Shown: piece after piece, positions 1-64,000 of the stretch
How positions within the stretch are numbered: position 1 is the first letter of the stretch
Layout: each line of letters opens with the position of its first letter
NCBI GenBank assembly: GCA_022823085.1
Contig: JAJDXV010000057.1
Location: 19,891 to 83,890, forward strand
Direction: 5' to 3'
Length of the DNA: 64,000 nucleotides
DNA from: Candidatus Poribacteria bacterium
GTDB taxonomy: Bacteria > Poribacteria > WGA-4E > WGA-3G
Notes under the pieces: model-generated
What the model saw: only the letters and a program-made list of their open reading frames with translations
What the model was told of the DNA's origin: nothing
The model's database searches: none
Translations under genes and position numbers: made by a program

Positions 1-33
1 GCTTTATTTTTCTATTTTTAAAGGAGAAAAAAA

Positions 34-789
34 ATGATTTTGAGATTAGCAAATCTATTTATGATGGTTCTTATCGCGTTCGTTGCACTCGCTGGCTGTC
101 AGAGAGCACAAGATATGGTTGCAGATACCATGCCGTTAGCTGATGCCACTATGACTGACATGGAAAAGGTTCCAGTGAGTTTAGTCTGGTTAGTTGATTA
201 CCCGGAGGGGACAAAGGATGTGTATCTTGAATGGATTGCGTCCGTTGCTCCGACACTGCAAGCCCCGGCAGAGGTGAATCGGATAAGATCTTACGACAAT
301 GTTGAGGAGACGACACCACATCGGTTTGTTGAGTTTGTATTTGACAGTTTTGTTGATGCAATGACATACATGAATCGTCCGGAGATCGCTGCCGTTTTTG
401 AAGACCTTCCGAACCACGCAACGCAAGTGAGCGCACACACGTTTATTGAGCGTTCTGACTATACGAAAACCGAAGCAGAGAATTGGCCAGTTAGAGGTAT
501 TATTTTTGTTGACTATCCCTTGGGAGGAAAAGAAACATATCTGGAATGGGTTGCTTCCGTTTCCACTGCGCTCGTGGGACCGCCTCAAGTGAAAGCAGTA
601 TCCTCTTACGACAACTATAATGGTGAATCTCCACATCGACTTGTTGTATTGGAGTTTGCGAACCAAGAGGATGCCACTGCTTATGAGGAGATAGAAAGTA
701 TTATGGCAATTGAGGCTGAACTTGATGTGCAGGCAGGCAGCTGGTTCTCACATACATTTGAGTTACGCTCAGATTACATCAACGAATAA
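34..789 (+). CDS. Lipoprotein with two tandem ~100-aa internal repeats (function unknown)
   Basis: N-terminal signal peptide with lipobox 'LAGC'. Two homologous halves ('VDYPEGTKDVYLEWIASV...RSDY' and 'VDYPLGGKETYLEWVASV...RSDY'). RBS 'AAAGGAGAAAA' upstream of the ATG. Confidence 0.55.
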   Translation: MILRLANLFMMVLIAFVALAGCQRAQDMVADTMPLADATMTDMEKVPVSLVWLVDYPEGTKDVYLEWIASVAPTLQAPAEVNRIRSYDNVEETTPHRFVEFVFDSFVDAMTYMNRPEIAAVFEDLPNHATQVSAHTFIERSDYTKTEAENWPVRGIIFVDYPLGGKETYLEWVASVSTALVGPPQVKAVSSYDNYNGESPHRLVVLEFANQEDATAYEEIESIMAIEAELDVQAGSWFSHTFELRSDYINE

Positions 790-816
790 TACTTCGCTGT
801 TTACTTTTCTTTTCAC

Positions 817-851
817 AGGCGCGCTTTCGAGCGCGCCTTTCTTTTTTCGTC
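817..851 (+). terminator. Intrinsic terminator hairpin (GGCGCGC-TTTCGA-GCGCGCC) followed by a T-run
   Basis: Perfect 7-bp GC stem followed by 'TTTCTTTTTTCG', immediately downstream of the 34..789 CDS. Confidence 0.6.
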
Positions 852-854
852 ACT

Positions 855-2891
855 TCATTCTATCGCACCTGCAACCACAACAAGGTCAAGAATATTGACA
901 ACGCCATCGTCGTTAACATCTGCTGCATCTCCTTCTCCGACATGTCCAAGGCGATCCGTAACAAACGTTAAATCGTCAATATTTACGATCCCATCGGCGT
1001 TGACATCTTCAGGCACTTCAGACAGAATTTCCCACAAAAGAATCGCGCCATCTCCACCGCCGCTGGCAAGCGTCCTCCCATCGGGTGAAAACGCAACGGA
1101 GTTCACCTCGTACTTATTATGTCCGTTGAAAGTGGTGTGATTTTGACCTGTCTGTACGTCCCACAACCGGACGGTTCCGTCGCCGCCCGCGCTGGCAAGT
1201 GTGTGACCACCCCGCGAAAACGCAACGGAAGTTACACCCTCCGTATGTCCGCTAAAGATTTGGCTGAGCATGTTCGTTTCTGTATCCCATAATCGAATCG
1301 TGTCATCCCAACTCCCGCTGGCGAGTGTACGCCCCTCTGGCGAAAATGCTAAGGTCGTAACGGGTTTTCTATGTCCGCTCATGACTATTTTGAGTTGCGC
1401 GGTAGAGACATCCCACAACGATATAGAACCTTCTGTACCTGCACTGGCGAGTGTCTCTCCATCCGGCGAAAAAACCAAGCTATTAAAACCGTCGCGGTAT
1501 TTATCAAGGATCGCACGATTTTGGAGGGTCGCATGATCATGAATCGTATGTGCATCCCATAACCGGATCGTCCCGTTAAATCTTCCACTGGCGAATAACG
1601 CTCCGTCTGGTGAAAAAGCAATAGCCCCAAACCAATTTTGATACCTTGTGCGGAGTTCTCCTGTGCGCATGCTCCATACCAGAACCTCCTCCGAACTCCC
1701 ACTGACAAGTGTATTCCCATCCGGTGAGAATGTAAGTCCCCAAACATCAAATGCATAAGCTTCAAGTGTGGCTTTGTATCGTTGGGAATCCATATCCCAC
1801 AATTGAATTATGTGCGTTGAACTACCGCTCGCGAGGGTGCGCCCCTCCGGTGAAAACGTAACGACACCAACCCATCCCAGATACCCTCGGAGCGTAACAC
1901 GACTCTCGCCAGTCTCCACGTTCCACACCTTGATCGTGTCATTCCAACTCGCACTGATCAGCGTTTTGCTATCTGGCGAGAACGCTAACGCGGCAACAAA
2001 CGATGTATGTTCCGTAAAAGTTGTGAGCAGTTCGCCCGTTTGTACGTTCCACAATTCAATTAAGTAATCCTGCCAAGTGCCGCTGCTACAGGCAAGTGTT
2101 CTCCCGTCGGGTGAAAATGCAATGGCATCCACTAATTCTACAGCTCTGAAGGACTGTAAGAATTGACCGGTTTCGGTGTCCCACAATTCAATGCGTCGAC
2201 TGTTTGCATGTCTGATAGCAAGCGTTTTTCCATCTGATGAAAACATAGCATCCGAAGATCTATACAGTTTCACACCAATAGATTTTTGTTCCCCGGTCAG
2301 CACATCCCACACTCGAATCGTCCTGTCTGAACTCGCACTCACTAATCTTTTGCCATCTGGCATGAATGCGATAGTTTTCACCGAAGCGGTATGTCCTCTA
2401 AGGGCATTAAGTTGTTGACCGGTTTCGGTGTCCCACAACAAGATTTCTTTGGTATATGCGATGGCAAATGTTTTTCCATCTGGCGAGAACACAAGATCGT
2501 TAATATTATTTCCATAACCTGTTAGCGTAAGGCGGAGTTGCCCTGTGTAGACATCCCATAATCGAATCAATCCATCCCAACTTTCACTGGCGAGCGTCCT
2601 CCCATCTGGCGAAAACACAATTGCGGAGATTTCCGACACCGACGTATACCCAGTCAATAAAGCAGTCTCTTTATAGGTATAGGCATCATAGAGCCAAATT
2701 CCGATAGTACTCGCCACAGCGAAATGCGTACCCCTCGGTGAATATGCGAGGTCAACTATGCTGCCTTTACCGAGCCGTGCTATAGCCCCATCGGGCAAGT
2801 TCCATTGCGAAGCATCTTGCGCGAAATTGTTCAGTGGAAATAGCATAGAAATCAGTAAAAGCGCGAAAATAGAAATTGCGTTTAGCTTCAT
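855..2891 (-). CDS. WD40 (beta-propeller) repeat protein with signal peptide and C-terminal duplicated dockerin-like Ca-binding motif
   Basis: More than 12 WD-type repeats ('LASGSWDGTIRLWD', 'SGHT..V.SVAFSPDG'). C-terminus 'DVNADGIVNIDDL...DVNDDGVVNILDL' resembles type-I dockerin repeats. N-terminal hydrophobic signal. Confidence 0.8.
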   Translation of the reverse strand: MKLNAISIFALLLISMLFPLNNFAQDASQWNLPDGAIARLGKGSIVDLAYSPRGTHFAVASTIGIWLYDAYTYKETALLTGYTSVSEISAIVFSPDGRTLASESWDGLIRLWDVYTGQLRLTLTGYGNNINDLVFSPDGKTFAIAYTKEILLWDTETGQQLNALRGHTASVKTIAFMPDGKRLVSASSDRTIRVWDVLTGEQKSIGVKLYRSSDAMFSSDGKTLAIRHANSRRIELWDTETGQFLQSFRAVELVDAIAFSPDGRTLACSSGTWQDYLIELWNVQTGELLTTFTEHTSFVAALAFSPDSKTLISASWNDTIKVWNVETGESRVTLRGYLGWVGVVTFSPEGRTLASGSSTHIIQLWDMDSQRYKATLEAYAFDVWGLTFSPDGNTLVSGSSEEVLVWSMRTGELRTRYQNWFGAIAFSPDGALFASGRFNGTIRLWDAHTIHDHATLQNRAILDKYRDGFNSLVFSPDGETLASAGTEGSISLWDVSTAQLKIVMSGHRKPVTTLAFSPEGRTLASGSWDDTIRLWDTETNMLSQIFSGHTEGVTSVAFSRGGHTLASAGGDGTVRLWDVQTGQNHTTFNGHNKYEVNSVAFSPDGRTLASGGGDGAILLWEILSEVPEDVNADGIVNIDDLTFVTDRLGHVGEGDAADVNDDGVVNILDLVVVAGAIE

Positions 2892-3176
2892 CTGTCGGAT
2901 ACCTCCTTTTCAAGCAAAAGACGCTTGTCAGATACTTTAGCAATTTACATGCCAACGTCTGAAATGCTGAATCTACCGTTATCCGAAATTTTAAAACGGA
3001 CAATCTGCACAAAGATGGGCAGCCCGATGACACACTGCACGATATAGGGCATTGCATATCGTAAAAGCAAATTTCCTTGACTAAAGTCTCACCGGTATGC
3101 TAAATTGAGTATCAACGCTTATTGGAACAATTTTGCAGTTAGGTTTGAAACTTGTAGACAATAGGAGAGCAAACGC

Positions 3177-3962
3177 ATGAGCGATCTACAGTTGCAACAG
3201 TACCTCTTTGATGTGCAAGGCTACTTGGTCATCGAAAATGTCTTGAACTCAGAAGAACTTGCAGCCCTCAATCAATGCATTGACGAACAGCAGCTGCCGA
3301 CACCCGGAAAAGTCCAAAGATTTGGGAGCGCCCCCGGCGGTTCCGGTTTCCTGCAGTGGGGTAAACCGTTTTGTGATCTATTGGACCATCCGAAAATTAT
3401 GCCGATCCTCCGGTTCCGGTTAGGGGACTGCTTCCGTCTTGACCGGATTTACGGTATGTATATGAAGGAAGGCATGCGGCGAGGCGGTTTGCACGCCGAT
3501 TACGGTGCGACTGCACCGACGGCAAAAACAGAACCTGGCGAATATTACCCTTTCCGAGACAACGAAATTCACAACGGATTTGTCGTTGTAACGTGGAACC
3601 TCGCCGATACCGGACCGGAACACGGCGGATTTTGCTGCATTCCGGGCAGCCACAAAAGCAATTATAAGTTGCCACACCAGATAGCTGCGGCACCCGAAGA
3701 CTCATCTTGTGTCATCATACCGAACGCCCCTGCCGGTTCAGCGATCCTCTTTACTGAGGCGTTGACACACGGCACAGCGGCGTGGAACGGCAAACATCAA
3801 CGGAGATCATTGCTCTATAAATATTGTGTTTCGCACATTGCTTGGACATCGCGGCGCGTGGCACCCCCAGAGGAGATAGCACTCACAGCGCGTCAAAATA
3901 TCCTTTTTCGTGAACCTGGTGACCCCTATCGCCATTTCCCATCGCTGTTTGACACAGCGTAG
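3177..3962 (+). CDS. PhyH-family (phytanoyl-CoA dioxygenase-like) Fe(II)/2-oxoglutarate-dependent dioxygenase
   Basis: 261 aa. N-terminal 'LQQYLFDVQGYLVIENVL' and H-x-D...H arrangement ('GGLHADYG', 'EALTHGT') typical of the PhyH / ectoine-hydroxylase-like fold. Confidence 0.6.
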   Translation: MSDLQLQQYLFDVQGYLVIENVLNSEELAALNQCIDEQQLPTPGKVQRFGSAPGGSGFLQWGKPFCDLLDHPKIMPILRFRLGDCFRLDRIYGMYMKEGMRRGGLHADYGATAPTAKTEPGEYYPFRDNEIHNGFVVVTWNLADTGPEHGGFCCIPGSHKSNYKLPHQIAAAPEDSSCVIIPNAPAGSAILFTEALTHGTAAWNGKHQRRSLLYKYCVSHIAWTSRRVAPPEEIALTARQNILFREPGDPYRHFPSLFDTA

Positions 3963-4013
3963 CAGAAAATATCAAGAAACAGCAGCGGAGGTCGGGACCC
4001 CCGAACTGAAATT

Positions 4014-4712
4014 TTGAGTCAACCAAAACCACCCGTTCAAGCCATCATTTTCGACTTTGACTATACGCTCGCCGACTCTTCGCGTGGCGTAATTGCGTGT
4101 TTCAACTTCGCATTTGACAGACTCGGTTTGCCGATTGCCGATGATGCCACAATCCGGCAAACAATCGGTCTAACACTGCCCGATGCACTGGTGATGTTAG
4201 GTGGAAAAGAATACACGCGATATACGGATGCATTTACACAACTGTTTATGGAACGTGCTGATGAAATAATGGCGGACAACACGCAACTCTTTGAGGTTGT
4301 GCCTGAGACGGTCGAGACGTTGCGGGACCTCGGTATCCAGCTCGGTATTTTTTCATTGAAATACCGTTACCGTATCGAAACCGTACTCAAACGCGAGGCG
4401 TTGTTAGATGCATTTGAAGTCATCATCGGTGCCGAAGATGTATCGGAATATAAACCGAATCCGAAGGGTTTGTTGGTGGCGATGGAGCGATTGGATTGTG
4501 TCCGCGAAAATTGTCTCTATGTTGGCGATAGCCTGACCGATGCGAAAACGGCGCAACGTGCCGATACTGATTTTATCGCTGTGCTGTCGGGTGTCACGCC
4601 GCGAGCAACTTTTGAAGATCACGATGTTTATGCAATCCTTGGAGATGTTTCTGGGTTATTGGATTTAGAGGCTTTGACAAGTTCCCAATCAAGGAGTTCC
4701 AATGCCAAATAG
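4014..4712 (+). CDS. HAD-superfamily hydrolase (subfamily IA, phosphatase)
   Basis: Motif I 'FDFDYTLADS' (DxDxT) and motif IV 'VGDSLTDAKTAQRADTD'. 232 aa. Confidence 0.8.
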   Translation: MSQPKPPVQAIIFDFDYTLADSSRGVIACFNFAFDRLGLPIADDATIRQTIGLTLPDALVMLGGKEYTRYTDAFTQLFMERADEIMADNTQLFEVVPETVETLRDLGIQLGIFSLKYRYRIETVLKREALLDAFEVIIGAEDVSEYKPNPKGLLVAMERLDCVRENCLYVGDSLTDAKTAQRADTDFIAVLSGVTPRATFEDHDVYAILGDVSGLLDLEALTSSQSRSSNAK

Positions 4713-6342
4713 ACAACCTACTATTGGGGAGTACCTTCTAAAAAAATTAGAAAGTTACAATATTGGTCACATCTTCGGTATCCCCGGCGATTACGTAGTC
4801 CAGTTCTTTGATCTGATTGAACAGAGTCCGATTCAACACATCGGCACAACGCGAGAAGAGACAGCAGGATTCGCTGCGGATGCATATGCACGCACAAATG
4901 GTATGGGAGCTGCGTGTGTGACGTATGGTGTCGGCGGTTTATCTATGATTAACGCTGTCACTGCAGCCTACGCTGAAAAATCACCACTCGTTGTCATTAG
5001 CGGTAGCCCTGGCATGAAGGAGCGTACTGAGGGTGCACTTTTGCACCATAAAGGTAAAGATTTTTACACGCAGCAGCGTATCTATGATGAGATAACGGTT
5101 GCCTCAGCACTCCTTGATGAACCTTTTACCGCCTTTAACGAGATAGACAGAGTATTAGATGCGGTTTATTGGCATAAGCGTCCGGGCTACATTGAACTCC
5201 CACGCGATATGTTAAGTATACAAGGAGCCGTCCATCAACGTCCATCAACGGGTGGTCACCACAGTGACCCCGAAACATTGGAAGCAGCTTTAGCGAGTGC
5301 CATTGCGTTCATCAATCAATCCGAAAATCCAGTCATTTTAGCGGGGGCTGAACTGCATAGATTCGGATTTCGAGACAAATTACTTCGGCTTGCAGAAGAA
5401 AAACAGATCCCGGTAGTGACGACCCTATTGGGTAAATCAGTGATGCCGGAAGCGCACCCGCTCTACTTGGGTATTTACGGCGGCGCAATGGGCAGATCGG
5501 AAATCACAACGCTTGTTGAAACTTCCGATTGTATTATTATGCTGGGTGCCTTCATGACCGATGTCAACCTTGGGATCTACACGGCAAATCTGGCGCGAAG
5601 CCGGAGTGTCTATGCTATCTCGGATAAAATCACAGTCGGTTATTCCACTTATGAAGATGTTACTTTCGAGGATTTTATGGACGGTTTGTGTTCTCCACAA
5701 CTCGCCAAACGCCCCGAAGTCAACTTGGAATGGGTACTTGAAGTCGCAGACCCTTTTCTGATGGTCCCTGACCAAGCGTTAACTGTGCAGCGTTTGTTCC
5801 AACACCTCAATCAATATCTGCATGATGACCTGACGGTTATCCCTGATGTCGGAGACTGCCTTTGGGGTGCCGCAGATTTACGGCTGCCGGAACACACAGA
5901 ATTTATTTCTCAAGCATACTATACTTCAATGGGGTTTGCAATTCCTGCTGCTGTTGGTGCCCAACTCAGTAAACCCGATGCCCGGCCGATTGTAATCGTC
6001 GGAGATGGGGCATTCCAAATGACCGGCACCGAGTTGTCTACAACCATTCGCTACGGACTCAATCCGATCATTCTGATTTTAAACAACAAGGGGTATGGGA
6101 CCATTCGTCCTCTCGTTGAAGGCCCCTTTAACAATATAGAGAATTGGAACTATACACTTCTGCCAGAACTTTTCGGGGCAGGAAGGGCATTTTCTGTCCA
6201 GACCGAGGGCGAATTTGATGCTGCCATGAGGACAGCACTTGCCGAGACGCAACATTTTGTCCTGATTGAAGCAGAAATTGACAAATTAGACATGTCGCCT
6301 GCCCTTACCCGACTCGCAGAACGGGTTTCTGAGAAAGTTTAA
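4702..6342 (+). CDS. Thiamine-diphosphate-dependent alpha-keto acid decarboxylase (indolepyruvate/pyruvate decarboxylase family)
   Basis: 546 aa. N-terminal Pyr domain 'GHIFGIPGDYVVQFFD'. C-terminal ThDP-binding motif 'VGDGAFQMTGTELSTT...ILNNKGYG'. Overlaps the HAD gene by 11 nt, which suggests an operon. Confidence 0.8.
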   Translation: MPNRQPTIGEYLLKKLESYNIGHIFGIPGDYVVQFFDLIEQSPIQHIGTTREETAGFAADAYARTNGMGAACVTYGVGGLSMINAVTAAYAEKSPLVVISGSPGMKERTEGALLHHKGKDFYTQQRIYDEITVASALLDEPFTAFNEIDRVLDAVYWHKRPGYIELPRDMLSIQGAVHQRPSTGGHHSDPETLEAALASAIAFINQSENPVILAGAELHRFGFRDKLLRLAEEKQIPVVTTLLGKSVMPEAHPLYLGIYGGAMGRSEITTLVETSDCIIMLGAFMTDVNLGIYTANLARSRSVYAISDKITVGYSTYEDVTFEDFMDGLCSPQLAKRPEVNLEWVLEVADPFLMVPDQALTVQRLFQHLNQYLHDDLTVIPDVGDCLWGAADLRLPEHTEFISQAYYTSMGFAIPAAVGAQLSKPDARPIVIVGDGAFQMTGTELSTTIRYGLNPIILILNNKGYGTIRPLVEGPFNNIENWNYTLLPELFGAGRAFSVQTEGEFDAAMRTALAETQHFVLIEAEIDKLDMSPALTRLAERVSEKV

Positions 6343-6372
6343 CTCTAAAGGTAATAATATAAGGAGTTAACA

Positions 6373-6621
6373 ATGGGCTCAACTTTAGGCGGATTCGTAA
6401 TCCTACTCCTCGTGTATGCATCAGGTGCTATTTTTCTGACGGTCATGCTTGCTGTTGGCATCGCATGGGGTATCAGATGGGGTATCACTTGGTCGTTGAA
6501 AGAAATCTCCGGAGACCGTGAACTTGAAGCACGGCTGAAACGGATTCTCAGTCCTTCTGAAAATCAGATAAACAACAGCATACTCGAATCCACTACAGAA
6601 AACCGGAACGCATCAAATTAA
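6373..6621 (+). CDS. Small membrane protein (hypothetical)
   Basis: 82 aa with two hydrophobic helices. RBS 'AAGGAG' upstream. Lies 4 nt before the next gene. Confidence 0.35.
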   Translation: MGSTLGGFVILLLVYASGAIFLTVMLAVGIAWGIRWGITWSLKEISGDRELEARLKRILSPSENQINNSILESTTENRNASN

Positions 6622-6624
6622 TCT

Positions 6625-7527
6625 ATGTCAAAAGAAAACCGAGAGACAGAAAGCATCTTGCCGCTTTTCAGGCAGCTGCTTGAAAAAGCCGATAGTCTGC
6701 TAACCCGCTTAGATGCTCGCGCAGGAGACACGCACGGTGAGTGCCTGGACGACTACATCGCTTTTCAGTGGCGTGCACAGAACGGGACGGGGTATCTCGT
6801 GCCTGTTAAACATCCGCATCTCGTGGATAGCACCGATCTCATCGGCATTCATTCGCAGTGCGCTGCGTTAGACCGGAACACACGTCAGTTCTTGCAAGGG
6901 CTGCCCGCGAACCACGTCTTGCTGTGGGGGGATCGCGGCACTGGGAAATCTTCGCTCGTCAAAGCGATGTTGGAACGCTATGCCGATAAAGGACTTCGGT
7001 TGATCGGCATTGGCAAAGAGGGACTTGTACATCTACAGGAAATCGCAGAGGTGTTGTGGGAACGTCCAGAACATTATATCCTTTTCTGTGACGACCTCGC
7101 TTTCAACGAAGACGAACCCGAATACCGAGAATTGAAAGCGATGTTGGAAGGTGGAATCTCCGCCTGTCCGGACAACGTTCTCATCTATGCAACCTCAAAC
7201 AGACGGCACTTGATGCCTCGGCTGGTTCGAGACAACCGGTACCCACAGAACGATGAAGATGCGTTATATCCGCGCGAAGCGACGGAAGAAAAGGTCTCGT
7301 TGAGCGATCGTTTCGGTCTACGGCTCGCCTTTCAACGGATTTCGCAGGATACTTATCTACAGATTGTCTCCCACTACGCGCAAAAACGGGGACTCTCTGT
7401 TCCGACGGAGACATTACACCGCGCAGCGTTGGAATGGGAAGCCTCCTCAAGTGGGCGGTCTGGACGTGTCGCTTACCAATTCGTTGCGGACCTCGCTGGA
7501 AAATTGGCACTCGAATCAAATTTTTAG
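6625..7527 (+). CDS. P-loop ATPase, DUF815-like (AAA+ superfamily)
   Basis: Walker A 'GDRGTGKSS' and Walker-B-like 'ILFCDDLAF'. About 300 aa, consistent with the DUF815 family. Confidence 0.55.
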   Translation: MSKENRETESILPLFRQLLEKADSLLTRLDARAGDTHGECLDDYIAFQWRAQNGTGYLVPVKHPHLVDSTDLIGIHSQCAALDRNTRQFLQGLPANHVLLWGDRGTGKSSLVKAMLERYADKGLRLIGIGKEGLVHLQEIAEVLWERPEHYILFCDDLAFNEDEPEYRELKAMLEGGISACPDNVLIYATSNRRHLMPRLVRDNRYPQNDEDALYPREATEEKVSLSDRFGLRLAFQRISQDTYLQIVSHYAQKRGLSVPTETLHRAALEWEASSSGRSGRVAYQFVADLAGKLALESNF

Positions 7528-7558
7528 CAAGAAGGAAATAGGACACTTTTTGGAAAAC

Positions 7559-7581
7559 GGGCGAGGTAACCTCGCCCCTAC
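7559..7581. repeat. REP-like hairpin element copy A (GGGCGAGGTAACCTCGCCCCTAC)
   Basis: 9-bp inverted repeat GGGCGAGGT/ACCTCGCCC. The same element recurs at 8206-8228 and 42945-42969. Confidence 0.7.
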
Positions 7582-7630
7582 AGACTGTCCTGAGTAAAAT
7601 AAAAGTATCTACTTAGTTGTAGATTTTACT

Positions 7631-8160
7631 GTGAAAAAAATGGAGGTTTCTATGAAAAACCGATTAATGTGCTGCTTGGTATTCACGCTTTTCCTAAGCA
7701 GTGCTATGTTGCTGCCACATACGGCAAATGCTGCGCCGAAAAACGGGACAGTGCGGGTCAGTGGTGATAACACTTGGGTTGTTTTTGTTAACGGCGAGGA
7801 AGTTGCCCAGAGTGCGAAGACGGCACCTATATCCCTTCCGATGATACTTGGAAGGCAAATGCCGGTCCGCCACTCGCTGAGCGGAATGACGGATGGGAAC
7901 AACCCGATTTTGATGATAGCAGCTGGGATAACGCGACACAACTCGACCCATTCGGAGAAGGTATCTGGGGTTTCGGTGCGGACACGATGCGCGAAATCTT
8001 GAAGGATCCGGACTCAACAGCGTTTTGGGTCTGGGCAGGTCCGAATGACGTTGAAGACGATATCTATTTCCGTAAAACTGTCGGTACCTTGCCAACAACA
8101 CCGGTAGAACCCGGTGGGAAAGCCACCACCACTTGGGGTGCCTTGAAATCACAACAATAA
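7631..8160 (+). pseudogene. Frameshifted member of the secreted LamG-like family with conserved C-terminal 'GKATTTWGALK' tail
   Basis: Signal peptide 'MKNRLMCCLVFTLFLSSAMLLPHTANA' in the 7631 frame. About nt 7820 the reading shifts by +1 to a frame encoding '...EDGTYIPSDDTWKANAGPP...PVEPGGKATTTWGALKSQQ*' ending at 8160. The track ORF 7694..8152(-) is its antisense shadow. Confidence 0.5.
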
Positions 8161-8205
8161 GTTTAGTTCTACTGATTTTGAGCTAAGCGTTATTTGCTTC
8201 GTATC

Positions 8206-8228
8206 GGACGAGGAAACCTCGCCCCTAC
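8206..8228. repeat. REP-like hairpin element copy B (GGACGAGGAAACCTCGCCCCTAC), nested inside an outer inverted repeat GCTAAGCG/CGCTTAGC
   Basis: Direct sequence match to copies A and C. Confidence 0.7.
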
Positions 8229-8283
8229 GCTTAGCATCTTGGACTAAACAATAGCCTATAGGGAACAGTTCCTATGCTGTTCC

Positions 8284-9588
8284 CTATCCTTTTTCAACAA
8301 CCCTCGCGATCTCTGCAAAGACCCTCTCAATATCCGACTCGTCCAGACAGGAATAAGCGACCCGCAAGGCTGTCTCACCGAGTGCGATGATACCGATGCC
8401 GTGTTCTGCGAGCAGTCGCTGTCGAACGGTCTCTGCGTTCCCAGACTTCAGCCGCAGGCATACGAAATAGCCGGCGTGGCTCGGATACACGTCCCAATAT
8501 CTCTTATACCGTTCATCGGACGCAACCGCCTTTACCTTCAACGCACGGGCTTTGAGTGTCTCATAGTTACGCTGTCTCTGTTCCGCATAACCCTGTGCCT
8601 GCATCGCCTTAAGGATAAGCGTTTGCGAGACTTGCGATGCCCCAGAGGTGTTCGCTCGGATGAGTCCACTTAGTTTCTGTTCCAGTGGTTGCATCGCCGT
8701 TGCGTCGAGTCCGAAGGTGAGAAACGCCACGCGTAAACCCCATGCGTATTCCTCTTTCGTGGCACCGTCTATTTTCACCGGCACTACATCCGGGTGGCAT
8801 CCAACCAGCAAACCGAAAAGCGATTCGTGCATGACTGTATCGTCATACCATAGGCCGGCGTAGGCATCGTCAATCATAACGAGGATACGACATCCCGTTT
8901 CTGCGCGCGCCACGATTGCGTCCACCATCTGTTGTGCCTCTGTGCGCGTAACTGCGTAGCCGGTCGGATTGTGCGGAAAATTCAGGAGGACACACAATTT
9001 TTCGTCGGTAGCGTTTGCGAGTGTTTGGTGAAACCCGCGTGTGTTAAAGCCGTTTGAGGCGTTGAAGAAAGGGTAGGTTTGAATATCTGCACCCGCTTTG
9101 GTTTGGAAGATCAGCCTATAATTGCCCCAAATCTGATCCGCGAGAATGAGTGTGTCGCCGCTGTCGAGAAAGAGTTCGGAGAGCAGACTCAACCCGTGCG
9201 TCATACCACTCGTCACAATTGGCAGACTGAACGTTTTCTGATGGAGCGACGGGTTCTCTTGCAATAGATGCGTTCCCCACACCTCCCGTAACGCCTGTTG
9301 ACCGAGCACGGGGGCGTAACCGTAGGTGCTTTCTGGTGTAAGTTCCGGTACCAGTTTCCGAGAAACCGGCAGGTGCATCATATCACCTGTACCGTCTGAA
9401 AAGTCCAAGGCGATCGCACGTGTTGCGTTGAACTGGAACGCCTGCCTGTTCGCTTCCGCTGTTTGGCTTAAGATGCCTTTCGGTAGGTAGATACGTTTGC
9501 CTAACTCGGAGAGGAGTGCAAAAACGGATGGCGCAGCATCGAGAAGCTCCTCGTTTAATTCAATCGCTAAAGGATTTAACGCTTGCAT
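8284..9588 (-). CDS. Class I/II PLP-dependent aminotransferase
   Basis: 434 aa with 'NFPHNPTG' motif and downstream lysine region 'TKEEYAWGLRVAF'. Confidence 0.8.
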   Translation of the reverse strand: MQALNPLAIELNEELLDAAPSVFALLSELGKRIYLPKGILSQTAEANRQAFQFNATRAIALDFSDGTGDMMHLPVSRKLVPELTPESTYGYAPVLGQQALREVWGTHLLQENPSLHQKTFSLPIVTSGMTHGLSLLSELFLDSGDTLILADQIWGNYRLIFQTKAGADIQTYPFFNASNGFNTRGFHQTLANATDEKLCVLLNFPHNPTGYAVTRTEAQQMVDAIVARAETGCRILVMIDDAYAGLWYDDTVMHESLFGLLVGCHPDVVPVKIDGATKEEYAWGLRVAFLTFGLDATAMQPLEQKLSGLIRANTSGASQVSQTLILKAMQAQGYAEQRQRNYETLKARALKVKAVASDERYKRYWDVYPSHAGYFVCLRLKSGNAETVRQRLLAEHGIGIIALGETALRVAYSCLDESDIERVFAEIARVVEKG

Positions 9589-9725
9589 ATTCCCTCTAAA
9601 TAGTGGATAATAGTAGAGATGTACAATCTATTCTGAACTTTTGGAAACTTAAAGTCAACTGATTTTTATCTATATCCGTTTAAGCAGCAAATTTAAAACA
9701 CACCGCTCAGAATAGGACATAAAAA

Positions 9726-10832
9726 ATGAAAGTATTTTTGAAAAACCTAACCTTCAGTATCCTCTTTATCCTCGCAATCGGTTTCGGCATTTCGGTCTAC
9801 ATCCTTCAGGCACCACCGCTTGAACAGAAGAACACCGCGAAGCTGCAAATTCACACCCGAACAGCGGTCCGTGGGAGACCAACACGCAATTCCAAGCCGC
9901 TCGCCTATACCAAAGATGTGTACCGCTTCAACTTGGATCGGCGATATATTAGTAACCTGAATAGTGGTAGATTGGAACGTGAGCATCTGTTTAGCGCGGC
10001 TTTGACGCATCGTGCCAAGCTTAAAGGCGAAGCCCTCGACAACGCCCTCGAAAAAGAGATCAATTGGCAAAAAATGTTCGCCGATATGACGAAAGATATT
10101 CGCTTTGGTCCGAGTACGCCGACCCTCGAAATCTTGTTAAGTGGCGAGGAATGGCTGCTCAAAAATGCACAGGGTGCTGGGTACATCGTCGTCAAGACAC
10201 GTCATCAGATTGATGTCTTTTTACCCGACTTAAAGGACGCTTTTGATAAAAACGGACTTCCGCTCTCCACAGATTTAGAAGTTTCCACTGCCAAGACAAA
10301 TAGCCGGTGGCTCATCACGGATAAAGAACGGCATCAGACATATCGCATTGAGAAAGGTGATAAAAAACTCAATGTCTACCAGCAATCGAAACCTGAGATT
10401 CTGACGTTTCTGTTTCAAGTCGGTTTAGCATCGGAGACCGCTCTCGCTGAAGGCAAATTGACGCAGGAACTCAGGCGAGAATTTGAAGCGTTGAAGATAC
10501 CGCTATCACGGAGAACGCAAATATCAACAGGTAAAGACGGTACGAGTTGGCAAATAACAGATAGACCCCTAAAATATAACATCCGAAACGAGAACGAGCG
10601 ATTGAAGGTCTATCTTGATCTGGACAGTACATGGCTTCGCATCCAGGCGAGTGACGAGATAAAAGGCTGGGTAGAAAAAAATCGCGGGACAATCTTTGAA
10701 CCGCCGCCACCGATACCGAGTTCACGCCAGCAAGCCAAACAACGGTTGCTTGTACTTATTGAGACAGTGAAAGAAAAAATCGGGGTATTCGGCGATGCTG
10801 AAAATCAAACCCAAAATACTGCGTCCCGGTAG
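9726..10832 (+). CDS. Membrane-anchored hypothetical protein
   Basis: N-terminal TM helix 'LTFSILFILAIGFGISVYIL'. 368 aa, with no recognisable motifs. Confidence 0.45.
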   Translation: MKVFLKNLTFSILFILAIGFGISVYILQAPPLEQKNTAKLQIHTRTAVRGRPTRNSKPLAYTKDVYRFNLDRRYISNLNSGRLEREHLFSAALTHRAKLKGEALDNALEKEINWQKMFADMTKDIRFGPSTPTLEILLSGEEWLLKNAQGAGYIVVKTRHQIDVFLPDLKDAFDKNGLPLSTDLEVSTAKTNSRWLITDKERHQTYRIEKGDKKLNVYQQSKPEILTFLFQVGLASETALAEGKLTQELRREFEALKIPLSRRTQISTGKDGTSWQITDRPLKYNIRNENERLKVYLDLDSTWLRIQASDEIKGWVEKNRGTIFEPPPPIPSSRQQAKQRLLVLIETVKEKIGVFGDAENQTQNTASR

Positions 10833-11844
10833 CCGTATCGCGGCAATTTCGCTCTCTTGGGGTGGCCCCGGTACTGTCCCTCACCGTTATGAGACCGGTA
10901 AACGACAATTTTCGGAAGAATTCGGCGTAACGGTTATCGAAACCGCGCACGCCTTGCGCGACGCGGATTGGCTCGCCAAAAACCCAAAAGCGCGTGCCGA
11001 CGACCTGATGACGGCTTTTGCCGATGAAACGATTGATGGTATTATCTCGACAATCGGCGGCGAAGATTCCATCCGCACGCTACGGTATCTCGATTTAGAT
11101 CTGATTCGGAAGAACCCGAAAGTTTTCATGGGTTATTCCGACACAACCATATCGCACGCCATCTGTTTCAAAGCCGGTATTGTCTCTTTCTATGGTCCCT
11201 CGTTCATGGCAGGATTTGCTGAAAACTGCGGGATGTTTCCGTATATGGTGGATTCTGTCCGACGCACCCTCTTTTCTGCCGAGCCGATCGGTGTTATTCC
11301 GCAAAATCGATCGGGGTGGACGGTTGAATATCTACCCTGGGAGAACCCGGAAAACCAATCCATCCGACGAAAGTTGAACCCTTGCACTGGCTGGAGGTTT
11401 CATCAGGATGAAGGTATTGCGGAAGGGCAGCTATTTGGGGGTTGTGTTGAAGTTCTCGATTGGCTGCGTGGGACCGACTATTTTTCCGCCGCGGATCTTC
11501 AAGGTGCCGTTCTCTTTTTGGAGACCTCTGAAGACGCGCCACCCCCGTCGTTTCTAACGGAATTCGTAAGATGCATCGCAGCGATGGGTATCCTTGAAGG
11601 ACTTAACGGTATCCTACTCGGACGACCCGGCGGCGGTGTTGCACCGCAGACTTTTAGCGAATACGAAGATGCACTCTGTAAAGCTGTCCGTGAGGAACAC
11701 GGGATAAACGATATACCGATTGTCACCAATATGGACTTCGGGCATACCGATCCGATGTTCGTCATTCCAATCGGTATGAAAATTCGTATTGATTCCACTA
11801 AGCAGGAAATCACCATCGACGAAGCAGCGGTAATAGATGGGTAA
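10795..11844 (+). CDS. LD-carboxypeptidase (peptidase S66, LdcA/MccF-like)
   Basis: 349 aa. Nucleophile-elbow 'GYSDTTISH'; overall S66 layout with C-terminal 'GHTDP'. Confidence 0.8.
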   Translation: MLKIKPKILRPGSRIAAISLSWGGPGTVPHRYETGKRQFSEEFGVTVIETAHALRDADWLAKNPKARADDLMTAFADETIDGIISTIGGEDSIRTLRYLDLDLIRKNPKVFMGYSDTTISHAICFKAGIVSFYGPSFMAGFAENCGMFPYMVDSVRRTLFSAEPIGVIPQNRSGWTVEYLPWENPENQSIRRKLNPCTGWRFHQDEGIAEGQLFGGCVEVLDWLRGTDYFSAADLQGAVLFLETSEDAPPPSFLTEFVRCIAAMGILEGLNGILLGRPGGGVAPQTFSEYEDALCKAVREEHGINDIPIVTNMDFGHTDPMFVIPIGMKIRIDSTKQEITIDEAAVIDG

Positions 11845-13051
11845 TAAAAAAATGAAGATACTTTTCTTGTCTCCTACCGTGCCGTTTCCACTCACCGACG
11901 GCGGACGCATCCGGGTTTTTAATCTCCTTAAACAGATTGCCGAAAAAAGCGATATAACACTGCTCGCGCTGGAGACGCAACCGACAGACGAAGAAGGCAT
12001 CGCAGAACTCCAGCAGTTAGGCGTTCAGGTTCACCTCGTCCCGAATGCGCCGACACTCCCCCGTGTATCACTCCGGACACTTATCAACGCTTTTCATAGA
12101 CAACAACCTATTACCGTCTCGCGGTACGACCTTCCCACCTATCGTCAGAGATTCAAAGAATTGCTTGCTACTGAAGACTACGATCTCGTCCATTACGAGA
12201 TGTTCCACACGGCACAGTTCCACACGGAGACTGACCTTCCCGGTGTGCTTTCACAACAGAACGTCGATTCCGAAATCTGGCGGCGGCTCTGTAGTGAAAC
12301 GGCTAACCCGTTCTATAAATTCGTATATTGGACGCAACAACGCGCTTTTCAACGCTATGAACGGGAGCTAAGTCCGAAGTTCGATGTCGTCACGTGTACG
12401 TCCGATATCGATGCCCTTGTCTTTCAGCAGCACTGCGCGGAAGATGCTATTGCGATAATTCCGAACGGTGTTGATGTGACGCATTTCCAACCCGATTTTA
12501 CCACCGAATCCCCGGCACATCTCATCTATATCGGGAGTATGGACTGGTATCCGAATGAAGACGCGGTCGCTTTCTTCGCAGATGAAATCTTACCGAGTAT
12601 CCAAAGCGAGGTATCGGATGTGCGATTCTCGATTGTCGGTGGGAATCCGTCGGCGCGTGTCCAAAAGTTAGCGGAGCGGAATAGCGTTATCGTCACCGGA
12701 CGTGTGCCGGAGATTAAACCCTACTTCGCCGAGGCGACGGTCTTCGTCGTGCCGTTGCGTATCGGGAGCGGCACCCGTCTGAAAATCCTCGAAGCGTTGG
12801 CGATGGGGAAAGCGATTGTCTCTACTTCAGTCGGTGCAGAGGGGTTAGACCTCAAAGACGGCGAGGAAATTTTTATCGCCGACGAACCGAAATCCTTTGC
12901 GGAAGCCGTCACCCGACTGCTCACGGATCCAGCACTCCGGCGTAGGATCGGAGAAAACGGACGCGCCCGCGTCGAAAAGGATTATGACTGGCGAAGCATC
13001 GGTGAGAAACTCCATCGACTTTATACCGAGATCGGTGGGCGCGCTTCATAA
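11837..13051 (+). CDS. Glycosyltransferase family 4 (GT-B fold)
   Basis: C-terminal 'FVVPLRIGSGTRLKILEALAMGKAIVSTSVGAEGL', the typical GT4 EX7E region. Confidence 0.85.
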   Translation: MGNKKMKILFLSPTVPFPLTDGGRIRVFNLLKQIAEKSDITLLALETQPTDEEGIAELQQLGVQVHLVPNAPTLPRVSLRTLINAFHRQQPITVSRYDLPTYRQRFKELLATEDYDLVHYEMFHTAQFHTETDLPGVLSQQNVDSEIWRRLCSETANPFYKFVYWTQQRAFQRYERELSPKFDVVTCTSDIDALVFQQHCAEDAIAIIPNGVDVTHFQPDFTTESPAHLIYIGSMDWYPNEDAVAFFADEILPSIQSEVSDVRFSIVGGNPSARVQKLAERNSVIVTGRVPEIKPYFAEATVFVVPLRIGSGTRLKILEALAMGKAIVSTSVGAEGLDLKDGEEIFIADEPKSFAEAVTRLLTDPALRRRIGENGRARVEKDYDWRSIGEKLHRLYTEIGGRAS

Positions 13052-13145
13052 CTATTTCATCCGTTGATTTTTCTTCTTAAATATGCTAATATTTAACCAA
13101 GTTGAACAAGCCTCAACAATGAACCCCTTAAAAGGAGTTACTCCG

Positions 13146-13895
13146 ATGAAAGTCCTTACGTTATTCTTGTCGTTCACCTTTTTACTCATGATCGCCACTT
13201 TAGGGATTACCGGTGAAGACCCAGATTTAGTGGCGTATTACCCGTTTGATGGGAACGCAGAAGATGCAACTGGGAACGATAATCACGGCGAAATCACAGG
13301 CGGATCCAAGTGGGTTAAAGGCAAATTCGGAGACGCTATTGAACTCGACCCCGCTGCTTATGTCGAGATGCAAGCCTCCGATTCCCTCCACGGTGATCTT
13401 TTCAAATCCGACCCGCACACAATTTCTGCTTGGGTAAATCCGAACTTTGATGGCACCACGTGGGAACACGTCTGGCGGAGCCTGCCGTCCGCTGCTGGGC
13501 ACAACACCTTATTCATTAACAAAGACCAAGGCCTCATCTCTTGGCGTGGACAGGTCGGCGGATGGACAGTCCTATGTCAGACCGATGGAGGCATCGTCGA
13601 AGCGGATAAGTGGATGCACGTAGCCGTCACAGGCGATGGTGATAAATTCAAAATCTATGCCGACGGTGAGATGGTCGCCGAAACCGATTTCCAAGAAACC
13701 GATGGTGCGAACATCACTTATCGTATCGGCGGTTCAGGTGGCGAGACTTTCGCCGGTTTGATGGACGATTTCGCTGTCTTCACCCGTGCCTTGGACGAAG
13801 ATGAAATCAGCCTAATCATGGAAGGCGTTGACGTATTCCTACCGGTTGAACCGAAAGGTAAACTGGCAACGCAATGGGCAGCCCTCAAACGCTAA
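13146..13895 (+). CDS. Secreted LamG (concanavalin-A-like) domain protein with conserved C-terminal tail 'PVEPKGKLATQWAALKR'
   Basis: Signal peptide 'MKVLTLFLSFTFLLMIATLG'. LamG signature 'DGNAEDATGNDNHGEITGGSKWVKGKFGDAIELD'. Paralogs at 55796..56629(-) and the frameshifted 7631..8160. Confidence 0.7.
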   Translation: MKVLTLFLSFTFLLMIATLGITGEDPDLVAYYPFDGNAEDATGNDNHGEITGGSKWVKGKFGDAIELDPAAYVEMQASDSLHGDLFKSDPHTISAWVNPNFDGTTWEHVWRSLPSAAGHNTLFINKDQGLISWRGQVGGWTVLCQTDGGIVEADKWMHVAVTGDGDKFKIYADGEMVAETDFQETDGANITYRIGGSGGETFAGLMDDFAVFTRALDEDEISLIMEGVDVFLPVEPKGKLATQWAALKR

Positions 13896-14090
13896 TCTGA
13901 GAACCGATAGGCGCGGTGACGAACCGCGCCTCCCGATAACTATTCTTCCAAAGGAAACAAGCCATTGGGAAAAAAGAAGATCGCATAGGATTGCTAACCT
14001 TTCATGGATCAACTGGCTCCTGATGTATTTGGACGAAAACAAGGAAACTATAGTTCCTTTAGGGAGTGGTCGAAAAAACCGTAGGCGGTA

Positions 14091-14125
14091 ACTGAACCGC
14101 GGGCGGTCCTGGACGTTGTGTCAGT
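14091..14125. repeat. 35-bp direct repeat, copy 1 (ACTGAACCGCGGGCGGTCCTGGACGTTGTGTCAGT)
   Basis: 33/35 identical to 23217-23251, which lies inside the coding sequence of the AlbA_2-like gene. Confidence 0.7.
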
Positions 14126-14178
14126 CCGGACGCGCCACTCCATGAACCCGTAAATCCCACTTTAAGCTAATTCATGTA

Positions 14179-14222
14179 ACTGCGGGTTATGTCTTGCACT
14201 AATTGCCAAGTTTTGTTAAAAT
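14179..14222 (+). promoter_or_regulatory. Sigma70-like promoter (TTGCAC-17nt-TAAAAT), 43 nt upstream of the PLD-SNF2 gene; duplicated at 26451-26495
   Basis: -35 TTGCAC (14194-14199), 17-nt spacer, -10 TAAAAT (14217-14222). A 44-bp block is near-identical to the one upstream of the DprA/SLOG-like gene. Confidence 0.5.
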
Positions 14223-14264
14223 ACAGGAACTACATTCAAACAGAGAGAAACGGACTATCACTAA

Positions 14265-17200
14265 ATGCCCCGTATTTTTGATAACATTGACCAATCACTC
14301 CTCCCCGCACTTCAACAAACACTCGAAAACGCTACACACGCAGATTTCTGCGTCGGCTATTTCAATCTCCGCGGCTGGCGAGGACTTGCCTCTTATGTTG
14401 AAAATTGGGACGGTGGCGAAGGCGAATGCTGCCGACTGCTCGTCGGCATGCAACGCTTACCCGAAGAAGAACTCCGAGAAACGATGCGGATTGCTAAAGA
14501 CGGTGGTATTGATAACCAGACAGCACTCTGTCTCAAACGGAGATTGGCAGAGGAGTTCCGCGAGCAGTTGACCATAGGCGTACCGACACGCCAAGATGAA
14601 ATAGGATTGCGTCAATTAGCGCGCCAACTTCGCGAAGAGAAGGTCCAGGTAAAACTCTTTCTTCGACACACGCTCCACGCAAAACTTTATCTGATTTATC
14701 GCGCTGACCTGATTACACCCACCGTAGGTTACCTCGGCAGTAGTAATCTAACGGTCTCCGGACTTTCACAACAGGGAGAGCTCAACGTTGATGTCGTTGA
14801 CGCAGACTCCTGTGAGAAGTTAGAGGACTGGTTTGAAAACCGTTGGAACGACCGGTGGTGCATCGATATTTCCAAAGAATTGGCAGAAATTATTGAGCAG
14901 AGTTGGGCGCGTGAGGAACTCATTCCGCCCTATCACATCTACGTGAAAATGGCGTATCATCTGTCGCAGGAAGCACGCGCAGGTTTGACTGAATTTCGGA
15001 TTCCACGCGAATTTGAGAACAAACTGTTTGAATTTCAAACCGCCGCCGTGAAAATTGCAGCGCATCACCTCAACAGACGCGGCGGTGTGCTCATAGGCGA
15101 TGTCGTCGGACTCGGTAAGACACTCATGGGAACGGCACTTGCACGGATACAAGAAGACGATTACGACCTCGAAACTTTGATTATCTGCCCGAAAAACCTT
15201 GTGAACATGTGGGAAGATTATCGTGAGGAATATCGCCTGCGCGGGCGGGTGCTCTCCATCAGCCAAGTGATCAATACTTTACCCGACCTCCGTCGCTATC
15301 GGCTCGTTATGATTGACGAAAGCCATAACCTCAGAAATCGTGAAGGCAAACGCTACCAAGCCATTCAGGAATATATCCACGAAAATGAGAGCAAAGTTAT
15401 CCTCCTCTCCGCAACGCCTTACAACAAAACCTATCTTGACCTCTCTAATCAACTCCGATTGTTCGTTGATGAAACCGAAGACCTCGGCATCCGTCCGGAG
15501 CAATACATCAAATCGTTAGGTGGTGTCATCGAATTTAATAGCAAACATCAGAGCGGTATCCGCACACTTCAAGCGTTTGAACACAGCGAGTATATTGACG
15601 ATTGGCGTGAACTGATGCGCCGCTATCTCGTGCGCCGAACGCGCAGCTTCATCATGGACAACTACGCTGAAACGGATCCCGAAACAAAACGGAAGTTCCT
15701 TCTGTTTTCAGACGGCACACCTTCCTACTTCCCGACACGTGTCCCGAAAACGATTACGTTCACAATTGATGATAAAGACCCGGACGACTCTTATGCGCAG
15801 CTATATTCGCCTTCTGTTGTGAACGTTATCAGCAGTCTGAAACTCGCTCGATACGGACTCGCAAATTATATTGTGGACACACCATCAGAACCACCAACGG
15901 AAGCAGAACAGCAGCAATTACAAGACCTGTCCCGCGGTGGACAACGCCTGATGGGGTTTTGCCGGACGAACCTTTTCAAACGGCTCGAAAGCAGTGGACA
16001 GGCGTTCATCCAATCCGTCGATCGCCATATCCTACGCAACTATATCTTTCTCCATGCGATTGAAAACGACGCACCGCTACCGATCGGATCGCAAAACGCT
16101 GAGATGCTCGACTCTCGGCTTGAAGACAGAGATACCGAAGATGCCACCCTTATCTTAGGCGTTTCCGGTGATGCCGATGACACGCAGATAGATGACACGG
16201 ATTCAGAGACAAGCACATACACACCCGATGCCTATAAACAACGTGCCGCCGAAATCTACGGACGCTACACAACGAAATATAAAAGTCGGTTTAGCTGGCT
16301 CTGTCCGAACCTCTTTCATCCGATGCTTCACAAGGATCTCACCGAAGACGCGATTGCACTCACTAAAGTCTTACAACAGGACGGTACGTGGGAGCCCGAA
16401 AAAGACGAAAAACTCAACGCACTTGAGACACTCTTAACCGAGACCCACCGGGAAGATAAGGTCTTGGTCTTCACGCAATTTGCGGATACCGTGAAATACC
16501 TAACGGATGCTCTCTCAGAACGCGGCATGACACATATCGCCGATGCAACCGGCGACTCAGCAGACCCTACCGCTTTAGCACACCGATTCAGTCCTGTCAG
16601 CAACGATAAACGGGACAGAATCAATTCAGAAGACGAGCTGCGCGTACTCATCAGTACGGATGTCCTCAGTGAAGGTCAAAATTTGCAAGATTGCGCAATC
16701 GTCGTCAACTATGATCTGCCATGGGCAATCATAAGGTTAGTCCAACGTGCAGGCAGAGTTGACCGGATTGGACAAATGGCAAAAGACATCTTGTGTTATT
16801 CGTTCCTACCTGCTGAAGGTGTGGAGCGTATTATCAACTTGCGCGGGCGCGTTCGTGCGCGTCTCCGGCAGAACGCTGAGGTTGTCGGTACGGATGAAGC
16901 CTTTTTTGAAGATGACGGTGAGGAAGGCAATGAGAGATTTGTTGATCTCTATAACGAAAGAGCAGGCTTACTTGACGATGCACAAGATAACGATGTGGAT
17001 CTCGCCTCTCACACCTACCAAATTTGGAAAAACGCCGTTACGCAGGATCCAAAATTAGAAAAAATTGTGCCTGCACTCCCGTCCGTTGTCTATTCAACGC
17101 AACCGCACACGCCAACCGATACCGAACCTGAGGGCGCGCTCGTCTATATCCGAACAGGACACGAAAACGACGCTTTGGCGTGGATAGCTCGAAACGGCGA

Positions 17201-17654
17201 AAGCGTAACGGAATCGCAGTTTGCAATCCTCCAAGCTGCGGCGTGTGAACCTGACACGGAGGCACTCCCACCGCTTGAAGCACATCACAACCTTGTGGAA
17301 GCAGCCGCAAAGTTAATCCTCTCTGAGGAGCGTTCCGTCGGCGGGCAGCTCGGACGACCCACCGGCGCACGGTTCCGTACTTATGAACGCCTAAAGGATT
17401 ATGCCTCAGAGGTAGAAGGGACGCTCTATAGCACGCCAGCACTTAAGCAGGTCATTGAAGCCATCTATCGCTATCCGCTGCGACAAGCAGCCACCGACAC
17501 CCTCAATCGCCAACTCCGTAGCGGTATTTCCAACGCCGACCTTGCTGCGTTAGTCATTGAACGGTGGGAGACAGAACGACTCTGTATCATTGAACAGGAG
17601 AGGCAAACACAAGAACCGCAGATCGTCTGCTCACTTGGACTTCGCACAACGTAA
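14265..17654 (+). CDS. Fusion of a PLD-family (HKD) nuclease domain and an SNF2/SF2 helicase
   Basis: N-terminus has 'HAKLYLIYRAD...GSSNLTVSG' (HKD-like motif with GSxN). Helicase motifs: I 'GDVVGLGKTLMG', II 'MIDESHNLRN', III 'LLSATPYNK', helicase-C 'LISTDVLSEGQNLQ', VI 'QRAGRVDRIGQ'. 1129 aa. Confidence 0.85.
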   Translation: MPRIFDNIDQSLLPALQQTLENATHADFCVGYFNLRGWRGLASYVENWDGGEGECCRLLVGMQRLPEEELRETMRIAKDGGIDNQTALCLKRRLAEEFREQLTIGVPTRQDEIGLRQLARQLREEKVQVKLFLRHTLHAKLYLIYRADLITPTVGYLGSSNLTVSGLSQQGELNVDVVDADSCEKLEDWFENRWNDRWCIDISKELAEIIEQSWAREELIPPYHIYVKMAYHLSQEARAGLTEFRIPREFENKLFEFQTAAVKIAAHHLNRRGGVLIGDVVGLGKTLMGTALARIQEDDYDLETLIICPKNLVNMWEDYREEYRLRGRVLSISQVINTLPDLRRYRLVMIDESHNLRNREGKRYQAIQEYIHENESKVILLSATPYNKTYLDLSNQLRLFVDETEDLGIRPEQYIKSLGGVIEFNSKHQSGIRTLQAFEHSEYIDDWRELMRRYLVRRTRSFIMDNYAETDPETKRKFLLFSDGTPSYFPTRVPKTITFTIDDKDPDDSYAQLYSPSVVNVISSLKLARYGLANYIVDTPSEPPTEAEQQQLQDLSRGGQRLMGFCRTNLFKRLESSGQAFIQSVDRHILRNYIFLHAIENDAPLPIGSQNAEMLDSRLEDRDTEDATLILGVSGDADDTQIDDTDSETSTYTPDAYKQRAAEIYGRYTTKYKSRFSWLCPNLFHPMLHKDLTEDAIALTKVLQQDGTWEPEKDEKLNALETLLTETHREDKVLVFTQFADTVKYLTDALSERGMTHIADATGDSADPTALAHRFSPVSNDKRDRINSEDELRVLISTDVLSEGQNLQDCAIVVNYDLPWAIIRLVQRAGRVDRIGQMAKDILCYSFLPAEGVERIINLRGRVRARLRQNAEVVGTDEAFFEDDGEEGNERFVDLYNERAGLLDDAQDNDVDLASHTYQIWKNAVTQDPKLEKIVPALPSVVYSTQPHTPTDTEPEGALVYIRTGHENDALAWIARNGESVTESQFAILQAAACEPDTEALPPLEAHHNLVEAAAKLILSEERSVGGQLGRPTGARFRTYERLKDYASEVEGTLYSTPALKQVIEAIYRYPLRQAATDTLNRQLRSGISNADLAALVIERWETERLCIIEQERQTQEPQIVCSLGLRTT

Positions 17655-17735
17655 CACTTGAAAAAATCTTGAACTTTACTGATACATCGTGTATAATTCA
17701 CCTAAACCTAATATCTTACTACACGGAGATTCCAA

Positions 17736-18065
17736 ATGAAAAAGCACGAAATTGTCGCCGGACACCACGTGAACGGTCGATTAATTGTCAAATCCATTGT
17801 GCCGCCAAATTCACTTGACTGGATCGAAAACCTGGAAACAGAAGAGTTCGTTGAATTTTTCGAGGAATTGCTCAAACAACTATCACAAATCTCAGAAGGA
17901 AAGAAAGACGCTGCAACACTCACAATTTTTCTCTCTGAATGGCGTGAAACCGCTCTAATCAACACAGAACCGGATGTCTTGTCAGATATTGCTGAGGCGG
18001 AGCGAGAATTGGACGCTGGTGGCGGAAAACCGTGGCCCCAAATCAAGAAGGAGATTGGGCTGTGA
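17736..18065 (+). CDS. Small hypothetical protein between the nuclease-helicase and the methyltransferase
   Basis: 109 aa with RBS 'GGAGA'. Acidic C-terminus 'AEAERELDAGGGKPWPQIKKEIGL' is reminiscent of antitoxin C-termini. No firm family assignment. Confidence 0.4.
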   Translation: MKKHEIVAGHHVNGRLIVKSIVPPNSLDWIENLETEEFVEFFEELLKQLSQISEGKKDAATLTIFLSEWRETALINTEPDVLSDIAEAERELDAGGGKPWPQIKKEIGL

Positions 18066-18137
18066 ACCGTCAGCCATACACCCTGGAGCCGCTGCCGCGA
18101 AAAGTCGAAAACTTCATCAAACTTATAGGAACCCTCA

Positions 18138-20738
18138 ATGTTGAACGAGCAAAATACACGCCAATATCTCAAAGAATCCGAATTTGAAGACCTCTTTACG
18201 CAAGAACTCGGTTGGGACCATCACAACGACCCCCTCAACATCACAGTAGACGAAACCACATATCAACTCACCGCAATCGCCCAAAAACGCGGAATGGTCG
18301 TCTTTGAATGTCCTGCAGAAGTTTTCCCCCCGGATAAGGGGGGCAGGGGGATTACGCGCATCCCTGATTACGCCACCCGACGCAAGATCCAAAAACAAGT
18401 TGCAAAATCTGTTCACGAACATTTTATCATCTACACCGACCCTGAGAAAACGACAGACATTTGGCAGTGGGTCAAACGCGAGCAAGGCAAACCCGACGCA
18501 TGCCGTGAACACCGCTATAACCGTGCCGAACAGTCCGGCGATTCTCTGATTCAAAAACTACAAACCATCGCCTTTACTTTTCAAGAGGAAGAGGACCTTT
18601 CACTTATTGACGTAACCGGACGCGTTGGGACTGCCTTTTACGCTGAACGAGTTACCAAGAAATTCTATGACCGTTTCAAGAAAGAGCATGACGCATTCCT
18701 TAAATTCCTCAGTGGTATTCCAGATGAAGAGATGCAAAAGTGGTACGTCTCTGTGATGCTCAACCGTCTGATGTTCATCTATTTTATCCAAAAGAAAAAT
18801 TTCCTTGATAACGACATAGACTATCTATGTACCAAACTGACTGAGAGTCAAGCGAATAGCACCAACCGGTACTACCGAGACTTCCTCTGTCCGCTCTTTT
18901 TTGAGGGGTTTGCGAAACCGGAAAACGAGCGGAGCAGAGAGATGAAACGCCTGCTCGGTAAAATCCCTTACCTCAACGGTGGTATCTTCCAACAACACCA
19001 ACTTGAGACGCTTCACGGCGAAAACATTGACATCCCTGATAAAGCATTTGAACAGATTTTTAACTTCTTTGAGCAATACGACTGGCACCTTGATGACCGT
19101 CCCCTACGCAACGACAACGAGATTAATCCTGATGTTCTCGGTTATATCTTCGAGAAATACATCAACCAGAAGCAGATGGGTGCGTACTACACCAAAGAGG
19201 ACATCACCGAGTACATCAGCAAAAACACGATAATTCCGTTCCTTTTTGACAAGGCAAAAAAAGCGTGCAAAATAGCGTTTGAAGGCGAGGCATCCGTCTG
19301 GAACTTGCTACAAGAAGACCCTGACCGCTACATCTATGATTCCGTCAAAAACGGAATCTACGATACTGATGGGGTAAAAAAAAATCTTCCATCAGAAATT
19401 GCTATCGGAATTGATGATGTTTCCAAGCGTACCGATTGGAACACACTCGCGGACCCCGATTATGCTTTACCAACAGAAATCTGGCGGGAGACCGTCGCAC
19501 GTCGGCAGCGTTATGAAACCGTCCGATCCAAACTCGCCAACGGAGAGGTCCGCGACATCAACGATCTGATTACCTACAACCTTGACATCCGCCAATTCGC
19601 ACAAGATGTTATCGAAAATTGTGAGGGCCCCGAACTGCTCCGCGCCTTCTGGAAAGCCATCACCGAAGTAACAATCTTGGATCCGACGTGTGGCTCCGGG
19701 GCGTTCCTCTTTGCTGCGCTCAACATCCTCGAACCACTTTACGAAGCATGCCTTGATCGGATGCAAGTTTTCCTTGATGAGACGGGAACGGTTTCCTCCC
19801 TGATAAGGGGGGCAGGGGGGTTAGAGGATACTCCTAAAAAACCGAACTCCCGTAGATACAACGACTTTCGCGAACTCCTTGATCGCATTGATGAACATCC
19901 CAACCGCAAATATTTTACCCTCAAATCCATCATTATCAACAATCTCTACGGCGTAGACATCATGGACGAGGCAATCGAAATCTGCAAGCTGCGCCTCTTC
20001 CTCAAAATGGTGGCGCAACTTGAAGACGTGAAACGGATTGAACCACTACCGGACATCGACTTTAACATCCAAGCAGGCAATACCCTCGTCGGTTATGCCA
20101 CTTATGATGCGGTGGAAAAACCGGAGAGACGCAGGCTTGATTTTGAAAATGCAATGAAGGGTATTAGAGAAAAAGCTGAGGATGTGAAGATTCTATTTCA
20201 GGAGTTTCGCAGGCAGCAGACAACATTAGGCGGTGCCGTGACATATGCGGACAAAAAGAATTTACAAGATAGACTTCGGGAATTAGAAGATGAGCTCAAC
20301 TTATATCTCGCTGAAGAATACGGCGTTGATTCGAACAAACAATCTGATTACGAAAACTGGCTAAATTCACATAAACCTTTTCATTGGTTCATTGCATTTT
20401 ACGATATTCTTGAAGACGGTGGATTTAATGTCATTATCGGCAATCCGCCGTATGTGGAGTATAGTGCGGTGAAGGATGAGTACACGATTAGAGGTTATAA
20501 AACAGAAAGTTGCGGTAACCTATACGCATTTGTGTTTGAAAGAGGCTTCCATCTTCTTCAGCGCAATGGTTGGAAATCAATGATAGTTCCACACTCAGTG
20601 TACTGTACCGATAGAATGGAATCCATCCAGAATCTATTTCATTGTTCTAAGCGAGTGGGGTGGGTTCAAACATATAGCATCCGTCCGGCAAAATTGTTTG
20701 TCGGAGCCGAACAACGGTTAGCGATTTATATTCTTTAG
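18138..20738 (+). CDS. Gamma-class N6-adenine DNA methyltransferase (Eco57I / Type IIG / PglX-like), truncated at codon 866 by a MITE insertion
   Basis: Motif I 'ILDPTCGSGAFLFAA'; motif IV 'GNPPYVEY'. The ORF terminates at a TAG created at the MITE boundary (20736-20738). The continuation is in the same frame at 20857..21599. Confidence 0.85.
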   Translation: MLNEQNTRQYLKESEFEDLFTQELGWDHHNDPLNITVDETTYQLTAIAQKRGMVVFECPAEVFPPDKGGRGITRIPDYATRRKIQKQVAKSVHEHFIIYTDPEKTTDIWQWVKREQGKPDACREHRYNRAEQSGDSLIQKLQTIAFTFQEEEDLSLIDVTGRVGTAFYAERVTKKFYDRFKKEHDAFLKFLSGIPDEEMQKWYVSVMLNRLMFIYFIQKKNFLDNDIDYLCTKLTESQANSTNRYYRDFLCPLFFEGFAKPENERSREMKRLLGKIPYLNGGIFQQHQLETLHGENIDIPDKAFEQIFNFFEQYDWHLDDRPLRNDNEINPDVLGYIFEKYINQKQMGAYYTKEDITEYISKNTIIPFLFDKAKKACKIAFEGEASVWNLLQEDPDRYIYDSVKNGIYDTDGVKKNLPSEIAIGIDDVSKRTDWNTLADPDYALPTEIWRETVARRQRYETVRSKLANGEVRDINDLITYNLDIRQFAQDVIENCEGPELLRAFWKAITEVTILDPTCGSGAFLFAALNILEPLYEACLDRMQVFLDETGTVSSLIRGAGGLEDTPKKPNSRRYNDFRELLDRIDEHPNRKYFTLKSIIINNLYGVDIMDEAIEICKLRLFLKMVAQLEDVKRIEPLPDIDFNIQAGNTLVGYATYDAVEKPERRRLDFENAMKGIREKAEDVKILFQEFRRQQTTLGGAVTYADKKNLQDRLRELEDELNLYLAEEYGVDSNKQSDYENWLNSHKPFHWFIAFYDILEDGGFNVIIGNPPYVEYSAVKDEYTIRGYKTESCGNLYAFVFERGFHLLQRNGWKSMIVPHSVYCTDRMESIQNLFHCSKRVGWVQTYSIRPAKLFVGAEQRLAIYIL

Positions 20739-20856
20739 GACTTACGCATATCGCTCTTTTGTACCACAATCTGTTAGATTGTGACGCAAAAACGCTGTGT
20801 TTTCAGAAGAATCTCATCTAACAGAGCCACCTATAGCCAAAAGTGCGTAAGTCCTG
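20736..20856. mobile_element. 121-bp MITE copy 1 with 13-bp terminal inverted repeats and 5-bp target-site duplication TTCTT, inserted in the methyltransferase gene
   Basis: Ends TAGGACTTACGCA...TGCGTAAGTCCTG. Direct repeats TTCTT at 20731-20735 and 20857-20861. Internal palindrome CACAATCTGTTAGATTGTG. About 85% identical to the copy at 49592-49713. Confidence 0.85.
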
Positions 20857-21599
20857 TTCTTCAACAAGGTTCAAAGCCGTCTGATATTTTATATGCTTCT
20901 CGCTATCACAGATGGCATAAACAGTTTCGCTCTCATCTCTTTGCAGTTACGGAACATGCAGATGTTACGCAGATGTCGTTTAAAAACTCGGTCACCAAAA
21001 TATACAGTAACGTTGAACAAAGCCTATGGAAGAAATTATCTCAATTCTCAGTTTTAGGTAACTACCTCATTAGAAGCAGAACTCCTTACACAGTACATTT
21101 CCATAATGCACCGCGTTACTGGATTCGGGCAATGGACTTCGCACCTTACTTCTGGAACGAGCGAGATGGGGAGAAAATATCAACTCAGGTCAAGCCCCTA
21201 TACTTAACAGCAGAATTGGATGCGACCGTAGTCGTAGCAGCTTTGAATAGTTCACTCTTTTATTGGTGGTATGTTATTCTCTCTGATTGTCGCCATTTGA
21301 ATCTACGCGAAATTAGAGGTTTTTGCATCGGAATTGATGAAATGGAGGCGAAGATAAAGCAAAGTCTTTCTCAAATTTCTGCTGACTTGATGGCGGATTT
21401 AAAACACCACGCGCACCGTAAGGAAACAAGTTACAAAACTACTGGCAAAGTAGTCTATGACGAATTTTTCCCACGTCACTCCAAATCCATCATAGACAAG
21501 ATTGACCGCGTGCTTGCCCAACACTACGGCTTCACAGACGAGGAATTAGATTTCATCATCAACTATGACATCAAGTATCGGATGAGCTTGGGAAATTGA
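20857..21599 (+). pseudogene. Displaced C-terminal (putative target-recognition) part of the methyltransferase
   Basis: Removing the MITE and one TSD copy joins '...LAIYIL' directly to 'QQGSKPSDILYASRYHRWHKQ...' in frame, giving about 1120 aa in total. The track ORF 20781..21599 starts inside the MITE. Confidence 0.75.
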
Positions 21600-21902
21600 C
21601 GCACCCATACGTGTGGATTTAGGGAAGATGCTCATCGTAGGTTGGGCTGAACGGACGGGATCGAAACATGGGCATCTAAAAGAAACAGTCTACAGACGAC
21701 ACGCCTCCTGTTGCTGCAGGGCACCGAGTGAAACCCAACACTATACCAAAAACGTTGAATACGCGAAAGTTGAAAATCCGCGTCATCCGATAAATCCGCG
21801 ATTCAGACGAAACACCCCTAACACACAGCCCCTAATAGTCTTCCCTTCTTCAGTTCTCGAAATTTGCTTGATAACCCTACCCAAACGTGATAAACTATAC
21901 GC

Positions 21903-22043
21903 ATGACACAAGCAGAAACACAACCGCCGCAAGTCGTCTTCTATCGCGAGCGGAGTGGGCGTGTTCCTATCCAAAACTGGCTTGATGGGTTGCCATTTGA
22001 ACAAAATCCTGCCCTTTACACGCAGGAGATCGATTATGCATGA
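21903..22043 (+). pseudogene. Truncated HigB/Gp49-like (RelE/ParE superfamily) toxin remnant (46 aa)
   Basis: 'MTQAETQPPQVVFYRERSGRVPIQNWLDGLP...' matches the characteristic N-terminus ('VVFYRTASGREPVREWLKSL') of Gp49/HigB-like toxins but stops after 46 aa. Its stop overlaps the start of the next gene (ATGCATGA). Confidence 0.4.
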
Positions 22044-22866
22044 TAAAAGAACCACGACAGATGCAGTAGAAATTATGCACCAACTCTTTATTAAGGGGGA
22101 TCCTGAAAAACTGGCTCGGCTGGAGGAGGAAGCGGTTAATTTTGAGATTTCGCTACATGTCTATGATTTACGTACCTCCGGCGGTCAAACACAAGAAGAA
22201 TTCGGAGAGATAGCCGGTGTGGATCCCCGCGTTATTGATGACCTTGAGGTAGCCGACTATGAAGGCGATTCGCTCGCCATGCTCGCGCGTATCGAAAAAG
22301 CGACATTGCCACATATTTCCGCCCTCAATTTTCCTGCAGAGGGAGTTTACCCGAACGCACTTATCGGCACAACCCTAACTGGGCTTAAACTCAGACGACT
22401 TCGATACTTACCTCACAGACAAGGCACCGACGATCCAACGGCACCCTTTACAACTCTCAGATTTAACCTGAAAACGCTGCAAGGTAGGCAGTATACGGCA
22501 AGTGAGCTCGCATCCTGGCTCCATGTGCTCAAAATGAACCGGCAGGAGTTGAACATGTTCGCGCTCGCTAAGTTGACAACCTGGAGCCATCTCGCTGGGG
22601 AGTTGCTTGTTAAACTTTCGGGCGATCCGATCGAATACATCCGGGCGGTGGATACGCATACGCAACTCATCCGCGCAGCCATATACTATCTTGAAGAAGG
22701 GGAACACACAGCGTTCAAACAGTGGCAACAAGATATCGGTCCGCAGGAAGAAAAACGTTACATCGTAGAATTGGAAGGATCCCTCCACGATAGAGCCTTT
22801 GTGGAACTCCCAGACACAGAGTGGTTGACGCAGACACTTATCACATTTATAAAGAGAGACTTTTAG
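22036..22866 (+). CDS. HTH (XRE/HigA-like) antitoxin-type regulator with a long C-terminal extension
   Basis: HTH region 'LRTSGGQTQEEFGEIAGVDPRVIDDLE'. The track ORF begins at 21955; the start at 22036 is preferred because of the overlap with the toxin remnant. Confidence 0.5.
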   Translation: MHDKRTTTDAVEIMHQLFIKGDPEKLARLEEEAVNFEISLHVYDLRTSGGQTQEEFGEIAGVDPRVIDDLEVADYEGDSLAMLARIEKATLPHISALNFPAEGVYPNALIGTTLTGLKLRRLRYLPHRQGTDDPTAPFTTLRFNLKTLQGRQYTASELASWLHVLKMNRQELNMFALAKLTTWSHLAGELLVKLSGDPIEYIRAVDTHTQLIRAAIYYLEEGEHTAFKQWQQDIGPQEEKRYIVELEGSLHDRAFVELPDTEWLTQTLITFIKRDF

Positions 22867-22997
22867 ATCAATACCTTCGCTAAACAATTGACAACAAGTT
22901 AGCCGAAATCAGAACCCGGAATTCGTCATCTGTCACAAAAATAGCAAAATTCAGCGCACGAACAACCACCGTCCCAATTAGATAACCGAAAAAGACT

Positions 22998-24380
22998 ATG
23001 GAAATCACCGATCTCAAACAACGCATCGCACAACGCGAAAATACCACAACCGAATTCAAAGAGAACTTCGATCAAGAAGTAATTGAGACCGCTGCTGCGT
23101 TTGCCAATACCGATGGCGGTACGATTCTTATTGGCGTATCTGATAGCGGAGAAATCAGAGGTATTACCATCGGCAAAGAGACGCTAAGAGATGTATCAAA
23201 CCGGATTTCGCAAGCGACTGAACCGCGGTCGGTCCTGGACGTTGCGTCAGTTGACGTAGAAGGAAAGTCATTGCTGTTGGTGCATATCTCGGAAGCTTCC
23301 ATAAAACCTGTTTCTGTTAGGGGAAGATGCTATAAGAGAATCGGAAATAGCAACCGCGTCATGTCCCCACAAGAGATTGCACAGATGCACCTCAACGCTA
23401 CCGGACAAACTTGGGATCAACTCTTAGTTACACGTGCTGGACTTGATGATATAGATGAGAAAAAAGTCGAATGGTATCTGACCCGTCGAGAGACAATCCG
23501 GAATGTGTCTATACCGCAAGATATGAACATGGCAGCGTTTTTGAAGAACATTAAGGGTATCAGCGATGACGGAACACCAACCCACGCGGGGCTTCTTTTT
23601 TTCAGTAAGCACTCGCTACTAAGATTCTTCCACAACGCGCAATTACGAGTCGTCAGATTCAAAGGAACATCTGTCACCCATCCGGTCCTTGATCGGCTTG
23701 ATTGCGGCGAGACGCTCTGGGAAAACGTCGAGACCGCCGAGGAATTTATAAGAAAAAACATCCGATTGCTCAGTTTTCGGACCTCAAGGCGTTTCCAAAG
23801 AGACGATAAGTTTGAATACCCGCTTAATGCACTACGGGAGGCAATAATCAACGCCTTGATTCACCGCAATTACCAAGAAACTGCGGATGTCCGGGTCTTT
23901 ATATTTGACAACCGCGTTGAGGTTATCAGTCCCGGCACTTTTCCAGAAGGTGTTAGTCCAGATGAACCGGCTCACAAACCGGTAAACCCTACTTTGAGTC
24001 AATTCATGTTTGATGTCGGTTTCATTGAACGGTACGGTGCCGGTATCAGGATGATGCAAAGGTTATGCAGGGAATGGGGAAACAAAGCACCGCGTTATGA
24101 ATTTCACCCGCTTGAAACCAAAATCATCTTTGATTCCCCGATTCAAGAGAGCACTTATATTGAAATTGACGACATTTCAGAGCAGTTGAACGAGCGTCAA
24201 AAGAATGCGTTTTTCTACGTGCAAAGAAACGGGCAAATCACAAGAAAGGAATACATAGAGATTAATCATGTCTCAGTCCGGATCGCCTATGAGGAACTAA
24301 GAGATCTAACAGACAAAGGATTATTACATGTAACAGGCAAGGGTAGAGGAACCAAGTACGTACAAAAGGTAAACGATTAG
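22998..24380 (+). CDS. AlbA_2 (Schlafen-like 'divergent AAA') + HATPase_c_4/wHTH domain protein
   Basis: N-terminus 'TTEFKENFDQEVIETAAAFANTDGGTILIGVSDSGEIRGI' is typical of the AlbA_2 domain. C-terminal 'ALREAIINALIHRNY' is the HATPase_c_4-type motif. Confidence 0.7.
   Translation: MEITDLKQRIAQRENTTTEFKENFDQEVIETAAAFANTDGGTILIGVSDSGEIRGITIGKETLRDVSNRISQATEPRSVLDVASVDVEGKSLLLVHISEASIKPVSVRGRCYKRIGNSNRVMSPQEIAQMHLNATGQTWDQLLVTRAGLDDIDEKKVEWYLTRRETIRNVSIPQDMNMAAFLKNIKGISDDGTPTHAGLLFFSKHSLLRFFHNAQLRVVRFKGTSVTHPVLDRLDCGETLWENVETAEEFIRKNIRLLSFRTSRRFQRDDKFEYPLNALREAIINALIHRNYQETADVRVFIFDNRVEVISPGTFPEGVSPDEPAHKPVNPTLSQFMFDVGFIERYGAGIRMMQRLCREWGNKAPRYEFHPLETKIIFDSPIQESTYIEIDDISEQLNERQKNAFFYVQRNGQITRKEYIEINHVSVRIAYEELRDLTDKGLLHVTGKGRGTKYVQKVND
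23217..23251. repeat. 35-bp direct repeat, copy 2 (inside the AlbA_2-like CDS, encoding 'TEPRSVLDVASV')
   Basis: 33/35 identical to 14091-14125. Confidence 0.7.
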
Positions 24381-24426
24381 GTAAACGATTAGGTAAGCAA
24401 TTCTAAAAGATCAGCGGGAGAAACAC

Positions 24427-25731
24427 ATGCCAAGACAAAAGGGTGAAGGTATCACCAAGATAGCCGTGAAGGGTTTCAAGTCCATCGCGGAGGAATGCGA
24501 AATCGACATTCGTCCGCTGACGATTCTTTCCGGTGCAAATAGTTCCGGGAAATCCAGCATCATGCAACCGCTCCTGATGCTGAAACAGACGCTGGAGGCA
24601 CCGTATGATCCGGGGCCGTTGTTGATTGATGGACCGAATGTTCAGTTTACTGAGGTGGCACAATTTTTATCCCAGTTAACCGGCGGAAAAAAAGCAGATT
24701 GTTTTCAGATACGAATTGATACTTGTGATTCTGATTTTGCTTACTCAGTGGAAACAACTTTCAAAAAAGGGAAGACCGGGCTTGAAATTGCCAAAATGAC
24801 AACTGAAGTGAGACAAGCTGCTCAACCATTACCTTTCAAACATTATACCCTATATCCTGAAATGTCGGCTGAAGAAATCAGCGCACTGGGTAGCCAAGGT
24901 CCAATGCGTAGTGATTTTAAGGCGGTGAAACGTTTACGTTGTTTTTTGGGTTTTGAATCTCAAGCAAGTGATCATCTCTTTAATGTTACCTACAACCCTG
25001 TTGAGGCTTACATTTTTGACAGTATCCATCTCCCCGGATTACGAGGCAATCCAGTACGCATCTACAAATTTACCAGCACCGGTCCCTTATACCCCGGCAT
25101 ATTTGAACATTATGCTGCAAGCATTATTCACGAATGGCAGGAAACAACAGATGAACGCCTGAAAACGTTAGTTGATGCCCTTCATACACTTGGATTGACA
25201 AGACAAGTTAGCACAAAAAAAATCGGTGATGTCGGCATTGAAATTCAGGTCGGTCGCCTTCTACACGACAACGCTGGCGAAACGGACCTGGTCAATATAG
25301 CTGATGTAGGCTTTGGAGTATCTCAAGTTTTGCCCGCTATAGTAGCATTGATTGTAGCGGAACCGGGACAATTGGTTTATCTCGAACAACCCGAGCTGCA
25401 CCTCCATCCGCGCGCCCAAGTGGCATTGGCGAGAGTATTAGCAGACGCGGCGAAACGGGGTGTCCGAGTTGTCGTCGAGACGCACAGTTCGCTACTGCTT
25501 TTGGGAGTTCAAACGCTTGTTGCCGAAGGAGACCTCCCGCCGGAATTAGTTAAGCTTCACTGGTTTTCACGGAACAAAGATGGGGTGACTGAAGTTGATA
25601 GCGTGGACTTAGACGAAGCAGGGACTTATGGGGATTGGTCCATGGATTTTGATGATGTCAGTCTTAGCGTGCAGAGTCGTTTTCTTGATGCCGTAGACAA
25701 TGTTAGATTTGGTGAAAAGGAGGCTTCGTGA
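24427..25731 (+). CDS. ABC-type (AAA_21/DUF3696-like) ATPase
   Basis: Walker A 'GANSSGKSS'; Walker B / D-loop region 'LVYLEQPELHLHPRAQVALARVLA...VVVETHSS'. 434 aa. Confidence 0.7.
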   Translation: MPRQKGEGITKIAVKGFKSIAEECEIDIRPLTILSGANSSGKSSIMQPLLMLKQTLEAPYDPGPLLIDGPNVQFTEVAQFLSQLTGGKKADCFQIRIDTCDSDFAYSVETTFKKGKTGLEIAKMTTEVRQAAQPLPFKHYTLYPEMSAEEISALGSQGPMRSDFKAVKRLRCFLGFESQASDHLFNVTYNPVEAYIFDSIHLPGLRGNPVRIYKFTSTGPLYPGIFEHYAASIIHEWQETTDERLKTLVDALHTLGLTRQVSTKKIGDVGIEIQVGRLLHDNAGETDLVNIADVGFGVSQVLPAIVALIVAEPGQLVYLEQPELHLHPRAQVALARVLADAAKRGVRVVVETHSSLLLLGVQTLVAEGDLPPELVKLHWFSRNKDGVTEVDSVDLDEAGTYGDWSMDFDDVSLSVQSRFLDAVDNVRFGEKEAS

Positions 25732-26261
25732 GATCAAGAAATTCAAAACGATTAGTAATTGACACAGATGTTGCCCAAGCGTCTGGTGATGAGGCAGCAA
25801 CCGATCCACGGGCTATCAATTGTCGTGATTTCCTAAAGGAAGTAAGGACTCAAGATCATAGGGTGGTGATGACGAGAGAAATCAGCGACGAGTGGAAAAG
25901 ACATCAATCTCACTTTGCCTTTGAGTGGCGGGTGTCAATGGATGCGCGTAGAAAAATAGACCGCATCAATCCACCAGAATATGCAGAGATCCAAGCCAAA
26001 GTCACAAACACAACAAGCGATGAAGATGAGATTGAAGCTCTACAAAAAGATTTTCACCTTCTCCAAGCAGCACTCACAACCGATCAAACGGTTATTTCAC
26101 TGGACGAAACCGTCCGAGGACTTTTTGCACATGCGTCCCAACAGGTCGGCGAAATCCAGCACATCATCTGGGTCAACCCAGATAGAACAGCAGAAGAACA
26201 ACCCATCGCTTGGCTCCAAAACGGCGCACTACCTGAAGCACATCGTCAACTTTCCGCTTGA
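25728..26261 (+). CDS. Small partner protein of the ATPase (177 aa; possible PIN-like/nuclease fold)
   Basis: GTG start overlapping the ATPase stop (GTGA). Strong RBS 'AAAAGGAGG' 5 nt upstream. N-terminal 'RLVIDTDVAQ' resembles the first strand and acidic residues of PIN-like domains. Confidence 0.5.
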   Translation: MRSRNSKRLVIDTDVAQASGDEAATDPRAINCRDFLKEVRTQDHRVVMTREISDEWKRHQSHFAFEWRVSMDARRKIDRINPPEYAEIQAKVTNTTSDEDEIEALQKDFHLLQAALTTDQTVISLDETVRGLFAHASQQVGEIQHIIWVNPDRTAEEQPIAWLQNGALPEAHRQLSA

Positions 26262-26450
26262 TACAGCATTGGTTATGAATATCGTGAGCATAAGAAACAC
26301 CGTTTTTGCTGGGGCGTTTCTTCAGCAAAAACACTCGCTCCTACGGAAGATGGTGGTTCTGCTTGTGAATGCCGATCACAGATAACCGTAAGAATCGGGG
26401 TTAGAAACCCCTCCGACAAGCGTGATTTGGACAATTGAATGACGCTGTTC

Positions 26451-26495
26451 ACTGCAAGTTATATTCTTGCACTAATTACCAAGTTTTGTTATAGT
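26451..26495 (+). promoter_or_regulatory. Sigma70-like promoter (TTGCAC-17nt-TATAGT), a duplicate of the 14179-14222 block
   Basis: -35 at 26467-26472, 17-nt spacer identical except for 1 nt, -10 at 26490-26495. Lies upstream of the DprA/SLOG-like gene. Confidence 0.5.
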
Positions 26496-26624
26496 AAAAC
26501 CCATAATTATTTCTACACGCGGTAGGGATCGTAGGAATTGGGTAACCCAACCCGTACAAACTGTCATGTGAAGTTCATATCGCGAAGGGTGAACATATTT
26601 TGGATCCTATTATAAGGATGAGAA

Positions 26625-27314
26625 GTGATACCGCCAATTCAACGCATCACACAAACAGACCCGATTTATCCAAAAAAACTAAAGGATTTCCTAAAAACAG
26701 AAGCTCCAGAAACAATTTGGGCACGCGGAAATATCGACTTGTTACCGGGAATAGATACCGCTTTCAACGGAAACCTCTGGGCACTCTTCTGTTCCAAAAA
26801 ATGTCCCGGGGAGCTGATATTGAAGACGCACGACTTGGCGCAGAGGTTTAAGGAGAGAGGTATCCCAACGATCGGAGGCTATCATTCGCCGATTGAACAG
26901 GAATGTCTGCGTGTCTTACTGCGTGGTGTACAACCGATTCTCTTATGTCCGGCACGGAGCATCGAAAATATGCGACTGAAATCGGTATGGAGAGACGCAT
27001 TTGCCAAGGAACGGTTATTAATTTTATCTCCGTTTGAAAGTCGCTACAATCGACAGACAGAGGCGTTGGCGAACCGACGCAACGCTTTCGTTGCAGCACT
27101 CGCAGACAAAATCTATATCGCACACGCTGCTGAAGGTGGTAAGACATTAAAATTCGCAGAGAAGGTGATAGCCGAAGGCAAATCCGTTTTTACCTTTGAG
27201 ACACCAGCAAACGAAGCACTCTTTCAACTTGGCGCAGAACGGATGGAACCGTCCCTATATGTCGAGAAAAAAGCAAACGCTACTACGGTAACAGCACAAT
27301 TCGGAGGAACATAA
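26625..27314 (+). CDS. DprA/Smf-like (SLOG superfamily, Rossmann fold) protein
   Basis: GTG start with RBS 'AAGGA'. Layout 'LFCSKKCPGELILKTHDLAQ...IGGYHSPIEQECL...LILSPFESRYNRQTEALANRRNAFVAALADKIYIAHAAEGGKT' parallels the DprA Rossmann domain. Confidence 0.55.
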   Translation: MIPPIQRITQTDPIYPKKLKDFLKTEAPETIWARGNIDLLPGIDTAFNGNLWALFCSKKCPGELILKTHDLAQRFKERGIPTIGGYHSPIEQECLRVLLRGVQPILLCPARSIENMRLKSVWRDAFAKERLLILSPFESRYNRQTEALANRRNAFVAALADKIYIAHAAEGGKTLKFAEKVIAEGKSVFTFETPANEALFQLGAERMEPSLYVEKKANATTVTAQFGGT

Positions 27315-28216
27315 TGGCGAAAACCGTTTTTGTAGGAGACCATGAACTGACTTTCCCCGGTCCACACATCGGTGTACTGCGGGACTGTAACGCTGTGCTT
27401 GGCTCACCAGAGGGCTTGCACGAACAGATAGCAGAGGACGGGTATCTACTCGCCCGCGGTTTAATTAACAGAGAAAAGATTATCGCAGCGCGACGCGCCA
27501 TTCTTGAATACGCCGAAGGGAACGGAAAAGATGAGGTATTCAAGGCTGACACCGACATCATGGAGGCAGTCGCAGGGAACGGAAGTCCCGGACGGACGAT
27601 GGGAGCACCCGCCGTTACGCACCACCCAGATGTACTGTCCGTTTTAGAAGGCGATGAACTCTTTAAATTCTTCCGCAATTTCTTTGGCGGCGATACCCGA
27701 ACGTTCGATTACAAGTGGCTCCGGTTCGTCCGTCCTGACGGCTGGTCGGGACCGCATTTCGATTTCGTCTATATGGGGAGAGGCTCGAAGCAGCTGCATA
27801 CCTGTTGGGTTCCGTTCGGTGATGTGCCTGCAACGATGGGAACACTGACGGTACTTGTCGGGTCGCATAACCTACCGAGTTTCGCGCCGATTCGGGATAC
27901 CTACGGCAGAACGGATGTCGATAAGGACGGCACACCGGGGCATTTCGGACGTGATCCGATGGAGATCAGCGATAAATACGGCGGTGAGTGGAAAACAGCC
28001 GATTTTGAGATGGGGGATGTCATCATCTTCACGATGCACACGATGCACACTTCCACCAAGAACCTTTCAGATCGGTGGCGCGTCAGTTGTGATATCCGTT
28101 TCCAACCGGCAGCGCATCCGATCGATGAGCGGTGGGTCGGCAAAAATCCGATCTCTCATACAGGCAGTCAGAAGATTTCGTTTGAAGAAGCAAAAAAGCA
28201 GTGGGGATTGGAATAA
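27314..28216 (+). CDS. PhyH-family Fe(II)/2OG dioxygenase (second paralog), translationally coupled to the SLOG gene
   Basis: TAATG overlap with the upstream gene. 300 aa with PhyH-like 'HFDFVYMG...HT' arrangement. Confidence 0.6.
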   Translation: MAKTVFVGDHELTFPGPHIGVLRDCNAVLGSPEGLHEQIAEDGYLLARGLINREKIIAARRAILEYAEGNGKDEVFKADTDIMEAVAGNGSPGRTMGAPAVTHHPDVLSVLEGDELFKFFRNFFGGDTRTFDYKWLRFVRPDGWSGPHFDFVYMGRGSKQLHTCWVPFGDVPATMGTLTVLVGSHNLPSFAPIRDTYGRTDVDKDGTPGHFGRDPMEISDKYGGEWKTADFEMGDVIIFTMHTMHTSTKNLSDRWRVSCDIRFQPAAHPIDERWVGKNPISHTGSQKISFEEAKKQWGLE

Positions 28217-28236
28217 TCTAAACATATAAGCAGGAT

Positions 28237-28380
28237 ATGTATACTTTTTGGCGATTTTTATACATATCGGCACTGATATGTATAATTTGTATACATATCG
28301 ATCCGGACATGTATACTTTTTGGCAATTTCTATACATATCGGCACTGATATGTATAATTTGTATACATACTGATTTGCTC
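28237..28380. repeat. Two tandem 72-bp units, each an imperfect palindrome (ATGTATAC...TATACATATCGGCACTGATATGTATA...GTATACAT), between convergent genes
   Basis: Unit 1 is 28237-28308 and unit 2 is 28309-28380, about 93% identical. Each has 9-bp arms TATACATAT/ATATGTATA and terminal inverted 8-mers. Confidence 0.8.
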
Positions 28381-28381
28381 A

Positions 28382-29557
28382 TTAGCCGAACAAGGCGCGC
28401 CGAATTTGACGGACTGCTTGACGGATACGATCCTCGTTCTCTACAAGTGCTATGCGGATATAACCCTCACCGTTATGCCCGAACCCTGCACCTGGAGAGA
28501 CACAGACTTCCGCTTCATTCAAAAGTTTCATTGAGAAGTCCAGAGAACTCAAGTGTCGCCACGCTTCGGGAATCGGTGCCCAGACGAACATGGAAGCCTG
28601 CGGTTTCGGGACTGTCCATCCGATCCGGTTTAACCCGTCCACAAGCACATCACGACGTTTCTGGTAGATCGCAGCGTTTTCCATTACTGTATCTATCGGC
28701 GTGCGGAGTGCCATAATCGCGGCGATTTGAATCGGTGCGAAAATCCCGTAATCGTAGTAGCCTTTAATCCGAGCGAGTGCCTCTATAATCTCGCGGTTCC
28801 CAGCTGCGAACCCGCACCGCCAACCCGCCATGTTATAGGATTTCGACAGCGAAATAAATTCGATACCGACATCCTTCGCACCCTTCGCTTGTAGAAAACT
28901 CGGTGCTTTGTAGCCATCAAAAACGATGTCCGCATAAGCCAAATCGTGAACGACAACGATCTCCTGCTGTTTCGCGAACGCAACGATCTCCTCAAAGAAC
29001 CCAAGATCGACAACAGCACCCGTCGGGTTATGCGGGAAACTTAAGATTAACATCTTAGGTCTCGGCCAGATATCGCGTGTAATCTCAGTGAGCGAAGGGA
29101 TGAAATCGTTCTCCTCTGTGAGCGGTATACTCACAACGCTGCCACCGGCGAGCACGACGCTGTACGTATGAATCGGGAACGTCGGATTCGGCACCATCGC
29201 TAAGTCGCCTTCATCGATCAAAGCCAAAGCGAGATGCCCGAGCCCCTCTTTCGTACCGATAACAGCGATTGCCTCTTCATCCGGATCAATATCTACACCG
29301 AACCGGCGTTCATAATGCCAACTGACTTCCCTGCGTAGATTGTAAATGCCGCGTGAAGCGGAGTAGCGGTGATTCCGCAGCTCTTGCGCAGCCTCAGTCA
29401 GTTTATCAATAATAGGTTGTGGGGTCGGTTGATTCGGGTTCCCCATTCCTAAGTCGATAATGTCTATCCCTTGCTGCCTGCGTTCATGCGTTAACTGTTT
29501 GAGTTTACCAAACATATATGGCGGAAGACGATTTAAGCGTTTTGAAAATATATTCAT
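28382..29557 (-). CDS. Class I/II PLP-dependent aminotransferase (AspC/AlaT-like)
   Basis: 'LSFPHNPTG' and 'SLSKSYNMAGWRCGF' (PLP-lysine motif). 391 aa. Confidence 0.85.
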   Translation of the reverse strand: MNIFSKRLNRLPPYMFGKLKQLTHERRQQGIDIIDLGMGNPNQPTPQPIIDKLTEAAQELRNHRYSASRGIYNLRREVSWHYERRFGVDIDPDEEAIAVIGTKEGLGHLALALIDEGDLAMVPNPTFPIHTYSVVLAGGSVVSIPLTEENDFIPSLTEITRDIWPRPKMLILSFPHNPTGAVVDLGFFEEIVAFAKQQEIVVVHDLAYADIVFDGYKAPSFLQAKGAKDVGIEFISLSKSYNMAGWRCGFAAGNREIIEALARIKGYYDYGIFAPIQIAAIMALRTPIDTVMENAAIYQKRRDVLVDGLNRIGWTVPKPQASMFVWAPIPEAWRHLSSLDFSMKLLNEAEVCVSPGAGFGHNGEGYIRIALVENEDRIRQAVRQIRRALFG

Positions 29558-30228
29558 GTGCGTATTCTGAGAGTTTTACCGGATGCGGCGTTGTGTGCAT
29601 AGCGGGTGGTTTCAGGTAAGCGATAACCGCGACAACATGCCAACGTCCATATCCGGGCTGAATCCAGGGAGATTCGGTGTCCTATGGATACGTACACCAC
29701 TCGGACGTTTGTCCGCGTGCGAATGACAGCACCGATCACCTCTTCTTTATCTGTAAGATACGTATAAGCACCCTGCTCGGAATCGGGTTCGTTGTATTGT
29801 CCGCAGAGCCGGGATTTTGCGCAACCGATTGTCGGTTTGTCCAAGATCAACCCTAAGTGCGATGCAAGCCCGAATCTTCTGGGGTGTGCGATCCCTTGTC
29901 CGTCTACGATTATCAGGTCCGGTATCGTTTTTAACTGATCAAACGCTGTTAGGAGCGGCGGGATCTCCCGAAAAGATAACAACCCCGGTATATAAGGAAA
30001 ACGAACAGGGCTTGCTGTAACCACGCTATCTACCACCTGTAGTTCAGGGAAACTCAGGACGACCACAGATGCAATCGCAGTGTCCTTTTTCAACCCGATG
30101 TCTACGCCTGCAACGGTGTTGATTGTCCCAAACCGGTCTGTTAGAATCACCTGCGCGCGCAATCTGTTCTGGAGTTGCCTGGCTTCTTCAGGTGTAACAT
30201 CCCACGAGTGGAGGGCGTGATATTCCAT
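29554..30228 (-). CDS. nfi: Endonuclease V (deoxyinosine 3' endonuclease)
   Basis: 224 aa. 'VAGVDIGL...ASVVVL', 'PYIPGLLSFRE' and 'IVDGQGIAHPRRFGLASHLG' match the Nfi family. Confidence 0.85.
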   Translation of the reverse strand: MEYHALHSWDVTPEEARQLQNRLRAQVILTDRFGTINTVAGVDIGLKKDTAIASVVVLSFPELQVVDSVVTASPVRFPYIPGLLSFREIPPLLTAFDQLKTIPDLIIVDGQGIAHPRRFGLASHLGLILDKPTIGCAKSRLCGQYNEPDSEQGAYTYLTDKEEVIGAVIRTRTNVRVVYVSIGHRISLDSARIWTLACCRGYRLPETTRYAHNAASGKTLRIRT

Positions 30229-30402
30229 AGCTGCCGCTGTTCGTTTTCAATACAAACTCGTTTTGCCTTACAATGCTCTGTACCGCGAAAGACGGTTACA
30301 TTTCTCCGCCGGATGCTCGATTATATTATAACACAAAAACATTATAACACAAAAATCTCTTATTGTCAAGTCCTTTTCAGCAGTGTCTATACGTCGGAAC
30401 GC

Positions 30403-30555
30403 TTACTTCTCTGGGTTCGTTTCCTTAATATCGACAGCACCGATCTTCGTGATATGCTGGATGCCAGCGAAAAAAGCAGAAAGGACCAGGTAGCCGCCAC
30501 CAATACCAATGAGAGCACCTAAACTGCCGATAATTATTTCGACACCGTTAAACAT
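30403..30555 (-). CDS. Small hydrophobic protein (~50 aa), not in the ORF track
   Basis: ATG preceded by 'TAAGGAGAACGGACA'. Encodes 'MFNGVEIIIGSLGALIGIGGGYLVLSAFFAGIQHITKIGAVDIKETNPEK'. Confidence 0.3.
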   Translation of the reverse strand: MFNGVEIIIGSLGALIGIGGGYLVLSAFFAGIQHITKIGAVDIKETNPEK

Positions 30556-30895
30556 TGTCCGTTCTCCTTAATATTACTTTTATTTATAATAGCCCTGTAT
30601 GAGCCGTTGGCATTACGAGATTGATAACCTCATAATGTCAGAATTAGTATTTTTTAAATACGAGACTATTTATTACTTGGTTTCAATTTTTTGATTAATT
30701 TACCGATTAACAGCATACTTCACGTATAATATCAAGCAAGAATCGTGCCAACGCAGAAATGCTGAAATGGATAGATAATGGGGATAAAGTGTGTATGATT
30801 CAACACAATAGGGAGAGGATATTCGGGAAACTGTATCAAATTGGAAACACACTAACACAGTTCATTGGCGGAATATTCACACCGTTCGGTAAATC

Positions 30896-31645
30896 TTAGC
30901 CAAACATTTTAAGGATACTCGGTGGCACGAGATGTTCAACGGTTTCGCCGCGTTCTAACAGGTCACGTGCCTCTGTTGACGACATATACGCATAAACATC
31001 AGGCAAAAGGATACATGAAACATAGGGAGCATAGCGGCAGATTTCCGGTTGTGCCATGAAGGTCTCCATCGTCTTAATATCAGCTTCCGCGCGGTTTGCG
31101 ACAATAAAGCGTGCCGAGGCAAACAACACCTGTAATTCGGCGTGGAAATCTGTATAGTATTTTGCGTCAAAAATTCTCACAAGCGTGTCATATCCGACGA
31201 TGAAGTTGAATGCTGTGTCCAGTGAGAACATCGTCCTTAGGGCAGTAACCTTATCAATATACCTACCGTGGCTTGATGCTCCGACTGAAATCTGTGGTCG
31301 GTTCTCGGCATATTTCCTAAGTGTTAAGAGCCTTACAGCAAGCGGTAAACCGAACACAGGTTTATCAACGTTCGCCTTCGCAAGCAGTAGGAGTAGTTCA
31401 TCTAACTGATATTTAGCAACCGTATCCTCCACCATTTTTATATGTGCAAGGGTCAACGGATTGAAAGAACCTGAGAAGATGCCGAGTTTTTTAGTTTGTT
31501 GAAAATTTTGTGGTGTCGCGCGGTGAACGAATTCTATCCTCGGCGGCGCGGATGGATCCAACTGCTCAAAGAGCTCAGTGTACCGTTCATAGTCTGGGTG
31601 TTCCTGGCATTTCTGTATTAACAGATTCAGTGATGCATTTAGCAT
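30896..31645 (-). CDS. Nucleotidyltransferase of the HIGH-motif superfamily (NadD-like)
   Basis: 'GIFSGSFNPLTLAHIKM' (GxFxPxHxxH) and C-terminal 'MSSTEARD' (ISST-like). Confidence 0.5.
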   Translation of the reverse strand: MLNASLNLLIQKCQEHPDYERYTELFEQLDPSAPPRIEFVHRATPQNFQQTKKLGIFSGSFNPLTLAHIKMVEDTVAKYQLDELLLLLAKANVDKPVFGLPLAVRLLTLRKYAENRPQISVGASSHGRYIDKVTALRTMFSLDTAFNFIVGYDTLVRIFDAKYYTDFHAELQVLFASARFIVANRAEADIKTMETFMAQPEICRYAPYVSCILLPDVYAYMSSTEARDLLERGETVEHLVPPSILKMFG

Positions 31646-31685
31646 GATTGTACACCTGTGTCAAAAGGCGTAAGTGTCGGCAGGA

Positions 31686-32477
31686 CTAATCCGTGTCGGT
31701 TTCTGCTTTCTTCGCCTCTTCCCAGATAGCGTCTAAACTTTCTAAATCTTGCGCTTCAAAATTCGTGCCGCGGCGTTCTAATTCCGCTTCCATCCATTTA
31801 AAACGCCACATAAACTTTCGGTTCGCCTGTCGCAATGTCTCTTCGGCTTGGATTTCCATAAAACGGCAGAGATTAACGATGGCAAACAGCAGGTCCCCAA
31901 GTTCCATCGCAGTCGCTTCCGGTTTGCCAGCGTTGATACTCGCCTTCACCTCTTCGAGTTCTTCTTCGACCTTTGCGACGACATCGGTGAGGTCATCCCA
32001 ATCAAAACCGACACGCGCTGCACGGTTCTGTATCTTCTGTGCGCGGAGCAGTGTCGGGAGTGCGTTTGGAATCCCATCAAGTACCGACTTCCGGTCCTCG
32101 TAGCCAGATTCCGAACGTTTGATCGCTTCCCAATTCTTCACGACCTCATCTGAATCCTCAACATCGACATCACCAAAGACATGCGGATGGCGGCGTATGA
32201 GTTTCTCCGTTAACGTCTCAATTACGCCGTAGACATCAAAATTTTTGTGTTCCGCTGCGATCTGTGCCTGGAGCATGATGTTCAGAAGAAGGTCACCGAG
32301 TTCCTCTTCTAACTTTTTCGGATCACCAGTATCAATCGCTTCAAGGGTCTCATAAGTCTCCTCAATAAGTGTAGATTTCAGCGTTTCATGTGTCTGCTCA
32401 CGATCCCACGGACACCCGTTTTCGCTCCGTAGGGTCGCTATGACATCAACCAATTCCTTAAACAGGTCTTTTGACAT
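31686..32477 (-). CDS. mazG: Nucleoside triphosphate pyrophosphohydrolase MazG
   Basis: 'CPWDREQTHETLKSTLIEETYE' and a second EExxE half-domain. 263 aa. Confidence 0.9.
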   Translation of the reverse strand: MSKDLFKELVDVIATLRSENGCPWDREQTHETLKSTLIEETYETLEAIDTGDPKKLEEELGDLLLNIMLQAQIAAEHKNFDVYGVIETLTEKLIRRHPHVFGDVDVEDSDEVVKNWEAIKRSESGYEDRKSVLDGIPNALPTLLRAQKIQNRAARVGFDWDDLTDVVAKVEEELEEVKASINAGKPEATAMELGDLLFAIVNLCRFMEIQAEETLRQANRKFMWRFKWMEAELERRGTNFEAQDLESLDAIWEEAKKAETDTD

Positions 32478-32488
32478 ACAAATCTCCT

Positions 32489-33733
32489 TTATTTTTCACG
32501 GATTTTTTGTTTTAAATCTTTCACATGTTTTTGAACGGCTGCGTAGCGTTCGGCTTCAGCGAAATAGGTGAGATAGAGCGCGTAGAGTTGTAGGGCGCGA
32601 GTATAATCTTCCTCGCCTTCTGCCGCAAGTGCGCGCGCCTCTAAGGCATCCGCCTTCGCATTCAACAGTTCACTGAGCAATTGCGTAGCACGCAGAGCGA
32701 AAACGCTATGGTTGTATGTATCCCTAAAATCTGCCAACGCCTTCGTTAATTCAGCGTACGGTTTCTTATCAAACGCATCTTTGAGTTGTTCAAGCTCCGT
32801 TTCGGCTTTGGTAGCGAGACGCATCGCTGATTTTTTTCCTGTACGGCATAACGCCGTGTCAGGTAAAATCTCCGCAATTTGGGCATAAAGTGTGAACGCT
32901 TCCCCGAGTTTGCCACTCTTTTCAGCGGCCTGTGCCTTTTCAAATCCAGATGCAACCTGTTTCGTGGGTCCGTAAGCGATGAGCCACTCCCGCATTTTGG
33001 TTTTCGTCAACCATTGTGCGGAAAGACTGTGTGTTTCATTCTCCCAACCCTCGAACGTCACATCTGCGCCCCAGTCGGTATAAAGTTGTGCTGCGCGTTT
33101 CGCTCGTGGATAATGCGGATCGTCCAATTCGCCTGCACCATAAAAGACCGGATGCCCACGAATGAGTTCCGCTGGTGGTGGATTCATATCTACATCGCGT
33201 CTCCCGGCACCAAGGACGAGCCGTCCAGCTAACCGATCTAACAACTGTTCTCCGAGAACCGTGGTTGAATAACCGCCTTGGCTATAGCCACCCATGAAAA
33301 TGTATTCTTTGGCGACATTCAGACGTGTTGAAATGAGTTCTAATGCCTCATCGAAAAAGATTTTCTCTTTTGCCGTCTCGGTCGGCAGAAGTTTGTTGTA
33401 ATAGAGGTCCGTTGCATAATTCATGCCGACAATGATAAACCCTTCGCCTTTTGTGATATGCCTGAACATCTGCGTTGTGGCTGTCCCTCGGTAACCGTGG
33501 TAATAAAAAAGTACCGGAAATGGACGTTTGTCGGTGTAATCAACGGGAACGTAAAGCAGGAAAGTTTTTCCTGTCCTTGGAGCAGTGATACGTACTTCCT
33601 TTCCCGGCAACAATTCAGCGTTGGACCTCGGTATGTCAGCAACAGGAACACTGCAAAACAGAAGTAGGAGGAGTGTGCTGAGGTAAATGGTCTGTACTGA
33701 ATTATTGGAATAGCGAAGAAAATATGCTTTCAT
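32489..33733 (-). CDS. Secreted alpha/beta-hydrolase (esterase / PHB-depolymerase-like) with C-terminal TPR-like helical region
   Basis: Signal peptide; 'FYYHGYRGT' and GxSxG 'GGYSQGG'. C-terminal repeat-like helical segment. Confidence 0.7.
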   Translation of the reverse strand: MKAYFLRYSNNSVQTIYLSTLLLLLFCSVPVADIPRSNAELLPGKEVRITAPRTGKTFLLYVPVDYTDKRPFPVLFYYHGYRGTATTQMFRHITKGEGFIIVGMNYATDLYYNKLLPTETAKEKIFFDEALELISTRLNVAKEYIFMGGYSQGGYSTTVLGEQLLDRLAGRLVLGAGRRDVDMNPPPAELIRGHPVFYGAGELDDPHYPRAKRAAQLYTDWGADVTFEGWENETHSLSAQWLTKTKMREWLIAYGPTKQVASGFEKAQAAEKSGKLGEAFTLYAQIAEILPDTALCRTGKKSAMRLATKAETELEQLKDAFDKKPYAELTKALADFRDTYNHSVFALRATQLLSELLNAKADALEARALAAEGEEDYTRALQLYALYLTYFAEAERYAAVQKHVKDLKQKIREK

Positions 33734-34431
33734 GCGTCTACGGTGTCCTCCTGCAGGGATTCTACTTGGAGGATAAGCCGACCGAGTTGAAGCCGTAGCA
33801 GTAGCGTATAGATTTGCATCAGCAGGGTAACTTGTGCTTCTGTGGGGAGATCGCTGGCATAAATCACGGCGAGTAACCTGTCCGCGCGTTCACGGACCTG
33901 TTCGGCTTTCTCCAAGTCGTCTGTTTCTGTCTCCGGTGTGCTCTCCTTGATAAACTGCCATAAGCGATCCTGAATTTCGAGCATATAATTCTTTGCCATT
34001 ACGGTGCGTGCTTTCTTCGCGGAATCTACCCAGATGGTATTCGCCTTCCAATTCAGCATAAAGGCGATACTGTTGATAATCACATCGCGAAGCGTGTCCT
34101 CGCCAGAGAGCAGTTCTTCTAAGTTTGTTATACCTTCTGCTTCGGCTGAGAAGGTGCGAACGCGTGTAAAATCTTTCAAATTTGTCAACAACGCTTCGTT
34201 TTCTGCGATGAGCCGCCAATAATCGGCACTCGTTGAAAGTAGTACCTCCACGCGATTGCAAACAGCATCAGGGATTTGTGCGCGAACGCAGTAATAGTGA
34301 AGACTGTGAAGCCGACTCCGAAAGCGCTGCAAGTTCTCAACCGTCTGGATTTCCGACGAACGTGCAATATGCGGAAGGAGTTCCTCGCGTATCTGATTCA
34401 AAAGTGTAGGGATAGTGCGTTCAATGTTCAT
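33730..34431 (-). CDS. Hypothetical helical protein (first gene of the minus-strand operon with esterase, mazG and nucleotidyltransferase)
   Basis: 4-nt overlap with the downstream gene. No motifs recognised. Confidence 0.4.
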   Translation of the reverse strand: MNIERTIPTLLNQIREELLPHIARSSEIQTVENLQRFRSRLHSLHYYCVRAQIPDAVCNRVEVLLSTSADYWRLIAENEALLTNLKDFTRVRTFSAEAEGITNLEELLSGEDTLRDVIINSIAFMLNWKANTIWVDSAKKARTVMAKNYMLEIQDRLWQFIKESTPETETDDLEKAEQVRERADRLLAVIYASDLPTEAQVTLLMQIYTLLLRLQLGRLILQVESLQEDTVDA

Positions 34432-34584
34432 GTGGTCAGCCTTATCAGTGCAAGATGTTTATTGGCGCAATCTCTTCTCTAATAGCATAGCAGGTTTACC
34501 CGAAAAAATCAATCTGAATGCTTGCTTTTTCTAAAATCTTCGTGTATACTTTAAGAATAACATAACAATTCTGACTTTGTAGAT

Positions 34585-34881
34585 ATGGAGGTTCCGATGA
34601 AGAATCTTGTGGTAACGGAAGAAATTTGGAAAGAAGGCAATATGTACACCGCCTATTGCCCAGAGTTGGATGTTGTGAGTTGCGGAACGGATATAGAAGA
34701 TGCGCGAAAAAATCTTCTTGAAGTGATCGAAATTCATCTGGAGGAAGCAGCGAAATTAGGGACACTCAGGGCATTTTTGGAAAACGCTGGTTACGATTTG
34801 ACAACTTCACAACCGACCCTCCAACTTGATAAACAAGTCGTGGCATTCAACCAGCGTACCGTACCTCTCGGAGACCTTTAA
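34585..34881 (+). CDS. hicB: HicB-family antitoxin (UPF0150-like)
   Basis: 'EGNMYTAYCPELDVVSCGTDIEDARKNLLEVIEIHLE' is the typical HicB N-terminal RNase-H-like fold. Confidence 0.7.
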   Translation: MEVPMKNLVVTEEIWKEGNMYTAYCPELDVVSCGTDIEDARKNLLEVIEIHLEEAAKLGTLRAFLENAGYDLTTSQPTLQLDKQVVAFNQRTVPLGDL

Positions 34882-35111
34882 TGCCGAGACTTTTGCCAAC
34901 AGATTGGCGAACCCAAGTTAAAATTTTTGAAAAATTCGGGTGCCGCTATGTTCGGCAAAAAGGATCACATCTCATCTACCACCATCCTAATGCGAAACGT
35001 GCCGTTGTTATCCCTCACTACGACGAGATACCTGTTACAATCATCAGAAACAATATGCGTACTGTGGGCATGAGCAGAGAACAATATTTTCAGTTATTCA
35101 CCGAAGTTTAA
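34881..35111 (+). CDS. hicA: HicA-family mRNA interferase toxin
   Basis: 'FGCRYVRQKGSHLIYHHP' with the conserved HicA 'GSH' motif. 76 aa. 1-nt overlap with hicB. Confidence 0.75.
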   Translation: MPRLLPTDWRTQVKIFEKFGCRYVRQKGSHLIYHHPNAKRAVVIPHYDEIPVTIIRNNMRTVGMSREQYFQLFTEV

Positions 35112-35220
35112 TTTTCAATCCGGCCCCACTACCGGTCCCTAAAAAGTCAACTTGACAATTGTCGGAAGTCTATGTTAAAATGTGGATAGGAAACACATGG
35201 AGCAGATGGAGCAGTGCCAT

Positions 35221-35779
35221 GAGATCGTTGTATATCGCTGTTATTATCAGTATCGCGTTTTTCGGGATGCTTGTCAGTTTTGCCGATGAGCAGACTGAAC
35301 CAGCACCTCCAAAAGTTGGCGACACAGCACCGGATTGGACGCTTCAAGATGTGGAAGAGAAGGAACACAATCTAAAGAAACTACACGGTAAAGTTGTCTT
35401 TCTGATTCTCGGCAATCGGAAAATTCGGAAAGAGGACGACAAATGGGCAGAGGCGTTCCAGAAGGATTACCGAGAAAACGCACAGGTTACCGCCTACATC
35501 ATCGCAGATATGCGGAGCGTTCCGGGATTCATACCGAAAGGATTTATCAGAGGTCAACTCAAGAAAAATCCGCCGCCTGTGAAATTTCTGCTTGATTGGA
35601 AGGGCGAAGTGCATAAACAGTATCAGACGGAGAAAGAGAAACCGGTGCTTTACCTCATCTCACAGAAAGGCATTATTGTGTTTCACCGAAAATCGAATTT
35701 CAAATTAGAAATTTACGCCGATCTGAAAAAGGAGATCGACAAACTGTTGGCAACTCCTGAAATATCTGAGGCGAAGTGA
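35221..35779 (+). CDS. Membrane-anchored thioredoxin-fold (redoxin-like) protein lacking CxxC
   Basis: 'TAPDWTLQDVEEKEHNLKKLHGKVVFLIL' resembles the redoxin/TlpA N-terminal pattern without the catalytic cysteines. The start is uncertain (the track ORF begins at 35159). Confidence 0.4.
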
Positions 35780-35824
35780 AACAGAGCTCAACTTACATAC
35801 AACCCTCTGAGATGGGAGAAAAAT

Positions 35825-36901
35825 ATGTCCACAAAATCCAAAGTAGGAAACTACCTGTCCAGTCCACTCTTTTTAATTCTTGCAGGCCCGCTGGTTATAG
35901 GATGCTGTTTACTCGCGCTGCGTGCAGTAAACAACTCGTTTTTTATGATTTTTCTGTTGTTCCTATCTATTTGCGGCGTTTGTATAAGTGCATACGGGCT
36001 CATGCGGATGGACCAAAAAAAGGCTGGAAGGATGTTCGTTGGAAAAACGCTTGAAGACTATTTGACGAGTCCAATTTTTCTGCTTCTTGTCGGTCCACTT
36101 CTCGGCGTATTCGGATTGCTTGCGATGTCAGCGTCCACAGCAGCAGAGGATACGCTATTCCACTTTTTGGCGTTGATTCTAACGATCCTCGGTTTCTCTG
36201 TCGCTGCTTACGGACTCATGGGAACATTAGAGGACAAAACGATTAGAACGCTCTCAAAAAAAGAATTGCAAGCGATGCATGAACTCTCTCAAAACTTGAA
36301 GGTGCAGTACCCTACGTACGTCTTGAAGGTCCACAAGTTGAAAGAGAAACACGAGGGGCTTCATGAGAAAATATCCGATGTCCGTACGGACGCTGAGGAA
36401 TTCAAGGCGCGTATAAAGATGTTCCAAACGGATCTAATTGCGTTGGAAACACAACTCCACGATAACCTACAGAAACAGGCACCTATTATGGACAATGACA
36501 GCGTGGATGGTGTCGCAAAGAAAATCCTCTGGTCAGAGAAGCAGCTTGAATTGACACAGTTCGATGCATCCCTCAAGACATTAGTTGAGACAGAAAGCCC
36601 GATGGTACCGGAGGATTACCGTAGCGTATTGAACCGAATTCGGAAAGACTTCAAAAAACTTGAGAGCGGCGTAACGCTTTATCACGAATTATTGACAGCG
36701 TGTAGCAAAGAAACCGACACGTTTGATACCGTTGAAGCATTGAAAACAGAAGTTGAAGAGATTAACGAACTGACCTCACAACACGAAACCGAACTGCTGA
36801 AATTAGAGACAGATACTCAAACGCGGTATGAAATGTCGAAAATGGCACTCTCTATCTTTGAAGAAGGTTTTAGAGCGTTTAAAACGAGTTGTGAGTTTTA
36901 A
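35825..36901 (+). CDS. Polytopic membrane protein with C-terminal coiled-coil (hypothetical)
   Basis: Four predicted TM helices followed by a long charged helical region. Confidence 0.45.
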   Translation: MSTKSKVGNYLSSPLFLILAGPLVIGCCLLALRAVNNSFFMIFLLFLSICGVCISAYGLMRMDQKKAGRMFVGKTLEDYLTSPIFLLLVGPLLGVFGLLAMSASTAAEDTLFHFLALILTILGFSVAAYGLMGTLEDKTIRTLSKKELQAMHELSQNLKVQYPTYVLKVHKLKEKHEGLHEKISDVRTDAEEFKARIKMFQTDLIALETQLHDNLQKQAPIMDNDSVDGVAKKILWSEKQLELTQFDASLKTLVETESPMVPEDYRSVLNRIRKDFKKLESGVTLYHELLTACSKETDTFDTVEALKTEVEEINELTSQHETELLKLETDTQTRYEMSKMALSIFEEGFRAFKTSCEF

Positions 36902-36929
36902 TTTTTCAAAGGGATGAAAGAGATTATTT

Positions 36930-37901
36930 ATGCGATACCTCGTCACCGGCTGTGCTGGGTTTATCGGATGGAAAGTGACGGAATTCTTACTGGAGATGGG
37001 ACATACCGTTGTTGGGATTGATAACATCAACGCCGCCTATGATACGCAGGTCAAGCAGTGGCGACTTCAGCAGCTGGAAGGCACCCCAAATTTTCAATTT
37101 CACCGCGCCGACATCTGTGATCGAGAGGCACTACAGCAATTATTTAACACCGCTTACGACGCTGTGATTAACCTCGCAGCGCGCGCCGGTGTGCGACAGT
37201 CTGTGGAAAACCCATGGGTCTATGTTGATACAAACGTAACAGGAACGCTGAACTTATTAGAATTGTGCCGCGAGTTTGAAGTTCCAAAATTCGTGTTGGC
37301 TTCAACATCAAGTCTCTACGGTGCAAACAATCCACTCCCTTTCAGTGAAGCGTCGAACACAGACGGACCGCTATCCCCTTACGCCGCCTCAAAAAAAGGG
37401 GCAGAATCGCTCTGTCATAGCTACCACCACCTCTACGGCATCGATGTGACGATCTTCCGTTTCTTTACGGTCTATGGACCCGCTGGTAGACCCGATATGA
37501 GCGCGTTCCGCTTTGTCCAGTGGATTAGCGAAGGGAAACCTGTCCTTGTCTACGGCGATGGGAAACAGTCCTCGCGCGACTATACCTATCTCGAAGACAT
37601 CGCCCGCGGCGTTATAGCAGGATTGAGACCGCTCAAATACGAGGTCATCAATCTCGGTTCAGACAGTCCCATCGTGCTGATTGATACGATTCGGTTGATA
37701 GAGGAACTCGTTGGTAAGAAGGCGGAACTCTCACACCAGCCGTTCCACCCTGCAGATGTCCGCGCCACGTGGGCAAATATCCAAAAAGCGGAAGACCTCT
37801 TAGGGTGGCAACCACAGGTCACTTTTCGAGAAGGTATAACGGCACTGGTGGAGTGGTATCAGGCGCATCGGGAATGGGCAAAAAACATCGAAACAGGCTA
37901 A
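36930..37901 (+). CDS. NAD-dependent sugar epimerase/dehydratase (extended SDR)
   Basis: 'VTGCAGFIGWKV' Rossmann motif; catalytic 'YAASKKGAE' (YxxxK). Confidence 0.85.
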   Translation: MRYLVTGCAGFIGWKVTEFLLEMGHTVVGIDNINAAYDTQVKQWRLQQLEGTPNFQFHRADICDREALQQLFNTAYDAVINLAARAGVRQSVENPWVYVDTNVTGTLNLLELCREFEVPKFVLASTSSLYGANNPLPFSEASNTDGPLSPYAASKKGAESLCHSYHHLYGIDVTIFRFFTVYGPAGRPDMSAFRFVQWISEGKPVLVYGDGKQSSRDYTYLEDIARGVIAGLRPLKYEVINLGSDSPIVLIDTIRLIEELVGKKAELSHQPFHPADVRATWANIQKAEDLLGWQPQVTFREGITALVEWYQAHREWAKNIETG

Positions 37902-38548
37902 ACCGTAGATGCTGTTTGGGAACTGCTGTTGTCGTTCAGGAGTGTGACCGCCTTTTTTAGAGCATCCGCCTCCACCTTTATTTTCGCAATCTCCGCTTCA
38001 CGTTGCACATACATCAGTGTATGTTCAGGATTCATCGGTCCAGCGATGTCTTGAATAATCTTATGGAGACGTTTGATGTCGGTTTTCTTGATACCGGTCT
38101 CCGATTCAACGCGGGTGTGTAGCATGGCGGGGGTCTCCGGTTCTTCGGGGACGGCTTCGCCCTTGGAACGGTTACCGCCAGTTTTCGGTTTCGGTTTCAC
38201 CGATGCAGTTTTCGAGGCACTCGTACGGCGGGTCCGTTTTCGAGATGTTCTCTGCTTAGACGACTGGATTTTCCCCGCTTCCAGCGATTTAACACCACAC
38301 GCTTTACACAACTTCGCCGTTACATCAGCCAACGTCATCGTTACAATTATTTCGCTGATAGCACCGCAGAGCTCACATTCGGCAAGGTTCTCAATGCTTT
38401 CTAAGATCTCCGCATGTATCTCAAGCATCTTCACCTTGTCGGTTTTCGTCTGTTTTTCTTTCTGGCAGAGCGCGATGAGCTTCTGTGCTGCTTTCTCGAT
38501 TGTGTCTAAATGCGTCATGTCTGCTCCTCGAATAAGATTTCTGAACAA
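37898..38548 (-). CDS. Hypothetical protein with CxxC...CxxC zinc-ribbon and basic low-complexity region
   Basis: 'CELCG...CKACG' followed by a K/R/S-rich tract. The start is more likely the M at about 38518. Confidence 0.4.
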   Translation of the reverse strand: MFRNLIRGADMTHLDTIEKAAQKLIALCQKEKQTKTDKVKMLEIHAEILESIENLAECELCGAISEIIVTMTLADVTAKLCKACGVKSLEAGKIQSSKQRTSRKRTRRTSASKTASVKPKPKTGGNRSKGEAVPEEPETPAMLHTRVESETGIKKTDIKRLHKIIQDIAGPMNPEHTLMYVQREAEIAKIKVEADALKKAVTLLNDNSSSQTASTV

Positions 38549-40129
38549 CTATTCCGACTTACGAGGGGAACGCTTATCTATATAAAGTTTATATTCAAAA
38601 CTGTCTATAAGTGCTTCACAACTCGCGGAGATGATATTCTCTGAGACCCCTACGGTTCTCCAACTCCGTTCACCATCACTCGCTTCAATAAGCACCCTGA
38701 CTTTTGAACCTGTGCCAGCTTTCGTATCTAACACGCGGACCTTGTAATCTATGAGTCGGACTGTCTGCAAAGCGGGGTAGAACTGCTCAAGTGCTTTTCG
38801 GAGTGCAGTATCGAGAGCGTTGACAGGACCGTCGCCATCCGCAGCGGTGTGTGCTGTTAGACCGTCTGGCGTTGTGACCTTTACCGTTGCTTCGGAACGC
38901 ATCGCGAAATCGGTGAATTGTTCTATAATCACCCGAAAACCGACAGGGTCAAAAAAGGGTTCATACCCGTTGAACACCTTGCGTGTCAACAGTTCAAACG
39001 ATGCTTCAGCGGCTTCGTATTGGTATCCGTCCTGCTCGGCTTCCTTGAGACGTTTGAAGAGTTCTAATACCTGCGGCGAGTTCTTGTCGTAATTCGGATA
39101 TTCTTTCTCAATCTTTTTCATGATGGTGCCACGTCCCGCCTGATCAGAGACGAGGATCCGTTGCGTATTACCGACGGTTTCCGGCACGATGTGTTCGTAG
39201 GTGAGCCGATTCTTACGGATTGCGTCGGTGTGTAAACCGCCTTTATGTGCAAAAGCGGAACGTCCGACATAGGGTTGACGTTCATCGTGTGGGAGGTTCG
39301 CCAATTCACTGATAAGACGTGATACACTTGTGAGGGATTGCAGCTGCGCATCGCTGAGACACTGCATCCCAAGTTTGAGCTGGATCGTCGGAATAATAGA
39401 GGCGAGATTCGCGTTGCCACACCGTTCACCGTAACCGTTGAATGTGCCTTGTACATGGGTTGCACCGGCTTGGACAGCCAATACGGAGTTCGCCGCGCCC
39501 ATCCCGGCATCGTTGTGCATGTGGATGCCAACCGGCAACGATAATTCGGAGAGGACGACTTCAACACCTTCCTGAATTTCTAACGGTAACCTGCCGCCGT
39601 TGGTATCACAGAGGACAAGACAACTCGCGCCACCTGCGGCAGCGGATCTTAGGGTTTCTATCGCATACGCAGCGTCATCGGCATAGCCGTCAAAAAAGTG
39701 CTCGGCATCGTAAATGACTTCACGACCGTTCTCAACGAGGTAGCGGACGGAACTCTCAATTAATTCGAGGTTCTCTTCTGCTGTCACACGGAGCACATCG
39801 GTGGCGTGGAGGCGCCAAGTTTTCCCAAAGATCGTGACAGTCCTCGCGCCAGTATCCAACAGGGCTGCCAAATTCGGATCGGTAGCAGCCGTATAGGTTG
39901 GATAGCGTGTACTACCAAACGGCACAATCGTCGCTGTTTCCAATGTCAGCCCTTTCGCACGCTTGAAAAATTCTATGTCTTTCGGATTAGAACCCGGATA
40001 CCCACCTTCAATATAGCGGATACCTAACTTATCCAATGCCTCTATAATGATGAGTTTATCCTCAACAGAAAACGCAACGCCTTCTGCTTGACTGCCATCT
40101 CTGAGTGTCGTATCGTAAAATTCAACCAT
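38549..40129 (-). CDS. 2-isopropylmalate synthase / (R)-citramalate synthase (LeuA family, short form)
   Basis: 'YDTTLRDGSQAEGV' and 'GIHMHNDAGMGAAN' (HxH). 526 aa is typical of the CimA/LeuA2 type. Confidence 0.9.
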   Translation of the reverse strand: MVEFYDTTLRDGSQAEGVAFSVEDKLIIIEALDKLGIRYIEGGYPGSNPKDIEFFKRAKGLTLETATIVPFGSTRYPTYTAATDPNLAALLDTGARTVTIFGKTWRLHATDVLRVTAEENLELIESSVRYLVENGREVIYDAEHFFDGYADDAAYAIETLRSAAAGGASCLVLCDTNGGRLPLEIQEGVEVVLSELSLPVGIHMHNDAGMGAANSVLAVQAGATHVQGTFNGYGERCGNANLASIIPTIQLKLGMQCLSDAQLQSLTSVSRLISELANLPHDERQPYVGRSAFAHKGGLHTDAIRKNRLTYEHIVPETVGNTQRILVSDQAGRGTIMKKIEKEYPNYDKNSPQVLELFKRLKEAEQDGYQYEAAEASFELLTRKVFNGYEPFFDPVGFRVIIEQFTDFAMRSEATVKVTTPDGLTAHTAADGDGPVNALDTALRKALEQFYPALQTVRLIDYKVRVLDTKAGTGSKVRVLIEASDGERSWRTVGVSENIISASCEALIDSFEYKLYIDKRSPRKSE

Positions 40130-40521
40130 GTTATTTTCACTGCAAGTTTTGGCTCACACTTCATAAATATGGGTTTGCAAACTCCATCCTACAACGCCAA
40201 AAAAATCGGTGTCTCCTTTTCGCTATATCTGTTCGTTCTATGCCTAAAATTCTATCACATTTTAGCGCAAAAGTCAAGATATTTGTGGTTTCCACAGTCG
40301 CCTGCTATTCTTTCCACAGTCGTCTACTATTCTTATTGAAAGGTACCCCTCGCGATCCTTACTGATGGCTAACTGCCGATAGAAACCGCTCACTGAAAAC
40401 TGAATACCTCTGTTTTTCTTTGACAATCTGTGAAATTGTGTTATGATTTATAGCAAAGTTTATCACATTTACACTTCGGTAGGCACGATTTGAGACAGGT
40501 AACCCCATCCGTTACCTACCA

Positions 40522-41853
40522 ATGGCGTATTTACATACTTTGGGATTTTACATAACAACTATGAAAACCTATACTATTTTGCTTGTCTGCAGTGCTTTGT
40601 TGTTCACAAGTTGCGGAATATTCACAACAAAACCCAGTGAGCCGCAGCCGCCGGTAACGCCTGCAGACCCGCTCGAAAAATTACATACCGATATTGATAC
40701 CGTTTTACGAGAAACTTTGTTTACAACCGCAAACATCGGCATAAAGGTTGTTGCTGTAGAAACAGGAGAGGTGATTTATGAAAAGGATCCGCGCAAGCTA
40801 CACCATCCCGCCTCCACGACAAAACTCTTCACGGCAGCGACCGCCTTGGCAAAACTGGGGGCAGACTACCAGTTTGAAACAACCCTTTATGTTGATTCGG
40901 AGGCGGATACACAAGTGATAGGAGACATATATTTCAAAGGTAGAGCTGATCCAGTGCTCCAACCTCAAGATATCGTGAAACTGGTCGATACATTGCTTGA
41001 AGTCGGCGTAGAATCCATACAAGGCGACATCGTTGTTGATGCAACATATCTTGACACTGTTCGGGAAGGTCCCGGATGGATGTGGGACGATAGACAGCTT
41101 CGGCTGAGTGCTTTAAGCATCAGACAAATAGAGCCCGAACCGGGTACACGGAGCAGAGCCCTTGCCTGCGGTTATCTACTGAAAAACGAACTCATGGAAA
41201 AAGGGATTGAGGTGATCGGTGATGTCGTCCCTGGAACAGCGCCACCAGATGCGCGTACGGTTGCCAAACATCTATCGCCGCCACTCGCCGATATTATCAA
41301 ATTGATGAACAAACCGAGCAACAACTGGATCGCCGAGTTGCTTTTCAAAGCCGTCGGTGCTGAAGTGATGGGTGAACCCGGAACGTGGCAAAAAGGGAGA
41401 GACACTGTCAATGAATTCTTAGAAGATATTACGGGCGAACCGCCAGTGCATCGGTTCGTTGATGGTTCTGGGCTTTCTCGCTATAATCTCCTCAACGCTG
41501 AACTACTCACGCAGCTGCTCGTCTACATGTATCAAAATTTTGAGTTGATGCCGGAGTATGTGGCATCGCTCCCGATCGCTGGTGTTGACGGCACCTTGAT
41601 AAATCGGATGCACGGGATATCGGCTGAAAAGGTATTGCGAGCGAAAACGGGGACGTTGAGTGGTGTCTCTGCGCTGGCTGGCTACACAACGACGGCGGAT
41701 GGTGAGATTGTTGCGTTCGGTATCCTGATTAGTCATTACGTCGGTCCTGCGACATCCGCGCGGAATATCCAAGATCAGATCGGCGGTTATTTGACAGGGT
41801 TTAGTCGTCATCCGGTTAGTAACGTTAACAGTCAACTCACCCAAGACGAATAG
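40522..41853 (+). CDS. D-alanyl-D-alanine carboxypeptidase/endopeptidase (PBP4, peptidase S13)
   Basis: SxxK 'PASTTKL', SxN 'KPSNNW', KTG 'AKTGTLSGV'. Signal peptide with 'TSCG' lipobox-like site. Confidence 0.8.
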   Translation: MAYLHTLGFYITTMKTYTILLVCSALLFTSCGIFTTKPSEPQPPVTPADPLEKLHTDIDTVLRETLFTTANIGIKVVAVETGEVIYEKDPRKLHHPASTTKLFTAATALAKLGADYQFETTLYVDSEADTQVIGDIYFKGRADPVLQPQDIVKLVDTLLEVGVESIQGDIVVDATYLDTVREGPGWMWDDRQLRLSALSIRQIEPEPGTRSRALACGYLLKNELMEKGIEVIGDVVPGTAPPDARTVAKHLSPPLADIIKLMNKPSNNWIAELLFKAVGAEVMGEPGTWQKGRDTVNEFLEDITGEPPVHRFVDGSGLSRYNLLNAELLTQLLVYMYQNFELMPEYVASLPIAGVDGTLINRMHGISAEKVLRAKTGTLSGVSALAGYTTTADGEIVAFGILISHYVGPATSARNIQDQIGGYLTGFSRHPVSNVNSQLTQDE

Positions 41854-41996
41854 GAATAACTTGATCGTGTTACTCTACCAAAGCAATTTTCTTTGACATC
41901 TCTTTTTTCGTGTGGTATAATTTTCGTTCAGTTTGTTAGGGTAAGTAGGAGAAATTGACTACAATTCTGTAATATCTCAGGAGCAAAATGTAAGTA

Positions 41997-42353
41997 ATGG
42001 ATACCGAATTGACAACCAAGGACTATGAAATGCTTATCACAATGCTGGACGATTTGATTGATGTCGTTGGTGAGAACGAAAATCACGTCTTGGCCCCGTT
42101 GATGGATCTCATTGGTAACCTCATTGAGAAATGTAGAGCCGAAATTGAAGAGGATAATGAGGAGGGATTTGGTATGAAGGTCCGAAATTATCCTTTGGGT
42201 ACAGGCATGCCCAAACCCCATCGCCCTGAAAAGGTGGGTCGTCCGGCGAATCTTCCGCGCGTGAAACTGGCGGACCTCTTAGCACAAGAAACCGATGATA
42301 CCGCGTCCGAGGAGATAGACACCGGGCCTCCGGTCGGTAATGAAGTATGGTAG
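41997..42353 (+). CDS. Small acidic hypothetical protein
   Basis: 118 aa with no recognisable motifs. Confidence 0.3.
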   Translation: MDTELTTKDYEMLITMLDDLIDVVGENENHVLAPLMDLIGNLIEKCRAEIEEDNEEGFGMKVRNYPLGTGMPKPHRPEKVGRPANLPRVKLADLLAQETDDTASEEIDTGPPVGNEVW

Positions 42354-42545
42354 CAGCAACCCAGTACGATCCGGAATATGTCCCGGTGCGCGGGGACATC
42401 GTATGGATTATAGTGGATTCTACAATTAACTTTACATCTGAGCGGTAGGAGGGAACTCCGATTCCCGACTATTATTGGTTGCGTCGCGATTCGGAGATCG
42501 CTCCTACAGAATATATGTAAACTTATTTACATAATTTACTATAAT

Positions 42546-42908
42546 TTAGATCCTCAAACCGGAAATGAGATTCCGAAACGTCGTCCCGCCCTCGTTCTAT
42601 CCGCCTCAGACTTTAACTACTGGCAAAAGTTAGCTGTTGTTTGTCCGATTACCAGTAAGGTCAAAACAAGTCGCTTTGATGTTCCTATTCCTGAAGGTCT
42701 TAAGGTCTATGGTTTTATCCGAGTAGACCAGATAAAGTGCTTGGATTGGCAAGCCAGATCGGAAAGAAGAGGCACTTCCACTTATGACAAGTCCGTATCT
42801 CTCAAGTCTGATGACGCTGTTTTTTACAACGATCGAGGGGCTACAAAGATGGCACTCGGTCAATTTGAAGGGGCAGTATCCGATTATAACGCAGCAGTCC
42901 ATCTATAG
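42546..42908 (+). pseudogene. MazF/PemK-family toxin fragment (no start codon, N-terminus missing) fused in frame to a TPR-like remnant
   Basis: 'LDPQTGNEIPKRRPALVLSASDFNYWQKLAVVCPITSKVK...VDQIKCLDWQAR' matches the MazF core ('DP..G.E..K.RPALVIS...VIVCPITS'). It continues into 'AVFYNDRGATKMALGQFEGAVSDYNAAV' (TPR motif). The open frame extends upstream to 42414 without ATG, GTG or TTG. Confidence 0.6.
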
Positions 42909-42944
42909 TGGTCTCTAAAAATAATGAGACACACCTTGAAAGAT

Positions 42945-42969
42945 GGACGAGGGGACCTCGCCCCTACAA
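42945..42969. repeat. REP-like hairpin element copy C (GGACGAGGGGACCTCGCCCCTAC), lying between two TPR gene remnants
   Basis: Direct match to copies A and B. Confidence 0.7.
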
Positions 42970-43020
42970 ACAGTCTTCTGTTAAAGGAAAAGTGTCTGAT
43001 TAATTATTGATTTTACTATA

Positions 43021-43440
43021 AACTCAGAATATGCGGACGCATACTACAACCGCGGTGTCGCTAATGGTGAATTGGAGCAATATGGGGATGCTATCACAGA
43101 CTACGACAAAGCGATTCGTATCAATCCAGAGTATGCGGATGCCTATTACAATCGAGGCTGGGCAAGGAACGAACTGGAGCAATATGAAGCTGCCATCGCC
43201 GACTATGACGAAGCAATACGCCTCAAACCTGATTACGCCGATGTTTATTACAACCGCGGCATTGCCAAAGGCGAACTGAATCAATACGAAGCAATGAACC
43301 TCTCAAGACCGAGATTCAGGAATTACTTCAAGAACTTAAAAACACGAAATAGAAGCGGCGGAGGGATCCGCCGCATAACCTCTACGATTTCATCTTCCCT
43401 AAACTCGCCGGTGGACGTGATGTCCCGACGAACCCGATGA
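43021..43440 (+). pseudogene. TPR-repeat gene remnant lacking a start
   Basis: 'EYADAYYNRGVANGELEQYGDAITDYDKAIRINPEYADAYYNRGWARNELEQYEAAIADYDEAIRLKPDYADVYYNRGIAKGEL' gives three canonical 34-aa TPRs. In-frame stop at 42997-42999; no upstream start. Its 3' end overlaps the convergent permease gene. Confidence 0.55.
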
Positions 43441-44224
43441 GGACGATCATCGTTAAAATATAAGGTAAACTGTTTAGCAATTGTCCGGGAATGTTCCATC
43501 GGTTTGCGAGTTCTAAAGCGGTAGCGAACCCGAAAAGGAAGCACGCCGAGACACCACTCAACGGTCGCCAGTTCCCGAAGATGACGGCGGCAAGTGCAAG
43601 ATAACCGCGTCCCGCTGTCATCCCCTTTGTAAAGTAATGAACCTCGGACGCCAGAAAACATCCGCCTACGCCTGCGAAGAGTCCACTTAACAGGATTCCG
43701 AGATACTGCCATCTTGTTCGGCGCAAACTCAGTGCTGCGAGTGCTTCGGTGGATTCGCCTGCAGCACGCAGACGCAACCCCCACGGCGTTTTAAAGAGGA
43801 AGATGTGACTCACGACCATCAATACCGGTAGTAAATAGACGATGAAACTGTATGAACCGATAAACGGCAGCTGCCAGTGGGGGAGACCGTCTACCTGTTT
43901 AGATGTCGGTAAAAGATACTCCGTGATCCCCAACGCCAAGATATTAATCCCAATCCCGGTAACCACCTGTTCGGCGTGGAACGTGACCGTCGCAACAGCG
44001 TGTAACAGTGCCAATCCAACCCCGAAACCTATACCGACAAGCAATCCGAACCACGTTGAACCGGAAACCTGTGTGCCGACGACGTAACCGAATGCCCCGA
44101 TCAACATCATCCCTTCTAAGGCGAGGTTAATGACCCCGGCGCGTTCCGAATAAATCCCGCCGAGTGCAGCGAACCCTAACGGGGTCGCCATTCGTAAAGT
44201 GGTTGGAACCAAATCAAGTATCAT
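43382..44224 (-). CDS. ABC transporter permease (BMP/nucleoside-type, YufQ/NupQ-like)
   Basis: 280 aa, polytopic. 'GVINLALEGMMLIGAFGYVV' is typical of this permease family. Confidence 0.75.
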   Translation of the reverse strand: MILDLVPTTLRMATPLGFAALGGIYSERAGVINLALEGMMLIGAFGYVVGTQVSGSTWFGLLVGIGFGVGLALLHAVATVTFHAEQVVTGIGINILALGITEYLLPTSKQVDGLPHWQLPFIGSYSFIVYLLPVLMVVSHIFLFKTPWGLRLRAAGESTEALAALSLRRTRWQYLGILLSGLFAGVGGCFLASEVHYFTKGMTAGRGYLALAAVIFGNWRPLSGVSACFLFGFATALELANRWNIPGQLLNSLPYILTMIVLIGFVGTSRPPASLGKMKS

Positions 44225-45305
44225 TCTTTTTTCGTGAGATGCCTTCTATACACACTAACCAGATAATCAGCATACCTTGTCCAGCGAAGAATAGACCCCG
44301 CGGGATTCCCAACAAAATATCAATATCCAAAGCAACTTTGTTCAGTAATCCGAACAGCACTGCCGCAGCCAAGATACCGAAAGGATTGTTTCTGCCCAAG
44401 AGCGCGACTGCAATGCCTGTGAACCCCCAACCTGATGAAAAACTATCAAGATACCGATAACGGTATCCCATCACCTCCGCGACACCTGCTAACCCGGCAG
44501 CTGCACCGCTCAACGCCATCACCCATACGGTTACAGCCCGCGGGTTGATGCCACCGTAAGAAGCAACGTCTCGCGCGTTGCCGACCAGACGGAGTTCGTA
44601 TCCCCAACGCGTGTGTGTGAAGAAAATATAACAGAACACAACACAGCCGCAGGCAATCAGGAAACTCGTATTTAATGGATTACTATCCGGCAGCGACGGA
44701 ACAAAAGACGCTAATCGTGGGATGCGTGCCGTTTCATGGATCTGTCGGGTCTGCGGAATCATCTGTCCCGGCTCTTGGTAGATGGATGTGACGAGGTAGT
44801 TCATCAACGCAAAAGCGATGAAGTTCATCATGATTGTGTTGATAACCTCGTGCGCGCCGTATTTCGCTTTTAAATAACCGGGGATAGCACCCCAAACAGC
44901 ACCGGCAATCATCGCTGCGGCTATACAGAGCGGAACCAGTAGGAGAGCAGGAAGGTCTATGTGCATACCTGTCCACGCCGTAGCAAACGCTGCGACGTAG
45001 AGTTGTCCTTCACAACCGATGTTGAACAGACCGCTTTTATAGCCGATGGCGACAGCGAGTCCCGTAAAGATTAAAGGGGTCGCGTTAAACAGGACATAGC
45101 CGAACTCGTCAAAACTTGAGAACCCGCTCGAAAAAATAATGCTATAAAACTCTAAAGCATTTTGTCCTCGCGCATGCACGACAACCCCACACAAAAGAAA
45201 GAATCCGAAGATCGCAAAAAGCGACGGCATGAAATTAAGAAGCAGCTGCTTAGGGTCGGATATTCTCCCTCGCAACAATGAGATGAACAGTTTTCGGATA
45301 TCCAA
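44214..45305 (-). CDS. ABC transporter permease (BMP/nucleoside-type, YufP/NupP-like)
   Basis: 363 aa, polytopic. 11-nt overlap with the downstream permease. Confidence 0.75.
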   Translation of the reverse strand: MDIRKLFISLLRGRISDPKQLLLNFMPSLFAIFGFFLLCGVVVHARGQNALEFYSIIFSSGFSSFDEFGYVLFNATPLIFTGLAVAIGYKSGLFNIGCEGQLYVAAFATAWTGMHIDLPALLLVPLCIAAAMIAGAVWGAIPGYLKAKYGAHEVINTIMMNFIAFALMNYLVTSIYQEPGQMIPQTRQIHETARIPRLASFVPSLPDSNPLNTSFLIACGCVVFCYIFFTHTRWGYELRLVGNARDVASYGGINPRAVTVWVMALSGAAAGLAGVAEVMGYRYRYLDSFSSGWGFTGIAVALLGRNNPFGILAAAVLFGLLNKVALDIDILLGIPRGLFFAGQGMLIIWLVCIEGISRKKNDT

Positions 45306-45465
45306 GAGTTCTCGGTTCCCTCGCTAAATTTGACAAAAATTCGCAGGACGTGTTATCATACATGATACTGTATTGACCTGCAACGCGCCTGTCAGTATAA
45401 CATGGATGCAGGATTAAAACAAACCGCAAATCTTTGAATCCGTAAACGGTAGCGAGGAGCATGTC

Positions 45466-46881
45466 GTGGCGAAAAAAATAACACAATCATCTCATCATGA
45501 GATTAAGACGAAGGACCTTCCCGCTATTTTGGGTGGAACATCGGTCTTTGAGACATCTCCTGATGCGCCGTATCCGAAGTTAGACGAGTGGACACAGATC
45601 ACAGCGGAAGAGGCACAGGTTGTTTATGAGATGACACTCCGCAACGAACTCTCCGGTGCATCTCCAACGGTTCAAGAATTTGAGCGAGTCTGGGCTGAAC
45701 GCCATCACACCCAATTCGCTGTGAGTCTTACCAACGGAACAGCTGCCTTACACAGCGCGATGTTTGGACTCGGTGTCGGTCCCGGAGATGAAGTTATCTG
45801 CCCGACTTATACATGGATGGCTTCAATCACACCTGCGCTAACACTCATGGCAACCCCCGTTTTCTGTGAGGTGGATCCGAAAACGCTGCTGATTGATGTC
45901 AATGATGTCCGACGACGTATTACGGCACGAACGAAGGCTATCGTGGCGGTGCACCTGTGGGGCAATGTCTGCGATATGGACGCACTGATAGCACTCAGCG
46001 AAGAAACCGGTATCCCTGTCATAGAGGATTGCTCACACGCACACGGCGCGTCTTACAAAGGTGTACCCTGTGGTAGTATCGGGCAGGTAGGCGCGTGGAG
46101 TCTGCAAGGCAATAAACCGATTAGCGGCGGTGAAGGTGGCATGCTTGCGACGAACGATGTGGCAGTTTTCGAGCGGGCCTGTCTGCTCGGGCAGGTGAAT
46201 CGGCCACCTCATGTTGTCGGTGAAGCCGCCGACGCACTGCAATACGCACATCTACCGCCGATGGGATTGGGTGTAAAATTTCGGGCACATCCGCTCGCTA
46301 TCGGTATCGCTTCGGTACAACTGAAAAAACTTGATGCACTCAATGCCAACCGTCGTGCCTATATCAAAGAGATTACCGACGGATTACATGAGATCCCCGG
46401 GGTTTCTACGATTGAAAGGTATGAAGGGGCTGAACCGGCAGGATTCTATGGATTTCCGATCCGTTATCATCAGGAAGAGATGCATGGACTACCAGCCCCC
46501 ATATTCGCGGAAGCACTCCGAAGGGAAGGCGTTTTGGCAAATAACAACCCATATCCGCTCCTTGTTGGCGATGCCGTACCCCTCTTTTCAGGGAGTCTAC
46601 CGACGAATAGTAATCCGTATCCACTTTTGCATACTTTGCCGCTCTTCACGCAAGGGCTTGATATCTATACGAAGGGTCGAGGGGCCCTCTGCACCACGGA
46701 CATGGGCGGCACTTTTAAAGGCTATGCTGCCGGCGATCTGCCTGTAACCGAAAAAGTGTGTTCACAACTCATATTTTTGCCACTATTAACGAAACCGGTG
46801 GTAGGTGCCGTCCCTCGGATTTTGACAGCTATCCGAAAAGTCGCTAAACAGAGTCGTTTGATAGTCCGTCAGGCAGGCTAA
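45466..46881 (+). CDS. DegT/DnrJ/EryC1/StrS-family PLP-dependent aminotransferase/dehydratase
   Basis: 'LTNGTAALHSAMFGLGVGPGDEVICPTYTWMAS' and lysine region 'WSLQGNKPISGGEGGML'. Confidence 0.85.
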   Translation: MAKKITQSSHHEIKTKDLPAILGGTSVFETSPDAPYPKLDEWTQITAEEAQVVYEMTLRNELSGASPTVQEFERVWAERHHTQFAVSLTNGTAALHSAMFGLGVGPGDEVICPTYTWMASITPALTLMATPVFCEVDPKTLLIDVNDVRRRITARTKAIVAVHLWGNVCDMDALIALSEETGIPVIEDCSHAHGASYKGVPCGSIGQVGAWSLQGNKPISGGEGGMLATNDVAVFERACLLGQVNRPPHVVGEAADALQYAHLPPMGLGVKFRAHPLAIGIASVQLKKLDALNANRRAYIKEITDGLHEIPGVSTIERYEGAEPAGFYGFPIRYHQEEMHGLPAPIFAEALRREGVLANNNPYPLLVGDAVPLFSGSLPTNSNPYPLLHTLPLFTQGLDIYTKGRGALCTTDMGGTFKGYAAGDLPVTEKVCSQLIFLPLLTKPVVGAVPRILTAIRKVAKQSRLIVRQAG

Positions 46882-46882
46882 G

Positions 46883-48574
46883 ATGTCAACAGAATTTTCA
46901 GCCCGAACCCGATCCAACAATATTCAGACACTCAAGACTGAGAGGTTGGATGTTTTAATTATCGGTGGTGGTATCGTCGGCGCGGGTCTCATTCGTGATC
47001 TCGCACTCAACGGCGGCATCAAAGTCGGGTTAATTGAGCAGGGCGATTTCGCGAGCGGAACGAGCAGCGCAACCTCTCAACTGGTTCACGGCGGCTTTCG
47101 GTACCTCCTTAAACGTGATATTGACCTTGTTAAAAAATCACGTAAGGAACGTGAAATCCTCCGACGCATCGCACCGAATCTCGTCAAACCGATGCCAATA
47201 GCACTGCTCAATTACAGAGGCGATCCGTACCCTTTGACAGGCATACAACTCGCTGCACATTACTACAATCGCCTCTTTAAAGCAGATGAAGCGGAAAAAA
47301 CAGCGGTAATTCGTGATCGACAAAAAGTGAGACAGCTGGTAGGACCCATTGCCGCTGATAGCCTGAAAGGGTGTGTCCTACTATGGGATAGCACTGTTGA
47401 CGACGCAAGGTTAACACTCGCCACTCTCAAAGATGCACACCGACACGGTGCCATCGTTGCAAACTATGTCCGGTTCCTCGATTTTGTCACGCAATCGGAC
47501 ACTGGTGCCGAGGACCGGATGTTCGGGATAACTGCTGAAGATGTCATTTCTGGACAACGTTTTGAAATAACCGCTCGAAAAATTGTGTCAACAACAGGAC
47601 CTTGGAGCGACGAAGTATGGCGTAAAGACCCAAGTTACGATGGCACACCACGTCTGCTGACAGAAAAAGCGAAAGGGGTTCATCTCATCTTGCCGCGCTG
47701 CGGAAAGCAGAACGACTCGGAAGCCTACGGTCTGATTGTTTGCACACACTCGGAAAAGCAACGCAAACGTAATCCGCGTGTTATCTTTATTTTGCCGGGC
47801 GCATACGAGACCTCTATCGTTGGGACCACTGAGACGACTCCGAAGGAGGCGTTGGCATCTGTCCGTCCCTCAGCTGACGAGGCGACGTATCTGCTTTCGG
47901 AAACACAGCGGATTTTTCCTGAAAAAACGCTCAACAGAGATGCGATTATCGCCGCTTATGCCGGCACCCGTCCCCTCATCGCAGCGAACTTACACAAACG
48001 AGGACTCACAAGAACAGGTTTTGTCTCCAGAGAACACTTAATCACGGAGAGTCCGAGCGGAGTCATGTATCTCTATGGTGGAAAACTCACCACGCATCGA
48101 CAGATGGCTGAGGAGACCGTAGACTATCTCGCAGCCTTTTTCAACGTCCCGCGTCACTGTAAGACAGATACCCGTCCGTTGTTTGACACATCAGGGCAAG
48201 AACCGAACGGAAATAGGGATCACGACTCGCTGTCAAACGCTGACGTGGCGCGTCTCATTGAACGGTATGGGGATGGGTACCAGGTGATTCAACGGCTTGT
48301 TAACGACGACGCGGCACTCGCTGAACCGATAACGCCGTCTCTTCCGTTCACGAAAGCCGAACTCCTCTACGCCTATTGGGGCGAGATGACGATGACACTT
48401 GACGACCTTCTCTGGCGACGCACGCGTATCGGTTGGACACGAGGGCAAGGACTTGACATCGCCCCACAAATCGCACAATTCTTAAGTGAGAAAAACGGGT
48501 GGAATCAGGCGAGAGTCGTAGCAGAGGTTGAGGCGTATCGCGAACACATTCGGTGGCTAAATTCTAATTTGTGA
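46883..48574 (+). CDS. FAD-dependent glycerol-3-phosphate dehydrogenase family oxidoreductase (GlpA/GlpD-like)
   Basis: 'DVLIIGGGIVGAGLIRDLA' dinucleotide-binding motif and 'SGTSSATSQLVHGGFRYL'. 563 aa. Confidence 0.8.
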   Translation: MSTEFSARTRSNNIQTLKTERLDVLIIGGGIVGAGLIRDLALNGGIKVGLIEQGDFASGTSSATSQLVHGGFRYLLKRDIDLVKKSRKEREILRRIAPNLVKPMPIALLNYRGDPYPLTGIQLAAHYYNRLFKADEAEKTAVIRDRQKVRQLVGPIAADSLKGCVLLWDSTVDDARLTLATLKDAHRHGAIVANYVRFLDFVTQSDTGAEDRMFGITAEDVISGQRFEITARKIVSTTGPWSDEVWRKDPSYDGTPRLLTEKAKGVHLILPRCGKQNDSEAYGLIVCTHSEKQRKRNPRVIFILPGAYETSIVGTTETTPKEALASVRPSADEATYLLSETQRIFPEKTLNRDAIIAAYAGTRPLIAANLHKRGLTRTGFVSREHLITESPSGVMYLYGGKLTTHRQMAEETVDYLAAFFNVPRHCKTDTRPLFDTSGQEPNGNRDHDSLSNADVARLIERYGDGYQVIQRLVNDDAALAEPITPSLPFTKAELLYAYWGEMTMTLDDLLWRRTRIGWTRGQGLDIAPQIAQFLSEKNGWNQARVVAEVEAYREHIRWLNSNL

Positions 48575-48598
48575 ACGAACCGCAAGGAAAATTAAAAG

Positions 48599-49591
48599 AT
48601 GGAAGTTTACCGTTGGGAAGAACGCAAATTTGGGAGGCTGGAGCCGCTACGTTTCAGCGAAGAACGCGAGTTTGAGGACCTCCTTGAAAAAGACGCAACA
48701 CTCGTTCTCGGTGAACCGCTCTGTATTATCAGTAGGCAACCGCCACTCAGTACCTCGAAACAGAAGATTGACCTACTCGCGCTCGATCGGCAAGGAAATT
48801 GTGTGATTATTGAACTCAAGCGCGGCAAACCGTCTCGGACAGCAATCACACAGATTTTGGAGTACGCCGCCGGTGTCTCCCAACTCTCTTTCATAGAATT
48901 AGAGCAGCTCGCTTACCGATGGTGTCAACAGCAAGGGAAAGAATTCTCAACACTCACCGCCATGCACAGCGAATTCTTTGGATATGAACCGGGCGATATT
49001 CGCAAATCCGCATTCAACCAGAAACAGCGATTGGTACTTATTTCGGAAGGCGTAGACACACGCGTCTTAGAAGTCGCCGAATACCTGCGAGCCTTGGGGT
49101 TGGACCTCACCTATATCTCCTATTTTTCCTATCATGCACCAGACGAGATTTTAGTCGCGACCGAAACTGTACTCGGTGGCACAATCGTTAAGGAAGAAGA
49201 ACGGAACTATGGCGGCCGCACCACGCAGCAGTTTATGACGCTCACATCGTTTGTTGAGCTGCTGCAAGTGAACGAAGAACTCCTACAGGTCGCGAATGAG
49301 TTCGTTGAATACGTTGACACATGCGGTGCCACGCTGCGACCGCGCATCGCAAAACTCCGAATGACGATCGGGGGACGCTGGTGGCTCGACACGTACCCCT
49401 CAAGAAGAGCCACACATTTCCGTGTCGATGTACACGGCGATTTCACACCACTCCACATCGTTGAGTGCAGAGCCAACTTGCCGAACGTGACCGTCAAAAA
49501 TTTCGGTATCTCTTTCAATGTCGCGACCAAAGCACATCTTGACTATGCGATTGAAATTTTTGAACGCGTTCGCAACGCTATCCTTTTCTAA
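48599..49591 (+). CDS. Hypothetical protein with N-terminal PD-(D/E)xK-like (NucS/DUF91-type) nuclease motif
   Basis: 'IDLLALDRQGNCVIIELKRGK' shows the D...E-x-K pattern. Confidence 0.45.
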   Translation: MEVYRWEERKFGRLEPLRFSEEREFEDLLEKDATLVLGEPLCIISRQPPLSTSKQKIDLLALDRQGNCVIIELKRGKPSRTAITQILEYAAGVSQLSFIELEQLAYRWCQQQGKEFSTLTAMHSEFFGYEPGDIRKSAFNQKQRLVLISEGVDTRVLEVAEYLRALGLDLTYISYFSYHAPDEILVATETVLGGTIVKEEERNYGGRTTQQFMTLTSFVELLQVNEELLQVANEFVEYVDTCGATLRPRIAKLRMTIGGRWWLDTYPSRRATHFRVDVHGDFTPLHIVECRANLPNVTVKNFGISFNVATKAHLDYAIEIFERVRNAILF

Positions 49592-49713
49592 TAGGACTTA
49601 CGCATGCTCCTCTTTATGTACCACAATCTGTTAGATTGTGTTCCAAAAACGCTGTGTTTTCCGAAAAATTTCATCTAACAAAACGAACTATAGTCAAAAT
49701 TGCGTAAGTCCTA
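49592..49713. mobile_element. 122-bp MITE copy 2 with TIRs TAGGACTTACGCA/TGCGTAAGTCCTA and TSD TCTAA
   Basis: TSD at 49587-49591 and 49714-49718; the first TSD copy overlaps the stop codon of the 48599..49591 gene. Same internal palindrome as copy 1. Confidence 0.85.
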
Positions 49714-49783
49714 TCTAAGAGATATTGACAGCTAAGTTGTAACACAAACTTTCAGTTTATCGCATATACAACGCAAACTAAAA

Positions 49784-49825
49784 GTAGGAGCGAACTGTGC
49801 TCGCGATCCCTTAAAACGTCTAATC
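49784..49825. repeat. Dispersed repeat 'GTAGGAGCGARCTGTGCTCGCGATC...AAAACGTC' (copy 1), just upstream of the VWA gene start
   Basis: Near-identical to 63870-63912. A degenerate inverted copy lies at 42481-42509. Contains hairpin GCGAGC-TGT-GCTCGC. Confidence 0.7.
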
Positions 49826-49831
49826 AAAAAA

Positions 49832-50860
49832 ATGAACTGGCTCCGCTTCGGTAACCCCGAATACCTATACCTCCTATGGGCAATCCCGCCTTTAATCTTT
49901 CTGCTTCTTTTTGGGCTACGCCAAAAACAGAAGGCACTGCTACGATTCCATAGCAATGTCGATCCTGCACATCTGCAGCGACACAAGATTCAAGCCGGCG
50001 TGTTGCTGCTCAGTTGCATCTTCGTCATACTCGCAGTTGCACGACCGCAGTGGGGCGCGAAACCCGAATCTGTCGCTGAAAGGCTCGATGTCATGCTCGC
50101 ACTTGATATTTCGACGAGTATGCTGGCGGAAGATGAGCAGTCCGTTCGGCGACTCGATCGCGCCAAAGAGGTTATGTTCTCACTCTTAGCGGAACTCGAG
50201 GGAGACCGTGTCGGGTTACTCTATTTCGCGGAGGCAAGTTTCGTGGTGTGTCCTTTGACCAGTGATACCGGCACTCTCAGAGAATTCTTAGCAGCGGTAA
50301 CCACAGAGACGCTTGCACATAGCGGCACTCGGATCGTTAACGCCATTGAGACTGCGACAGAACGTCTCGTTTCGGGTGAAAAAAACGCAACAACAGCACC
50401 AGATATTGACGGACAGAAGGCTCTGATTCTGTTTACAGATGGCGAGGATCACGGCGGCGCGGCAATCGAAGCCGCAAAAGCAGCGGCACCGAAAGGCGTG
50501 CATATCTACTGTGTCGGGATCGGGAATCCCGTCAGGCCTGCCCCGATTCCGCTTCCTGGAGATGCCAGTACCGGCGCGACACCCTATAAACGCGATGTCA
50601 ACGGACAACTCGTGCTAACAATATTAGATGAGAAACTTCTACAGAAGATCGCAAAAGCAGGAAACGGCAATTACTACCATGCAACAACCGGCATTACACA
50701 GTTAGCGACAGACTTGGCGCGACTCGAAAAGCAACAGTTCACCGTCCGATCGGATGGTGCGTATCAGGAACGTTTCCAATGGTTCGTCGCCGGTGCGTTG
50801 ATCCTGCTTATCTACGAGTTAGTCCACTTTGCGATATGGGTACGCAAGGCGCACCGTTAA
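49832..50860 (+). CDS. VWA-domain membrane protein (BatA-like)
   Basis: Two N-terminal TM helices. MIDAS-like 'LDVMLALDISTSM'. C-terminal TM. Confidence 0.75.
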   Translation: MNWLRFGNPEYLYLLWAIPPLIFLLLFGLRQKQKALLRFHSNVDPAHLQRHKIQAGVLLLSCIFVILAVARPQWGAKPESVAERLDVMLALDISTSMLAEDEQSVRRLDRAKEVMFSLLAELEGDRVGLLYFAEASFVVCPLTSDTGTLREFLAAVTTETLAHSGTRIVNAIETATERLVSGEKNATTAPDIDGQKALILFTDGEDHGGAAIEAAKAAAPKGVHIYCVGIGNPVRPAPIPLPGDASTGATPYKRDVNGQLVLTILDEKLLQKIAKAGNGNYYHATTGITQLATDLARLEKQQFTVRSDGAYQERFQWFVAGALILLIYELVHFAIWVRKAHR

Positions 50861-50896
50861 GATTTTCGGGGGCATACGTCGACAAATGTAATCGTC

Positions 50897-51895
50897 CTAT
50901 GTCCTTTTAAATATTAAACCGTCTGGACGATAGCGCATCATCAAAATCAAAATAACCCCAAAGATTAGGTAGCGCGCACCTGCAAATTGCGGAAAGTTGG
51001 AAAGGATTTCCCGTAGGATTTCACTTAAGGAACCGAGGATGATTGCCCCGATAACGGAGCCCTTAATGCTCCCTTTGCCACCGAGAATTACCATACAGAG
51101 GATAAGAATGGATTCCCAAAATTCAAAAGATTTCGCACTAATCAGTGATCCAAATGGGGCTAAAAAAGCCCCACCGAGCGCACCAATCGCTGCACTGACA
51201 GCAAACGCAAGCGACTTATATTGGCTGACATTGATGCCCATAGACGCTGCTGCTTGTTCATCTTCTCGGATAGCGACCCATGCCCTTCCAACACGAGAAT
51301 GTTGTAACCGATAGGTAACAAATATAACCAATGTGAGTAAGATGAGAATGTGGTAGTAGTGGTGCCAATTTTGCTTGAGTTCTATCCCAAAAAACGTGAT
51401 GTGTGGAATGTTTTTAACAAATCCGTTGATGTCCCCAATCAACCATATCTCATTCTTCACAATCCGGAAAAGCAGTTCTGCAAACCCGAAAGTAACGATT
51501 GCGAAATAATCGCCTGTGAGCCGTAGCGTGGGCGCACCGCGTAACAACCCCCAAAGTGCACCATTGAGGACCGCTAACGGCAGCACGACCCAGTAACTAA
51601 ACCCGAGCCGCGTCATCAAAAGCCCCGCGGTATATCCGCCAACGAGATAGAACCCAACGTAGCCGAGATCCAATAAACCTGTAAATCCGCAAACGATATT
51701 CAGACCGACTGCGAGAAGGGTATACAAACCGACTTGAACAACAATGTAAAGAATGTAATCGCCGCTCGGTGTCGGTAAATAGATATTTCGATAGGATAGT
51801 AACAGGGTAATGTAATCCACCGCATACATAAGTAGCGGAAAGAAAAAGATTAAAGAAAAGAAGATTATATTTTTCCGTGTTAACTTATCTCGCAT
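50897..51895 (-). CDS. livM: Branched-chain amino acid ABC transporter permease (LivM-like)
   Basis: 332 aa, polytopic, with the typical LivM C-terminal core. Confidence 0.8.
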   Translation of the reverse strand: MRDKLTRKNIIFFSLIFFFPLLMYAVDYITLLLSYRNIYLPTPSGDYILYIVVQVGLYTLLAVGLNIVCGFTGLLDLGYVGFYLVGGYTAGLLMTRLGFSYWVVLPLAVLNGALWGLLRGAPTLRLTGDYFAIVTFGFAELLFRIVKNEIWLIGDINGFVKNIPHITFFGIELKQNWHHYYHILILLTLVIFVTYRLQHSRVGRAWVAIREDEQAAASMGINVSQYKSLAFAVSAAIGALGGAFLAPFGSLISAKSFEFWESILILCMVILGGKGSIKGSVIGAIILGSLSEILREILSNFPQFAGARYLIFGVILILMMRYRPDGLIFKRT

Positions 51896-51937
51896 GGTTC
51901 CACAGATTCCTAAACCTAACTTCGCCCTGGGTTTCGC

Positions 51938-52888
51938 TTAGGCACGGGTCGCAGTCGATTTCCCAAACAGCCCAGAAGGACGGATTATAATAACAGCAAT
52001 CATAACGATATAGGCAATAGCGACTCGATATCCCGAGCCGTAGCCGTAAGGGATATAGCCAGCCCCAAACACTTCGGCGAATCCTATAAGGAGCCCGCCA
52101 AGCATCGCCCCCGTGATATTTCCGATGCCGCCGAGGACAGCCGCAGCAAACGCTGCAACGCCCTTATAGTATCCCATCGTCGGTTCAATAATTTCTTTCA
52201 CGCCGACCATCACCCCCGCAACGGCTCCTAAAGCGGAACCGATAGCAAACGTTACCACAATCACTCGGTTGGTGTTGATACCCATCAAATTGGCGGCAAC
52301 CCGATCTTGCGCACAAGCCCGCATCGCTTTGCCTATCTTTGTTAGGGAGACCAACCGGTTTAAAGCAATCATTAAGACAAAGGCAAGTAGAATAATAGAT
52401 AAATCTCGGTAAGGCAAGTAAGCACCGCCGGGGAGAGCAACTGCGGTCTCGGTGAAAGAAAATGCCGGTAGAGATTCCGTCGGCGGGATGCCCGGCCTTA
52501 GGAAAGCCGGTAGAGATTCTGGTGGAAAAGGACGCTGCCTTGCACCCCAGATAATTCGAGCAAGGTTTTGGAGACCGATTGAGACACCGATGGCTGTAAT
52601 TAATGCTGATAAACGCGGGGCGTTGCGAAGCGGACGATAAGCAACCAGATCCATCAGCATTCCGATGCCCGCACACAGAAGCATACTGATCGGAACCGCT
52701 ATCCAAAACGGTATACCAAAAACTGTGACAAGGGCAAACGCAAGGTAAGCACCGAGCATGAAAATCTCGCCGTGCGCAAAATTGATCAACTCGATGATGC
52801 CGTAAACCATCGTATAGCCAACAGCAATAAGCGCGTAGATACCACCAAGAACAAGGGCATTAATCAGCTGCTCTAAAAATTGATCCAT
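51938..52888 (-). CDS. livH: Branched-chain amino acid ABC transporter permease (LivH-like) with a small in-frame tandem duplication in a loop
   Basis: 316 aa. 'ESLPAF' is encoded twice by the direct DNA repeat GCCGGTAGAGATTC at about 52463 and 52502. Confidence 0.8.
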   Translation of the reverse strand: MDQFLEQLINALVLGGIYALIAVGYTMVYGIIELINFAHGEIFMLGAYLAFALVTVFGIPFWIAVPISMLLCAGIGMLMDLVAYRPLRNAPRLSALITAIGVSIGLQNLARIIWGARQRPFPPESLPAFLRPGIPPTESLPAFSFTETAVALPGGAYLPYRDLSIILLAFVLMIALNRLVSLTKIGKAMRACAQDRVAANLMGINTNRVIVVTFAIGSALGAVAGVMVGVKEIIEPTMGYYKGVAAFAAAVLGGIGNITGAMLGGLLIGFAEVFGAGYIPYGYGSGYRVAIAYIVMIAVIIIRPSGLFGKSTATRA

Positions 52889-53005
52889 AATTCTTAAATT
52901 CCTGCTATCTATTCCATTGAAAAGAAAATACGAAAAACGCCGGTTTTCATATTATCTTCCGCACCTGCGGCGCGGTGAAATTGGAACACACCTCTGTTTT
53001 TCGGA

Positions 53006-54166
53006 TTATAGTTCAAGCAGCTGCTTCGGGGCTGTCGTAAATTTACCATCTTTAACAACTTTGACATAAGCAGGTTTATTAAGCGTATCCCCATTTTTGT
53101 CAAAATAGGTTAACCCCGTAATCCCTTTGTATCCTTCTGCAGCGGTATCTAACGATGCCAAATGATCGCGAATCGCTTTCCGATTTTCGGCGAGTTTAGC
53201 CCCTTTATTATACGTCTTTTCGATCGCTTCAGCAATCATACCTGTCGCATCATAAGTGAGTGCTGCCCACGTATCAGGGGCGACACCGAATTCTGCCTCA
53301 AATGCCTGAGCGACCTTCAAAGCTTCATCGCCGCCGGCACCGAATGTAAAAGGCGTTGTCAGATAGGTGCCTTCGGCCGCTTCACCGGCGATCTCAAGGA
53401 AATCCGGCGAATCTACACCATCTGCTCCGAAAAACTGTGCTGTGATCCCAGCTTCACGCGCCTGTTTAACAATTAAGGCTGCTTGACTGTAAAGCCCAGA
53501 GACAAAGATAGCATCAGGATTCTTCGCTTTAATGCTCGTGAGTTGCGCTTTAAAATCGGTATTATCGCGATCATAAGCCTCCGCAGCGACAATGTTGAGT
53601 CCAATCGTCTCGGCTTCTGCAGTGAAAGCATCTTTCAGACCTCTACCGTAGTCGTCGTTATCAAAGAGCACACCAACGGATTGCAGGTCCGTCAGGACGT
53701 TTTTGATATATTTAGCGATGAATTCGCCTTGAAAATCGTCTCGATACAAATTCCGAAACGTCCAGTCGCTTCCTTCACACACACTCACGTTCGTTGAACC
53801 CGGCGACAATTCAACGATCCCATTCTCGGCATAGATCGGTTTACCTGCTAACGAACATGAACTGTTGAAGTGCCCGACAACAGCAAGGATGCGTCGGTCA
53901 GTCGCGAAGCGCGTCGCAACAGCTCTCGCCTCTTTTTCTGTCCCCGCATCATCTCCAAAAATGAGCGTTAACTTCATGCCGTTGATGCCACCCGCGTCAT
54001 TGATCTCTTTGGCTTTCAGCTCGGCACCGCGTTTAATCATTTCTCCGAATGCTGCAGCATTACCTGTAAGCGGACCCGCTACAGCGACTCTTACCTCTGG
54101 TTGACTACTGCATCCCAAAATGGACACAAACCCAACAATCAGCAATCCTATAAATAAATTCCGCAT
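53006..54166 (-). CDS. ABC transporter substrate-binding protein (LivK/LivJ family, type I periplasmic binding fold)
   Basis: Lipoprotein-type signal 'VSILGCSS'; 386 aa. Sits upstream of livHM in the same orientation. Confidence 0.8.
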   Translation of the reverse strand: MRNLFIGLLIVGFVSILGCSSQPEVRVAVAGPLTGNAAAFGEMIKRGAELKAKEINDAGGINGMKLTLIFGDDAGTEKEARAVATRFATDRRILAVVGHFNSSCSLAGKPIYAENGIVELSPGSTNVSVCEGSDWTFRNLYRDDFQGEFIAKYIKNVLTDLQSVGVLFDNDDYGRGLKDAFTAEAETIGLNIVAAEAYDRDNTDFKAQLTSIKAKNPDAIFVSGLYSQAALIVKQAREAGITAQFFGADGVDSPDFLEIAGEAAEGTYLTTPFTFGAGGDEALKVAQAFEAEFGVAPDTWAALTYDATGMIAEAIEKTYNKGAKLAENRKAIRDHLASLDTAAEGYKGITGLTYFDKNGDTLNKPAYVKVVKDGKFTTAPKQLLEL

Positions 54167-54243
54167 TTTGTCTTACTCCCTTCGTTTTCTGGCAAATCTT
54201 GCGTGCGAACAATCCGAATCAAGATATTGAAATGATAATCATT

Positions 54244-55011
54244 TTACGGCAAAACCTGCCTGAAGTCAATCTTAAATTTCAATGTGTCTTCTTTACCGTT
54301 CGGATGGACGATCCGAATCTCTGGCACAACAATCCTGAGTTCCGTGGCATCAGGCTCAAGTCGGTCAAAAATTATTAACCCACTACGTTTCGCACCGGAG
54401 AACAATTTGCCGCTTTCAAAGATGGTATCCTCTATCACAATTTGACCCCATTCTAACGCTTCGGCATCTACATAAGACTGATAATAACCGTAGTAGGAGT
54501 GATAAGCAGCCGAACCGTAAGGGTAACCTGCATGCCAAGGATCACGACGCGCGACGTTCACGTTGTCATACAGTGAATCAAAGTAGTCGTTCGATAGATT
54601 GGCGTATTGCGCACCATTCGCATCAATCAGTATTGCCATGTCTTCCACAACAACGCGATTGTTATCGCGATTGTGGGCTACCATTTCAAACACGGTGTAG
54701 ATCGGTTCGACAGCACCGTTCCGCTCGACGATAAGATACGGATTCATTCGCGGATCCTCGGTTAGTCCGAACAGTTCCACCTCATCGATCGGTTTGATAC
54801 TAACAGCGACACCCTCTTTAACAACCGTTGCGGCACCCGTTTCAGGGTTTATTTGCGCATTAAAACGTTCCGCGATCGGTTCTATATAGGCATCAATTGA
54901 GGGTTGTGGTGCAACAGCACATCCGCCTAACAACACGCCTGTTAGTAGGAATAAGCCGATGCTGCACAGAACCTGATAGCGGAAATTGAGATGGTGTTTC
55001 CTATAAATCAT
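54244..55011 (-). CDS. Hypothetical secreted/lipoprotein
   Basis: N-terminal hydrophobic segment with 'LGGCAV'. No other motifs. Confidence 0.45.
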   Translation of the reverse strand: MIYRKHHLNFRYQVLCSIGLFLLTGVLLGGCAVAPQPSIDAYIEPIAERFNAQINPETGAATVVKEGVAVSIKPIDEVELFGLTEDPRMNPYLIVERNGAVEPIYTVFEMVAHNRDNNRVVVEDMAILIDANGAQYANLSNDYFDSLYDNVNVARRDPWHAGYPYGSAAYHSYYGYYQSYVDAEALEWGQIVIEDTIFESGKLFSGAKRSGLIIFDRLEPDATELRIVVPEIRIVHPNGKEDTLKFKIDFRQVLP

Positions 55012-55115
55012 GCCCCTACCCTCCTATACAAGTCTATTTTACATCTTGTGAACTTTATTGTCAAAGGTTTTATTTTTTTTACACCGTATTGCCGCCTGCA
55101 GCAGTTTGCAAAACG

Positions 55116-55703
55116 CTAAAACTCCCACTGCAAGAGTGTAATCCGGTTATGCCAAACGAGCATACCTGTCGCTGTGCCGATGACCGCACCGACAACGACA
55201 TCTGATGGATAGTGCCGTCCTAAATAGACGCGTGAGAAACTGACAAGTCCAGCACCGAGATAGAGTGGGATTCGCCATTTCGGATACGTGTACCCTAAAA
55301 TGGTTGCGACACTGAACGTAATAGAGGCGTGTCCGGACGGCATCGCAGGGTTACCGAGTGTCTCATCAAGGGGTCGCTTCCTGCCGACCAATCTTTTCAT
55401 ACCGAACGTTAGAATCCCTGCGCCCATGTATGCTGAAGACAAGAGTTTTCCGGTCTTTCGGTGCGATTCGTTTCCGTACGCCATGAGAAGAATTGACGCA
55501 CCCATCACACCTCGGTAATCCCCAAGGTCCGAAACCGCCTCCATAATTGTCCACATCGGCTCTCGGCGTGGCGGCGCATCGTAGGTGCGATCAAAGAGTG
55601 TTTGGTCCCAGCGTGACAAGAAGGTTTCGGCATCCGCATCTAATCCCGTAGCACAACAGAGTATCAGGATAAATATCCAGAATATATTCGGTCGGTTTCG
55701 CAT
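55116..55703 (-). CDS. PAP2-family phosphatase (phosphatidic-acid-phosphatase type 2)
   Basis: Three PAP2 motifs: 'KRLVGRKRP', 'PSGH', 'SRVYLGRHYPSDV'. Confidence 0.85.
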   Translation of the reverse strand: MRNRPNIFWIFILILCCATGLDADAETFLSRWDQTLFDRTYDAPPRREPMWTIMEAVSDLGDYRGVMGASILLMAYGNESHRKTGKLLSSAYMGAGILTFGMKRLVGRKRPLDETLGNPAMPSGHASITFSVATILGYTYPKWRIPLYLGAGLVSFSRVYLGRHYPSDVVVGAVIGTATGMLVWHNRITLLQWEF

Positions 55704-55795
55704 ATCCGTTACACAAATTGGATAGGTACGCCATTGATATTTTACAAATCGTCAAATGACGTACCGAAGAAGCAATAGATTTATCTCCGACGACA

Positions 55796-56629
55796 CTAAT
55801 CTGACTTGAGTTTTCCCCAAGCCGTTGCGAGTTTGCCGTGCGCCTCAACAGCGAAGAATTCTTCAATACCGAGGTCCATAATACCGTTGACCTCTTCCTC
55901 TGTCAAACCGCGTTTCCAGACGTTAAGTTCATCCATCAATCCGGCGAAAGGTCGGTTATTGTCGATATTATATCCGACGCGAGCCCCTTGATCCCAATCG
56001 CCTGCGATAGGTGTCCCGACGAGGGCTTTTGCCTCACCCACTTTCGTACCGTTGATGTAGAGGGCGGCTGCACCATCAGCGCGGCTGAACGTGCCAGCGT
56101 AGTGTATCCACTCGTTGGCTTTGTTTTTGCCAGCGCGAATGTCAAAAATCGTTGCACCGCCTGCACTCCGATTCAACCAGCGATAGTTGCCATCACCGCG
56201 TGCCTCCGGATGAACAAGCCACGTGCCATCACCGGCGCGAGAATTGAAAATCGCCATATCCGTGACGTTATCAACGTGAATCCACGCCACGATGCTCATC
56301 CCTTCCGTAGGGATATGATCAGGGTCTATATTCGGACCATCTAAGTCAAGAAAACTGCCCGACGTAAACTCAGCAGCTTTCCCAAACTTGCCGTCGTCCG
56401 ACTGCACGACCTTCCCATTGATCGCACCATCGTAACCGTGTCCAGACTTTTCGACGACGGTATCTCCAGCAAACTCTTCATAGTCGAAATACAGCACTAA
56501 ATCAGGGTCTAAAACTTGGGCTGAAGCGAATCCTGTCGTATAGAGTAGACAGAACACGCCGATCAGCAGTAAACACACCAGATAAGTCGGCAGTTTACAA
56601 ACTGATATTACAAATAGGTTGCGTTTCAT
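55796..56629 (-). CDS. Secreted LamG-domain protein, paralog of 13146..13895, with C-terminal tail 'AVEAHGKLATAWGKLKSD'
   Basis: Signal peptide; 'GDTVVEKSGHGYDGAINGKVVQSDDGKFGKAAEFTSGSFLDL' LamG signature. Confidence 0.7.
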   Translation of the reverse strand: MKRNLFVISVCKLPTYLVCLLLIGVFCLLYTTGFASAQVLDPDLVLYFDYEEFAGDTVVEKSGHGYDGAINGKVVQSDDGKFGKAAEFTSGSFLDLDGPNIDPDHIPTEGMSIVAWIHVDNVTDMAIFNSRAGDGTWLVHPEARGDGNYRWLNRSAGGATIFDIRAGKNKANEWIHYAGTFSRADGAAALYINGTKVGEAKALVGTPIAGDWDQGARVGYNIDNNRPFAGLMDELNVWKRGLTEEEVNGIMDLGIEEFFAVEAHGKLATAWGKLKSD

Positions 56630-56957
56630 TTCGATACTCCTTATTTTAATGGGCAGTGTTTAGTAAGGTTATCAGTCCCGCGCTTATGGCAGTTAAGTTA
56701 ACTGTTAAGACCACAAGAACCCTCTTAATTGAGCACTGAAAGCCGACAACTGACAACCATTGATTGGTTTTTAATCAAGCGGATACACTTGTTATCCTTA
56801 AGTTTAACACGTTCTCGTTTCTGTATGCAAAGAAAAATAGAGAAACGGTGTCAGTGCGAAGCGAAGTGTAACTGAAAACCGCGCCTCCGAAAAATCACTT
56901 GTTTATTTTTTCGGTTTGCGTTAAACTGATTCAGGAAGTTAATAGAAAAAATTTGAA

Positions 56958-57719
56958 GTGTTACCAAAGGACAAAAGGTTGCAAAGTGTAGGGATTATTC
57001 CAGCCCGATATGCCTCAAGCCGTTTTGAGGGGAAAGCGTTGGCCGACATTTTCGGGAAACCGATGGTCCAGCGTGTCTATGAAAGCGCGTGTCGCGCCCA
57101 GACATTGGATAAGGTTATCGTCGCGACAGATGACCGACGGATTTATGACGCTGTAACCGAATTCGGCGGCAACGTCGAAATGACCGGTGAATGCGATACC
57201 GGTACCGAGCGCGTCGCCGTTGTCGCTGAACGATTAAAATGCGACATCATCGCCAACATACAAGGCGATGAACCGCTACTTAAACCCGAACAGATAGATT
57301 TAATGATACGACCTTTCCTCAAGAAACCGGAAGTTCAGGTCTGCACATTGAAACAGCGCGTTCAAACGGTTCTCGATTACCGAGACATTAACGTTGTCAA
57401 GGTTGTTACAAACCTCAACGGCGATGCGTTGTACTTTTCGCGCGCAGCTATGCCCGGCAAAATTAGTGAAACCGAACTACACAAATTTCCTGTGTATCGG
57501 CATGTCGGGTTGTACGCTTACCGCCGAGAGCAGCTCCTCGCCTTTACAAACTGGCGCAGCACACCTTATGAACTCGCTGAAGGGCTGGAGCAGCTACGCT
57601 TTTTGGAAAACGGGGTACCTATTCATGTCGTCGAAACGGATACCCCACTTATCGGCGTCGATGTACCCGCCGATTTGGAACGCGTAAAACAGATTTTAAA
57701 ACTTGACCTAAAAACTTGA
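56958..57719 (+). CDS. kdsB: 3-deoxy-manno-octulosonate cytidylyltransferase (CMP-Kdo synthetase)
   Basis: 'GIIPARYASSRFEGKAL' N-terminal signature. 253 aa. Confidence 0.85.
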   Translation: MLPKDKRLQSVGIIPARYASSRFEGKALADIFGKPMVQRVYESACRAQTLDKVIVATDDRRIYDAVTEFGGNVEMTGECDTGTERVAVVAERLKCDIIANIQGDEPLLKPEQIDLMIRPFLKKPEVQVCTLKQRVQTVLDYRDINVVKVVTNLNGDALYFSRAAMPGKISETELHKFPVYRHVGLYAYRREQLLAFTNWRSTPYELAEGLEQLRFLENGVPIHVVETDTPLIGVDVPADLERVKQILKLDLKT

Positions 57720-57732
57720 CAAGGAAACTTTC

Positions 57733-59364
57733 ATGACAAAGTATATTTTCGTGACGGGCGGCGTTATCTCAGGAATCGGTAAAGGGATTACAACCGCATC
57801 CCTCGGTAGATTGCTCATCAATCGTGGATTCAAGATAATCGTCGTCAAAATCGATCCGTACCTTAACGTTGATGCCGGTGTGATGAATCCGTTCCAACAC
57901 GGTGAGGTCTTCGTCACCCATGATGGCGCGGAAACAGACCTTGACCTCGGAAACTATGAGCGGTTTCTCGGCATGGACCTGAACAGATATTCTAACTTTA
58001 CAACAGGCTCCGTCTATCAGGAAGTCATCGCAAAAGAGCGGCGCGGTGATTATCTCGGTCAAACCGTACAGTTGATCCCGCACATTACCGACGAAATTAA
58101 ACGACGCATCTATCAGATCGGTGAAAATAACAAAGCCGAAATCGTTATTACCGAAATCGGCGGCACGATCGGCGACTTTGAGATGCCACCCTTCGTTGAA
58201 GCCATCCGCCAGATGGCAGTCGAAGTCGGACGCGAGAACACCATGTTCCTCCATGTATCCCTCATTTACACCCTACCGAACGGCGAAACTAAAAGCAAAC
58301 CGACACAACACAGCATCCGTAAACTCCAAGAACTCGGTGTCCAACCAGATGTCCTGCTCTGCCGAACCGGTCAGACCTTAGAGGCGGCTTTCCGCCGAAA
58401 AATCGCACTCCTCTGCGGTATCTCTGAAGATTGCATTTTTGAAGGATTAGACACGAAATGCGTCGATGAAATTCCGCTGAACTTTGAACGCCAAGGTATG
58501 GGACATCTCGTTTCAAAGCGGCTCGGACTCGATACACGCGCCCCGATGGATGCCGAATGGGCTGAAATGGTCGAAAAACTTAAAAACCCGAAGCAGCGTG
58601 CCCGCGTCGCTATCGTCGGAAAATACACAACCGGCAACGATGCCTATATCAGTGTACAGGAAGCCCTCAAACACGGTGGCATCGCAAACGAAGCGGATGT
58701 CGAAATCGAGTGGATAGAAGCCGAATCACTGACAGAACATCCCAACCTTGACGCTGTTTTTCAAAAAGCCGATGGCATACTCGTTCCAGGCGGATTCGGC
58801 TACCGAGGGATTGAAGGCATGATCGTCGCCGCACGATACGCACGGGAAAACAAAATACCCTACTTGGGATTATGTCTCGGCATGCAGTGCCTCGTAATTG
58901 ACTTCTCTCGGAACGTCGCGAATCTCAAAAAAGCAAATAGCACAGAAGTCGACGAAAACACACCGCACCCCGTTATAGATTTAATGCATGACCAGCAATC
59001 TGTCGCTGACCTCGGTGCAACCATGCGACTCGGACACTATTCCTGCGTCCTCAAAGAAGATACAAAGAGTTACGCCGCATATCAACAACCCATTATTGTC
59101 GAACGGCACCGTCACCGCTACGAACTCAATAATCAATACCGGTCGCAATTAGAATCGGCAGGCCTCTGTTTTAGTGGCGTGTCCCCGGACGAAAGCCTCG
59201 TCGAAATCGCCGAGGTAACAGATCACCCTTGGATGGTAGGTTCGCAATTCCACCCCGAATTTCAATCTAAACCCCTGGCACCGCATCCACTTTTCCGTGA
59301 ATTCATCGCTGCCGTGCTCGCCTATCAATGTAAAAGGGAAACCGTGGAAGGAGGAGAAGGATAA
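57733..59364 (+). CDS. pyrG: CTP synthase
   Basis: 'KYIFVTGGVISGIGKGIT' N-terminus; glutamine amidotransferase 'GLCLGMQ'. 543 aa. Confidence 0.9.
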   Translation: MTKYIFVTGGVISGIGKGITTASLGRLLINRGFKIIVVKIDPYLNVDAGVMNPFQHGEVFVTHDGAETDLDLGNYERFLGMDLNRYSNFTTGSVYQEVIAKERRGDYLGQTVQLIPHITDEIKRRIYQIGENNKAEIVITEIGGTIGDFEMPPFVEAIRQMAVEVGRENTMFLHVSLIYTLPNGETKSKPTQHSIRKLQELGVQPDVLLCRTGQTLEAAFRRKIALLCGISEDCIFEGLDTKCVDEIPLNFERQGMGHLVSKRLGLDTRAPMDAEWAEMVEKLKNPKQRARVAIVGKYTTGNDAYISVQEALKHGGIANEADVEIEWIEAESLTEHPNLDAVFQKADGILVPGGFGYRGIEGMIVAARYARENKIPYLGLCLGMQCLVIDFSRNVANLKKANSTEVDENTPHPVIDLMHDQQSVADLGATMRLGHYSCVLKEDTKSYAAYQQPIIVERHRHRYELNNQYRSQLESAGLCFSGVSPDESLVEIAEVTDHPWMVGSQFHPEFQSKPLAPHPLFREFIAAVLAYQCKRETVEGGEG

Positions 59365-60629
59365 TGGATAACACGCCTAAAGTTCGTTCGCGTGCATGGT
59401 ACGGCGATGAGGAACTGACGTTGAATTTTCCAAACGATTGGGAAGTAGATGTCCTGAGACCTAAAGATGCTCCTGAACTTTCTGATGCACAAATCGAGAA
59501 GGCGTTTGCTGAACCGATCGGCACGCAGCGTATTGCCGAACTCGCAAAGGGGAAAAAGAGTGCTGCTATCATTTTTGACGATCTGAGCCGTCCAACGCCT
59601 GCCTGGAGAGTGATACCGTTCCTCCTGCGTGAGTTGGCATCCGCAGGGGTCCCGAAATCCGAAATCCGGTTCGTTGCCGGGGTCGGCGCACACCGTCCAC
59701 TCAGAGACGAAGATATAAAAAAGAAGATCGGCGCAGCCATCGCCGCTGAATATGAAGTCACAAACCACGACTTTATGAGTGGTGATCTACGCGCATTCGG
59801 TAATCTCGATAACGGGACACCGCTCTATTTCAATCGCATTGTTGCCGATGCCGATTTCAAAATCTGCCTCGGTGGTATCTATCCGCACAGCTCCGTCGGC
59901 TTCAGCGGCGGCGCAAAGTTAATTGTCCCCGGTGTCTCAGGGTTTACGACGATGTTTTATTTCCATACATTCCCACCTGGACGCGGACCGGCAATAATTG
60001 AAGGGCAGAGCGATGAACCTGACCGTCGCGACACCACTGAATTGGCAGCAAAGGTCCTCGGACTCGATGTTATCGCCAATGTTGTACTCAATAGCCGTCG
60101 TGAGATTTGTGGTATGTTCGTCGGGGACTTCATACAGGCGCATCGTAAAGGCGCGCATTTCGCTATGGATACCTATAGCACGGAGATACCGGAAGCCAAT
60201 CAAACGGAATCCGATCTCGTTGTGATTAACTGCTACCCGCTTGATGCCGATGCAATTCAACTCGATAAAGCGTTGGCGGCTTTAACCTATTTTGAAAATG
60301 CGTATACAGTCGCACTCTATCCCGCAAGCGATAGCAGCTGCTACCACGGACTCTTTGACCGAATCGATTACGCACGCTATCTCAAGCAGCGAGCCGAACA
60401 GGTACCCCCCGAACTCCCGACACCGAAAGTCGGACGTCGCGGGCAACTCCATGTCTGGTCTGAGCATTTTCTCGTGGATGACTTCTATAAGGAGTACCCC
60501 GCTTCGATCCTCTTCCGAGACCTCGAACAACTGATTCAACGCTTAGCGGAGAAACTGCCAGCACGCGCGAGGGTTACTGTTCTACCTGTCGCAGGGATAC
60601 AGGTGCTGATACCGGCAAACGCTGAATAA
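59364..60629 (+). CDS. LarA-like (DUF2088; nickel-pincer-nucleotide-dependent racemase/epimerase family) protein, paralog 1
   Basis: 421 aa. 'AIIFDDLSRPTP', 'VGAHRP', 'NHD', 'GGIYPHSSVGFSGGAKLIVPG' parallel LarA N-terminal and catalytic-loop motifs. Confidence 0.6.
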   Translation: MDNTPKVRSRAWYGDEELTLNFPNDWEVDVLRPKDAPELSDAQIEKAFAEPIGTQRIAELAKGKKSAAIIFDDLSRPTPAWRVIPFLLRELASAGVPKSEIRFVAGVGAHRPLRDEDIKKKIGAAIAAEYEVTNHDFMSGDLRAFGNLDNGTPLYFNRIVADADFKICLGGIYPHSSVGFSGGAKLIVPGVSGFTTMFYFHTFPPGRGPAIIEGQSDEPDRRDTTELAAKVLGLDVIANVVLNSRREICGMFVGDFIQAHRKGAHFAMDTYSTEIPEANQTESDLVVINCYPLDADAIQLDKALAALTYFENAYTVALYPASDSSCYHGLFDRIDYARYLKQRAEQVPPELPTPKVGRRGQLHVWSEHFLVDDFYKEYPASILFRDLEQLIQRLAEKLPARARVTVLPVAGIQVLIPANAE

Positions 60630-60697
60630 GCAACGAAACGTGAATACAATAGGAGAGGCAGATCGTCTAATCTTCGATCCAAAAATGGAGGACAATC

Positions 60698-61957
60698 ATG
60701 AGCAACACCGCTACAGTCTACTCCCGTGCTTGGTACGGTGATGAAGAACTAACGCTGAATTTTCCCACAGGTTGGGAGGTGGAAGTATTAGGTCCCAAGG
60801 ACGCACCGGAACTTACCGATGCACACATCGAGAAAATATTTGCTGAACCGATCGGCACACCACGTATTTCGGAACTCGCGAAAAATAAAAAGAGTGCCGC
60901 AATCGTTGTTGACGACCTCAGCCGTCCGACCCCAGCAGCGAGAGTGATCCCGTTTCTTCTACGCGAGTTGGCATCCGCAGGAGTCCCGAAATCCGAAATC
61001 CGATTTGTTGTCGGCGGCGGTTCACACCGACCGCTCACCGATGAAGAGGTCGCCAAGAAAATCGGTGCAGATGTCGCCGCTGAATATGAAGCGACGAGCC
61101 ACGACTTCATGAGCGGCGACTTACGCGCATTGGGCAGCCTCGATAACGGGATGCCGATCTACCTCAACCGTGTCGTCGCCGATGCCGATTTCAAGGTCTG
61201 CCTCGGCGGTATCTATCCGCACGGTGCCGTCGGTTTCGGCGGCGGCGCAAAATTGGTCGTCCCCGGCATCGCCGGTTTCGCAACGATGTTCTATTTCCAT
61301 ACCTTCTCACCGAGCCGCGGGCATGCTATCATTGAAAAGAAGGGGAACGAACCCGATCATCGCGATTTCGCTGAAGCCGTCGCGCGTATCCTCGGACTTG
61401 ATGTGATTGTCAATACCGTCCTCAATACCCGCCGTGAAATCTGTGGGCTATTTGTCGGCGATTTTATACAGGCACACCGCGAAGGCGCGCACTTCGCTTT
61501 AGACACCTACGGCACAGAGATACCGGAGGCGAGTCGAAAAGAGACCGATCTCGTTGTACTGAATTGTTACCCGCTCGACAGCGACCCGATCCAGACGGGG
61601 AAGGCGTTGTGGGCAACGCGCTATTTTGAAAAAGCGTATAAGATGGCACTTAACCCCGCAAGCGATGGCATCTGCTACCACGGACTCTTCGACCAGATCG
61701 ATTATAACCGGTTCCTCGAACAGAGAGCGGAGCGAACAGAATCCGAACTCCCAACACCGCAACTCGGCACACAAGAGCAACTCCACGTCTGGTCGGAACA
61801 TTTTTTGGTGGACGATTTTTACAAGAAGCATCGCGGCGCATGCCTCTTCCGAAACCTTGACGAACTGATCGCCCTGTTTGCTGAGAAACTACCAGCACAC
61901 GCGAAGGTCGCTGTTTTACCGTCCGCCGGGATTCAGGTGTTAGCACCGGAGAAATAG
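60698..61957 (+). CDS. LarA-like protein, paralog 2 (tandem duplicate, roughly 65% identical by eye)
   Basis: 419 aa, with the same motif set ('GGGSHRP', 'GFGGGAKLVVPG'). RBS 'GGAGGA' upstream. Confidence 0.6.
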   Translation: MSNTATVYSRAWYGDEELTLNFPTGWEVEVLGPKDAPELTDAHIEKIFAEPIGTPRISELAKNKKSAAIVVDDLSRPTPAARVIPFLLRELASAGVPKSEIRFVVGGGSHRPLTDEEVAKKIGADVAAEYEATSHDFMSGDLRALGSLDNGMPIYLNRVVADADFKVCLGGIYPHGAVGFGGGAKLVVPGIAGFATMFYFHTFSPSRGHAIIEKKGNEPDHRDFAEAVARILGLDVIVNTVLNTRREICGLFVGDFIQAHREGAHFALDTYGTEIPEASRKETDLVVLNCYPLDSDPIQTGKALWATRYFEKAYKMALNPASDGICYHGLFDQIDYNRFLEQRAERTESELPTPQLGTQEQLHVWSEHFLVDDFYKKHRGACLFRNLDELIALFAEKLPAHAKVAVLPSAGIQVLAPEK

Positions 61958-62500
61958 ATGCAGATACAAAATGATAAGCACACTGAGAACTCATTCCTGC
62001 AAAACACGAACGCGTTCCTCGGTAAAATCGAAACCGGTTTCCTATGCCTCATTATCGCAATGATGATCGGGCTGGCGATACTCAAAATCGTGATGCGATA
62101 CGTGTTCAGCGCAAGCCTGTTGTGGAGCGATATAATGCTTCAGCACTTGACGCTCTGGCTCTGCTTCTTCGGTGCCGCACTCGCGACCTGCGAACGACGA
62201 CATATTAGCATTGATGTACTCAGTCGGATTCTGCCCGACAAGTACACACGCTGGACGAACCTTGTTATTGATTGCATCGCGCTCGTCGTCGTTGCAATTT
62301 TAGCGTATTACGGATTTCTTTTCCTCGGCGATGAACAATTAAGTGAGGCTGTCCTAATCGGAAACGTCCCGTTGTGGTGGGCAAAGACGATTATCCCCTA
62401 CGGTTTTGTTCTCATCGCTATTCACATCGTGCTACAGATCGGAATCAATCTAACAGAGAGTGGAAACACACCGGACGCTGTGGAAGGAGAGGCAGACTGA
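61958..62500 (+). CDS. dctQ: TRAP transporter small permease (DctQ family)
   Basis: 180 aa with 4 TM helices; starts immediately after the stop of LarA-like paralog 2. Confidence 0.7.
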   Translation: MQIQNDKHTENSFLQNTNAFLGKIETGFLCLIIAMMIGLAILKIVMRYVFSASLLWSDIMLQHLTLWLCFFGAALATCERRHISIDVLSRILPDKYTRWTNLVIDCIALVVVAILAYYGFLFLGDEQLSEAVLIGNVPLWWAKTIIPYGFVLIAIHIVLQIGINLTESGNTPDAVEGEAD

Positions 62501-63786
62501 TGGGACTCCTCATTGGCATCGGGTTGGTCGGTTTCGCACTCCTCGGGGGCGCGCTTTTCGTCTTACTCGGCGGCGCTTCGATTATCGGTTACGCCATGGC
62601 AGGCGAACCGATTTCGACGATCCTCATCGACTTCAACCGCCTCACTCGAAATTCGACAATCCTGATTATCCCGCTTTTCACATTCGCCGGATATATCATC
62701 GCCGAAGGAAAGGCACCCCAGCGTTTAGTCGCCTTCGCACGCGCAAGCGTCGGTTGGTTACCCGGCGGCATCGCCGTGGTTGTCCTCACTACCTGTGCCT
62801 TCTTTACCACCTTCACAGGCGCGTCCGGCGTAACGATTGTCGCACTCGGTGGACTCGTCTACCCCATACTACGGCAAACCTATAACGAGAAGTTTTCGCT
62901 CGGATTGATAACGGCTTCGGGGAGCATCGGACTCCTATTCCCACCGAGTGTGCCGTTGATCCTCTATGCAATTGTCGCACAGGTTCGCATCGACACGATG
63001 TTCCTCGCCGGTATTATCCCCGGTATGCTTATTCTCACTATCCTCGGTATCTACTGTTGTGGATGGAGTTTCTTCAAAAAGACCGAGACGATACCGTTTG
63101 ATGGGAAGGTTTTTCTGCAAACACTTTGGGATGCGAAGTGGGAAATTCTGCTGCCGTTTGTTGTGTTAGGCGGCTATCTATCCGGTATCGTTACGCTCGA
63201 TGAAGCCGCAGCACTCACCGTCATCTACGCCTGCATCGTAGAGATCGTCATCCACCGTTCGATTTCGTTGAAAGCGTTACCACGCATCGTCAAAGAGAGT
63301 ACCGTCCTTGTCGGCGCAATCCTCATCATTCTCGGTATCGCTTTAGGGTTGACCAACTACCTCATCACACTCGACGTACCGACAAAAGTTCTCGATTGGA
63401 TTCAGTCAACAACGGAAAGCCGGATTATTACACTCATCGGACTCAATATCTTTTTGCTCATCGTTGGGTGTCTGATGGACATCTTCTCAGCGATCATTAT
63501 CGTCGTGCCGCTGCTCCTGCCCATCGCAGAACAGTTTGGGATTGACAAAGCGCACCTCGGCATCATCGTCCTAACGAACCTCGAAATCGGATATTTGACA
63601 CCGCCGATCGGGATGAACCTATTCATCTCCAGTATGAAATTTGACCGGTCTGTTGTGATGCTTTACGGTTCGGTGCTGCTATTCATCGCGCTCTTGTTAG
63701 TCGCACTCGTGTTGGTGACCTATATTCCAGACCTAAGTCTCTGGCTCCCGCGTGTACTCGGAAAAACATCAGCACCCCTGTTCTGA
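62500..63786 (+). CDS. dctM: TRAP transporter large permease (DctM family)
   Basis: Polytopic, about 428 aa from the ATG at 62500 ('MGLLIGIGLVGF'). The track ORF starts earlier at 62374, in a frame that overlaps dctQ. Confidence 0.8.
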   Translation: MGLLIGIGLVGFALLGGALFVLLGGASIIGYAMAGEPISTILIDFNRLTRNSTILIIPLFTFAGYIIAEGKAPQRLVAFARASVGWLPGGIAVVVLTTCAFFTTFTGASGVTIVALGGLVYPILRQTYNEKFSLGLITASGSIGLLFPPSVPLILYAIVAQVRIDTMFLAGIIPGMLILTILGIYCCGWSFFKKTETIPFDGKVFLQTLWDAKWEILLPFVVLGGYLSGIVTLDEAAALTVIYACIVEIVIHRSISLKALPRIVKESTVLVGAILIILGIALGLTNYLITLDVPTKVLDWIQSTTESRIITLIGLNIFLLIVGCLMDIFSAIIIVVPLLLPIAEQFGIDKAHLGIIVLTNLEIGYLTPPIGMNLFISSMKFDRSVVMLYGSVLLFIALLLVALVLVTYIPDLSLWLPRVLGKTSAPLF

Positions 63787-63869
63787 ACCGCTTTCTCTCC
63801 CGAAAATGCCTCTTGGAACAGAGCCATTTAGTTTTTTATATTCGCTTTATATATGTATAGACTTCTTCT

Positions 63870-63912
63870 GTAGGAGCGAGCTGTGCTCGCGATCTTTCAT
63901 AAGAAAACGTCA
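63870..63912. repeat. Dispersed repeat 'GTAGGAGCGAGCTGTGCTCGCGATC...AAAACGTC' (copy 2)
   Basis: Near-identical to 49784-49825. Confidence 0.7.
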
Positions 63913-64000
63913 ACTTATGTAAACGAAATCAAAACGGAAACCCAGAACTAAATCGTCCTGCCTCTTGAAAAAAGACTTGCCAATTTTTCGGCAATCTGAT

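What the first reader, a model, noticed from the sequence alone, without database searches (positions are those of the whole stretch)
14265..21599. PLD-nuclease/SNF2-helicase fusion next to a large gamma-class N6-adenine methyltransferase: candidate unclassified translocating restriction module
Seen in sequence: the 1129-aa protein (14265-17654) starts with an HKD-type phospholipase-D nuclease signature ('HAKLYLIY...GSSNLT') and continues into a full SNF2/SF2 motor (motifs I 'GLGKT', II 'DESH', III 'SATP', VI 'QRAGRVDRIGQ'). After a 109-aa ORF comes a methyltransferase of roughly 1120 aa (18138-20738 plus 20857-21599) with motif I 'DPTCGSGAF', catalytic 'NPPY', and a separate C-terminal (probably target-recognition) region. 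Established knowledge: PLD nucleases (Nuc, BfiI) cut DNA. DISARM class 1 combines an SNF2 helicase (DrmD), an N6-adenine methyltransferase (DrmMI) and a PLD protein (DrmC), but also needs DrmA/DrmB (DUF1998), which are not in this window. Type III and Type ISP enzymes couple a helicase-nuclease with a Mod-like methyltransferase. Inference: this is a two- or three-gene ATP-dependent restriction-modification-like system with the nuclease fused to the translocase. It does not fit canonical DISARM, BREX, Type I, III or ISP layouts and may be an undescribed variant. The methyltransferase is currently split by a MITE, so the locus may be inactive, or the nuclease-helicase may be tolerated without its methyltransferase.
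Basis: partly seen in the sequence, partly recalled or inferred. Interest (0 to 1): 0.8.

Follow-up and report, generated by a model that had tools for sequence, protein, structure and literature searches.

The report
PLD-helicase nuclease with partner methyltransferase
This is a real, widespread but functionally untested bacterial restriction-modification-like gene pair (a DNA-cutting motor protein plus a large adenine methyltransferase, often with a small DprA-like third gene), and the copy in this window has been broken by a tiny transposon.

Summary
ORF 14265-17654 encodes an HKD/PLD nuclease fused to a complete SNF2 motor. ORFs 18138-20738 and 20781-21599 are one roughly 1111-aa Eco57I/MmeI/PglX-type N6-adenine methyltransferase with a variable C-terminal recognition domain. 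A 121-bp MITE splits it (13-nt inverted ends, 5-bp TTCTT duplication). A sister strain has the empty site, and related copies lie elsewhere in the window and in another Poribacteria locus.

The pair is conserved. In 59 of 62 genomes across many phyla the methyltransferase lies just downstream on the same strand. No DrmA/DrmB, DUF499/DUF3780 or PglZ is present, so it is not DISARM, MANTIS or BREX.

New findings:
- A DprA/PsyrA-like gene (26625-27314) is a frequent third member. Variable defence cargo is inserted between it and the methyltransferase.
- The 109-aa ORF is accessory, not core.
- The Synechocystis PCC 6803 orthologue is Slr6050 (M.Ssp6803IV). It is tentatively assigned GA(m6A)GGC, and its knockout never segregated.
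- A sister strain has deleted the nuclease-helicase instead.

Closest characterised relative: MANTIS/Gao_RL (MtsD effector).

Verdict: a new variant of a known kind. This copy is probably inactive.

The parts
14265..17654 (+). R component: HKD/PLD nuclease fused to an SNF2-type SF2 motor (1129 aa), apparently intact
   Evidence: Pfam PLDc_2, RE_NgoFVII, SNF2-rel_dom, ResIII, Helicase_C. PADLOC 'HKD+Snf2' 3e-52 and DrmD 1e-33. Differs at only 2 of 387 positions that are >=97% conserved in 72 relatives.
14676..14753 (+). Single HKD motif (HAKLYLIY...GSSNLT, aa 138-163). One motif per chain implies that a dimer forms the active site.
   Evidence: Invariant in alignments A1 and A2. Dimer inference by analogy with Nuc, BfiI, SauUSI and MtsD.
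15108..16775 (+). SNF2 motor core: motif I GLGKT (15108-15122), II DESH (15315-15326), III SATP (15408-15419), VI QRAGRVDRIGQ (16743-16775)
   Evidence: Pfam SNF2-rel_dom and Helicase_C. Invariant columns.
17736..18065 (+). Accessory 109-aa ORF inserted between R and M; not a core component
   Evidence: Found in only about 6 Poribacteria loci. Its N-terminal 74 aa are 49% identical to a 252-aa RNA_pol_A_CTD protein in L082. No family hits.
18138..20735 (+). M component, N-terminal 866 aa: conserved N-terminal domain of unknown function plus a gamma-class N6-adenine methyltransferase domain (motif X GAYYT, motif I DPTCGSGAF 19680-19706, motif IV NPPY 20442-20453)
   Evidence: Pfam Eco57I 2e-25, MmeI_Mtase, DUF7814. 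PADLOC PDLC03628 1e-279. Motifs verified.
20736..20856 (.). 121-bp MITE (ends TAGGACTTACGCA / TGCGTAAGTCCTG) that brings two in-frame TAG stops into the methyltransferase
   Evidence: Inverted repeat. Empty site in L082. Other copies with 5-bp duplications. Strong hairpin, z = -6.65.
20857..20861 (.). Second copy of the 5-bp target-site duplication TTCTT (first copy at 20731-20735)
20862..21599 (+). M component, C-terminal about 245 aa: variable target-recognition domain plus a conserved C-terminal tail
   Evidence: PADLOC PDLC03628 positions 860-1095. No detectable nucleotide similarity to L001 over 20543-21454, while the flanks are 79-83% identical. Lowest conservation along the protein. TaqI/CamA/PglX/MmeI-type fold matches.
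21613..26261 (+). Variable cargo embedded between M and the DprA-like gene: orf97, orf303, Schlafen-AlbA_2/HATPase_c_4 (22998-24380), AAA_15/AAA_21 ATPase (24427-25731) and its 177-aa partner (25728-26261)
   Evidence: NsnB 7e-52, HEC-03B. The same kinds of cargo occur at this position in other loci.
26625..27314 (+). DprA/PsyrA-like (SLOG-type) protein, 229 aa: frequent third member of the module
   Evidence: Pfam DNA_processg_A 7e-12. PADLOC PsyrA 2e-20. Downstream on the same strand in 38 of 57 loci with >=9 kb of downstream sequence, and abutting the methyltransferase stop in 8 loci. Reciprocal test: 11 of 18.

Best explanation
The locus is a two-gene, ATP-dependent restriction-modification-like defence module, often three-gene.

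- M is a large monomeric gamma-class N6-adenine methyltransferase of the Eco57I/MmeI/PglX lineage. Its hypervariable C-terminal domain reads a short DNA sequence, probably asymmetric, and it methylates host copies of that sequence.
- R is an HKD/PLD nuclease fused to an SNF2 translocase. It has no evident sequence-recognition domain and only one HKD motif. It most likely works as a dimer with one shared PLD active site, is directed to unmethylated sites by M, uses ATP to move on or remodel DNA, and cuts it.
- A DprA/PsyrA-like protein encoded downstream in about two thirds of close relatives probably modulates the helicase-nuclease. The precedent is PsyrA, the DprA-like partner of a RecQ-family helicase in the PsyrTA pair.
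- The M-to-DprA interval, and to a lesser degree the R-to-M interval, act as landing sites for other small defence genes.

In this window a 121-bp MITE separates the methyltransferase catalytic domain from its recognition domain. Both modification and targeted restriction are therefore probably lost. That would explain why an apparently intact nuclease gene is tolerated.

Shown: the domain content, gene linkage, variability of the recognition domain, the MITE insertion and the sister-strain deletion allele. Inferred: restriction activity, dependence of R on M, the dimer, and the role of the DprA-like protein.
For: - Domains and invariant catalytic motifs.
- Linkage: M lies downstream of R on the same strand in 59 of 62 loci from Poribacteria, Desulfobacterota, Nitrospirota, Acidobacteriota, Verrucomicrobiota, Chloroflexota, Bacillota, Planctomycetota and others. 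Start and stop are nearly abutting in many. The pair is also on plasmids of cultured strains.
- Variable recognition domain between close relatives.
- Fold matches of the M model to CamA, PglX/BrxX, M.TaqI, MmeI and BpuSI.
- The orthologue Slr6050 (50% identity over its full length) is tentatively assigned the asymmetric motif GA(m6A)GGC, and its knockout never segregated (PMC6105098). That is what an active partner nuclease would produce. The PLD-SNF2 orthologue sits just upstream.
- In MANTIS a homologous PLD-SF2 effector, MtsD, is an ATPase-dependent dimeric nuclease that needs the methyltransferase for targeting. An mtsC knockout is not toxic.
- DprA-like linkage.
- Cargo typical of genes embedded in Type I, BREX and Hma operons.
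- MITE and empty site.
Against: - No biochemical or phage-challenge data exist for this family.
- The Synechocystis result, if it does reflect self-restriction, would mean R can kill without intact M. That sits uneasily with the idea that the MITE-disrupted M makes R harmless here. The Synechocystis allele was an internal replacement and its products are unknown.
- The DprA-like gene is absent near the pair in Synechocystis, Pelobacter and about one third of loci, so it is not required for methylation.
- The function of the M N-terminal domain (aa 1-175) is unresolved. It could be a second nuclease.
- Structure models were of low confidence.
- The Slr6050 motif assignment is tentative: the authors had no recombinant protein.
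Confidence: 0.7

Rival explanations
1. Two independent systems lie side by side. The large methyltransferase is a self-contained Type IIG restriction-modification enzyme with its own N-terminal nuclease. The PLD-SNF2 protein is an autonomous, SauUSI-like Type IV enzyme that attacks modified foreign DNA.
For: - The PADLOC model that M matches end to end is labelled 'Type IIG restriction enzyme-methyltransferase'.
- The M model has an alpha/beta N-terminal domain with the strand order expected of a PD-(D/E)xK-like fold.
- Hagemann et al. reported weak HSDR_N similarity in Slr6050.
- SauUSI has the same PLD + SF2 layout.
- R has about 250 unassigned C-terminal residues.
Against: - No D...(D/E)xK triad is conserved in the M N-terminal domain across 53 homologues.
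- A profile of that domain finds nothing in PDB or Pfam.
- 95% co-occurrence with abutting reading frames is not expected of unrelated neighbours.
- No DUF3427 or other reader domain was detected in R.
Confidence: 0.12
2. It is a stripped-down or partial DISARM class 1, MANTIS (BR type 2) or BREX system whose remaining components (DrmA/DrmB, DUF499/DUF3780, PglZ/BrxC) are encoded elsewhere in the genome.
For: R hits DrmD (1e-33), BrxHII and the 'HKD+Snf2' model. M hits DrmMI (4e-19) and PglX (NCBIfam BREX_1_MTaseX 2e-20).
Against: - All of these hits fall far below the family cut-offs.
- Besides R, the window has no ORF longer than 866 aa, and none of the ORFs scanned carries DUF1998, DUF499, DUF3780 or PglZ.
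- Clustering the neighbours of 82 loci found no further conserved large gene within +/-10 kb.
- The pair stands alone on small plasmids and short operons.
Confidence: 0.06
3. It is not a defence system. An epigenetic regulatory methyltransferase is paired with a RapA-like SNF2 remodeller that acts in transcription or repair, and the PLD domain is non-nucleolytic.
For: - The best PDB sequence matches of R are RapA, in the helicase C-lobe only, at E about 1e-7.
- The slr6050 mutant was described as 'essential' with no link drawn to restriction.
Against: - The HKD motif is invariant and belongs to the NgoFVII restriction-nuclease type.
- M has a hypervariable recognition domain.
- The distribution is patchy across phyla at 60-68% identity, and the pair occurs on plasmids.
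- The locus sits in a defence island with embedded defence-type cargo.
- The module is readily lost or broken between sister strains.
Confidence: 0.05

Closest known systems
MANTIS (formerly Gao_RL / Gao_29; BREX-related Type 2 system), bioRxiv 10.64898/2026.09.23.753747 and PMC12839542
   Same: - The effector has the same layout: an N-terminal single-HKD PLD nuclease followed by an SF2/SNF2-type ATPase. The catalytic His and Walker-A Lys lie at similar positions (MtsD H122/K260; here H138/K285).
- It is paired with an N6-adenine methyltransferase that supplies sequence specificity.
- The PADLOC 'HKD+Snf2' model is the best defence-library hit for R, 3e-52. That this model represents MtsD is my inference.
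   Different: - There is no DUF499 AAA+ loader (MtsA) and no DUF3780 protein (MtsB).
- The methyltransferase has NPPY and is of the Eco57I/MmeI/PglX type with its own C-terminal recognition domain; MtsC carries a DPPY motif and needs MtsA and MtsB for methylation.
- A DprA-like gene is the recurrent extra component.
- The match to the model is partial (176 bits, model positions 319-768).
DISARM class 1 (DrmA, DrmB, DrmC, DrmD, DrmMI)
   Same: It combines a PLD nuclease, an SNF2 helicase and an N6-adenine methyltransferase. R matches DrmD at 1e-33 and M matches DrmMI at 4e-19.
   Different: PLD and SNF2 are fused here into one protein. DrmA and DrmB (DUF1998) are absent from the window and from 80 related loci. 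Scores are far below the NCBIfam DrmD cut-offs (120 against 610 bits).
Type IIG/IIL enzymes and BREX PglX (Eco57I, MmeI, BpuSI, Cj0031, PglX/BrxX)
   Same: M has the same methyltransferase-plus-recognition-domain architecture (Pfam Eco57I and MmeI_Mtase; fold matches to PglX, MmeI and BpuSI). Enzymes of this class usually methylate one strand of an asymmetric site, as proposed for the orthologue M.Ssp6803IV (GAAGGC).
   Different: No conserved PD-(D/E)xK catalytic triad was found in the N-terminal domain. Cleavage is presumably delegated to a separate ATP-driven PLD-SNF2 protein. No BREX partners are present.
SauUSI (Type IV) and CglI/NgoAVII (ATP-dependent Type II)
   Same: These are characterised restriction enzymes that couple a PLD nuclease to an SF2 ATPase motor. 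The PLD domain of R matches the NgoFVII family.
   Different: SauUSI is autonomous and targets modified cytosine through a DUF3427 domain. CglI/NgoAVII split the PLD-B3 and ATPase functions into two proteins and use a C5-methyltransferase. Here the partner is an adenine methyltransferase and unmethylated DNA is the presumed target.
PsyrTA and ShosTA (DprA-like partners in toxin-antitoxin-type defence pairs)
   Same: The third gene matches PsyrA (2e-20) and weakly matches ShosA. In PsyrTA the DprA-like protein is paired with a RecQ-family helicase (table in PMC11232893).
   Different: Here the DprA-like protein is only about 210-230 aa, sits downstream of a methyltransferase, and is dispensable in many loci. 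No toxin-antitoxin behaviour has been tested.

Membership tests
DISARM class 1 | DrmA helicase and DrmB (DUF1998) core genes | tested here: not met
   No DUF1998 or DrmA/DrmB-type gene is present. Besides R, no window ORF exceeds 866 aa, and all ORFs scanned have other assignments. No conserved extra gene occurs in 82 loci.
DISARM class 1 | SNF2 helicase DrmD, PLD protein DrmC and N6-adenine methyltransferase DrmMI as separate genes | tested here: inconclusive
   Homologous domains are present (DrmD 1e-33, DrmMI 4e-19). However, PLD and SNF2 are fused, and scores are far below the NCBIfam cut-offs.
MANTIS / BR type 2 / Gao_RL | DUF499 AAA+ ATPase (MtsA) | tested here: not met
   No DUF499 hit in any ORF scanned. 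The only nearby ATPase is an AAA_15/21 cargo gene of 434 aa.
MANTIS / BR type 2 / Gao_RL | DUF3780 small protein (MtsB) | tested here: not met
   The small ORFs (109, 97, 177 and 303 aa) have no Pfam or PADLOC hits and are not conserved across loci.
MANTIS / BR type 2 / Gao_RL | HKD/PLD nuclease fused N-terminally to an SF2/SNF2 ATPase (MtsD) | tested here: met
   The architecture is identical. PADLOC 'HKD+Snf2' 3e-52, a partial match. That this model is MtsD is inferred.
Type IIG restriction-modification enzyme | Gamma-class N6-adenine methyltransferase domain with a C-terminal target-recognition domain in one chain | tested here: met
   Pfam Eco57I and MmeI_Mtase; PADLOC PDLC03628 end to end; fold matches; variable C-terminus.
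Type IIG restriction-modification enzyme | Active endonuclease domain (PD-(D/E)xK in MmeI, BpuSI and Eco57I) in the same chain | tested here: inconclusive
   The N-terminal 175 aa are conserved and predicted alpha/beta. No D/(D/E)xK triad is conserved, and there are no PDB or Pfam profile hits. The model is too weak for a domain-level fold search.
Type III restriction-modification | Res subunit (SF2 helicase with a C-terminal PD-(D/E)xK nuclease) plus a beta-class Mod methyltransferase | tested here: not met
   The nuclease is an N-terminal PLD. The motor is of the SNF2 type. The methyltransferase has the gamma-class motif order (X, I, IV) with a C-terminal recognition domain.
Type ISP restriction-modification | Single polypeptide carrying Mrr nuclease, helicase, methyltransferase and recognition domain | tested here: not met
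   There are two separate genes with a 484-nt gap here and distinct ORFs in all loci. The nuclease is PLD, not Mrr.
BREX | PglZ phosphatase and BrxC ATPase together with a PglX methyltransferase | tested here: not met
   M matches PglX only partially (72 bits against a cut-off of 500). No PglZ or BrxC is present in the window or the loci.
MITE (non-autonomous DNA transposon) | Short, non-coding, terminal inverted repeats, target-site duplication, several copies, and an empty site in a relative | tested here: met
   121 bp with 13-nt inverted ends. 5-bp duplications at three independent copies. Empty site in L082.

The most novel reading that the evidence does not exclude
This is a distinct, minimal class of translocating restriction system, present in at least 550 species. 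A PglX/MmeI-like methyltransferase, without any AAA+ loader, both marks self DNA and licenses a dimeric PLD-SNF2 motor nuclease. A DprA/PsyrA-like SLOG protein acts as a built-in regulator. The operon also serves as a docking site for other defence genes. The same reading would explain why M.Ssp6803IV (slr6050) cannot be deleted in Synechocystis PCC 6803.
Probability: 0.4. Interest if true: 0.7.

Novelty: new variant of a known kind. Interest (0 to 1): 0.58.

Why it matters
Methylation-based defences beyond the classical types (BREX, DISARM, MANTIS, Hma) are under active dissection. A central question is how a methyltransferase hands an unmodified site to a separate motor nuclease.

This family would be the simplest such arrangement: two proteins and no loader ATPase. 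It is abundant across phyla and on plasmids. It also exists in a genetically tractable model, Synechocystis PCC 6803 plasmid pSYSX. There, an unexplained 'essential' methyltransferase gives an immediate test: does deleting the neighbouring PLD-SNF2 gene rescue the knockout?

The recurrent DprA-like partner hints at a regulatory layer shared with the PsyrTA pair. For annotation, members of this family are currently labelled 'helicase-related protein' or 'NgoFVII family restriction endonuclease', and 'Eco57I domain protein' or 'Type IIG'. Those labels hide the linkage.

For this particular genome, the locus is most likely a recently inactivated system, and two different knock-out alleles exist in closely related strains.

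Tried and rejected
- AlphaFold2 on the full PLD-SNF2 protein with 41 homologues gave mean pLDDT 46. The model was too poor to use, so no fold search was run on it.
- AlphaFold2 on an intact methyltransferase homologue gave pLDDT 55.5. Only the N-terminal domain and the recognition domain were confident. The Foldseek matches have low TM-scores and support the enzyme class only.
- The alignments were shallow (at least 66% identity) because only proteins from the word-indexed search could be submitted.
- A profile of the methyltransferase N-terminal 175 aa found nothing meaningful in PDB sequences or Pfam.
- phmmer of the full methyltransferase against PDB found no hits.
- I looked for silent recognition-domain cassettes or inverted repeats downstream of the methyltransferase, as a sign of programmed inversion. 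None were found.
- The promoter and terminator scan of 13.8-28.4 kb was not above shuffled background. There are no tRNA genes or Rfam matches in the window.
- An exact-sequence look-up of the truncated 866-aa product found no contig on record.
- Literature searches for PLD+SNF2+Eco57I and for slr6047 found nothing. Searches for DprA or SLOG combined with helicase and restriction-modification terms found nothing relevant. Searches for Gao_RL and for phospholipase D + SNF2 + methyltransferase led to MANTIS and the BR systems, which are relatives rather than this system.
- I considered the 109-aa ORF as a core third gene and rejected it: it occurs in only a few Poribacteria loci.
- I considered ordinary DISARM and rejected it: DrmA and DrmB are absent.

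Full report
**Observation**

The 1129-aa ORF at 14265-17654 carries one HKD motif (HAKLYLIY...GSSNLT, aa 138-163). Pfam reports PLDc_2 (4e-10), RE_NgoFVII (2e-6), SNF2-rel_dom, ResIII, DEAD and Helicase_C (4e-17).

The ORFs 18138-20738 and 20781-21599 are in the same reading frame. They match consecutive parts of one PADLOC model, PDLC03628 'Type IIG restriction enzyme-methyltransferase': positions 3-850 at 1e-279 and 860-1095 at 5e-51. Pfam gives Eco57I (2e-25), MmeI_Mtase and DUF7814. Motif I (DPTCGSGAF) and motif IV (NPPY) are at aa 515-523 and 769-772.

**The insertion is a true MITE**

- The two halves of the methyltransferase are separated by an element with perfect 12-nt inverted ends.
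- A syntenic locus from a sister strain (L082, about 97.6% nucleotide identity) has the uninterrupted site. The window aligns to it up to 20735 and again from 20857, with five L082 bases shared between the two alignments.
- The element is therefore 20736-20856 (121 bp), flanked by a TTCTT duplication. Removing 20736-20861 restores a 1111-aa ORF.
- A second copy lies at 49592-49713 in the window and a third in Poribacteria locus L006. Each has its own 5-bp duplication, TCTAA and AATAA.
- The element folds into a long hairpin (z = -6.65). It brings two in-frame TAG codons into the gene.

**Source organism and spread of the family**

The closest relatives of both proteins come from Candidatus Poribacteria genomes, so the window is most likely from a sponge-associated poribacterium.

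The PLD-SNF2 protein has full-length relatives at 60-68% identity in many other phyla. These include Desulfobacterota, Nitrospirota, Acidobacteriota, Verrucomicrobiota, Chloroflexota, Bacillota, Planctomycetota, Latescibacterota and Pseudomonadota. Both protein searches reached the 8000-candidate limit, and every candidate scored passed E <= 1e-10. Only eight relatives were found in the viral contig collection.

**Gene linkage**

- Of 62 loci with at least 3.5 kb downstream of the PLD-SNF2 gene, 59 carry a homologue of this methyltransferase downstream on the same strand. In 33 of them it is within 150 nt.
- I clustered all ORFs from 82 loci. No conserved upstream gene and no further large conserved gene emerged. 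The other recurrent clusters are shadow ORFs inside the two big genes.
- Besides the PLD-SNF2 ORF, the window has no ORF longer than the 866-aa methyltransferase fragment. None of the ORFs scanned carries DUF1998, DUF499, DUF3780 or PglZ.
The PLD residues are intact, co-occurrence is strong, and DrmA and DrmB are absent.

**A third, unnoticed component**

The only other widely recurrent neighbour is a protein of about 210 aa. In the window it is encoded at 26625-27314.

- It matches Pfam DNA_processg_A (7e-12) and the PADLOC PsyrA model (2e-20).
- It lies downstream on the same strand in 45 of 82 loci, and in 38 of the 57 loci that have at least 9 kb of downstream sequence. In eight loci it abuts or overlaps the methyltransferase stop codon.
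- In the reverse test I anchored on this protein in metagenome contigs. Of 18 loci with at least 4.5 kb upstream, 11 carry this methyltransferase family upstream and 9 also show the PLD-SNF2 gene.
- Where the two genes are not adjacent, 0.3-5.7 kb of variable genes lie between them, nearly all on the same strand.
- Scanning 53 of these cargo proteins gave Schlafen-AlbA_2 (6), AAA_15/AAA_21 ATPases (5, matching NsnB and HEC-01A models), PIN, RhuM, MTaX1, DUF3800, HNH, YhcG/DUF1016, Fic and Macro.
- The window's own cargo is of this kind: orf97, orf303, Schlafen-AlbA_2/HATPase_c_4, an AAA_15/21 ATPase and a 177-aa partner.
- A comparable pattern is reported for Hma systems. About two thirds have defence genes inserted between hmaA, hmaB and hmaC, including an AAA_21-plus-unknown pair between hmaB and hmaC (PMC11232893).
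- The 109-aa ORF between R and M occurs in only a few Poribacteria loci. It shares its N-terminal 74 aa with an unrelated 252-aa protein of L082. It is accessory.

**The methyltransferase**

Conservation across 53 homologues is highest around motif X (EINPDVLGYIFEKYINQKxxGAYYT), motif I and motif IV. It is lowest from about aa 800 to 1075, then recovers in the last 35 residues.

Against L001, nucleotide identity is 79% up to position 20543 and 83% over the last 146 nt. Nothing is alignable in between. This is the signature of a swappable target-recognition domain.

The AlphaFold model of an intact homologue was poor overall (pLDDT 55.5) but confident in the C-terminal domain. Foldseek against PDB returned CamA, PglX/BrxX, M.TaqI, M.BseCI, MmeI and BpuSI. 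These are gamma-class adenine methyltransferases with a C-terminal recognition domain.

The N-terminal 175 aa are conserved and predicted alpha/beta. They have no conserved D...(D/E)xK triad and no profile match in PDB or Pfam. Whether this domain is a degenerate nuclease fold or a docking domain is unresolved. The 'Type IIG' label is therefore not established.

**The nuclease-helicase**

All catalytic motifs are invariant in the alignments. Across 72 relatives, the window protein departs from 387 positions that are at least 97% conserved at only two, A917T and S1033T. The gene therefore looks intact.

Its best defence-library match is the PADLOC model 'HKD+Snf2' (3e-52), followed by DrmD, a 'PLD_Helicase' model and BrxHI/BrxHII. 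NCBIfam hits to DrmD and the 'phospholipase D-like anti-phage protein' fall far below their cut-offs. The full-length structure model was unusable (pLDDT 46).

**Experimental anchors from the literature**

MANTIS:
- MANTIS was formerly called Gao_RL or Gao_29 and is classed as a BREX-related Type 2 system. It comprises a DUF499 AAA+ ATPase, a DUF3780 protein, an N6-adenine methyltransferase and MtsD.
- MtsD is a PLD nuclease fused to an SF2 ATPase. It forms a dimer with one PLD site and resembles SauUSI.
- Restriction needs the PLD histidine, the Walker A lysine and all the other components.
- An mtsC knockout is not toxic, whereas a catalytically dead MtsC is tolerated only together with a nuclease mutation (classification in PMC12839542).

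Synechocystis PCC 6803:
- Plasmid pSYSX carries a full-length orthologue of the PLD-SNF2 protein (51.5% identity).
- After an inserted small gene and a VapC gene comes a 1100-aa 'DNA methyltransferase' that is 50% identical over its whole length to the L001 methyltransferase.
- I infer that this gene is slr6050. Hagemann et al. (PMC6105098) describe slr6050 as a 1100-aa pSYSX protein with a single Eco57I Pfam hit. They named it M.Ssp6803IV and tentatively assigned it the asymmetric motif GA(m6A)GGC.
- They could not obtain a fully segregated knockout. They did not discuss the neighbouring helicase gene.
- A non-segregating methyltransferase knockout is what an active cognate nuclease would cause.

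Earlier notice of the pair:
- A CDS with phospholipase D and SNF domains next to a Cj0031-like Type IIG CDS is listed as a genomic context in a survey of programmed inversions (PMC9881135).
- I found no paper that names or tests the pair or the triplet.

**Mechanism proposed**

- M recognises a short sequence through its variable domain and methylates adenine on host DNA.
- R has one HKD motif and no evident recognition domain. It most likely acts as a dimer, is recruited or licensed by M at unmethylated sites, uses ATP and cuts.
- The DprA/PsyrA-like protein is an optional modulator of the helicase-nuclease, by analogy with the RecQ-helicase/DprA-like PsyrTA pair.
- All of these steps are inferred from homology and linkage.

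In the window, the MITE separates the catalytic domain (aa 1-866) from the recognition domain. If targeting depends on M, as in MANTIS and in Type I and Type III systems, the insertion switches off both modification and restriction. That fits with an intact R gene being tolerated.

The Synechocystis result points the other way, because there loss of M looks harmful. However, that allele was an internal replacement of unknown consequence. I flag this tension as unresolved.

**Population context**

The sister-strain allele in L082/L083 keeps the methyltransferase core and recognition domain but has lost window positions 14239-15361 and 15787-18608. Both deletions have microhomology at their junctions (CATTCA and GACG). 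Both are in frame, giving a 1109-aa chimeric ORF made of a helicase fragment fused to the methyltransferase from about aa 142.

Closely related strains therefore carry two different disabling alleles of the same module: one R-intact and M-split, the other R-deleted and M-retained.

**Classification and novelty**

The module fails the defining tests for DISARM class 1 (no DrmA/DrmB), MANTIS/BR type 2 (no DUF499 or DUF3780), BREX, Type III and Type ISP. It cannot be shown to be a true Type IIG enzyme.

It works most like MANTIS or Type III logic, using a MANTIS/SauUSI-type effector and a PglX/MmeI-type methyltransferase. I rate it a new variant of a known kind. It is real, abundant and untested, and parts of it are already indexed in PADLOC, in REBASE and, from my own knowledge, in CDD as a PLD-N-Snf2-like domain family. 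The particular copy in this window is probably non-functional.

Noticed in passing
window 49592-49713; L006 19226-19346: Further copies of the same MITE family (ends TAGGACTTACGCA...TGCGTAAGTCCTA). Each is flanked by its own 5-bp duplication (TCTAA; AATAA). The window copy lies just downstream of the 330-aa ORF that ends at 49591.
   Followed up: partly
L082 10001-13330 (= protein P0132), compared with window 14189-21599: A sister strain (97.6% nucleotide identity, same flanking genes) has two in-frame, microhomology-mediated deletions. They remove the PLD domain, most of the helicase, orf109 and the first ~141 aa of the methyltransferase. The result is a 1109-aa chimeric ORF with an intact methyltransferase core and recognition domain.
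   Followed up: yes
window 17736-18065 (+), promoter-like site at 17669-17697: The 109-aa ORF between R and M shares its first 74 aa (49% identity) with a 252-aa RNA_pol_A_CTD-domain protein found at a different position in L082. Copies also occur upstream of the PLD-SNF2 gene in L004 and L005. It looks like a small mobile or modular gene family specific to Poribacteria.
   Followed up: partly
window 24427-26261 (+); L001 6810-8644: An AAA_15/AAA_21 ATPase (PADLOC NsnB 7e-52, HEC-03B 2e-39) with an overlapping 177-aa partner that matches no family. The same pair lies upstream of the PLD-SNF2 gene in L001, so it moves as a unit within the island. It is a candidate two-gene defence system.
   Followed up: partly
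window 22998-24380 (+): A Schlafen-AlbA_2 + HATPase_c_4 protein of 460 aa. The same gene recurs between the methyltransferase and the DprA-like gene in several Poribacteria loci (L009, L010, L011, L082). It gives PADLOC hits to pAgo-associated models.
   Followed up: no
window 27314-28216 (+): A PhyH-family dioxygenase gene whose start overlaps the DprA-like stop codon. The same arrangement occurs in L001 and L082 and in about 7 Poribacteria loci, but not outside that group. Its function here is unknown.
   Followed up: no
L109, L132, L138, L159 (metagenome loci anchored on the DprA-like gene): Only the first ~60 codons of the PLD-SNF2 gene are detectable. In L132, L138 and L159 they lie about 3.4-4.2 kb upstream of the DprA-like gene, with unrelated ORFs in between (ORFs inspected in L132 and L159 only); in L109 they lie about 240 nt upstream. 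These look like remnants in which R and M were replaced while the ends of the module stayed.
   Followed up: partly
L164 (Synechocystis pSYSX 47182-47815 and 51619-54240): In Synechocystis, a small gene plus a VapC toxin gene sit between the PLD-SNF2 gene and slr6050. A DUF6527 / ThiF / E2 / multiubiquitin cluster (a ubiquitin-like conjugation defence type) lies just downstream on the other strand.
   Followed up: no
L165 13078-17103 (Nostoc punctiforme pNPUN01): The partner of the PLD-SNF2 gene here is a 1341-aa variant of the same methyltransferase family. It has NPPW instead of NPPY and a different, longer C-terminal region. It is annotated 'RNA-binding domain-containing protein'.
   Followed up: partly
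window 855-2891 (-): A 678-aa protein made almost entirely of WD40 repeats (Pfam WD40 2e-107). It is a eukaryote-like repeat protein.
   Followed up: no

What the first reader, a model, noticed from the sequence alone, without database searches (positions are those of the whole stretch)
20731..20861. 121-bp MITE splits the methyltransferase gene in frame; a second copy sits at 49592-49713
Seen in sequence: two roughly 85%-identical 121/122-bp elements with 13-bp terminal inverted repeats (TAGGACTTACGCA / TGCGTAAGTCCTR) and an internal palindrome CACAATCTGTTAGATTGTG. Each is flanked by a 5-bp direct duplication (TTCTT at 20731-35 and 20857-61; TCTAA at 49587-91 and 49714-18). Deleting copy 1 plus one TSD joins '...RLAIYIL' to 'QQGSKPSDILYASRYHRWHKQ...' and restores one continuous methyltransferase ORF. 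Element plus TSD is 126 bp (42 codons), so the frame is preserved but stop codons are introduced. Inference: a non-autonomous transposable element that recently inactivated or truncated the modification gene of a defence system. Copy 2 landed exactly on the stop codon of a PD-(D/E)xK-like gene.
Basis: seen in the sequence. Interest (0 to 1): 0.7.

Follow-up and report, generated by a model that had tools for sequence, protein, structure and literature searches.

The report
MITE insertion splits a restriction-modification gene
A 121-bp non-coding jumping element with ends identical to those of IS701/ISPlag1-type insertion sequences has landed inside, and truncated, the methyltransferase/specificity gene of a helicase-nuclease defence cassette in a sponge-symbiont (Poribacteria) genome; this is real and well supported, but an ordinary kind of event.

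Summary
Two 121/122-bp elements, 87% identical, sit at 20736-20856 and 49592-49713. Both have 13-bp terminal inverted repeats (TAGGACTTACGCA), and each is flanked by a 5-bp duplication.

Removing copy 1 plus one duplication restores a 1111-aa ORF. That ORF matches a Type IIG restriction-methylase model end to end. A roughly 97%-identical sister strain carries the exact empty site. All 39 full-length homologues aligned are contiguous at the junction.

Copy 2 sits directly after a stop codon and is present in all five sister-strain assemblies that cover the site.

The family has at least 49 distinct members, in Poribacteria MAGs and in metagenome contigs. The same 13-nt ends bound roughly 110-140-bp elements in many phyla, and 88 of 122 of these have perfect 5-bp duplications. 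The same ends also bound three different full-length IS701-family insertion sequences, including ISPlag1.

No transposase partner was found in Poribacterial DNA, and the source genome could not be scanned.

Verdict: a new MITE family of a known kind that recently disrupted a defence gene. Interest is low to moderate.

The parts
20736..20856 (+). MITE copy 1 (121 bp), inserted within the methyltransferase gene
   Evidence: Absent from sister-strain loci L119 and L120. Member of the Poribacterial family (E = 2.6e-31).
20731..20735 (.). Left copy of the 5-bp target-site duplication TTCTT of copy 1
   Evidence: The empty site in L119 has a single TTCTT.
20857..20861 (.). Right copy of the 5-bp target-site duplication TTCTT of copy 1
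20765..20783 (+). Internal hairpin of copy 1 (CACAAT-CTGTTAG-ATTGTG)
   Evidence: Across 49 family members, two stem positions carry several compensatory pair types.
18138..20738 (+). 5' fragment of the methyltransferase gene (866 aa). It ends at the TAG formed by the first three bases of the MITE.
   Evidence: The exact 866-aa product is on record as P0017.
20862..21599 (+). 3' fragment of the methyltransferase gene (245 codons plus stop). It is in the same frame as the 5' fragment and encodes the C-terminal, presumed target-recognition, part.
   Evidence: The reconstructed ORF matches PADLOC PDLC03628 over residues 2-1108 of 1111.
14265..17654 (+). Intact PLD(HKD)-SNF2 helicase gene (1129 aa), first gene of the cassette
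   Evidence: The same three-gene arrangement is found in L187 and L188.
17736..18065 (+). Small 109-aa ORF between the helicase and methyltransferase genes; no family match
   Evidence: A 109-aa gene occupies the same position in L187.
49592..49713 (+). MITE copy 2 (122 bp), intergenic, immediately after a stop codon
   Evidence: Present in sister-strain loci L121-L124 and L126.
49587..49591 (.). Left copy of the 5-bp duplication TCTAA of copy 2; it contains the TAA stop of ORF 48599-49591
49714..49718 (.). Right copy of the 5-bp duplication TCTAA of copy 2
48599..49591 (+). 330-aa NucS_C-like / PDC-S11 gene upstream of copy 2; it remains intact

Best explanation
The two elements are copies of a miniature inverted-repeat transposable element (MITE), a non-coding, non-autonomous DNA transposon. 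The family is abundant in Candidatus Poribacteria, which are sponge symbionts.

Its 13-nt ends (YAGGACTTACGCA) are those of the ISPlag1 clade of IS701-family insertion sequences. The inferred mechanism is as follows. A DDE transposase of that clade, encoded elsewhere, binds the two ends and excises or copies the element. It then inserts the element at a 5-bp staggered cut in AT-rich DNA, and gap repair produces the 5-bp duplication.

Copy 1 inserted at codon 866/867 of a 1111-aa Eco57I/MmeI-type N6-adenine methyltransferase. This position lies after the catalytic NPPY region and before the C-terminal part. That part is inferred to be the target-recognition domain. The first three bases of the element (TAG) terminate translation there.

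The protein is the third gene of a PLD-SNF2 helicase / small gene / methyltransferase defence cassette. Losing its C-terminal 245 residues most likely abolishes methylation. It probably abolishes target recognition for the whole system as well, which would explain why the insertion is tolerated.

The insertion postdates the split from a sister strain that is about 97% identical. Copy 2 is older, sits harmlessly after a stop codon, and is present in all five sister-strain assemblies that cover the site.

Shown here: the structure of the element, the duplications, the empty site, the family and its distribution, and the identity of its ends with full-length IS701-type elements.

Inferred: mobilisation in trans, loss of function, and tolerance of the insertion.
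For: Structure:
- Terminal inverted repeats and 5-bp duplications are present at both copies.

Restoration of the gene:
- Removing the element plus one duplication gives an uninterrupted 1111-aa ORF.
- That ORF matches PADLOC REase_MTase_IIG model PDLC03628 over residues 2-1108, model positions 3-1095 of 1100, at 1111 bits. It also matches Pfam Eco57I at 2.4e-25.

Empty site and homologues:
- L119 and L120 align to window 18609-20735 and 20857-25596 with a 5-bp overlap. They read ...ATTTATATTCTTCAACAAGG....
- All 39 full-length homologues aligned are contiguous at RLAIYIL|QQ.

Family:
- nhmmer finds 18 members at E < 1e-20. Fourteen are in loci titled Poribacteria, two are in L068 ('uncultured bacterium') and two are in the window.
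- A left-end pattern finds 56 metagenome stretches. Of these, 39 are complete elements, and 25 of the 39 have perfect 5-bp duplications.
- In the 49-member alignment, none except copy 1 clearly interrupts a long ORF.

Wider class:
- In 88 of 122 elements a perfect 5-bp duplication lies exactly 2 nt outside GGAC. Other offsets and lengths score near zero, apart from a 3-bp sub-window of the same duplication.
- The duplications are 80% A+T.

Link to transposases:
- ISPlag1 (1306 bp, L128) has the ends CAGGACTTACGCA...TGCGTAAGTCCTG.
- Its transposase scores 408 bits on NCBIfam NF049921, 'IS701 family transposase', against a cut-off of 250.
- Two further full-length elements have the same 13-nt ends. 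One is 1531 bp, with a transposase 66% identical to that of ISPlag1. The other is about 1.1 kb, with a transposase 43% identical.
- The 1531-bp element has perfect 5-bp duplications at 4 of 10 places.

Organism:
- Window proteins cluster at 90% identity or more with proteins named Candidatus Poribacteria bacterium.
Against: - The source genome beyond the window could not be scanned.
- The MITEs share only the terminal 13 nt with the three full-length elements. No longer subterminal similarity was found, so no parent element is identified.
- ISPlag1 itself shows no duplication at 7 full-length copies. These lie in rearranged plasmids or on short repeat-collapsed contigs.
- Loss of function is inferred only. 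The 3' fragment lies in an ORF that could start at a GTG inside the element (20781), so a split enzyme is not excluded.
Confidence: 0.85

Rival explanations
1. The gene is not inactivated but split. The 866-aa N-terminal methyltransferase part and a separately translated C-terminal part would assemble into an active enzyme. The C-terminal part could start at GTG 20781 inside the element or at a downstream ATG. This would resemble systems that have separate modification and specificity subunits.
For: ORF 20781-21599 (272 aa) begins inside the element and continues in the gene's frame. The frame is preserved because element plus duplication is 126 bp. Both halves are free of further lesions, and the helicase gene is intact at 1129 aa, the same length as in L187.
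Against: All 39 full-length homologues aligned encode one polypeptide across this point. No promoter-like site lies in the element. The break falls inside a conserved stretch (SIRPAKLFVGAEQRLAIYIL|QQ...YASRYHRW), not at a linker. Intact halves are equally expected after a recent insertion.
Confidence: 0.08
2. The elements are primarily host-selected structured modules, for example transcript-end stabilisers or protein-binding hairpins that spread by transposition. On this reading the hit in the methyltransferase gene is a by-product.
For: The internal hairpin keeps pairing through several compensatory types. Columns 35:52 read AU 32, GC 13 and GU 2. Columns 36:48 read AU 30, GC 9, CG 4, GU 3 and UA 2. 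Overall 98% of cells are paired, against 17-41% in slid controls. In 22 of 48 members one pair is U-G, which pairs on one strand only. Copy 2 sits directly after a stop codon. Flanking ORFs are co-oriented 16:7 upstream and 16:8 downstream.
Against: The orientation bias is weak and rests on crude stop-to-stop ORFs. There is no Rfam match and no terminator-like site in the element. Family members are related, so shared inheritance within subfamilies inflates the covariation counts. The hairpin could equally serve transposition.
Confidence: 0.1
3. The insertion is a conserved, programmed feature of this methyltransferase family, such as an attenuator, an intein- or intron-like element, or a recoding site.
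For: Only that element plus duplication is a multiple of three (126 bp) and that both in-frame stops are TAG.
Against: It is absent from all 39 full-length homologues aligned and from a sister strain about 97% identical. The same element occurs at unrelated, mostly intergenic sites with their own duplications. Family lengths vary from about 120 to 129 bp, so about one in three insertions would preserve the frame by chance. No tRNA gene, suppressor or otherwise, lies in the window.
Confidence: 0.01
4. The element is a REP/REPIN-type palindromic repeat moved by a RAYT (IS200/IS605-like) enzyme, or some other mobile repeat that does not use a DDE transposase.
For: The element is small, has strong self-complementarity and is present in high copy number.
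Against: REPINs do not make target duplications. Here 88 of 122 elements have exact 5-bp duplications at a fixed offset. The ends are identical to those of three full-length elements that encode IS701-family DDE transposases.
Confidence: 0.02

Closest known systems
ISPlag1 (IS701 family) of Planktothrix agardhii and its deletion derivatives (Christiansen et al. 2008, PMC2464740)
   Same: The outer 13 nt of the ends are identical: CAGGACTTACGCA in ISPlag1 against T/CAGGACTTACGCA here. Planktothrix also carries shortened non-coding derivatives of 428 and 812 bp on plasmids, and the paper describes 197-bp remnants. In that paper the element is linked to loss of a gene cluster.
   Different: ISPlag1 is 1306 bp and encodes a 337-aa transposase. 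Beyond the 13 nt, its 29-bp inverted repeats and its interior are unrelated to the Poribacterial element. No duplication was seen at 7 ISPlag1 copies. The host phylum is different.
Bacterial MITEs in general, for example the Correia elements of Neisseria (my own knowledge, not tested here)
   Same: They are about 100-150 bp, have terminal inverted repeats, lack coding capacity, occur in many dispersed and mostly intergenic copies, occasionally disrupt genes, and fold stably.
   Different: As I recall, Correia elements have 26-bp repeats and a TA duplication, and their transposase is unknown. Here the ends are 13 nt, the duplication is 5 bp, and the ends point to an identifiable transposase clade.
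Type IIG / MmeI-Eco57I-type restriction-modification proteins, and PglX / DrmMI of BREX and DISARM
   Same: The restored protein matches a PADLOC Type IIG model end to end. It has weaker partial matches to DrmMI and PglX and to Pfam Eco57I, MmeI_Mtase and N6_Mtase. It carries the NPPY motif (GNPPYVEY, seen in the sequence).
   Different: It is always paired with an upstream PLD-SNF2 helicase and a small gene. This is unlike a single-polypeptide Type IIG enzyme. No solved relative is detectable by sequence. No nuclease motif in its N-terminus was tested.

Membership tests
MITE (miniature inverted-repeat transposable element) | Short element without coding capacity | tested here: met
   The copies are 121 and 122 bp, and family members are about 120-129 bp.
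MITE (miniature inverted-repeat transposable element) | Terminal inverted repeats | tested here: met
   The 13-nt ends pair in 98% of cells across 48 distinct members.
MITE (miniature inverted-repeat transposable element) | Target-site duplication of fixed length | tested here: met
   The duplication is 5 bp at both window copies. It is perfect in 88 of 122 genome elements and 25 of 39 metagenome elements.
MITE (miniature inverted-repeat transposable element) | Multiple dispersed copies at unrelated sites | tested here: met
   There are 18 strong members in genome loci and 56 metagenome stretches, giving 49 distinct aligned members.
MITE (miniature inverted-repeat transposable element) | Insertion polymorphism (occupied and empty alleles) | tested here: met
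   The copy 1 site is empty in L119 and L120, with a single TTCTT. Copy 2 is present in all five sister loci that cover the site.
MITE (miniature inverted-repeat transposable element) | Autonomous partner with matching ends in the same genome | not testable with these tools
No transposase was found in about 0.3 Mb of Poribacterial loci or in 56 metagenome loci.
Derivative of the IS701 family, ISPlag1 clade (NCBIfam NF049921) | Ends identical to those of full-length elements of the clade | tested here: met
   The ends match 13 of 13 nt with ISPlag1, with a 1531-bp element and with an element of about 1.1 kb. Their transposases are 43-66% identical to that of ISPlag1.
Derivative of the IS701 family, ISPlag1 clade (NCBIfam NF049921) | Same duplication length as the full-length elements | tested here: inconclusive
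   The 1531-bp element has 5-bp duplications at 4 of 10 places. ISPlag1 has none at 7 copies. The 1.1-kb element shows none clearly. Many of these contigs are short and repeat-collapsed.
Derivative of the IS701 family, ISPlag1 clade (NCBIfam NF049921) | Subterminal or internal similarity to a parent element | tested here: not met
   No alignment of 25 nt or more was found between any of the roughly 120 short genome-scan elements and the two longer full-length elements, ISPlag1 and the 1531-bp element. The true parent, if it still exists, is not among them.
Type IIG restriction-modification enzyme | Full-length similarity to the family model, with an N6-adenine methyltransferase motif | tested here: met
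   The restored protein matches PDLC03628 over 2-1108 of 1111 residues at 1111 bits. Pfam Eco57I scores 90 bits. NPPY is present.
Type IIG restriction-modification enzyme | Nuclease and methyltransferase in one polypeptide that acts alone | not tested
   The N-terminal nuclease motif was not examined. The conserved upstream PLD-SNF2 helicase suggests that cleavage may be supplied in trans.

The most novel reading that the evidence does not exclude
The ~120-bp elements bounded by the invariant ends YAGGACTTACGCA may form one cross-domain class. They were seen in Poribacteria, many cyanobacteria, Chloroflexota, Bacteroidota, Acidobacteriota, Proteobacteria, Parcubacteria and the archaeon Methanosarcina. 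Within this class, the Poribacterial family carries a hairpin that covaries and pairs on one strand only. That would make it a selected RNA or single-strand DNA structure rather than neutral filler. In that reading, the in-frame insertion in the methyltransferase gene, interrupted only by amber codons, could act as a reversible or leaky switch of a defence system's specificity component.
Probability: 0.06. Interest if true: 0.6.

Novelty: new member of a known kind. Interest (0 to 1): 0.3.

Why it matters
- It documents an undescribed, abundant MITE family in Poribacteria. No open-access paper in the library quotes these ends apart from the ISPlag1 report. It also ties the family to an identifiable transposase clade through its ends.
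- It shows how a defence cassette decays in an uncultured symbiont. In two strains about 97% identical, the same cassette is broken in two different ways: by a MITE insertion here, and by a deletion fusion of helicase and methyltransferase in the sister strain.
- It matters for annotation. The 866-aa product on record is a truncated pseudogene fragment, and the short repeats break assemblies (N gap in L125).
- None of this changes current understanding of MITEs or of restriction-modification systems.

Tried and rejected
- Rfam at gathering threshold on the whole window and at E <= 1 on the copy 1 region: no match.
- Search for a full-length element in the held loci by pairing ends 300-4000 bp apart: only neighbouring MITEs were found. 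For example, L114 has two MITEs flanking a grpE-like gene.
- Regular-expression search for the transposase signature R[WY]x[IVL]Exx[FHY]xxxK in all six frames of all loci: nothing.
- tblastn against all Poribacterial and metagenome loci, using the ISPlag1 transposase and 39 distant full-length representatives: only cyanobacterial remnants were found (L114, L011). Hits of P0317 came from an unrelated fused domain.
- Metagenome hits that lacked a right end were examined as possible parents. They are contig-end truncations, solo left ends beside ordinary genes, elements with a second small insertion nested in the hairpin (L153, L169), or a tandem amplification of the hairpin unit (L155).
- Naming of distant transposase representatives gave Bacteroidota or no name, and no Poribacteria.
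- BLAST of the short genome-scan elements against two full-length elements: no subterminal similarity.
- Promoter and terminator scans: nothing inside either copy.
- Orientation relative to flanking ORFs: a weak, non-significant bias.
- Sequence search of solved structures with the restored methyltransferase: no hit.
- tRNA scan for a possible amber suppressor: no tRNA gene in the window.
Full report
**The observation**

- Copy 1 is 20736-20856 (121 bp) and copy 2 is 49592-49713 (122 bp).
- They are 87% identical.
- Both start with TAGGACTTACGCA. Copy 1 ends with TGCGTAAGTCCTG and copy 2 with TGCGTAAGTCCTA.
- The 13-mer occurs in the 64-kb window only at these four ends, against 0.84 expected by chance.
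- Copy 1 is flanked by TTCTT on both sides and copy 2 by TCTAA on both sides.
- The internal palindrome CACAATCTGTTAGATTGTG is present in both copies, at 20765-20783 and 49622-49640.
- As single strands, both copies fold much better than shuffled sequence (z = -4.1 to -6.2).

**The interrupted gene**

ORF 18138-20738 (866 aa) stops at the TAG formed by the first three bases of copy 1. The same frame resumes after the element. Removing 20736-20861 (126 bp) gives a 1111-aa ORF with no internal stop.

The restored protein matches the PADLOC Type IIG restriction-methyltransferase model PDLC03628 in a single stretch. The match covers residues 2-1108 and model positions 3-1095 of 1100, at 1111 bits. 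It also matches Pfam Eco57I, MmeI_Mtase and N6_Mtase, and it carries GNPPYVEY. The insertion lies after this catalytic region and before the last 245 residues. I infer that these residues hold the target-recognition part.

Upstream lie an intact 1129-aa PLD(HKD)-SNF2 helicase gene (14265-17654) and a 109-aa ORF. The order helicase / small gene / methyltransferase recurs around two intact homologues, in L187 and L188. The unit is therefore a three-gene defence cassette, not a lone methyltransferase.

**Evidence that this is an insertion and not a feature of the gene**

A protein search returned many full-length homologues of 1077-1147 aa. All 39 full-length homologues that I aligned read straight through ...RLAIYIL|QQ(G/S)SKP... 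or its equivalent.

One of them, P0002, is 98% identical over the region it shares. Its DNA (L119 and L120, a sister strain about 97% identical) aligns to window 18609-20735 and again from 20857 onward. The two alignments overlap by 5 bp. The sister sequence reads ...ATTTATATTCTTCAACAAGG..., which is the exact empty site with one TTCTT.

Copy 2 is present at the same place in five sister-strain loci (L121-L124 and L126). A sixth locus, L125, has a run of N there, as expected for a repeat that breaks assemblies. Copy 2 is therefore older and shared by all the related strains examined, while copy 1 is polymorphic and recent. The helicase gene and both halves of the methyltransferase gene carry no other lesion, which fits a recent event.

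**The family**

The loci come from:
- Candidatus Poribacteria (32 loci)
- many cyanobacteria
- Chloroflexota
- Bacteroidota
- Acidobacteriota
- several Proteobacteria
- Parcubacteria
- Candidatus Moduliflexus
- three Methanosarcina assemblies

Only the Poribacterial elements resemble the window copies along their whole length. An iterated nhmmer search gave 18 members at E < 1e-20. Fourteen are in loci titled Poribacteria, two are in L068 ('uncultured bacterium') and two are in the window. A few cyanobacterial elements matched weakly.

A metagenome scan with a left-end pattern specific to the family found 56 stretches, and 33 of them come from a single WGS project, MKWU01. I recall this to be a sponge metagenome, but that is unverified. 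Of the 56, 39 are complete elements, and 25 of the 39 have perfect 5-bp duplications.

Window proteins cluster at 90% identity or more with proteins named Candidatus Poribacteria bacterium. The source is therefore a Poribacteria genome.

**Signature of transposition**

Across the 122 short elements from the genome scan, a perfect direct repeat occurs in 88 cases when it is taken as 5 bp starting exactly 2 nt outside GGAC. Other offsets and lengths score near zero, apart from a 3-bp sub-window of the same duplication. The element therefore ends in Y-A-GGAC... on each side, and the outermost base is T or C independently at the two ends. The duplicated pentamers are 80% A+T, and the last position is A or T in 83 of 88.

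**Which transposase**

The only relevant paper containing the end sequence describes ISPlag1 of Planktothrix. It assigns ISPlag1 to the IS701 group and gives its inverted repeats as CAGGACTTACGCAAGCACGCTATATATAG.

I recovered ISPlag1 from a Planktothrix plasmid (L128, 3001-4306, 1306 bp). Its ends are CAGGACTTACGCA...TGCGTAAGTCCTG. Its 337-aa transposase scores 408 bits on NCBIfam NF049921, 'IS701 family transposase', against a cut-off of 250.

Two further full-length elements have the same 13-nt ends:
- One is 1531 bp, and its transposase is 66% identical to that of ISPlag1.
- The other is about 1.1 kb, and its transposase is 43% identical.

The 1531-bp element has perfect 5-bp duplications at 4 of 10 places. 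ISPlag1 copies show none at 7 copies. Those copies lie in rearranged plasmids or on contigs barely longer than the element. One pair of copies has exchanged flanks (AATTAGA), which suggests recombination between copies.

These ends are thus a hallmark of this transposase clade. The clade is very large, with 7258 proteins at E <= 1e-10 among the 8000 candidates scored and 1517 representative clusters at E <= 1e-10. That accounts for the wide taxonomic spread of the short elements.

**What is missing**

I found no transposase of this clade in any Poribacterial DNA available to me. The short elements share nothing beyond the 13 nt with the full-length elements in hand. The autonomous partner is therefore identified only at the level of family, and mobilisation in trans is an inference. 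The source genome outside the window could not be scanned.

**Structure inside the element**

In an alignment of 49 distinct members, the internal hairpin keeps pairing while its sequence changes. Two stem positions show three to five pair types, and 98% of cells pair, against 17-41% when partners are slid. One position is U-G in 22 of 48 members, which pairs on one strand only.

This suggests selection on a single-stranded structure. The members are related, however, and the hairpin could serve transposition as well as any host function. No promoter-like or terminator-like site lies in either copy. There is no Rfam match. The bias towards co-orientation with neighbouring ORFs is weak. Apart from copy 1, none of the 49 members clearly interrupts a long ORF. 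That fits selection against insertions within genes and tolerance of this one in a dispensable gene.

**Consequence**

The most likely outcome is loss of the methyltransferase/specificity protein, and with it loss of the whole cassette's activity. If target recognition resides in the lost C-terminal part, restriction would fail together with modification, so the insertion would not be lethal. This is inference.

A split but functional enzyme is not excluded, because an ORF starting at GTG 20781 inside the element continues into the 3' fragment. The 126-bp, frame-preserving length is expected by chance about one time in three, given the family's range of lengths.

**Comparison and verdict**

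This is a MITE in every testable respect, with ends of the ISPlag1 clade of the IS701 family. It is a new family in a phylum where none seems to have been described in the searchable literature. The kind of element is well known, and so is the kind of event, a gene knocked out by a MITE.

Noticed in passing
L119 10001-13330 (also L120), compared with window 14090-20735: In the sister strain the same cassette is broken in a different way. The called 1109-aa product P0002 is an in-frame fusion of helicase residues 367-507 to methyltransferase residues from about 158 onward. Window 14239-15361 and 15787-18608 are therefore missing there. It could be a real deletion or a metagenome assembly artefact. 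It appears in both ENA and Logan assemblies, possibly of the same sample.
   Followed up: partly
window 42410-42548, within 41879-42818: A different palindromic element of about 139 bp splits a mazF/pemK-like toxin ORF (...GDIVWI | DPQTGNEIPKRRPALVLS...). Its arms are 63 nt long and 75% complementary. The whole 940-bp block 41879-42818 is absent from sister strains L122, L124 and L126.
   Followed up: partly
window 14192-14223 and 26465-26496: A 32-nt direct repeat is 91% identical between the two sites, and similarity extends to about 45 nt. It reads like a sigma-70 promoter: TTGCAC, 17 nt, TAAAAT. It sits upstream of the helicase gene and again upstream of the DprA-like gene, so it brackets the 12.3-kb defence block of helicase, methyltransferase, Schlafen/AlbA and AAA_15 genes.
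   Followed up: partly
window 14091-14125 and 23217-23251: A 35-nt direct repeat, 94% identical (ACTGAACCGCGGGCGGTCCTGGACGTTGTGTCAGT). One copy lies upstream of the helicase gene and the other inside the Schlafen/AlbA_2 gene. Unexplained.
   Followed up: no
window 18323-18354 and 19792-19823: A 32-nt repeat, 91% identical (TTTCCCCCCGGATAAGGGGGGCAGGGGGATTA), occurs twice inside the methyltransferase gene. It encodes PPDKGGRGI in one copy and IRGAGGLED in the other frame context. Unexplained.
   Followed up: no
window 22998-26261: Further defence-type genes lie directly downstream of the cassette. They are a Schlafen/AlbA_2 plus HATPase_c_4 protein (460 aa), an AAA_15/AAA_21 ATPase matching PADLOC NsnB (434 aa), and a 177-aa ORF with no match. 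The same genes occur near the cassette in L187 and L188, in a different order.
   Followed up: partly
L153 2203-2443, L169 2678-2886, L155 3216-3391: Some family members have a second small element nested in the hairpin loop (L153 and L169, 241 and 209 bp). One member, L155, has a tandem amplification of the hairpin unit.
   Followed up: no
window 28233-28374: Two tandem 70-72-bp units, 93% identical, are rich in the palindrome TATACATATCGGCACTGATATGTATA (families D9 and I6). They lie between convergent or overlapping ORFs. Not examined.
   Followed up: no
window 855-2891 (minus strand) and 43027-43286: One long ORF has a 126-bp (42-codon) periodic repeat, which is WD40-like by period. A second region has 102-bp TPR-like repeats. 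This fits the repeat-protein-rich genomes reported for Poribacteria, which is my own knowledge and was not tested.
   Followed up: no

Follow-up and report, generated by a model that had tools for sequence, protein, structure and literature searches.

A Poribacteria gene pair encoding an ABC-type ATPase and a predicted PIN-fold nuclease is a probable two-gene anti-phage module related to HEC-03

On the forward strand of a contig from Candidatus Poribacteria, the stop codon of an ABC-type ATPase gene overlaps the start of a 177-aa gene. Do these two genes form a defence system of their own and, if so, is it of a kind already described? An earlier note, made from the letters of the window (the whole stretch of 64,000 nucleotides that was analysed), had proposed a two-gene defence pair consisting of an ATPase and a nuclease-like effector. 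That proposal is supported by the PIN fold modelled for the small protein, its tetrad of acidic residues, the linkage of the two genes, and the occurrence of the pair beside Kiwa and in other defence contexts. Judged from sequence and structure comparisons, the two genes make up, with a probability of roughly 0.7, a self-contained anti-phage module of the same type as HEC-03.

Results

Layout of the gene pair

Features of the locus are collected in Table 1. The previously reported elements of the 434-aa ATPase, namely the Walker A sequence GANSSGKSS, the Walker B/D-loop block VYLEQPELHLHP and the segment VVVETHSS, are all present, and the 177-aa gene, its GTGA overlap and its Shine-Dalgarno sequence were read directly in the DNA. 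PIN and ATPase genes likewise abut or overlap in related loci. A scan for promoters and terminators returned sites no more numerous than expected by chance.

Table 1. Coordinates of the gene pair and its motifs in the window (residue numbers refer to the respective protein; n = 85 ATPase family members).
Feature	Position	Strand	Basis or detail
ABC-type ATPase gene, OLD-ABC / NsnB-HEC-03 clade, proposed sensor/regulator	24427..25731	+	434-aa ORF
Walker A / P-loop G36-ANSSG-K42-S43	24532..24555	+	G36, G41, K42, S43 invariant, n = 85
Hypervariable insert, residues ~81-200, Insert-1 region of ABC ATPases	24667..25026	+	column conservation, dN/dS
Signature motif replaced by G295-F-G297 (GxG)	25309..25317	+	G295, G297 invariant, n = 85
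Walker B LVYL-E320-Q321-P-E323, E-Q for canonical D-E	25372..25395	+	family conservation
H-loop E351-T-H353-S	25477..25488	+	E351, H353, S354 invariant; T352 84/85
Conserved C-terminal tail LHWF..G.T..LD..G.yG.WP.DF, DUF3696-like	25540..25662	+	residue conservation, n = 85
Shine-Dalgarno AAAAGGAGG for PIN gene	25715..25723	+	4 nt upstream, inside end of ATPase gene
GTGA start/stop overlap (4 nt), translational coupling	25728..25731	+	read in sequence; GTG start of PIN gene 25728-25730, TGA stop of ATPase gene 25729-25731
PIN-fold nuclease gene, proposed effector	25728..26261	+	177-aa ORF, GTG start
Predicted PIN catalytic residues	D12 25761-25763, E55 25890-25892, D108 26049-26051, D126 26103-26105	+	conservation

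The small protein is a predicted PIN-fold RNase

The small protein opens with MRSRNSKRLVIDTDVAQ, which had been suspected to contain the acidic first strand of a PIN-like domain. Searches of Pfam, PADLOC, NCBIfam and PHROGs with the window protein gave nothing meaningful, sequence and profile searches against the PDB gave matches at chance level only, and comparison of its modelled structure with the viral structures of BFVD gave nothing significant. It belongs to a large family without a name, comprising 2,155 clusters at 50% identity with a uniform length of ~175-185 aa, in whose members weak Pfam matches to PIN_12, PIN_3, NYN, PIN_10 and PIN_8 recur. An AF2 model built on an alignment of 137 diverse sequences reached a pLDDT of 97.4 and a pTM of 0.92, while an alignment of just 21 sequences, which shared 73% identity or more, yielded a pLDDT of 46.8. 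The top PDB match of the model in Foldseek was Mtb VapC (7vwo_A, E 7.7e-4, probability 1.0), and the other top matches, HARP 7og5, Nob1, VapC4, Utp24 and ZC3H12C, are all PIN nucleases as well. As modelled, then, the 177-aa protein is a PIN fold with a Rossmann-like alpha/beta/alpha arrangement. Nothing resembling HNH or Toprim had been seen in it earlier, and it has no matches to the PADLOC models of such partners.

Four acidic residues lie at canonical positions of a D-E-D-D tetrad with VapC-like spacing. Among 140 diverse family members, conservation was 99% for D12, at the end of beta-1; 99% for E55, in the helix after beta-2; 100% for D108, in the helix before beta-4; and 92% for D126, which forms part of an S124-x-D126 motif after beta-4. 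D14 is poorly kept, being replaced by S in 63% of the family, and D12 alone is therefore taken as the catalytic residue of the first-strand 'DTD'; the suspected acidic strand holds for the first of its two aspartates and not for the second. With its tetrad kept, the protein is predicted from sequence to be an active, metal-dependent RNase. Its C-terminal extension is also conserved (W148-x-N150-P151 ... W162-L163 .. G166-A167).

The ATPase resembles NsnB and carries a hypervariable insert

The ATPase matched AAA_21 (7.6e-24) and AAA_15 (1.5e-23) in Pfam. Its best PADLOC model was NsnB of Menshen (6.9e-52, residues 9-410 against positions 2-333 of the 345 in the model), and further matches were obtained to HEC-03B (1.8e-39) and PDC-M55A (6.9e-35). 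The AriA, GajA, Old and AbiLi models matched more weakly, with AriA at 8e-27 versus 7e-52 for NsnB.

Residue conservation was counted across 85 family members. In Walker B, E320 and E323 were found in 85/85 members and Q321 in 80/85, and P322 was invariant; R206 stands in place of the Q of the Q-loop. The insert differs from the rest of the protein, with a column conservation of 0.42-0.60 versus 0.85-0.97 in the flanking ATPase core and a dN/dS of 0.39 versus 0.11 in the core. We regard it as a candidate surface for sensing the trigger. At the other end of the protein, W379, F380, G386, T388, G399, D407 and F408 of the tail were invariant, D396, G402 and W404 were conserved in 84/85 members, and Pfam DUF3696 matched below threshold (E 0.15). 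By analogy with AF3 models of NsnB-NsnC, this tail is a candidate docking site for the PIN protein.

The two genes are consistently linked

The ATPase gene was found immediately upstream of the PIN gene, on the same strand, in all 56 genome and look-up loci, and immediately upstream in all 80 judgeable metagenome and viral loci (136/136 in total). dN/dS was 0.20 for the ATPase gene and 0.11 for the PIN gene, indicating purifying selection on both. Because both genes are under purifying selection and are adjacent at every judgeable locus, the pair is more than a chance arrangement. Conservation of the two as neighbours had been put forward earlier as a check on the defence proposal, and it was borne out; we found neither homology of the small protein to a non-defence family nor a failure of the pairing elsewhere, the two outcomes named as counting against that proposal.

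Hosts of the pair include Poribacteria, Cyanobacteria, Acidobacteriota and Polyangia (Myxococcota); it also occurs in metagenomes of soil and sediment and on two viral contigs. The first search patterns for relatives were derived from Poribacteria sequences, which accounts for an apparent bias towards this phylum; a second pattern, from a sub-alignment of 17 sequences, recovered 172 relatives, from metagenomes of soil, sediment and peat. No conserved third gene was found in ~100 loci with flanks (57 + 44).

The pair is a divergent relative of HEC-03

HEC-03 (Hma-embedded candidate 03) consists of WP_025259138.1 and WP_025259137.1 of Pseudomonas cichorii; the P. cichorii system protects E. coli from phages, needs both of its genes to do so, and is toxic when induced (Payne et al. 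2024 preprint, bioRxiv 10.1101/2024.01.29.577857). Its genes, at 322707-324092 and 324079-324552, lie on the same strand and overlap. HEC-03 and the window pair thus have the same layout, in which an ABC ATPase gene is followed by that of a small PIN protein and the coding regions overlap. In BLASTP, the two ATPases were 33% identical over 201 aa (E 8e-21) and 38% identical over a second segment of 69 aa (E 3e-7). They have in common the motifs GxNSSGKSS, DVGFGVSQVLPA and EQPE(I/L)HLHP, of which DVGFGVSQVLPA occupies the signature position in HEC-03, with MEQPE at its Walker B. By annotation, the HEC-03 ATPase contains DUF3696, which matched the window ATPase below threshold only.

The PIN proteins are probably remote homologues. 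BLASTP between the window and HEC-03 PIN sequences was not significant, the PADLOC HEC-03A model matched 2 of 137 PIN members (E ~0.005) and not the window protein, and the family profile scored 7% against the single HEC-03 PIN sequence. Comparison of the two families by hhalign gave 93.8% (E 1.7e-7) over the N-terminal 91 columns only, where the beta-1 Asp, a conserved Cys and an E-(W/Y)..H motif are aligned. The window PIN is ~20 aa longer than that of HEC-03 and has the conserved C-terminal extension, the window ATPase is matched better by the NsnB model than by that of HEC-03, and the hosts differ, HEC-03 being known from Pseudomonas and Burkholderia and the window family from Poribacteria, Cyanobacteria, Acidobacteriota and Myxococcota. 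The earlier suggestion that the pair may belong to a different family did not hold up, as the same architecture of ABC ATPase and PIN protein has already been validated as HEC-03. Being a divergent relative of that system, the pair is not a new kind of system.

Toxin-antitoxin and housekeeping functions are less consistent with the data

The toxicity of HEC-03 on induction also invites the view that the pair is an addiction module without a role in phage defence, in which a VapC-like toxin is matched by the ATPase as an unconventional antitoxin and the two stabilise a genomic island. The best structural match, 7vwo_A, is a VapC from a toxin-antitoxin complex, the stop and start codons overlap in a tightly coupled arrangement, the pair persists stably at one Poribacteria locus, and the Pfam label of AAA_21 reads 'putative AbiEii toxin, Type IV TA system'. 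The effector indeed resembles that of VapBC, having a VapC-like PIN fold and a D-E-D-D tetrad, but no VapB-type antitoxin accompanies it. The upstream gene encodes an ABC ATPase of 434 aa, whose nucleotide-binding motifs are intact and whose insert evolves fast, which sets it apart from the small, labile VapB. Moreover, homologous HEC-03 protects measurably against phage and needs both genes for it, and toxin-antitoxin behaviour and defence by abortive infection are not mutually exclusive. We consider a pure addiction module unlikely.

A housekeeping role, in which a HARP-like protein-only RNase P or a Nob1-like rRNA maturase would work with an ATPase chaperone and be inherited vertically in Poribacteria, is very improbable. 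Its appeal lies in the Foldseek matches to HARP (7og5, 8kd9) and Nob1/Utp24 at probabilities of 0.9-1.0, in the purifying selection on both genes, and in the finding that most Poribacteria genomes carry the pair at one syntenic chromosomal position, with good conservation across ~45 genomes. That synteny also counts against the defence reading, being more suggestive of stable vertical descent than of the patchiness typical of defence genes. The TM-scores to HARP, however, are only ~0.5, with an rmsd of 5-8 Å, and the resemblance is therefore one of generic PIN-fold similarity. In other phyla the pair occurs in unrelated, variable contexts, it is found on viral contigs and once beside Kiwa, disrupted copies exist, and the ATPase clade is known only from conflict systems; the apparent concentration in Poribacteria reflects the search patterns described above.

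Relation to Menshen and other ATPase-controlled systems

Menshen (NsnABC), the system of the best-scoring ATPase model, was reportedly described by Millman et al. in 2022. Its NsnB has E-N at Walker B, R for the Q of the Q-loop, GxG for SGG and a DUF3696 tail; NsnA, with ParB-DUF262 and ParBDB, is encoded upstream of NsnB; and NsnC combines an inactive PIN (inPIN) that lacks D-E-D-D with a C-terminal toxin domain, its PIN-like part being predicted by AF3 models to bind NsnB (Li et al. 2025, PMC12065111). The window ATPase is NsnB-like in having E-Q where NsnB has E-N, R206, GxG and a C-terminal helical tail, and in both systems a PIN-fold domain stands at the beginning of the protein encoded downstream of the ATPase. 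In contrast to Menshen, a ParB-DUF262 NsnA is absent from the neighbours examined (57 + 44 flanked loci), the window protein is a PIN alone, without a C-terminal BECR or other toxin domain, and it keeps the D-E-D-D that, by published description, is absent from all NsnC inPIN families. PADLOC NsnC models matched none of 137 PIN members. Membership in Menshen was rejected on the absence of NsnA and of a toxin domain and on the predicted activity of the PIN.

The idea that the pair is a degenerate, non-functional Menshen, in which NsnB and a truncated NsnC have outlived NsnA and the toxin domain, draws on the NsnB score and on the PIN-like start of NsnC but is already largely refuted by these differences and by the failure to find, in ~100 loci with flanks, a third gene that is conserved. 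With its 2,155 clusters of uniform length and its purifying selection, the family does not consist of decay products, and we give the idea scarcely any credence.

In broader terms, PARIS (AriA/AriB), Septu (PtuA/PtuB), AbiL, Gabija and PrrC/RloC follow the logic proposed for the pair, in which an OLD-type ABC ATPase senses infection and controls a nuclease. The effector of these systems is a Toprim (AriB, GajA, AbiLii), HNH (PtuB) or anticodon-nuclease domain, whereas here it is a PIN. Membership in PARIS, Septu, Gabija or AbiL was rejected on the wrong effector fold and on the absence of matches to the PADLOC models of the partner proteins. The initial comparison with Septu, PARIS, AbiL and Gabija is thus apt as an analogy, and the PADLOC models closest to the ATPase are NsnB, HEC-03 and PDC-M55. 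The target of PARIS AriB, of PrrC and of the PtuAB of Retron-Eco7 is tRNA.

A model for an HEC-03-type module

By analogy with these systems, an oligomer of the ATPase would hold the PIN nuclease inactive through the conserved DUF3696-like tail until the hypervariable insert detects a phage cue. The ATPase would then change its conformation in a nucleotide-dependent step, which the natural E-Q at Walker B would render slow and switch-like, and the PIN would be released or activated. Its substrate would be RNA, and tRNA or rRNA, which VapC-type PINs cleave, are the most plausible targets. Cleavage would arrest the infected cell, resulting in abortive infection. This is what we infer as most likely for the trigger, the contact between ATPase and PIN, the RNA substrate and the abortive outcome.

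Present models for annotating defence genes overlook the pair: PADLOC would show no more than an orphan 'NsnB' at such loci, and neither Pfam nor NCBIfam nor PADLOC has a model for the PIN partner. Defining the family, with >2,000 clusters at 50% identity in many phyla and some phages, would extend the HEC-03 class well beyond Pseudomonas and Burkholderia and would offer a compact ATPase-controlled RNase system for mechanistic study. A more doubtful idea, which we raise tentatively, is that NsnB-NsnC of Menshen may derive from a catalytically active core of two genes, represented by the family together with HEC-03. If so, the PIN would have been the first effector and would have turned into the inactive Menshen adaptor (inPIN) when C-terminal toxin domains and the DNA sensor NsnA were added. 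The contact between ATPase tail and PIN, common to HEC-03, the window family and Menshen, would then be a docking interface that is ancient and reusable. Such a bridge between HEC-03 and Menshen is described in neither paper.

Genomic neighbourhood

Upstream of the pair, the window encodes at 22998-24380 a protein with Schlafen AlbA_2 + HATPase_c_4 domains; a Type IIG RM gene, broken by two in-frame stops, is located at 18138-21599. The Schlafen-like protein and restriction module of the earlier account were thus found, while its 'HigBA remnant' is just a weak HTH match (TIGR03070, E 0.001). The upstream Schlafen/GHKL gene, present in 15/56 loci only, was rejected as a functional partner, and so was a downstream DprA-like gene, present in 20/56 loci only. 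In Poribacteria the pair may serve as a syntenic, apparently vertically inherited anchor, with other defence genes (RM, Schlafen/GHKL, HigBA-TPR, SNF2/PLD, DprA-like) being gained and lost around it, and would mark a conserved defence locus of interest for sponge-symbiont biology. Sporadic pseudogenised copies (loci L001, L034, L048 and L056), which are frameshifted, truncated or disrupted by insertions, fit a dispensable, costly accessory system. On one viral contig from IMG/VR (L137), the pair adjoins KwaAB (Kiwa) and lies between a late-gene activator/integrase and TerL.

An ABC ATPase and a small protein encoded as a strictly linked pair

Both ORFs, as read from the window, lie exactly where the earlier note placed them, as does the GTGA overlap, in which the TGA stop of the ATPase gene overlaps the GTG start of the small gene. 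The ATPase motifs it named, GANSSGKSS, VYLEQPELHLHP and VVVETHSS, were all found in the sequence, and the protein matches Pfam AAA_21 (7.6e-24) and AAA_15 (1.5e-23).

Features of the gene pair and its surroundings (positions in the window)
Feature	Position	Strand	Remarks
Type IIG restriction-methyltransferase	18138-21599	+	PADLOC REase_MTase_IIG
Schlafen AlbA_2 + HATPase_c_4 (GHKL-like) protein	22998-24380	+	460 aa, C-terminal HTH-like end
ABC ATPase ORF	24427-25731	+	434 aa
Shine-Dalgarno AAAAGGAGG	25715-25723	+	four bases 5′ of the GTG start of the small gene
Small-protein ORF	25728-26261	+	177 aa; GTG start
DprA-like protein	26625-27314	+	PF02481 6.7e-12; PADLOC PsyrA 1.6e-20, ShosA 2.4e-4
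72-bp tandem repeat	28233-28369		1.9 copies, 95% identical; intergenic, between PhyH and aminotransferase genes

Co-occurrence of the two families, a check proposed in the earlier note, was assessed in two sets of related loci (L-numbers). The first, comprising four loci found by exact protein look-up and 50 from reference genomes, reaches Cyanobacteria (L046, L047), Acidobacteriota (L050, L054) and Polyangia (L055). The other set comes from a second scan, with a motif taken from non-Poribacteria members, which picked up 172 relatives from metagenomes of soil, sediment, peat and other sources; 80 of these were retained, together with two IMG/VR contigs. By tblastn, the ATPase gene was directly upstream of the small gene, on the same strand, in 56/56 loci; it was also directly upstream in 80/80 second-scan loci with enough upstream sequence, the two remaining loci having <51 bp each. 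The pair is strictly linked, and clustering of flanking ORFs in both sets revealed no further gene conserved beside it. Neighbours examined included TPR/HigBA-like, thioredoxin-like and RecQ proteins, and ParB-DUF262 was absent among them.

The predicted fold places the small protein among PIN nucleases

Searches of Pfam, PADLOC, NCBIfam, PHROGs and PDB sequences gave nothing significant for the 177-aa protein of the window. A word-indexed search returned 508 relatives, every one labelled “hypothetical”, the best 120 of which share 73-100% identity and come chiefly from Candidatus Poribacteria. When the family profile was searched exhaustively against 1.84 billion cluster representatives, 2,155 matched at E≤1e-3 and 486 at E≤1e-30, almost all of them standalone proteins of about 175-185 aa.

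AlphaFold modelling gave a pLDDT of 46.8 from a shallow alignment and of 97.4 (pTM 0.92) with 137 diverse sequences. PIN nucleases ranked first in a Foldseek comparison of the model with the PDB: 7vwo_A, an M. tuberculosis VapC in a toxin-antitoxin (TA) complex, matched with E 7.7e-4, probability 1.0 and TM 0.53/0.64, and other high matches were HARP (minimal protein-only RNase P), Nob1, VapC4, Utp24 and ZC3H12C. Among 140 diverse members, D12, E55, W56, D108, D119, S124 and D126 are 91-100% conserved. In the model, beta-1 ends at D12, the helix that follows beta-2 carries E55, the helix that precedes beta-4 carries D108, and S124-x-D126 comes after beta-4; these are canonical PIN positions for the acidic residues, and the intervals between them (43, 53 and 18 residues) resemble those of VapC. 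Weak PIN-clan Pfam matches were obtained for some of 137 members (PIN_12, 7; PIN_3, 6; NYN, 3; PIN_10, 2; PIN_8, 1). Taken together, the residue positions, Foldseek ranking and PIN-clan matches bear out the earlier PIN-like guess; the domain appears to be catalytically competent. The proposed acidic first strand “DTD” holds for D12 but not for D14, which is Ser in 63% of the 140 members.

A probable divergent relative of HEC-03

In the PADLOC comparison that the earlier note had recommended, the best models for the window ATPase were NsnB (6.9e-52, near full length), HEC-03B (1.8e-39) and PDC-M55A (6.9e-35), with AriA, GajA, Old and AbiLi far behind. Across 85 ATPase family members the Walker A, H-loop His and G-x-G signature are invariant, the Walker B reads hhhh-E-Q-P-E (Q in 80/85), R206 is kept in 84/85 and a C-terminal tail (LHWF..G.T..LD..G.yG.WP.DF) is almost invariant. 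The presumed equivalent of ABC Insert-1, at residues ~81-200, is hypervariable (conservation 0.42-0.60 vs 0.85-0.97 in the flanks).

HEC-03 consists of an ABC ATPase (WP_025259138.1, annotated as DUF3696-containing) and a VapC-like PIN protein (WP_025259137.1, 157 aa) whose gene overlaps the last 14 nt of the ATPase gene; the system protects E. coli from phages only when both genes are present, and its induction is toxic (Payne et al. 2024 preprint and supplement). The window ATPase is 33% identical to its HEC-03 counterpart over 201 aa (E 8e-21), plus a P-loop segment, and the two have ATPase motifs in common. The PIN proteins could not be aligned by BLAST, and hhalign with the single HEC-03 PIN sequence gave a weak match. 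Profile against profile (40 HEC-03 PIN relatives, 137 window-family members), hhalign returned 93.8% probability and E 1.7e-7 over 91 columns that take in the beta-1 Asp, a conserved Cys and the E-(W/Y)..H motif. The PADLOC HEC-03A model matches only 2/137 PIN family members. We conclude that the pair is probably a divergent HEC-03-class member, unrecognised by existing models, rather than the different family that had been suggested.

Menshen NsnB is distinguished by D-E to E-N, Q to R and SGG to GxG changes and a DUF3696 tail (PMC12065111). The ATPase family resembles it in its E-Q Walker B, R206, GxG and conserved tail, the DUF3696 match being sub-threshold (E 0.15). Menshen also requires NsnA (ParB-DUF262) and NsnC, an inactive PIN with a C-terminal toxin (PMC12065111). 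No NsnA was found among the neighbours examined, and the PIN protein of the pair does not have the make-up of NsnC, so the pair is not a Menshen system.

The ABC ATPase-PIN architecture is already known and validated in HEC-03. What is new is the size and breadth of the unannotated PIN family, its being missed by current defence finders, and the possibility that it links HEC-03 and Menshen in evolution. The literature searched treats only these two systems for ABC ATPase plus PIN in phage defence, and the Menshen paper (PMC12065111) does not mention HEC-03.

Genomic context, selection and decay

Upstream of the pair, the window carries a Type IIG restriction-modification gene and a gene for a Schlafen AlbA_2 + HATPase_c_4 protein, in agreement with the defence context described earlier, and this context supports a defence role. 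In Poribacteria the pair occupies a fixed syntenic position, flanked on one side by genes for a Der-like GTPase, a 2-hydroxyacid dehydrogenase and a xanthine permease and on the other by two PhyH genes and those for an aminotransferase and a sulfatase, a stable retention somewhat unusual for a defence gene. Immediate neighbours vary: Schlafen/GHKL (15/56 loci), DprA-like (20/56), HigB + TPR proteins, RM fragments and PLD/SNF2 helicase.

On L137, a viral contig of 83 kb, the pair directly adjoins a complete Kiwa system (KwaB 4.6e-125, KwaA 1.1e-67); together (2861-6519) they lie in an accessory region between an ArpU-type activator and integrase on one side and the large terminase on the other. 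Viral contig L138 has the same neighbours, with pair and Kiwa in a different order, which suggests modular shuffling.

Intact copies are under purifying selection, with dN/dS of 0.20 for PIN, 0.11 for the ATPase core and 0.39 for the ATPase insert (about 3.4 times core), values that are rough because dS is close to 1. Decayed copies include an ATPase frameshift (L001) and truncated PIN genes (L034, L056). In the Poribacteria locus L048 (OZ244563.1, 4371-6324), a ~1.4 kb insertion splits the PIN gene into residues 1-85 (4371-4625) and 70-177 (6001-6324); the insert could be a mobile element with a duplicated target.

Identity to the window proteins is discordant between ATPase and PIN in L007 (70%/84%), L023 (84%/75%), L044 (70%/50%) and L037, a possible sign of recombination between the two genes or inside them. 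In one Poribacteria clade (L033, L041, L044, L045, L051), a 112-aa HigB-like toxin is encoded immediately upstream of the pair, along with a 415-aa protein that has a HigA-like region at its N terminus and also TPR repeats; these genes, labelled by eye from sequence, are sometimes duplicated.

Proposed mechanism and alternatives

By analogy with PARIS, Septu and the NsnB4-NsnC2 complex predicted for Menshen (PMC12065111), the ATPase probably holds PIN via its conserved C-terminal tail and probably senses a phage cue through its variable insert. The E-Q Walker B, predicted to be naturally hydrolysis-impaired, would make the ATPase a nucleotide switch that then releases or activates PIN. PIN would then cleave RNA (tRNA or rRNA, if it acts as VapC does) and so stop the infected cell.

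We also considered a pure TA/addiction module, a housekeeping role in RNA processing (HARP/Nob1-like) and a decayed Menshen system. Arguments against each come from the ATPase clade, the validated homologue HEC-03, contexts that vary and include prophage, the existence of disrupted copies and the uniform size of the family members.

Other features of the window

The Type IIG gene is probably a pseudogene: it is broken by two in-frame TAG stops (20736-20738, 20775-20777), and REase_MTase_IIG matches on either side (18138-20738, 1.2e-279; 20781-21599, 5.2e-51) are contiguous in model positions. The Schlafen/GHKL protein matches the N-terminal 49-479 of a PADLOC pAgo model (6.3e-23) and therefore looks like SLFN-pAgo proteins in their SLFN+GHKL part, the Argonaute core being missing. 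Since only 15 of the 56 loci have it upstream of the pair, it is probably a defence candidate in its own right. No helicase partner (PsyrT) was seen adjoining the DprA-like gene directly downstream of the pair. The 72-bp tandem repeat yields spurious repetitive ORFs on both strands.
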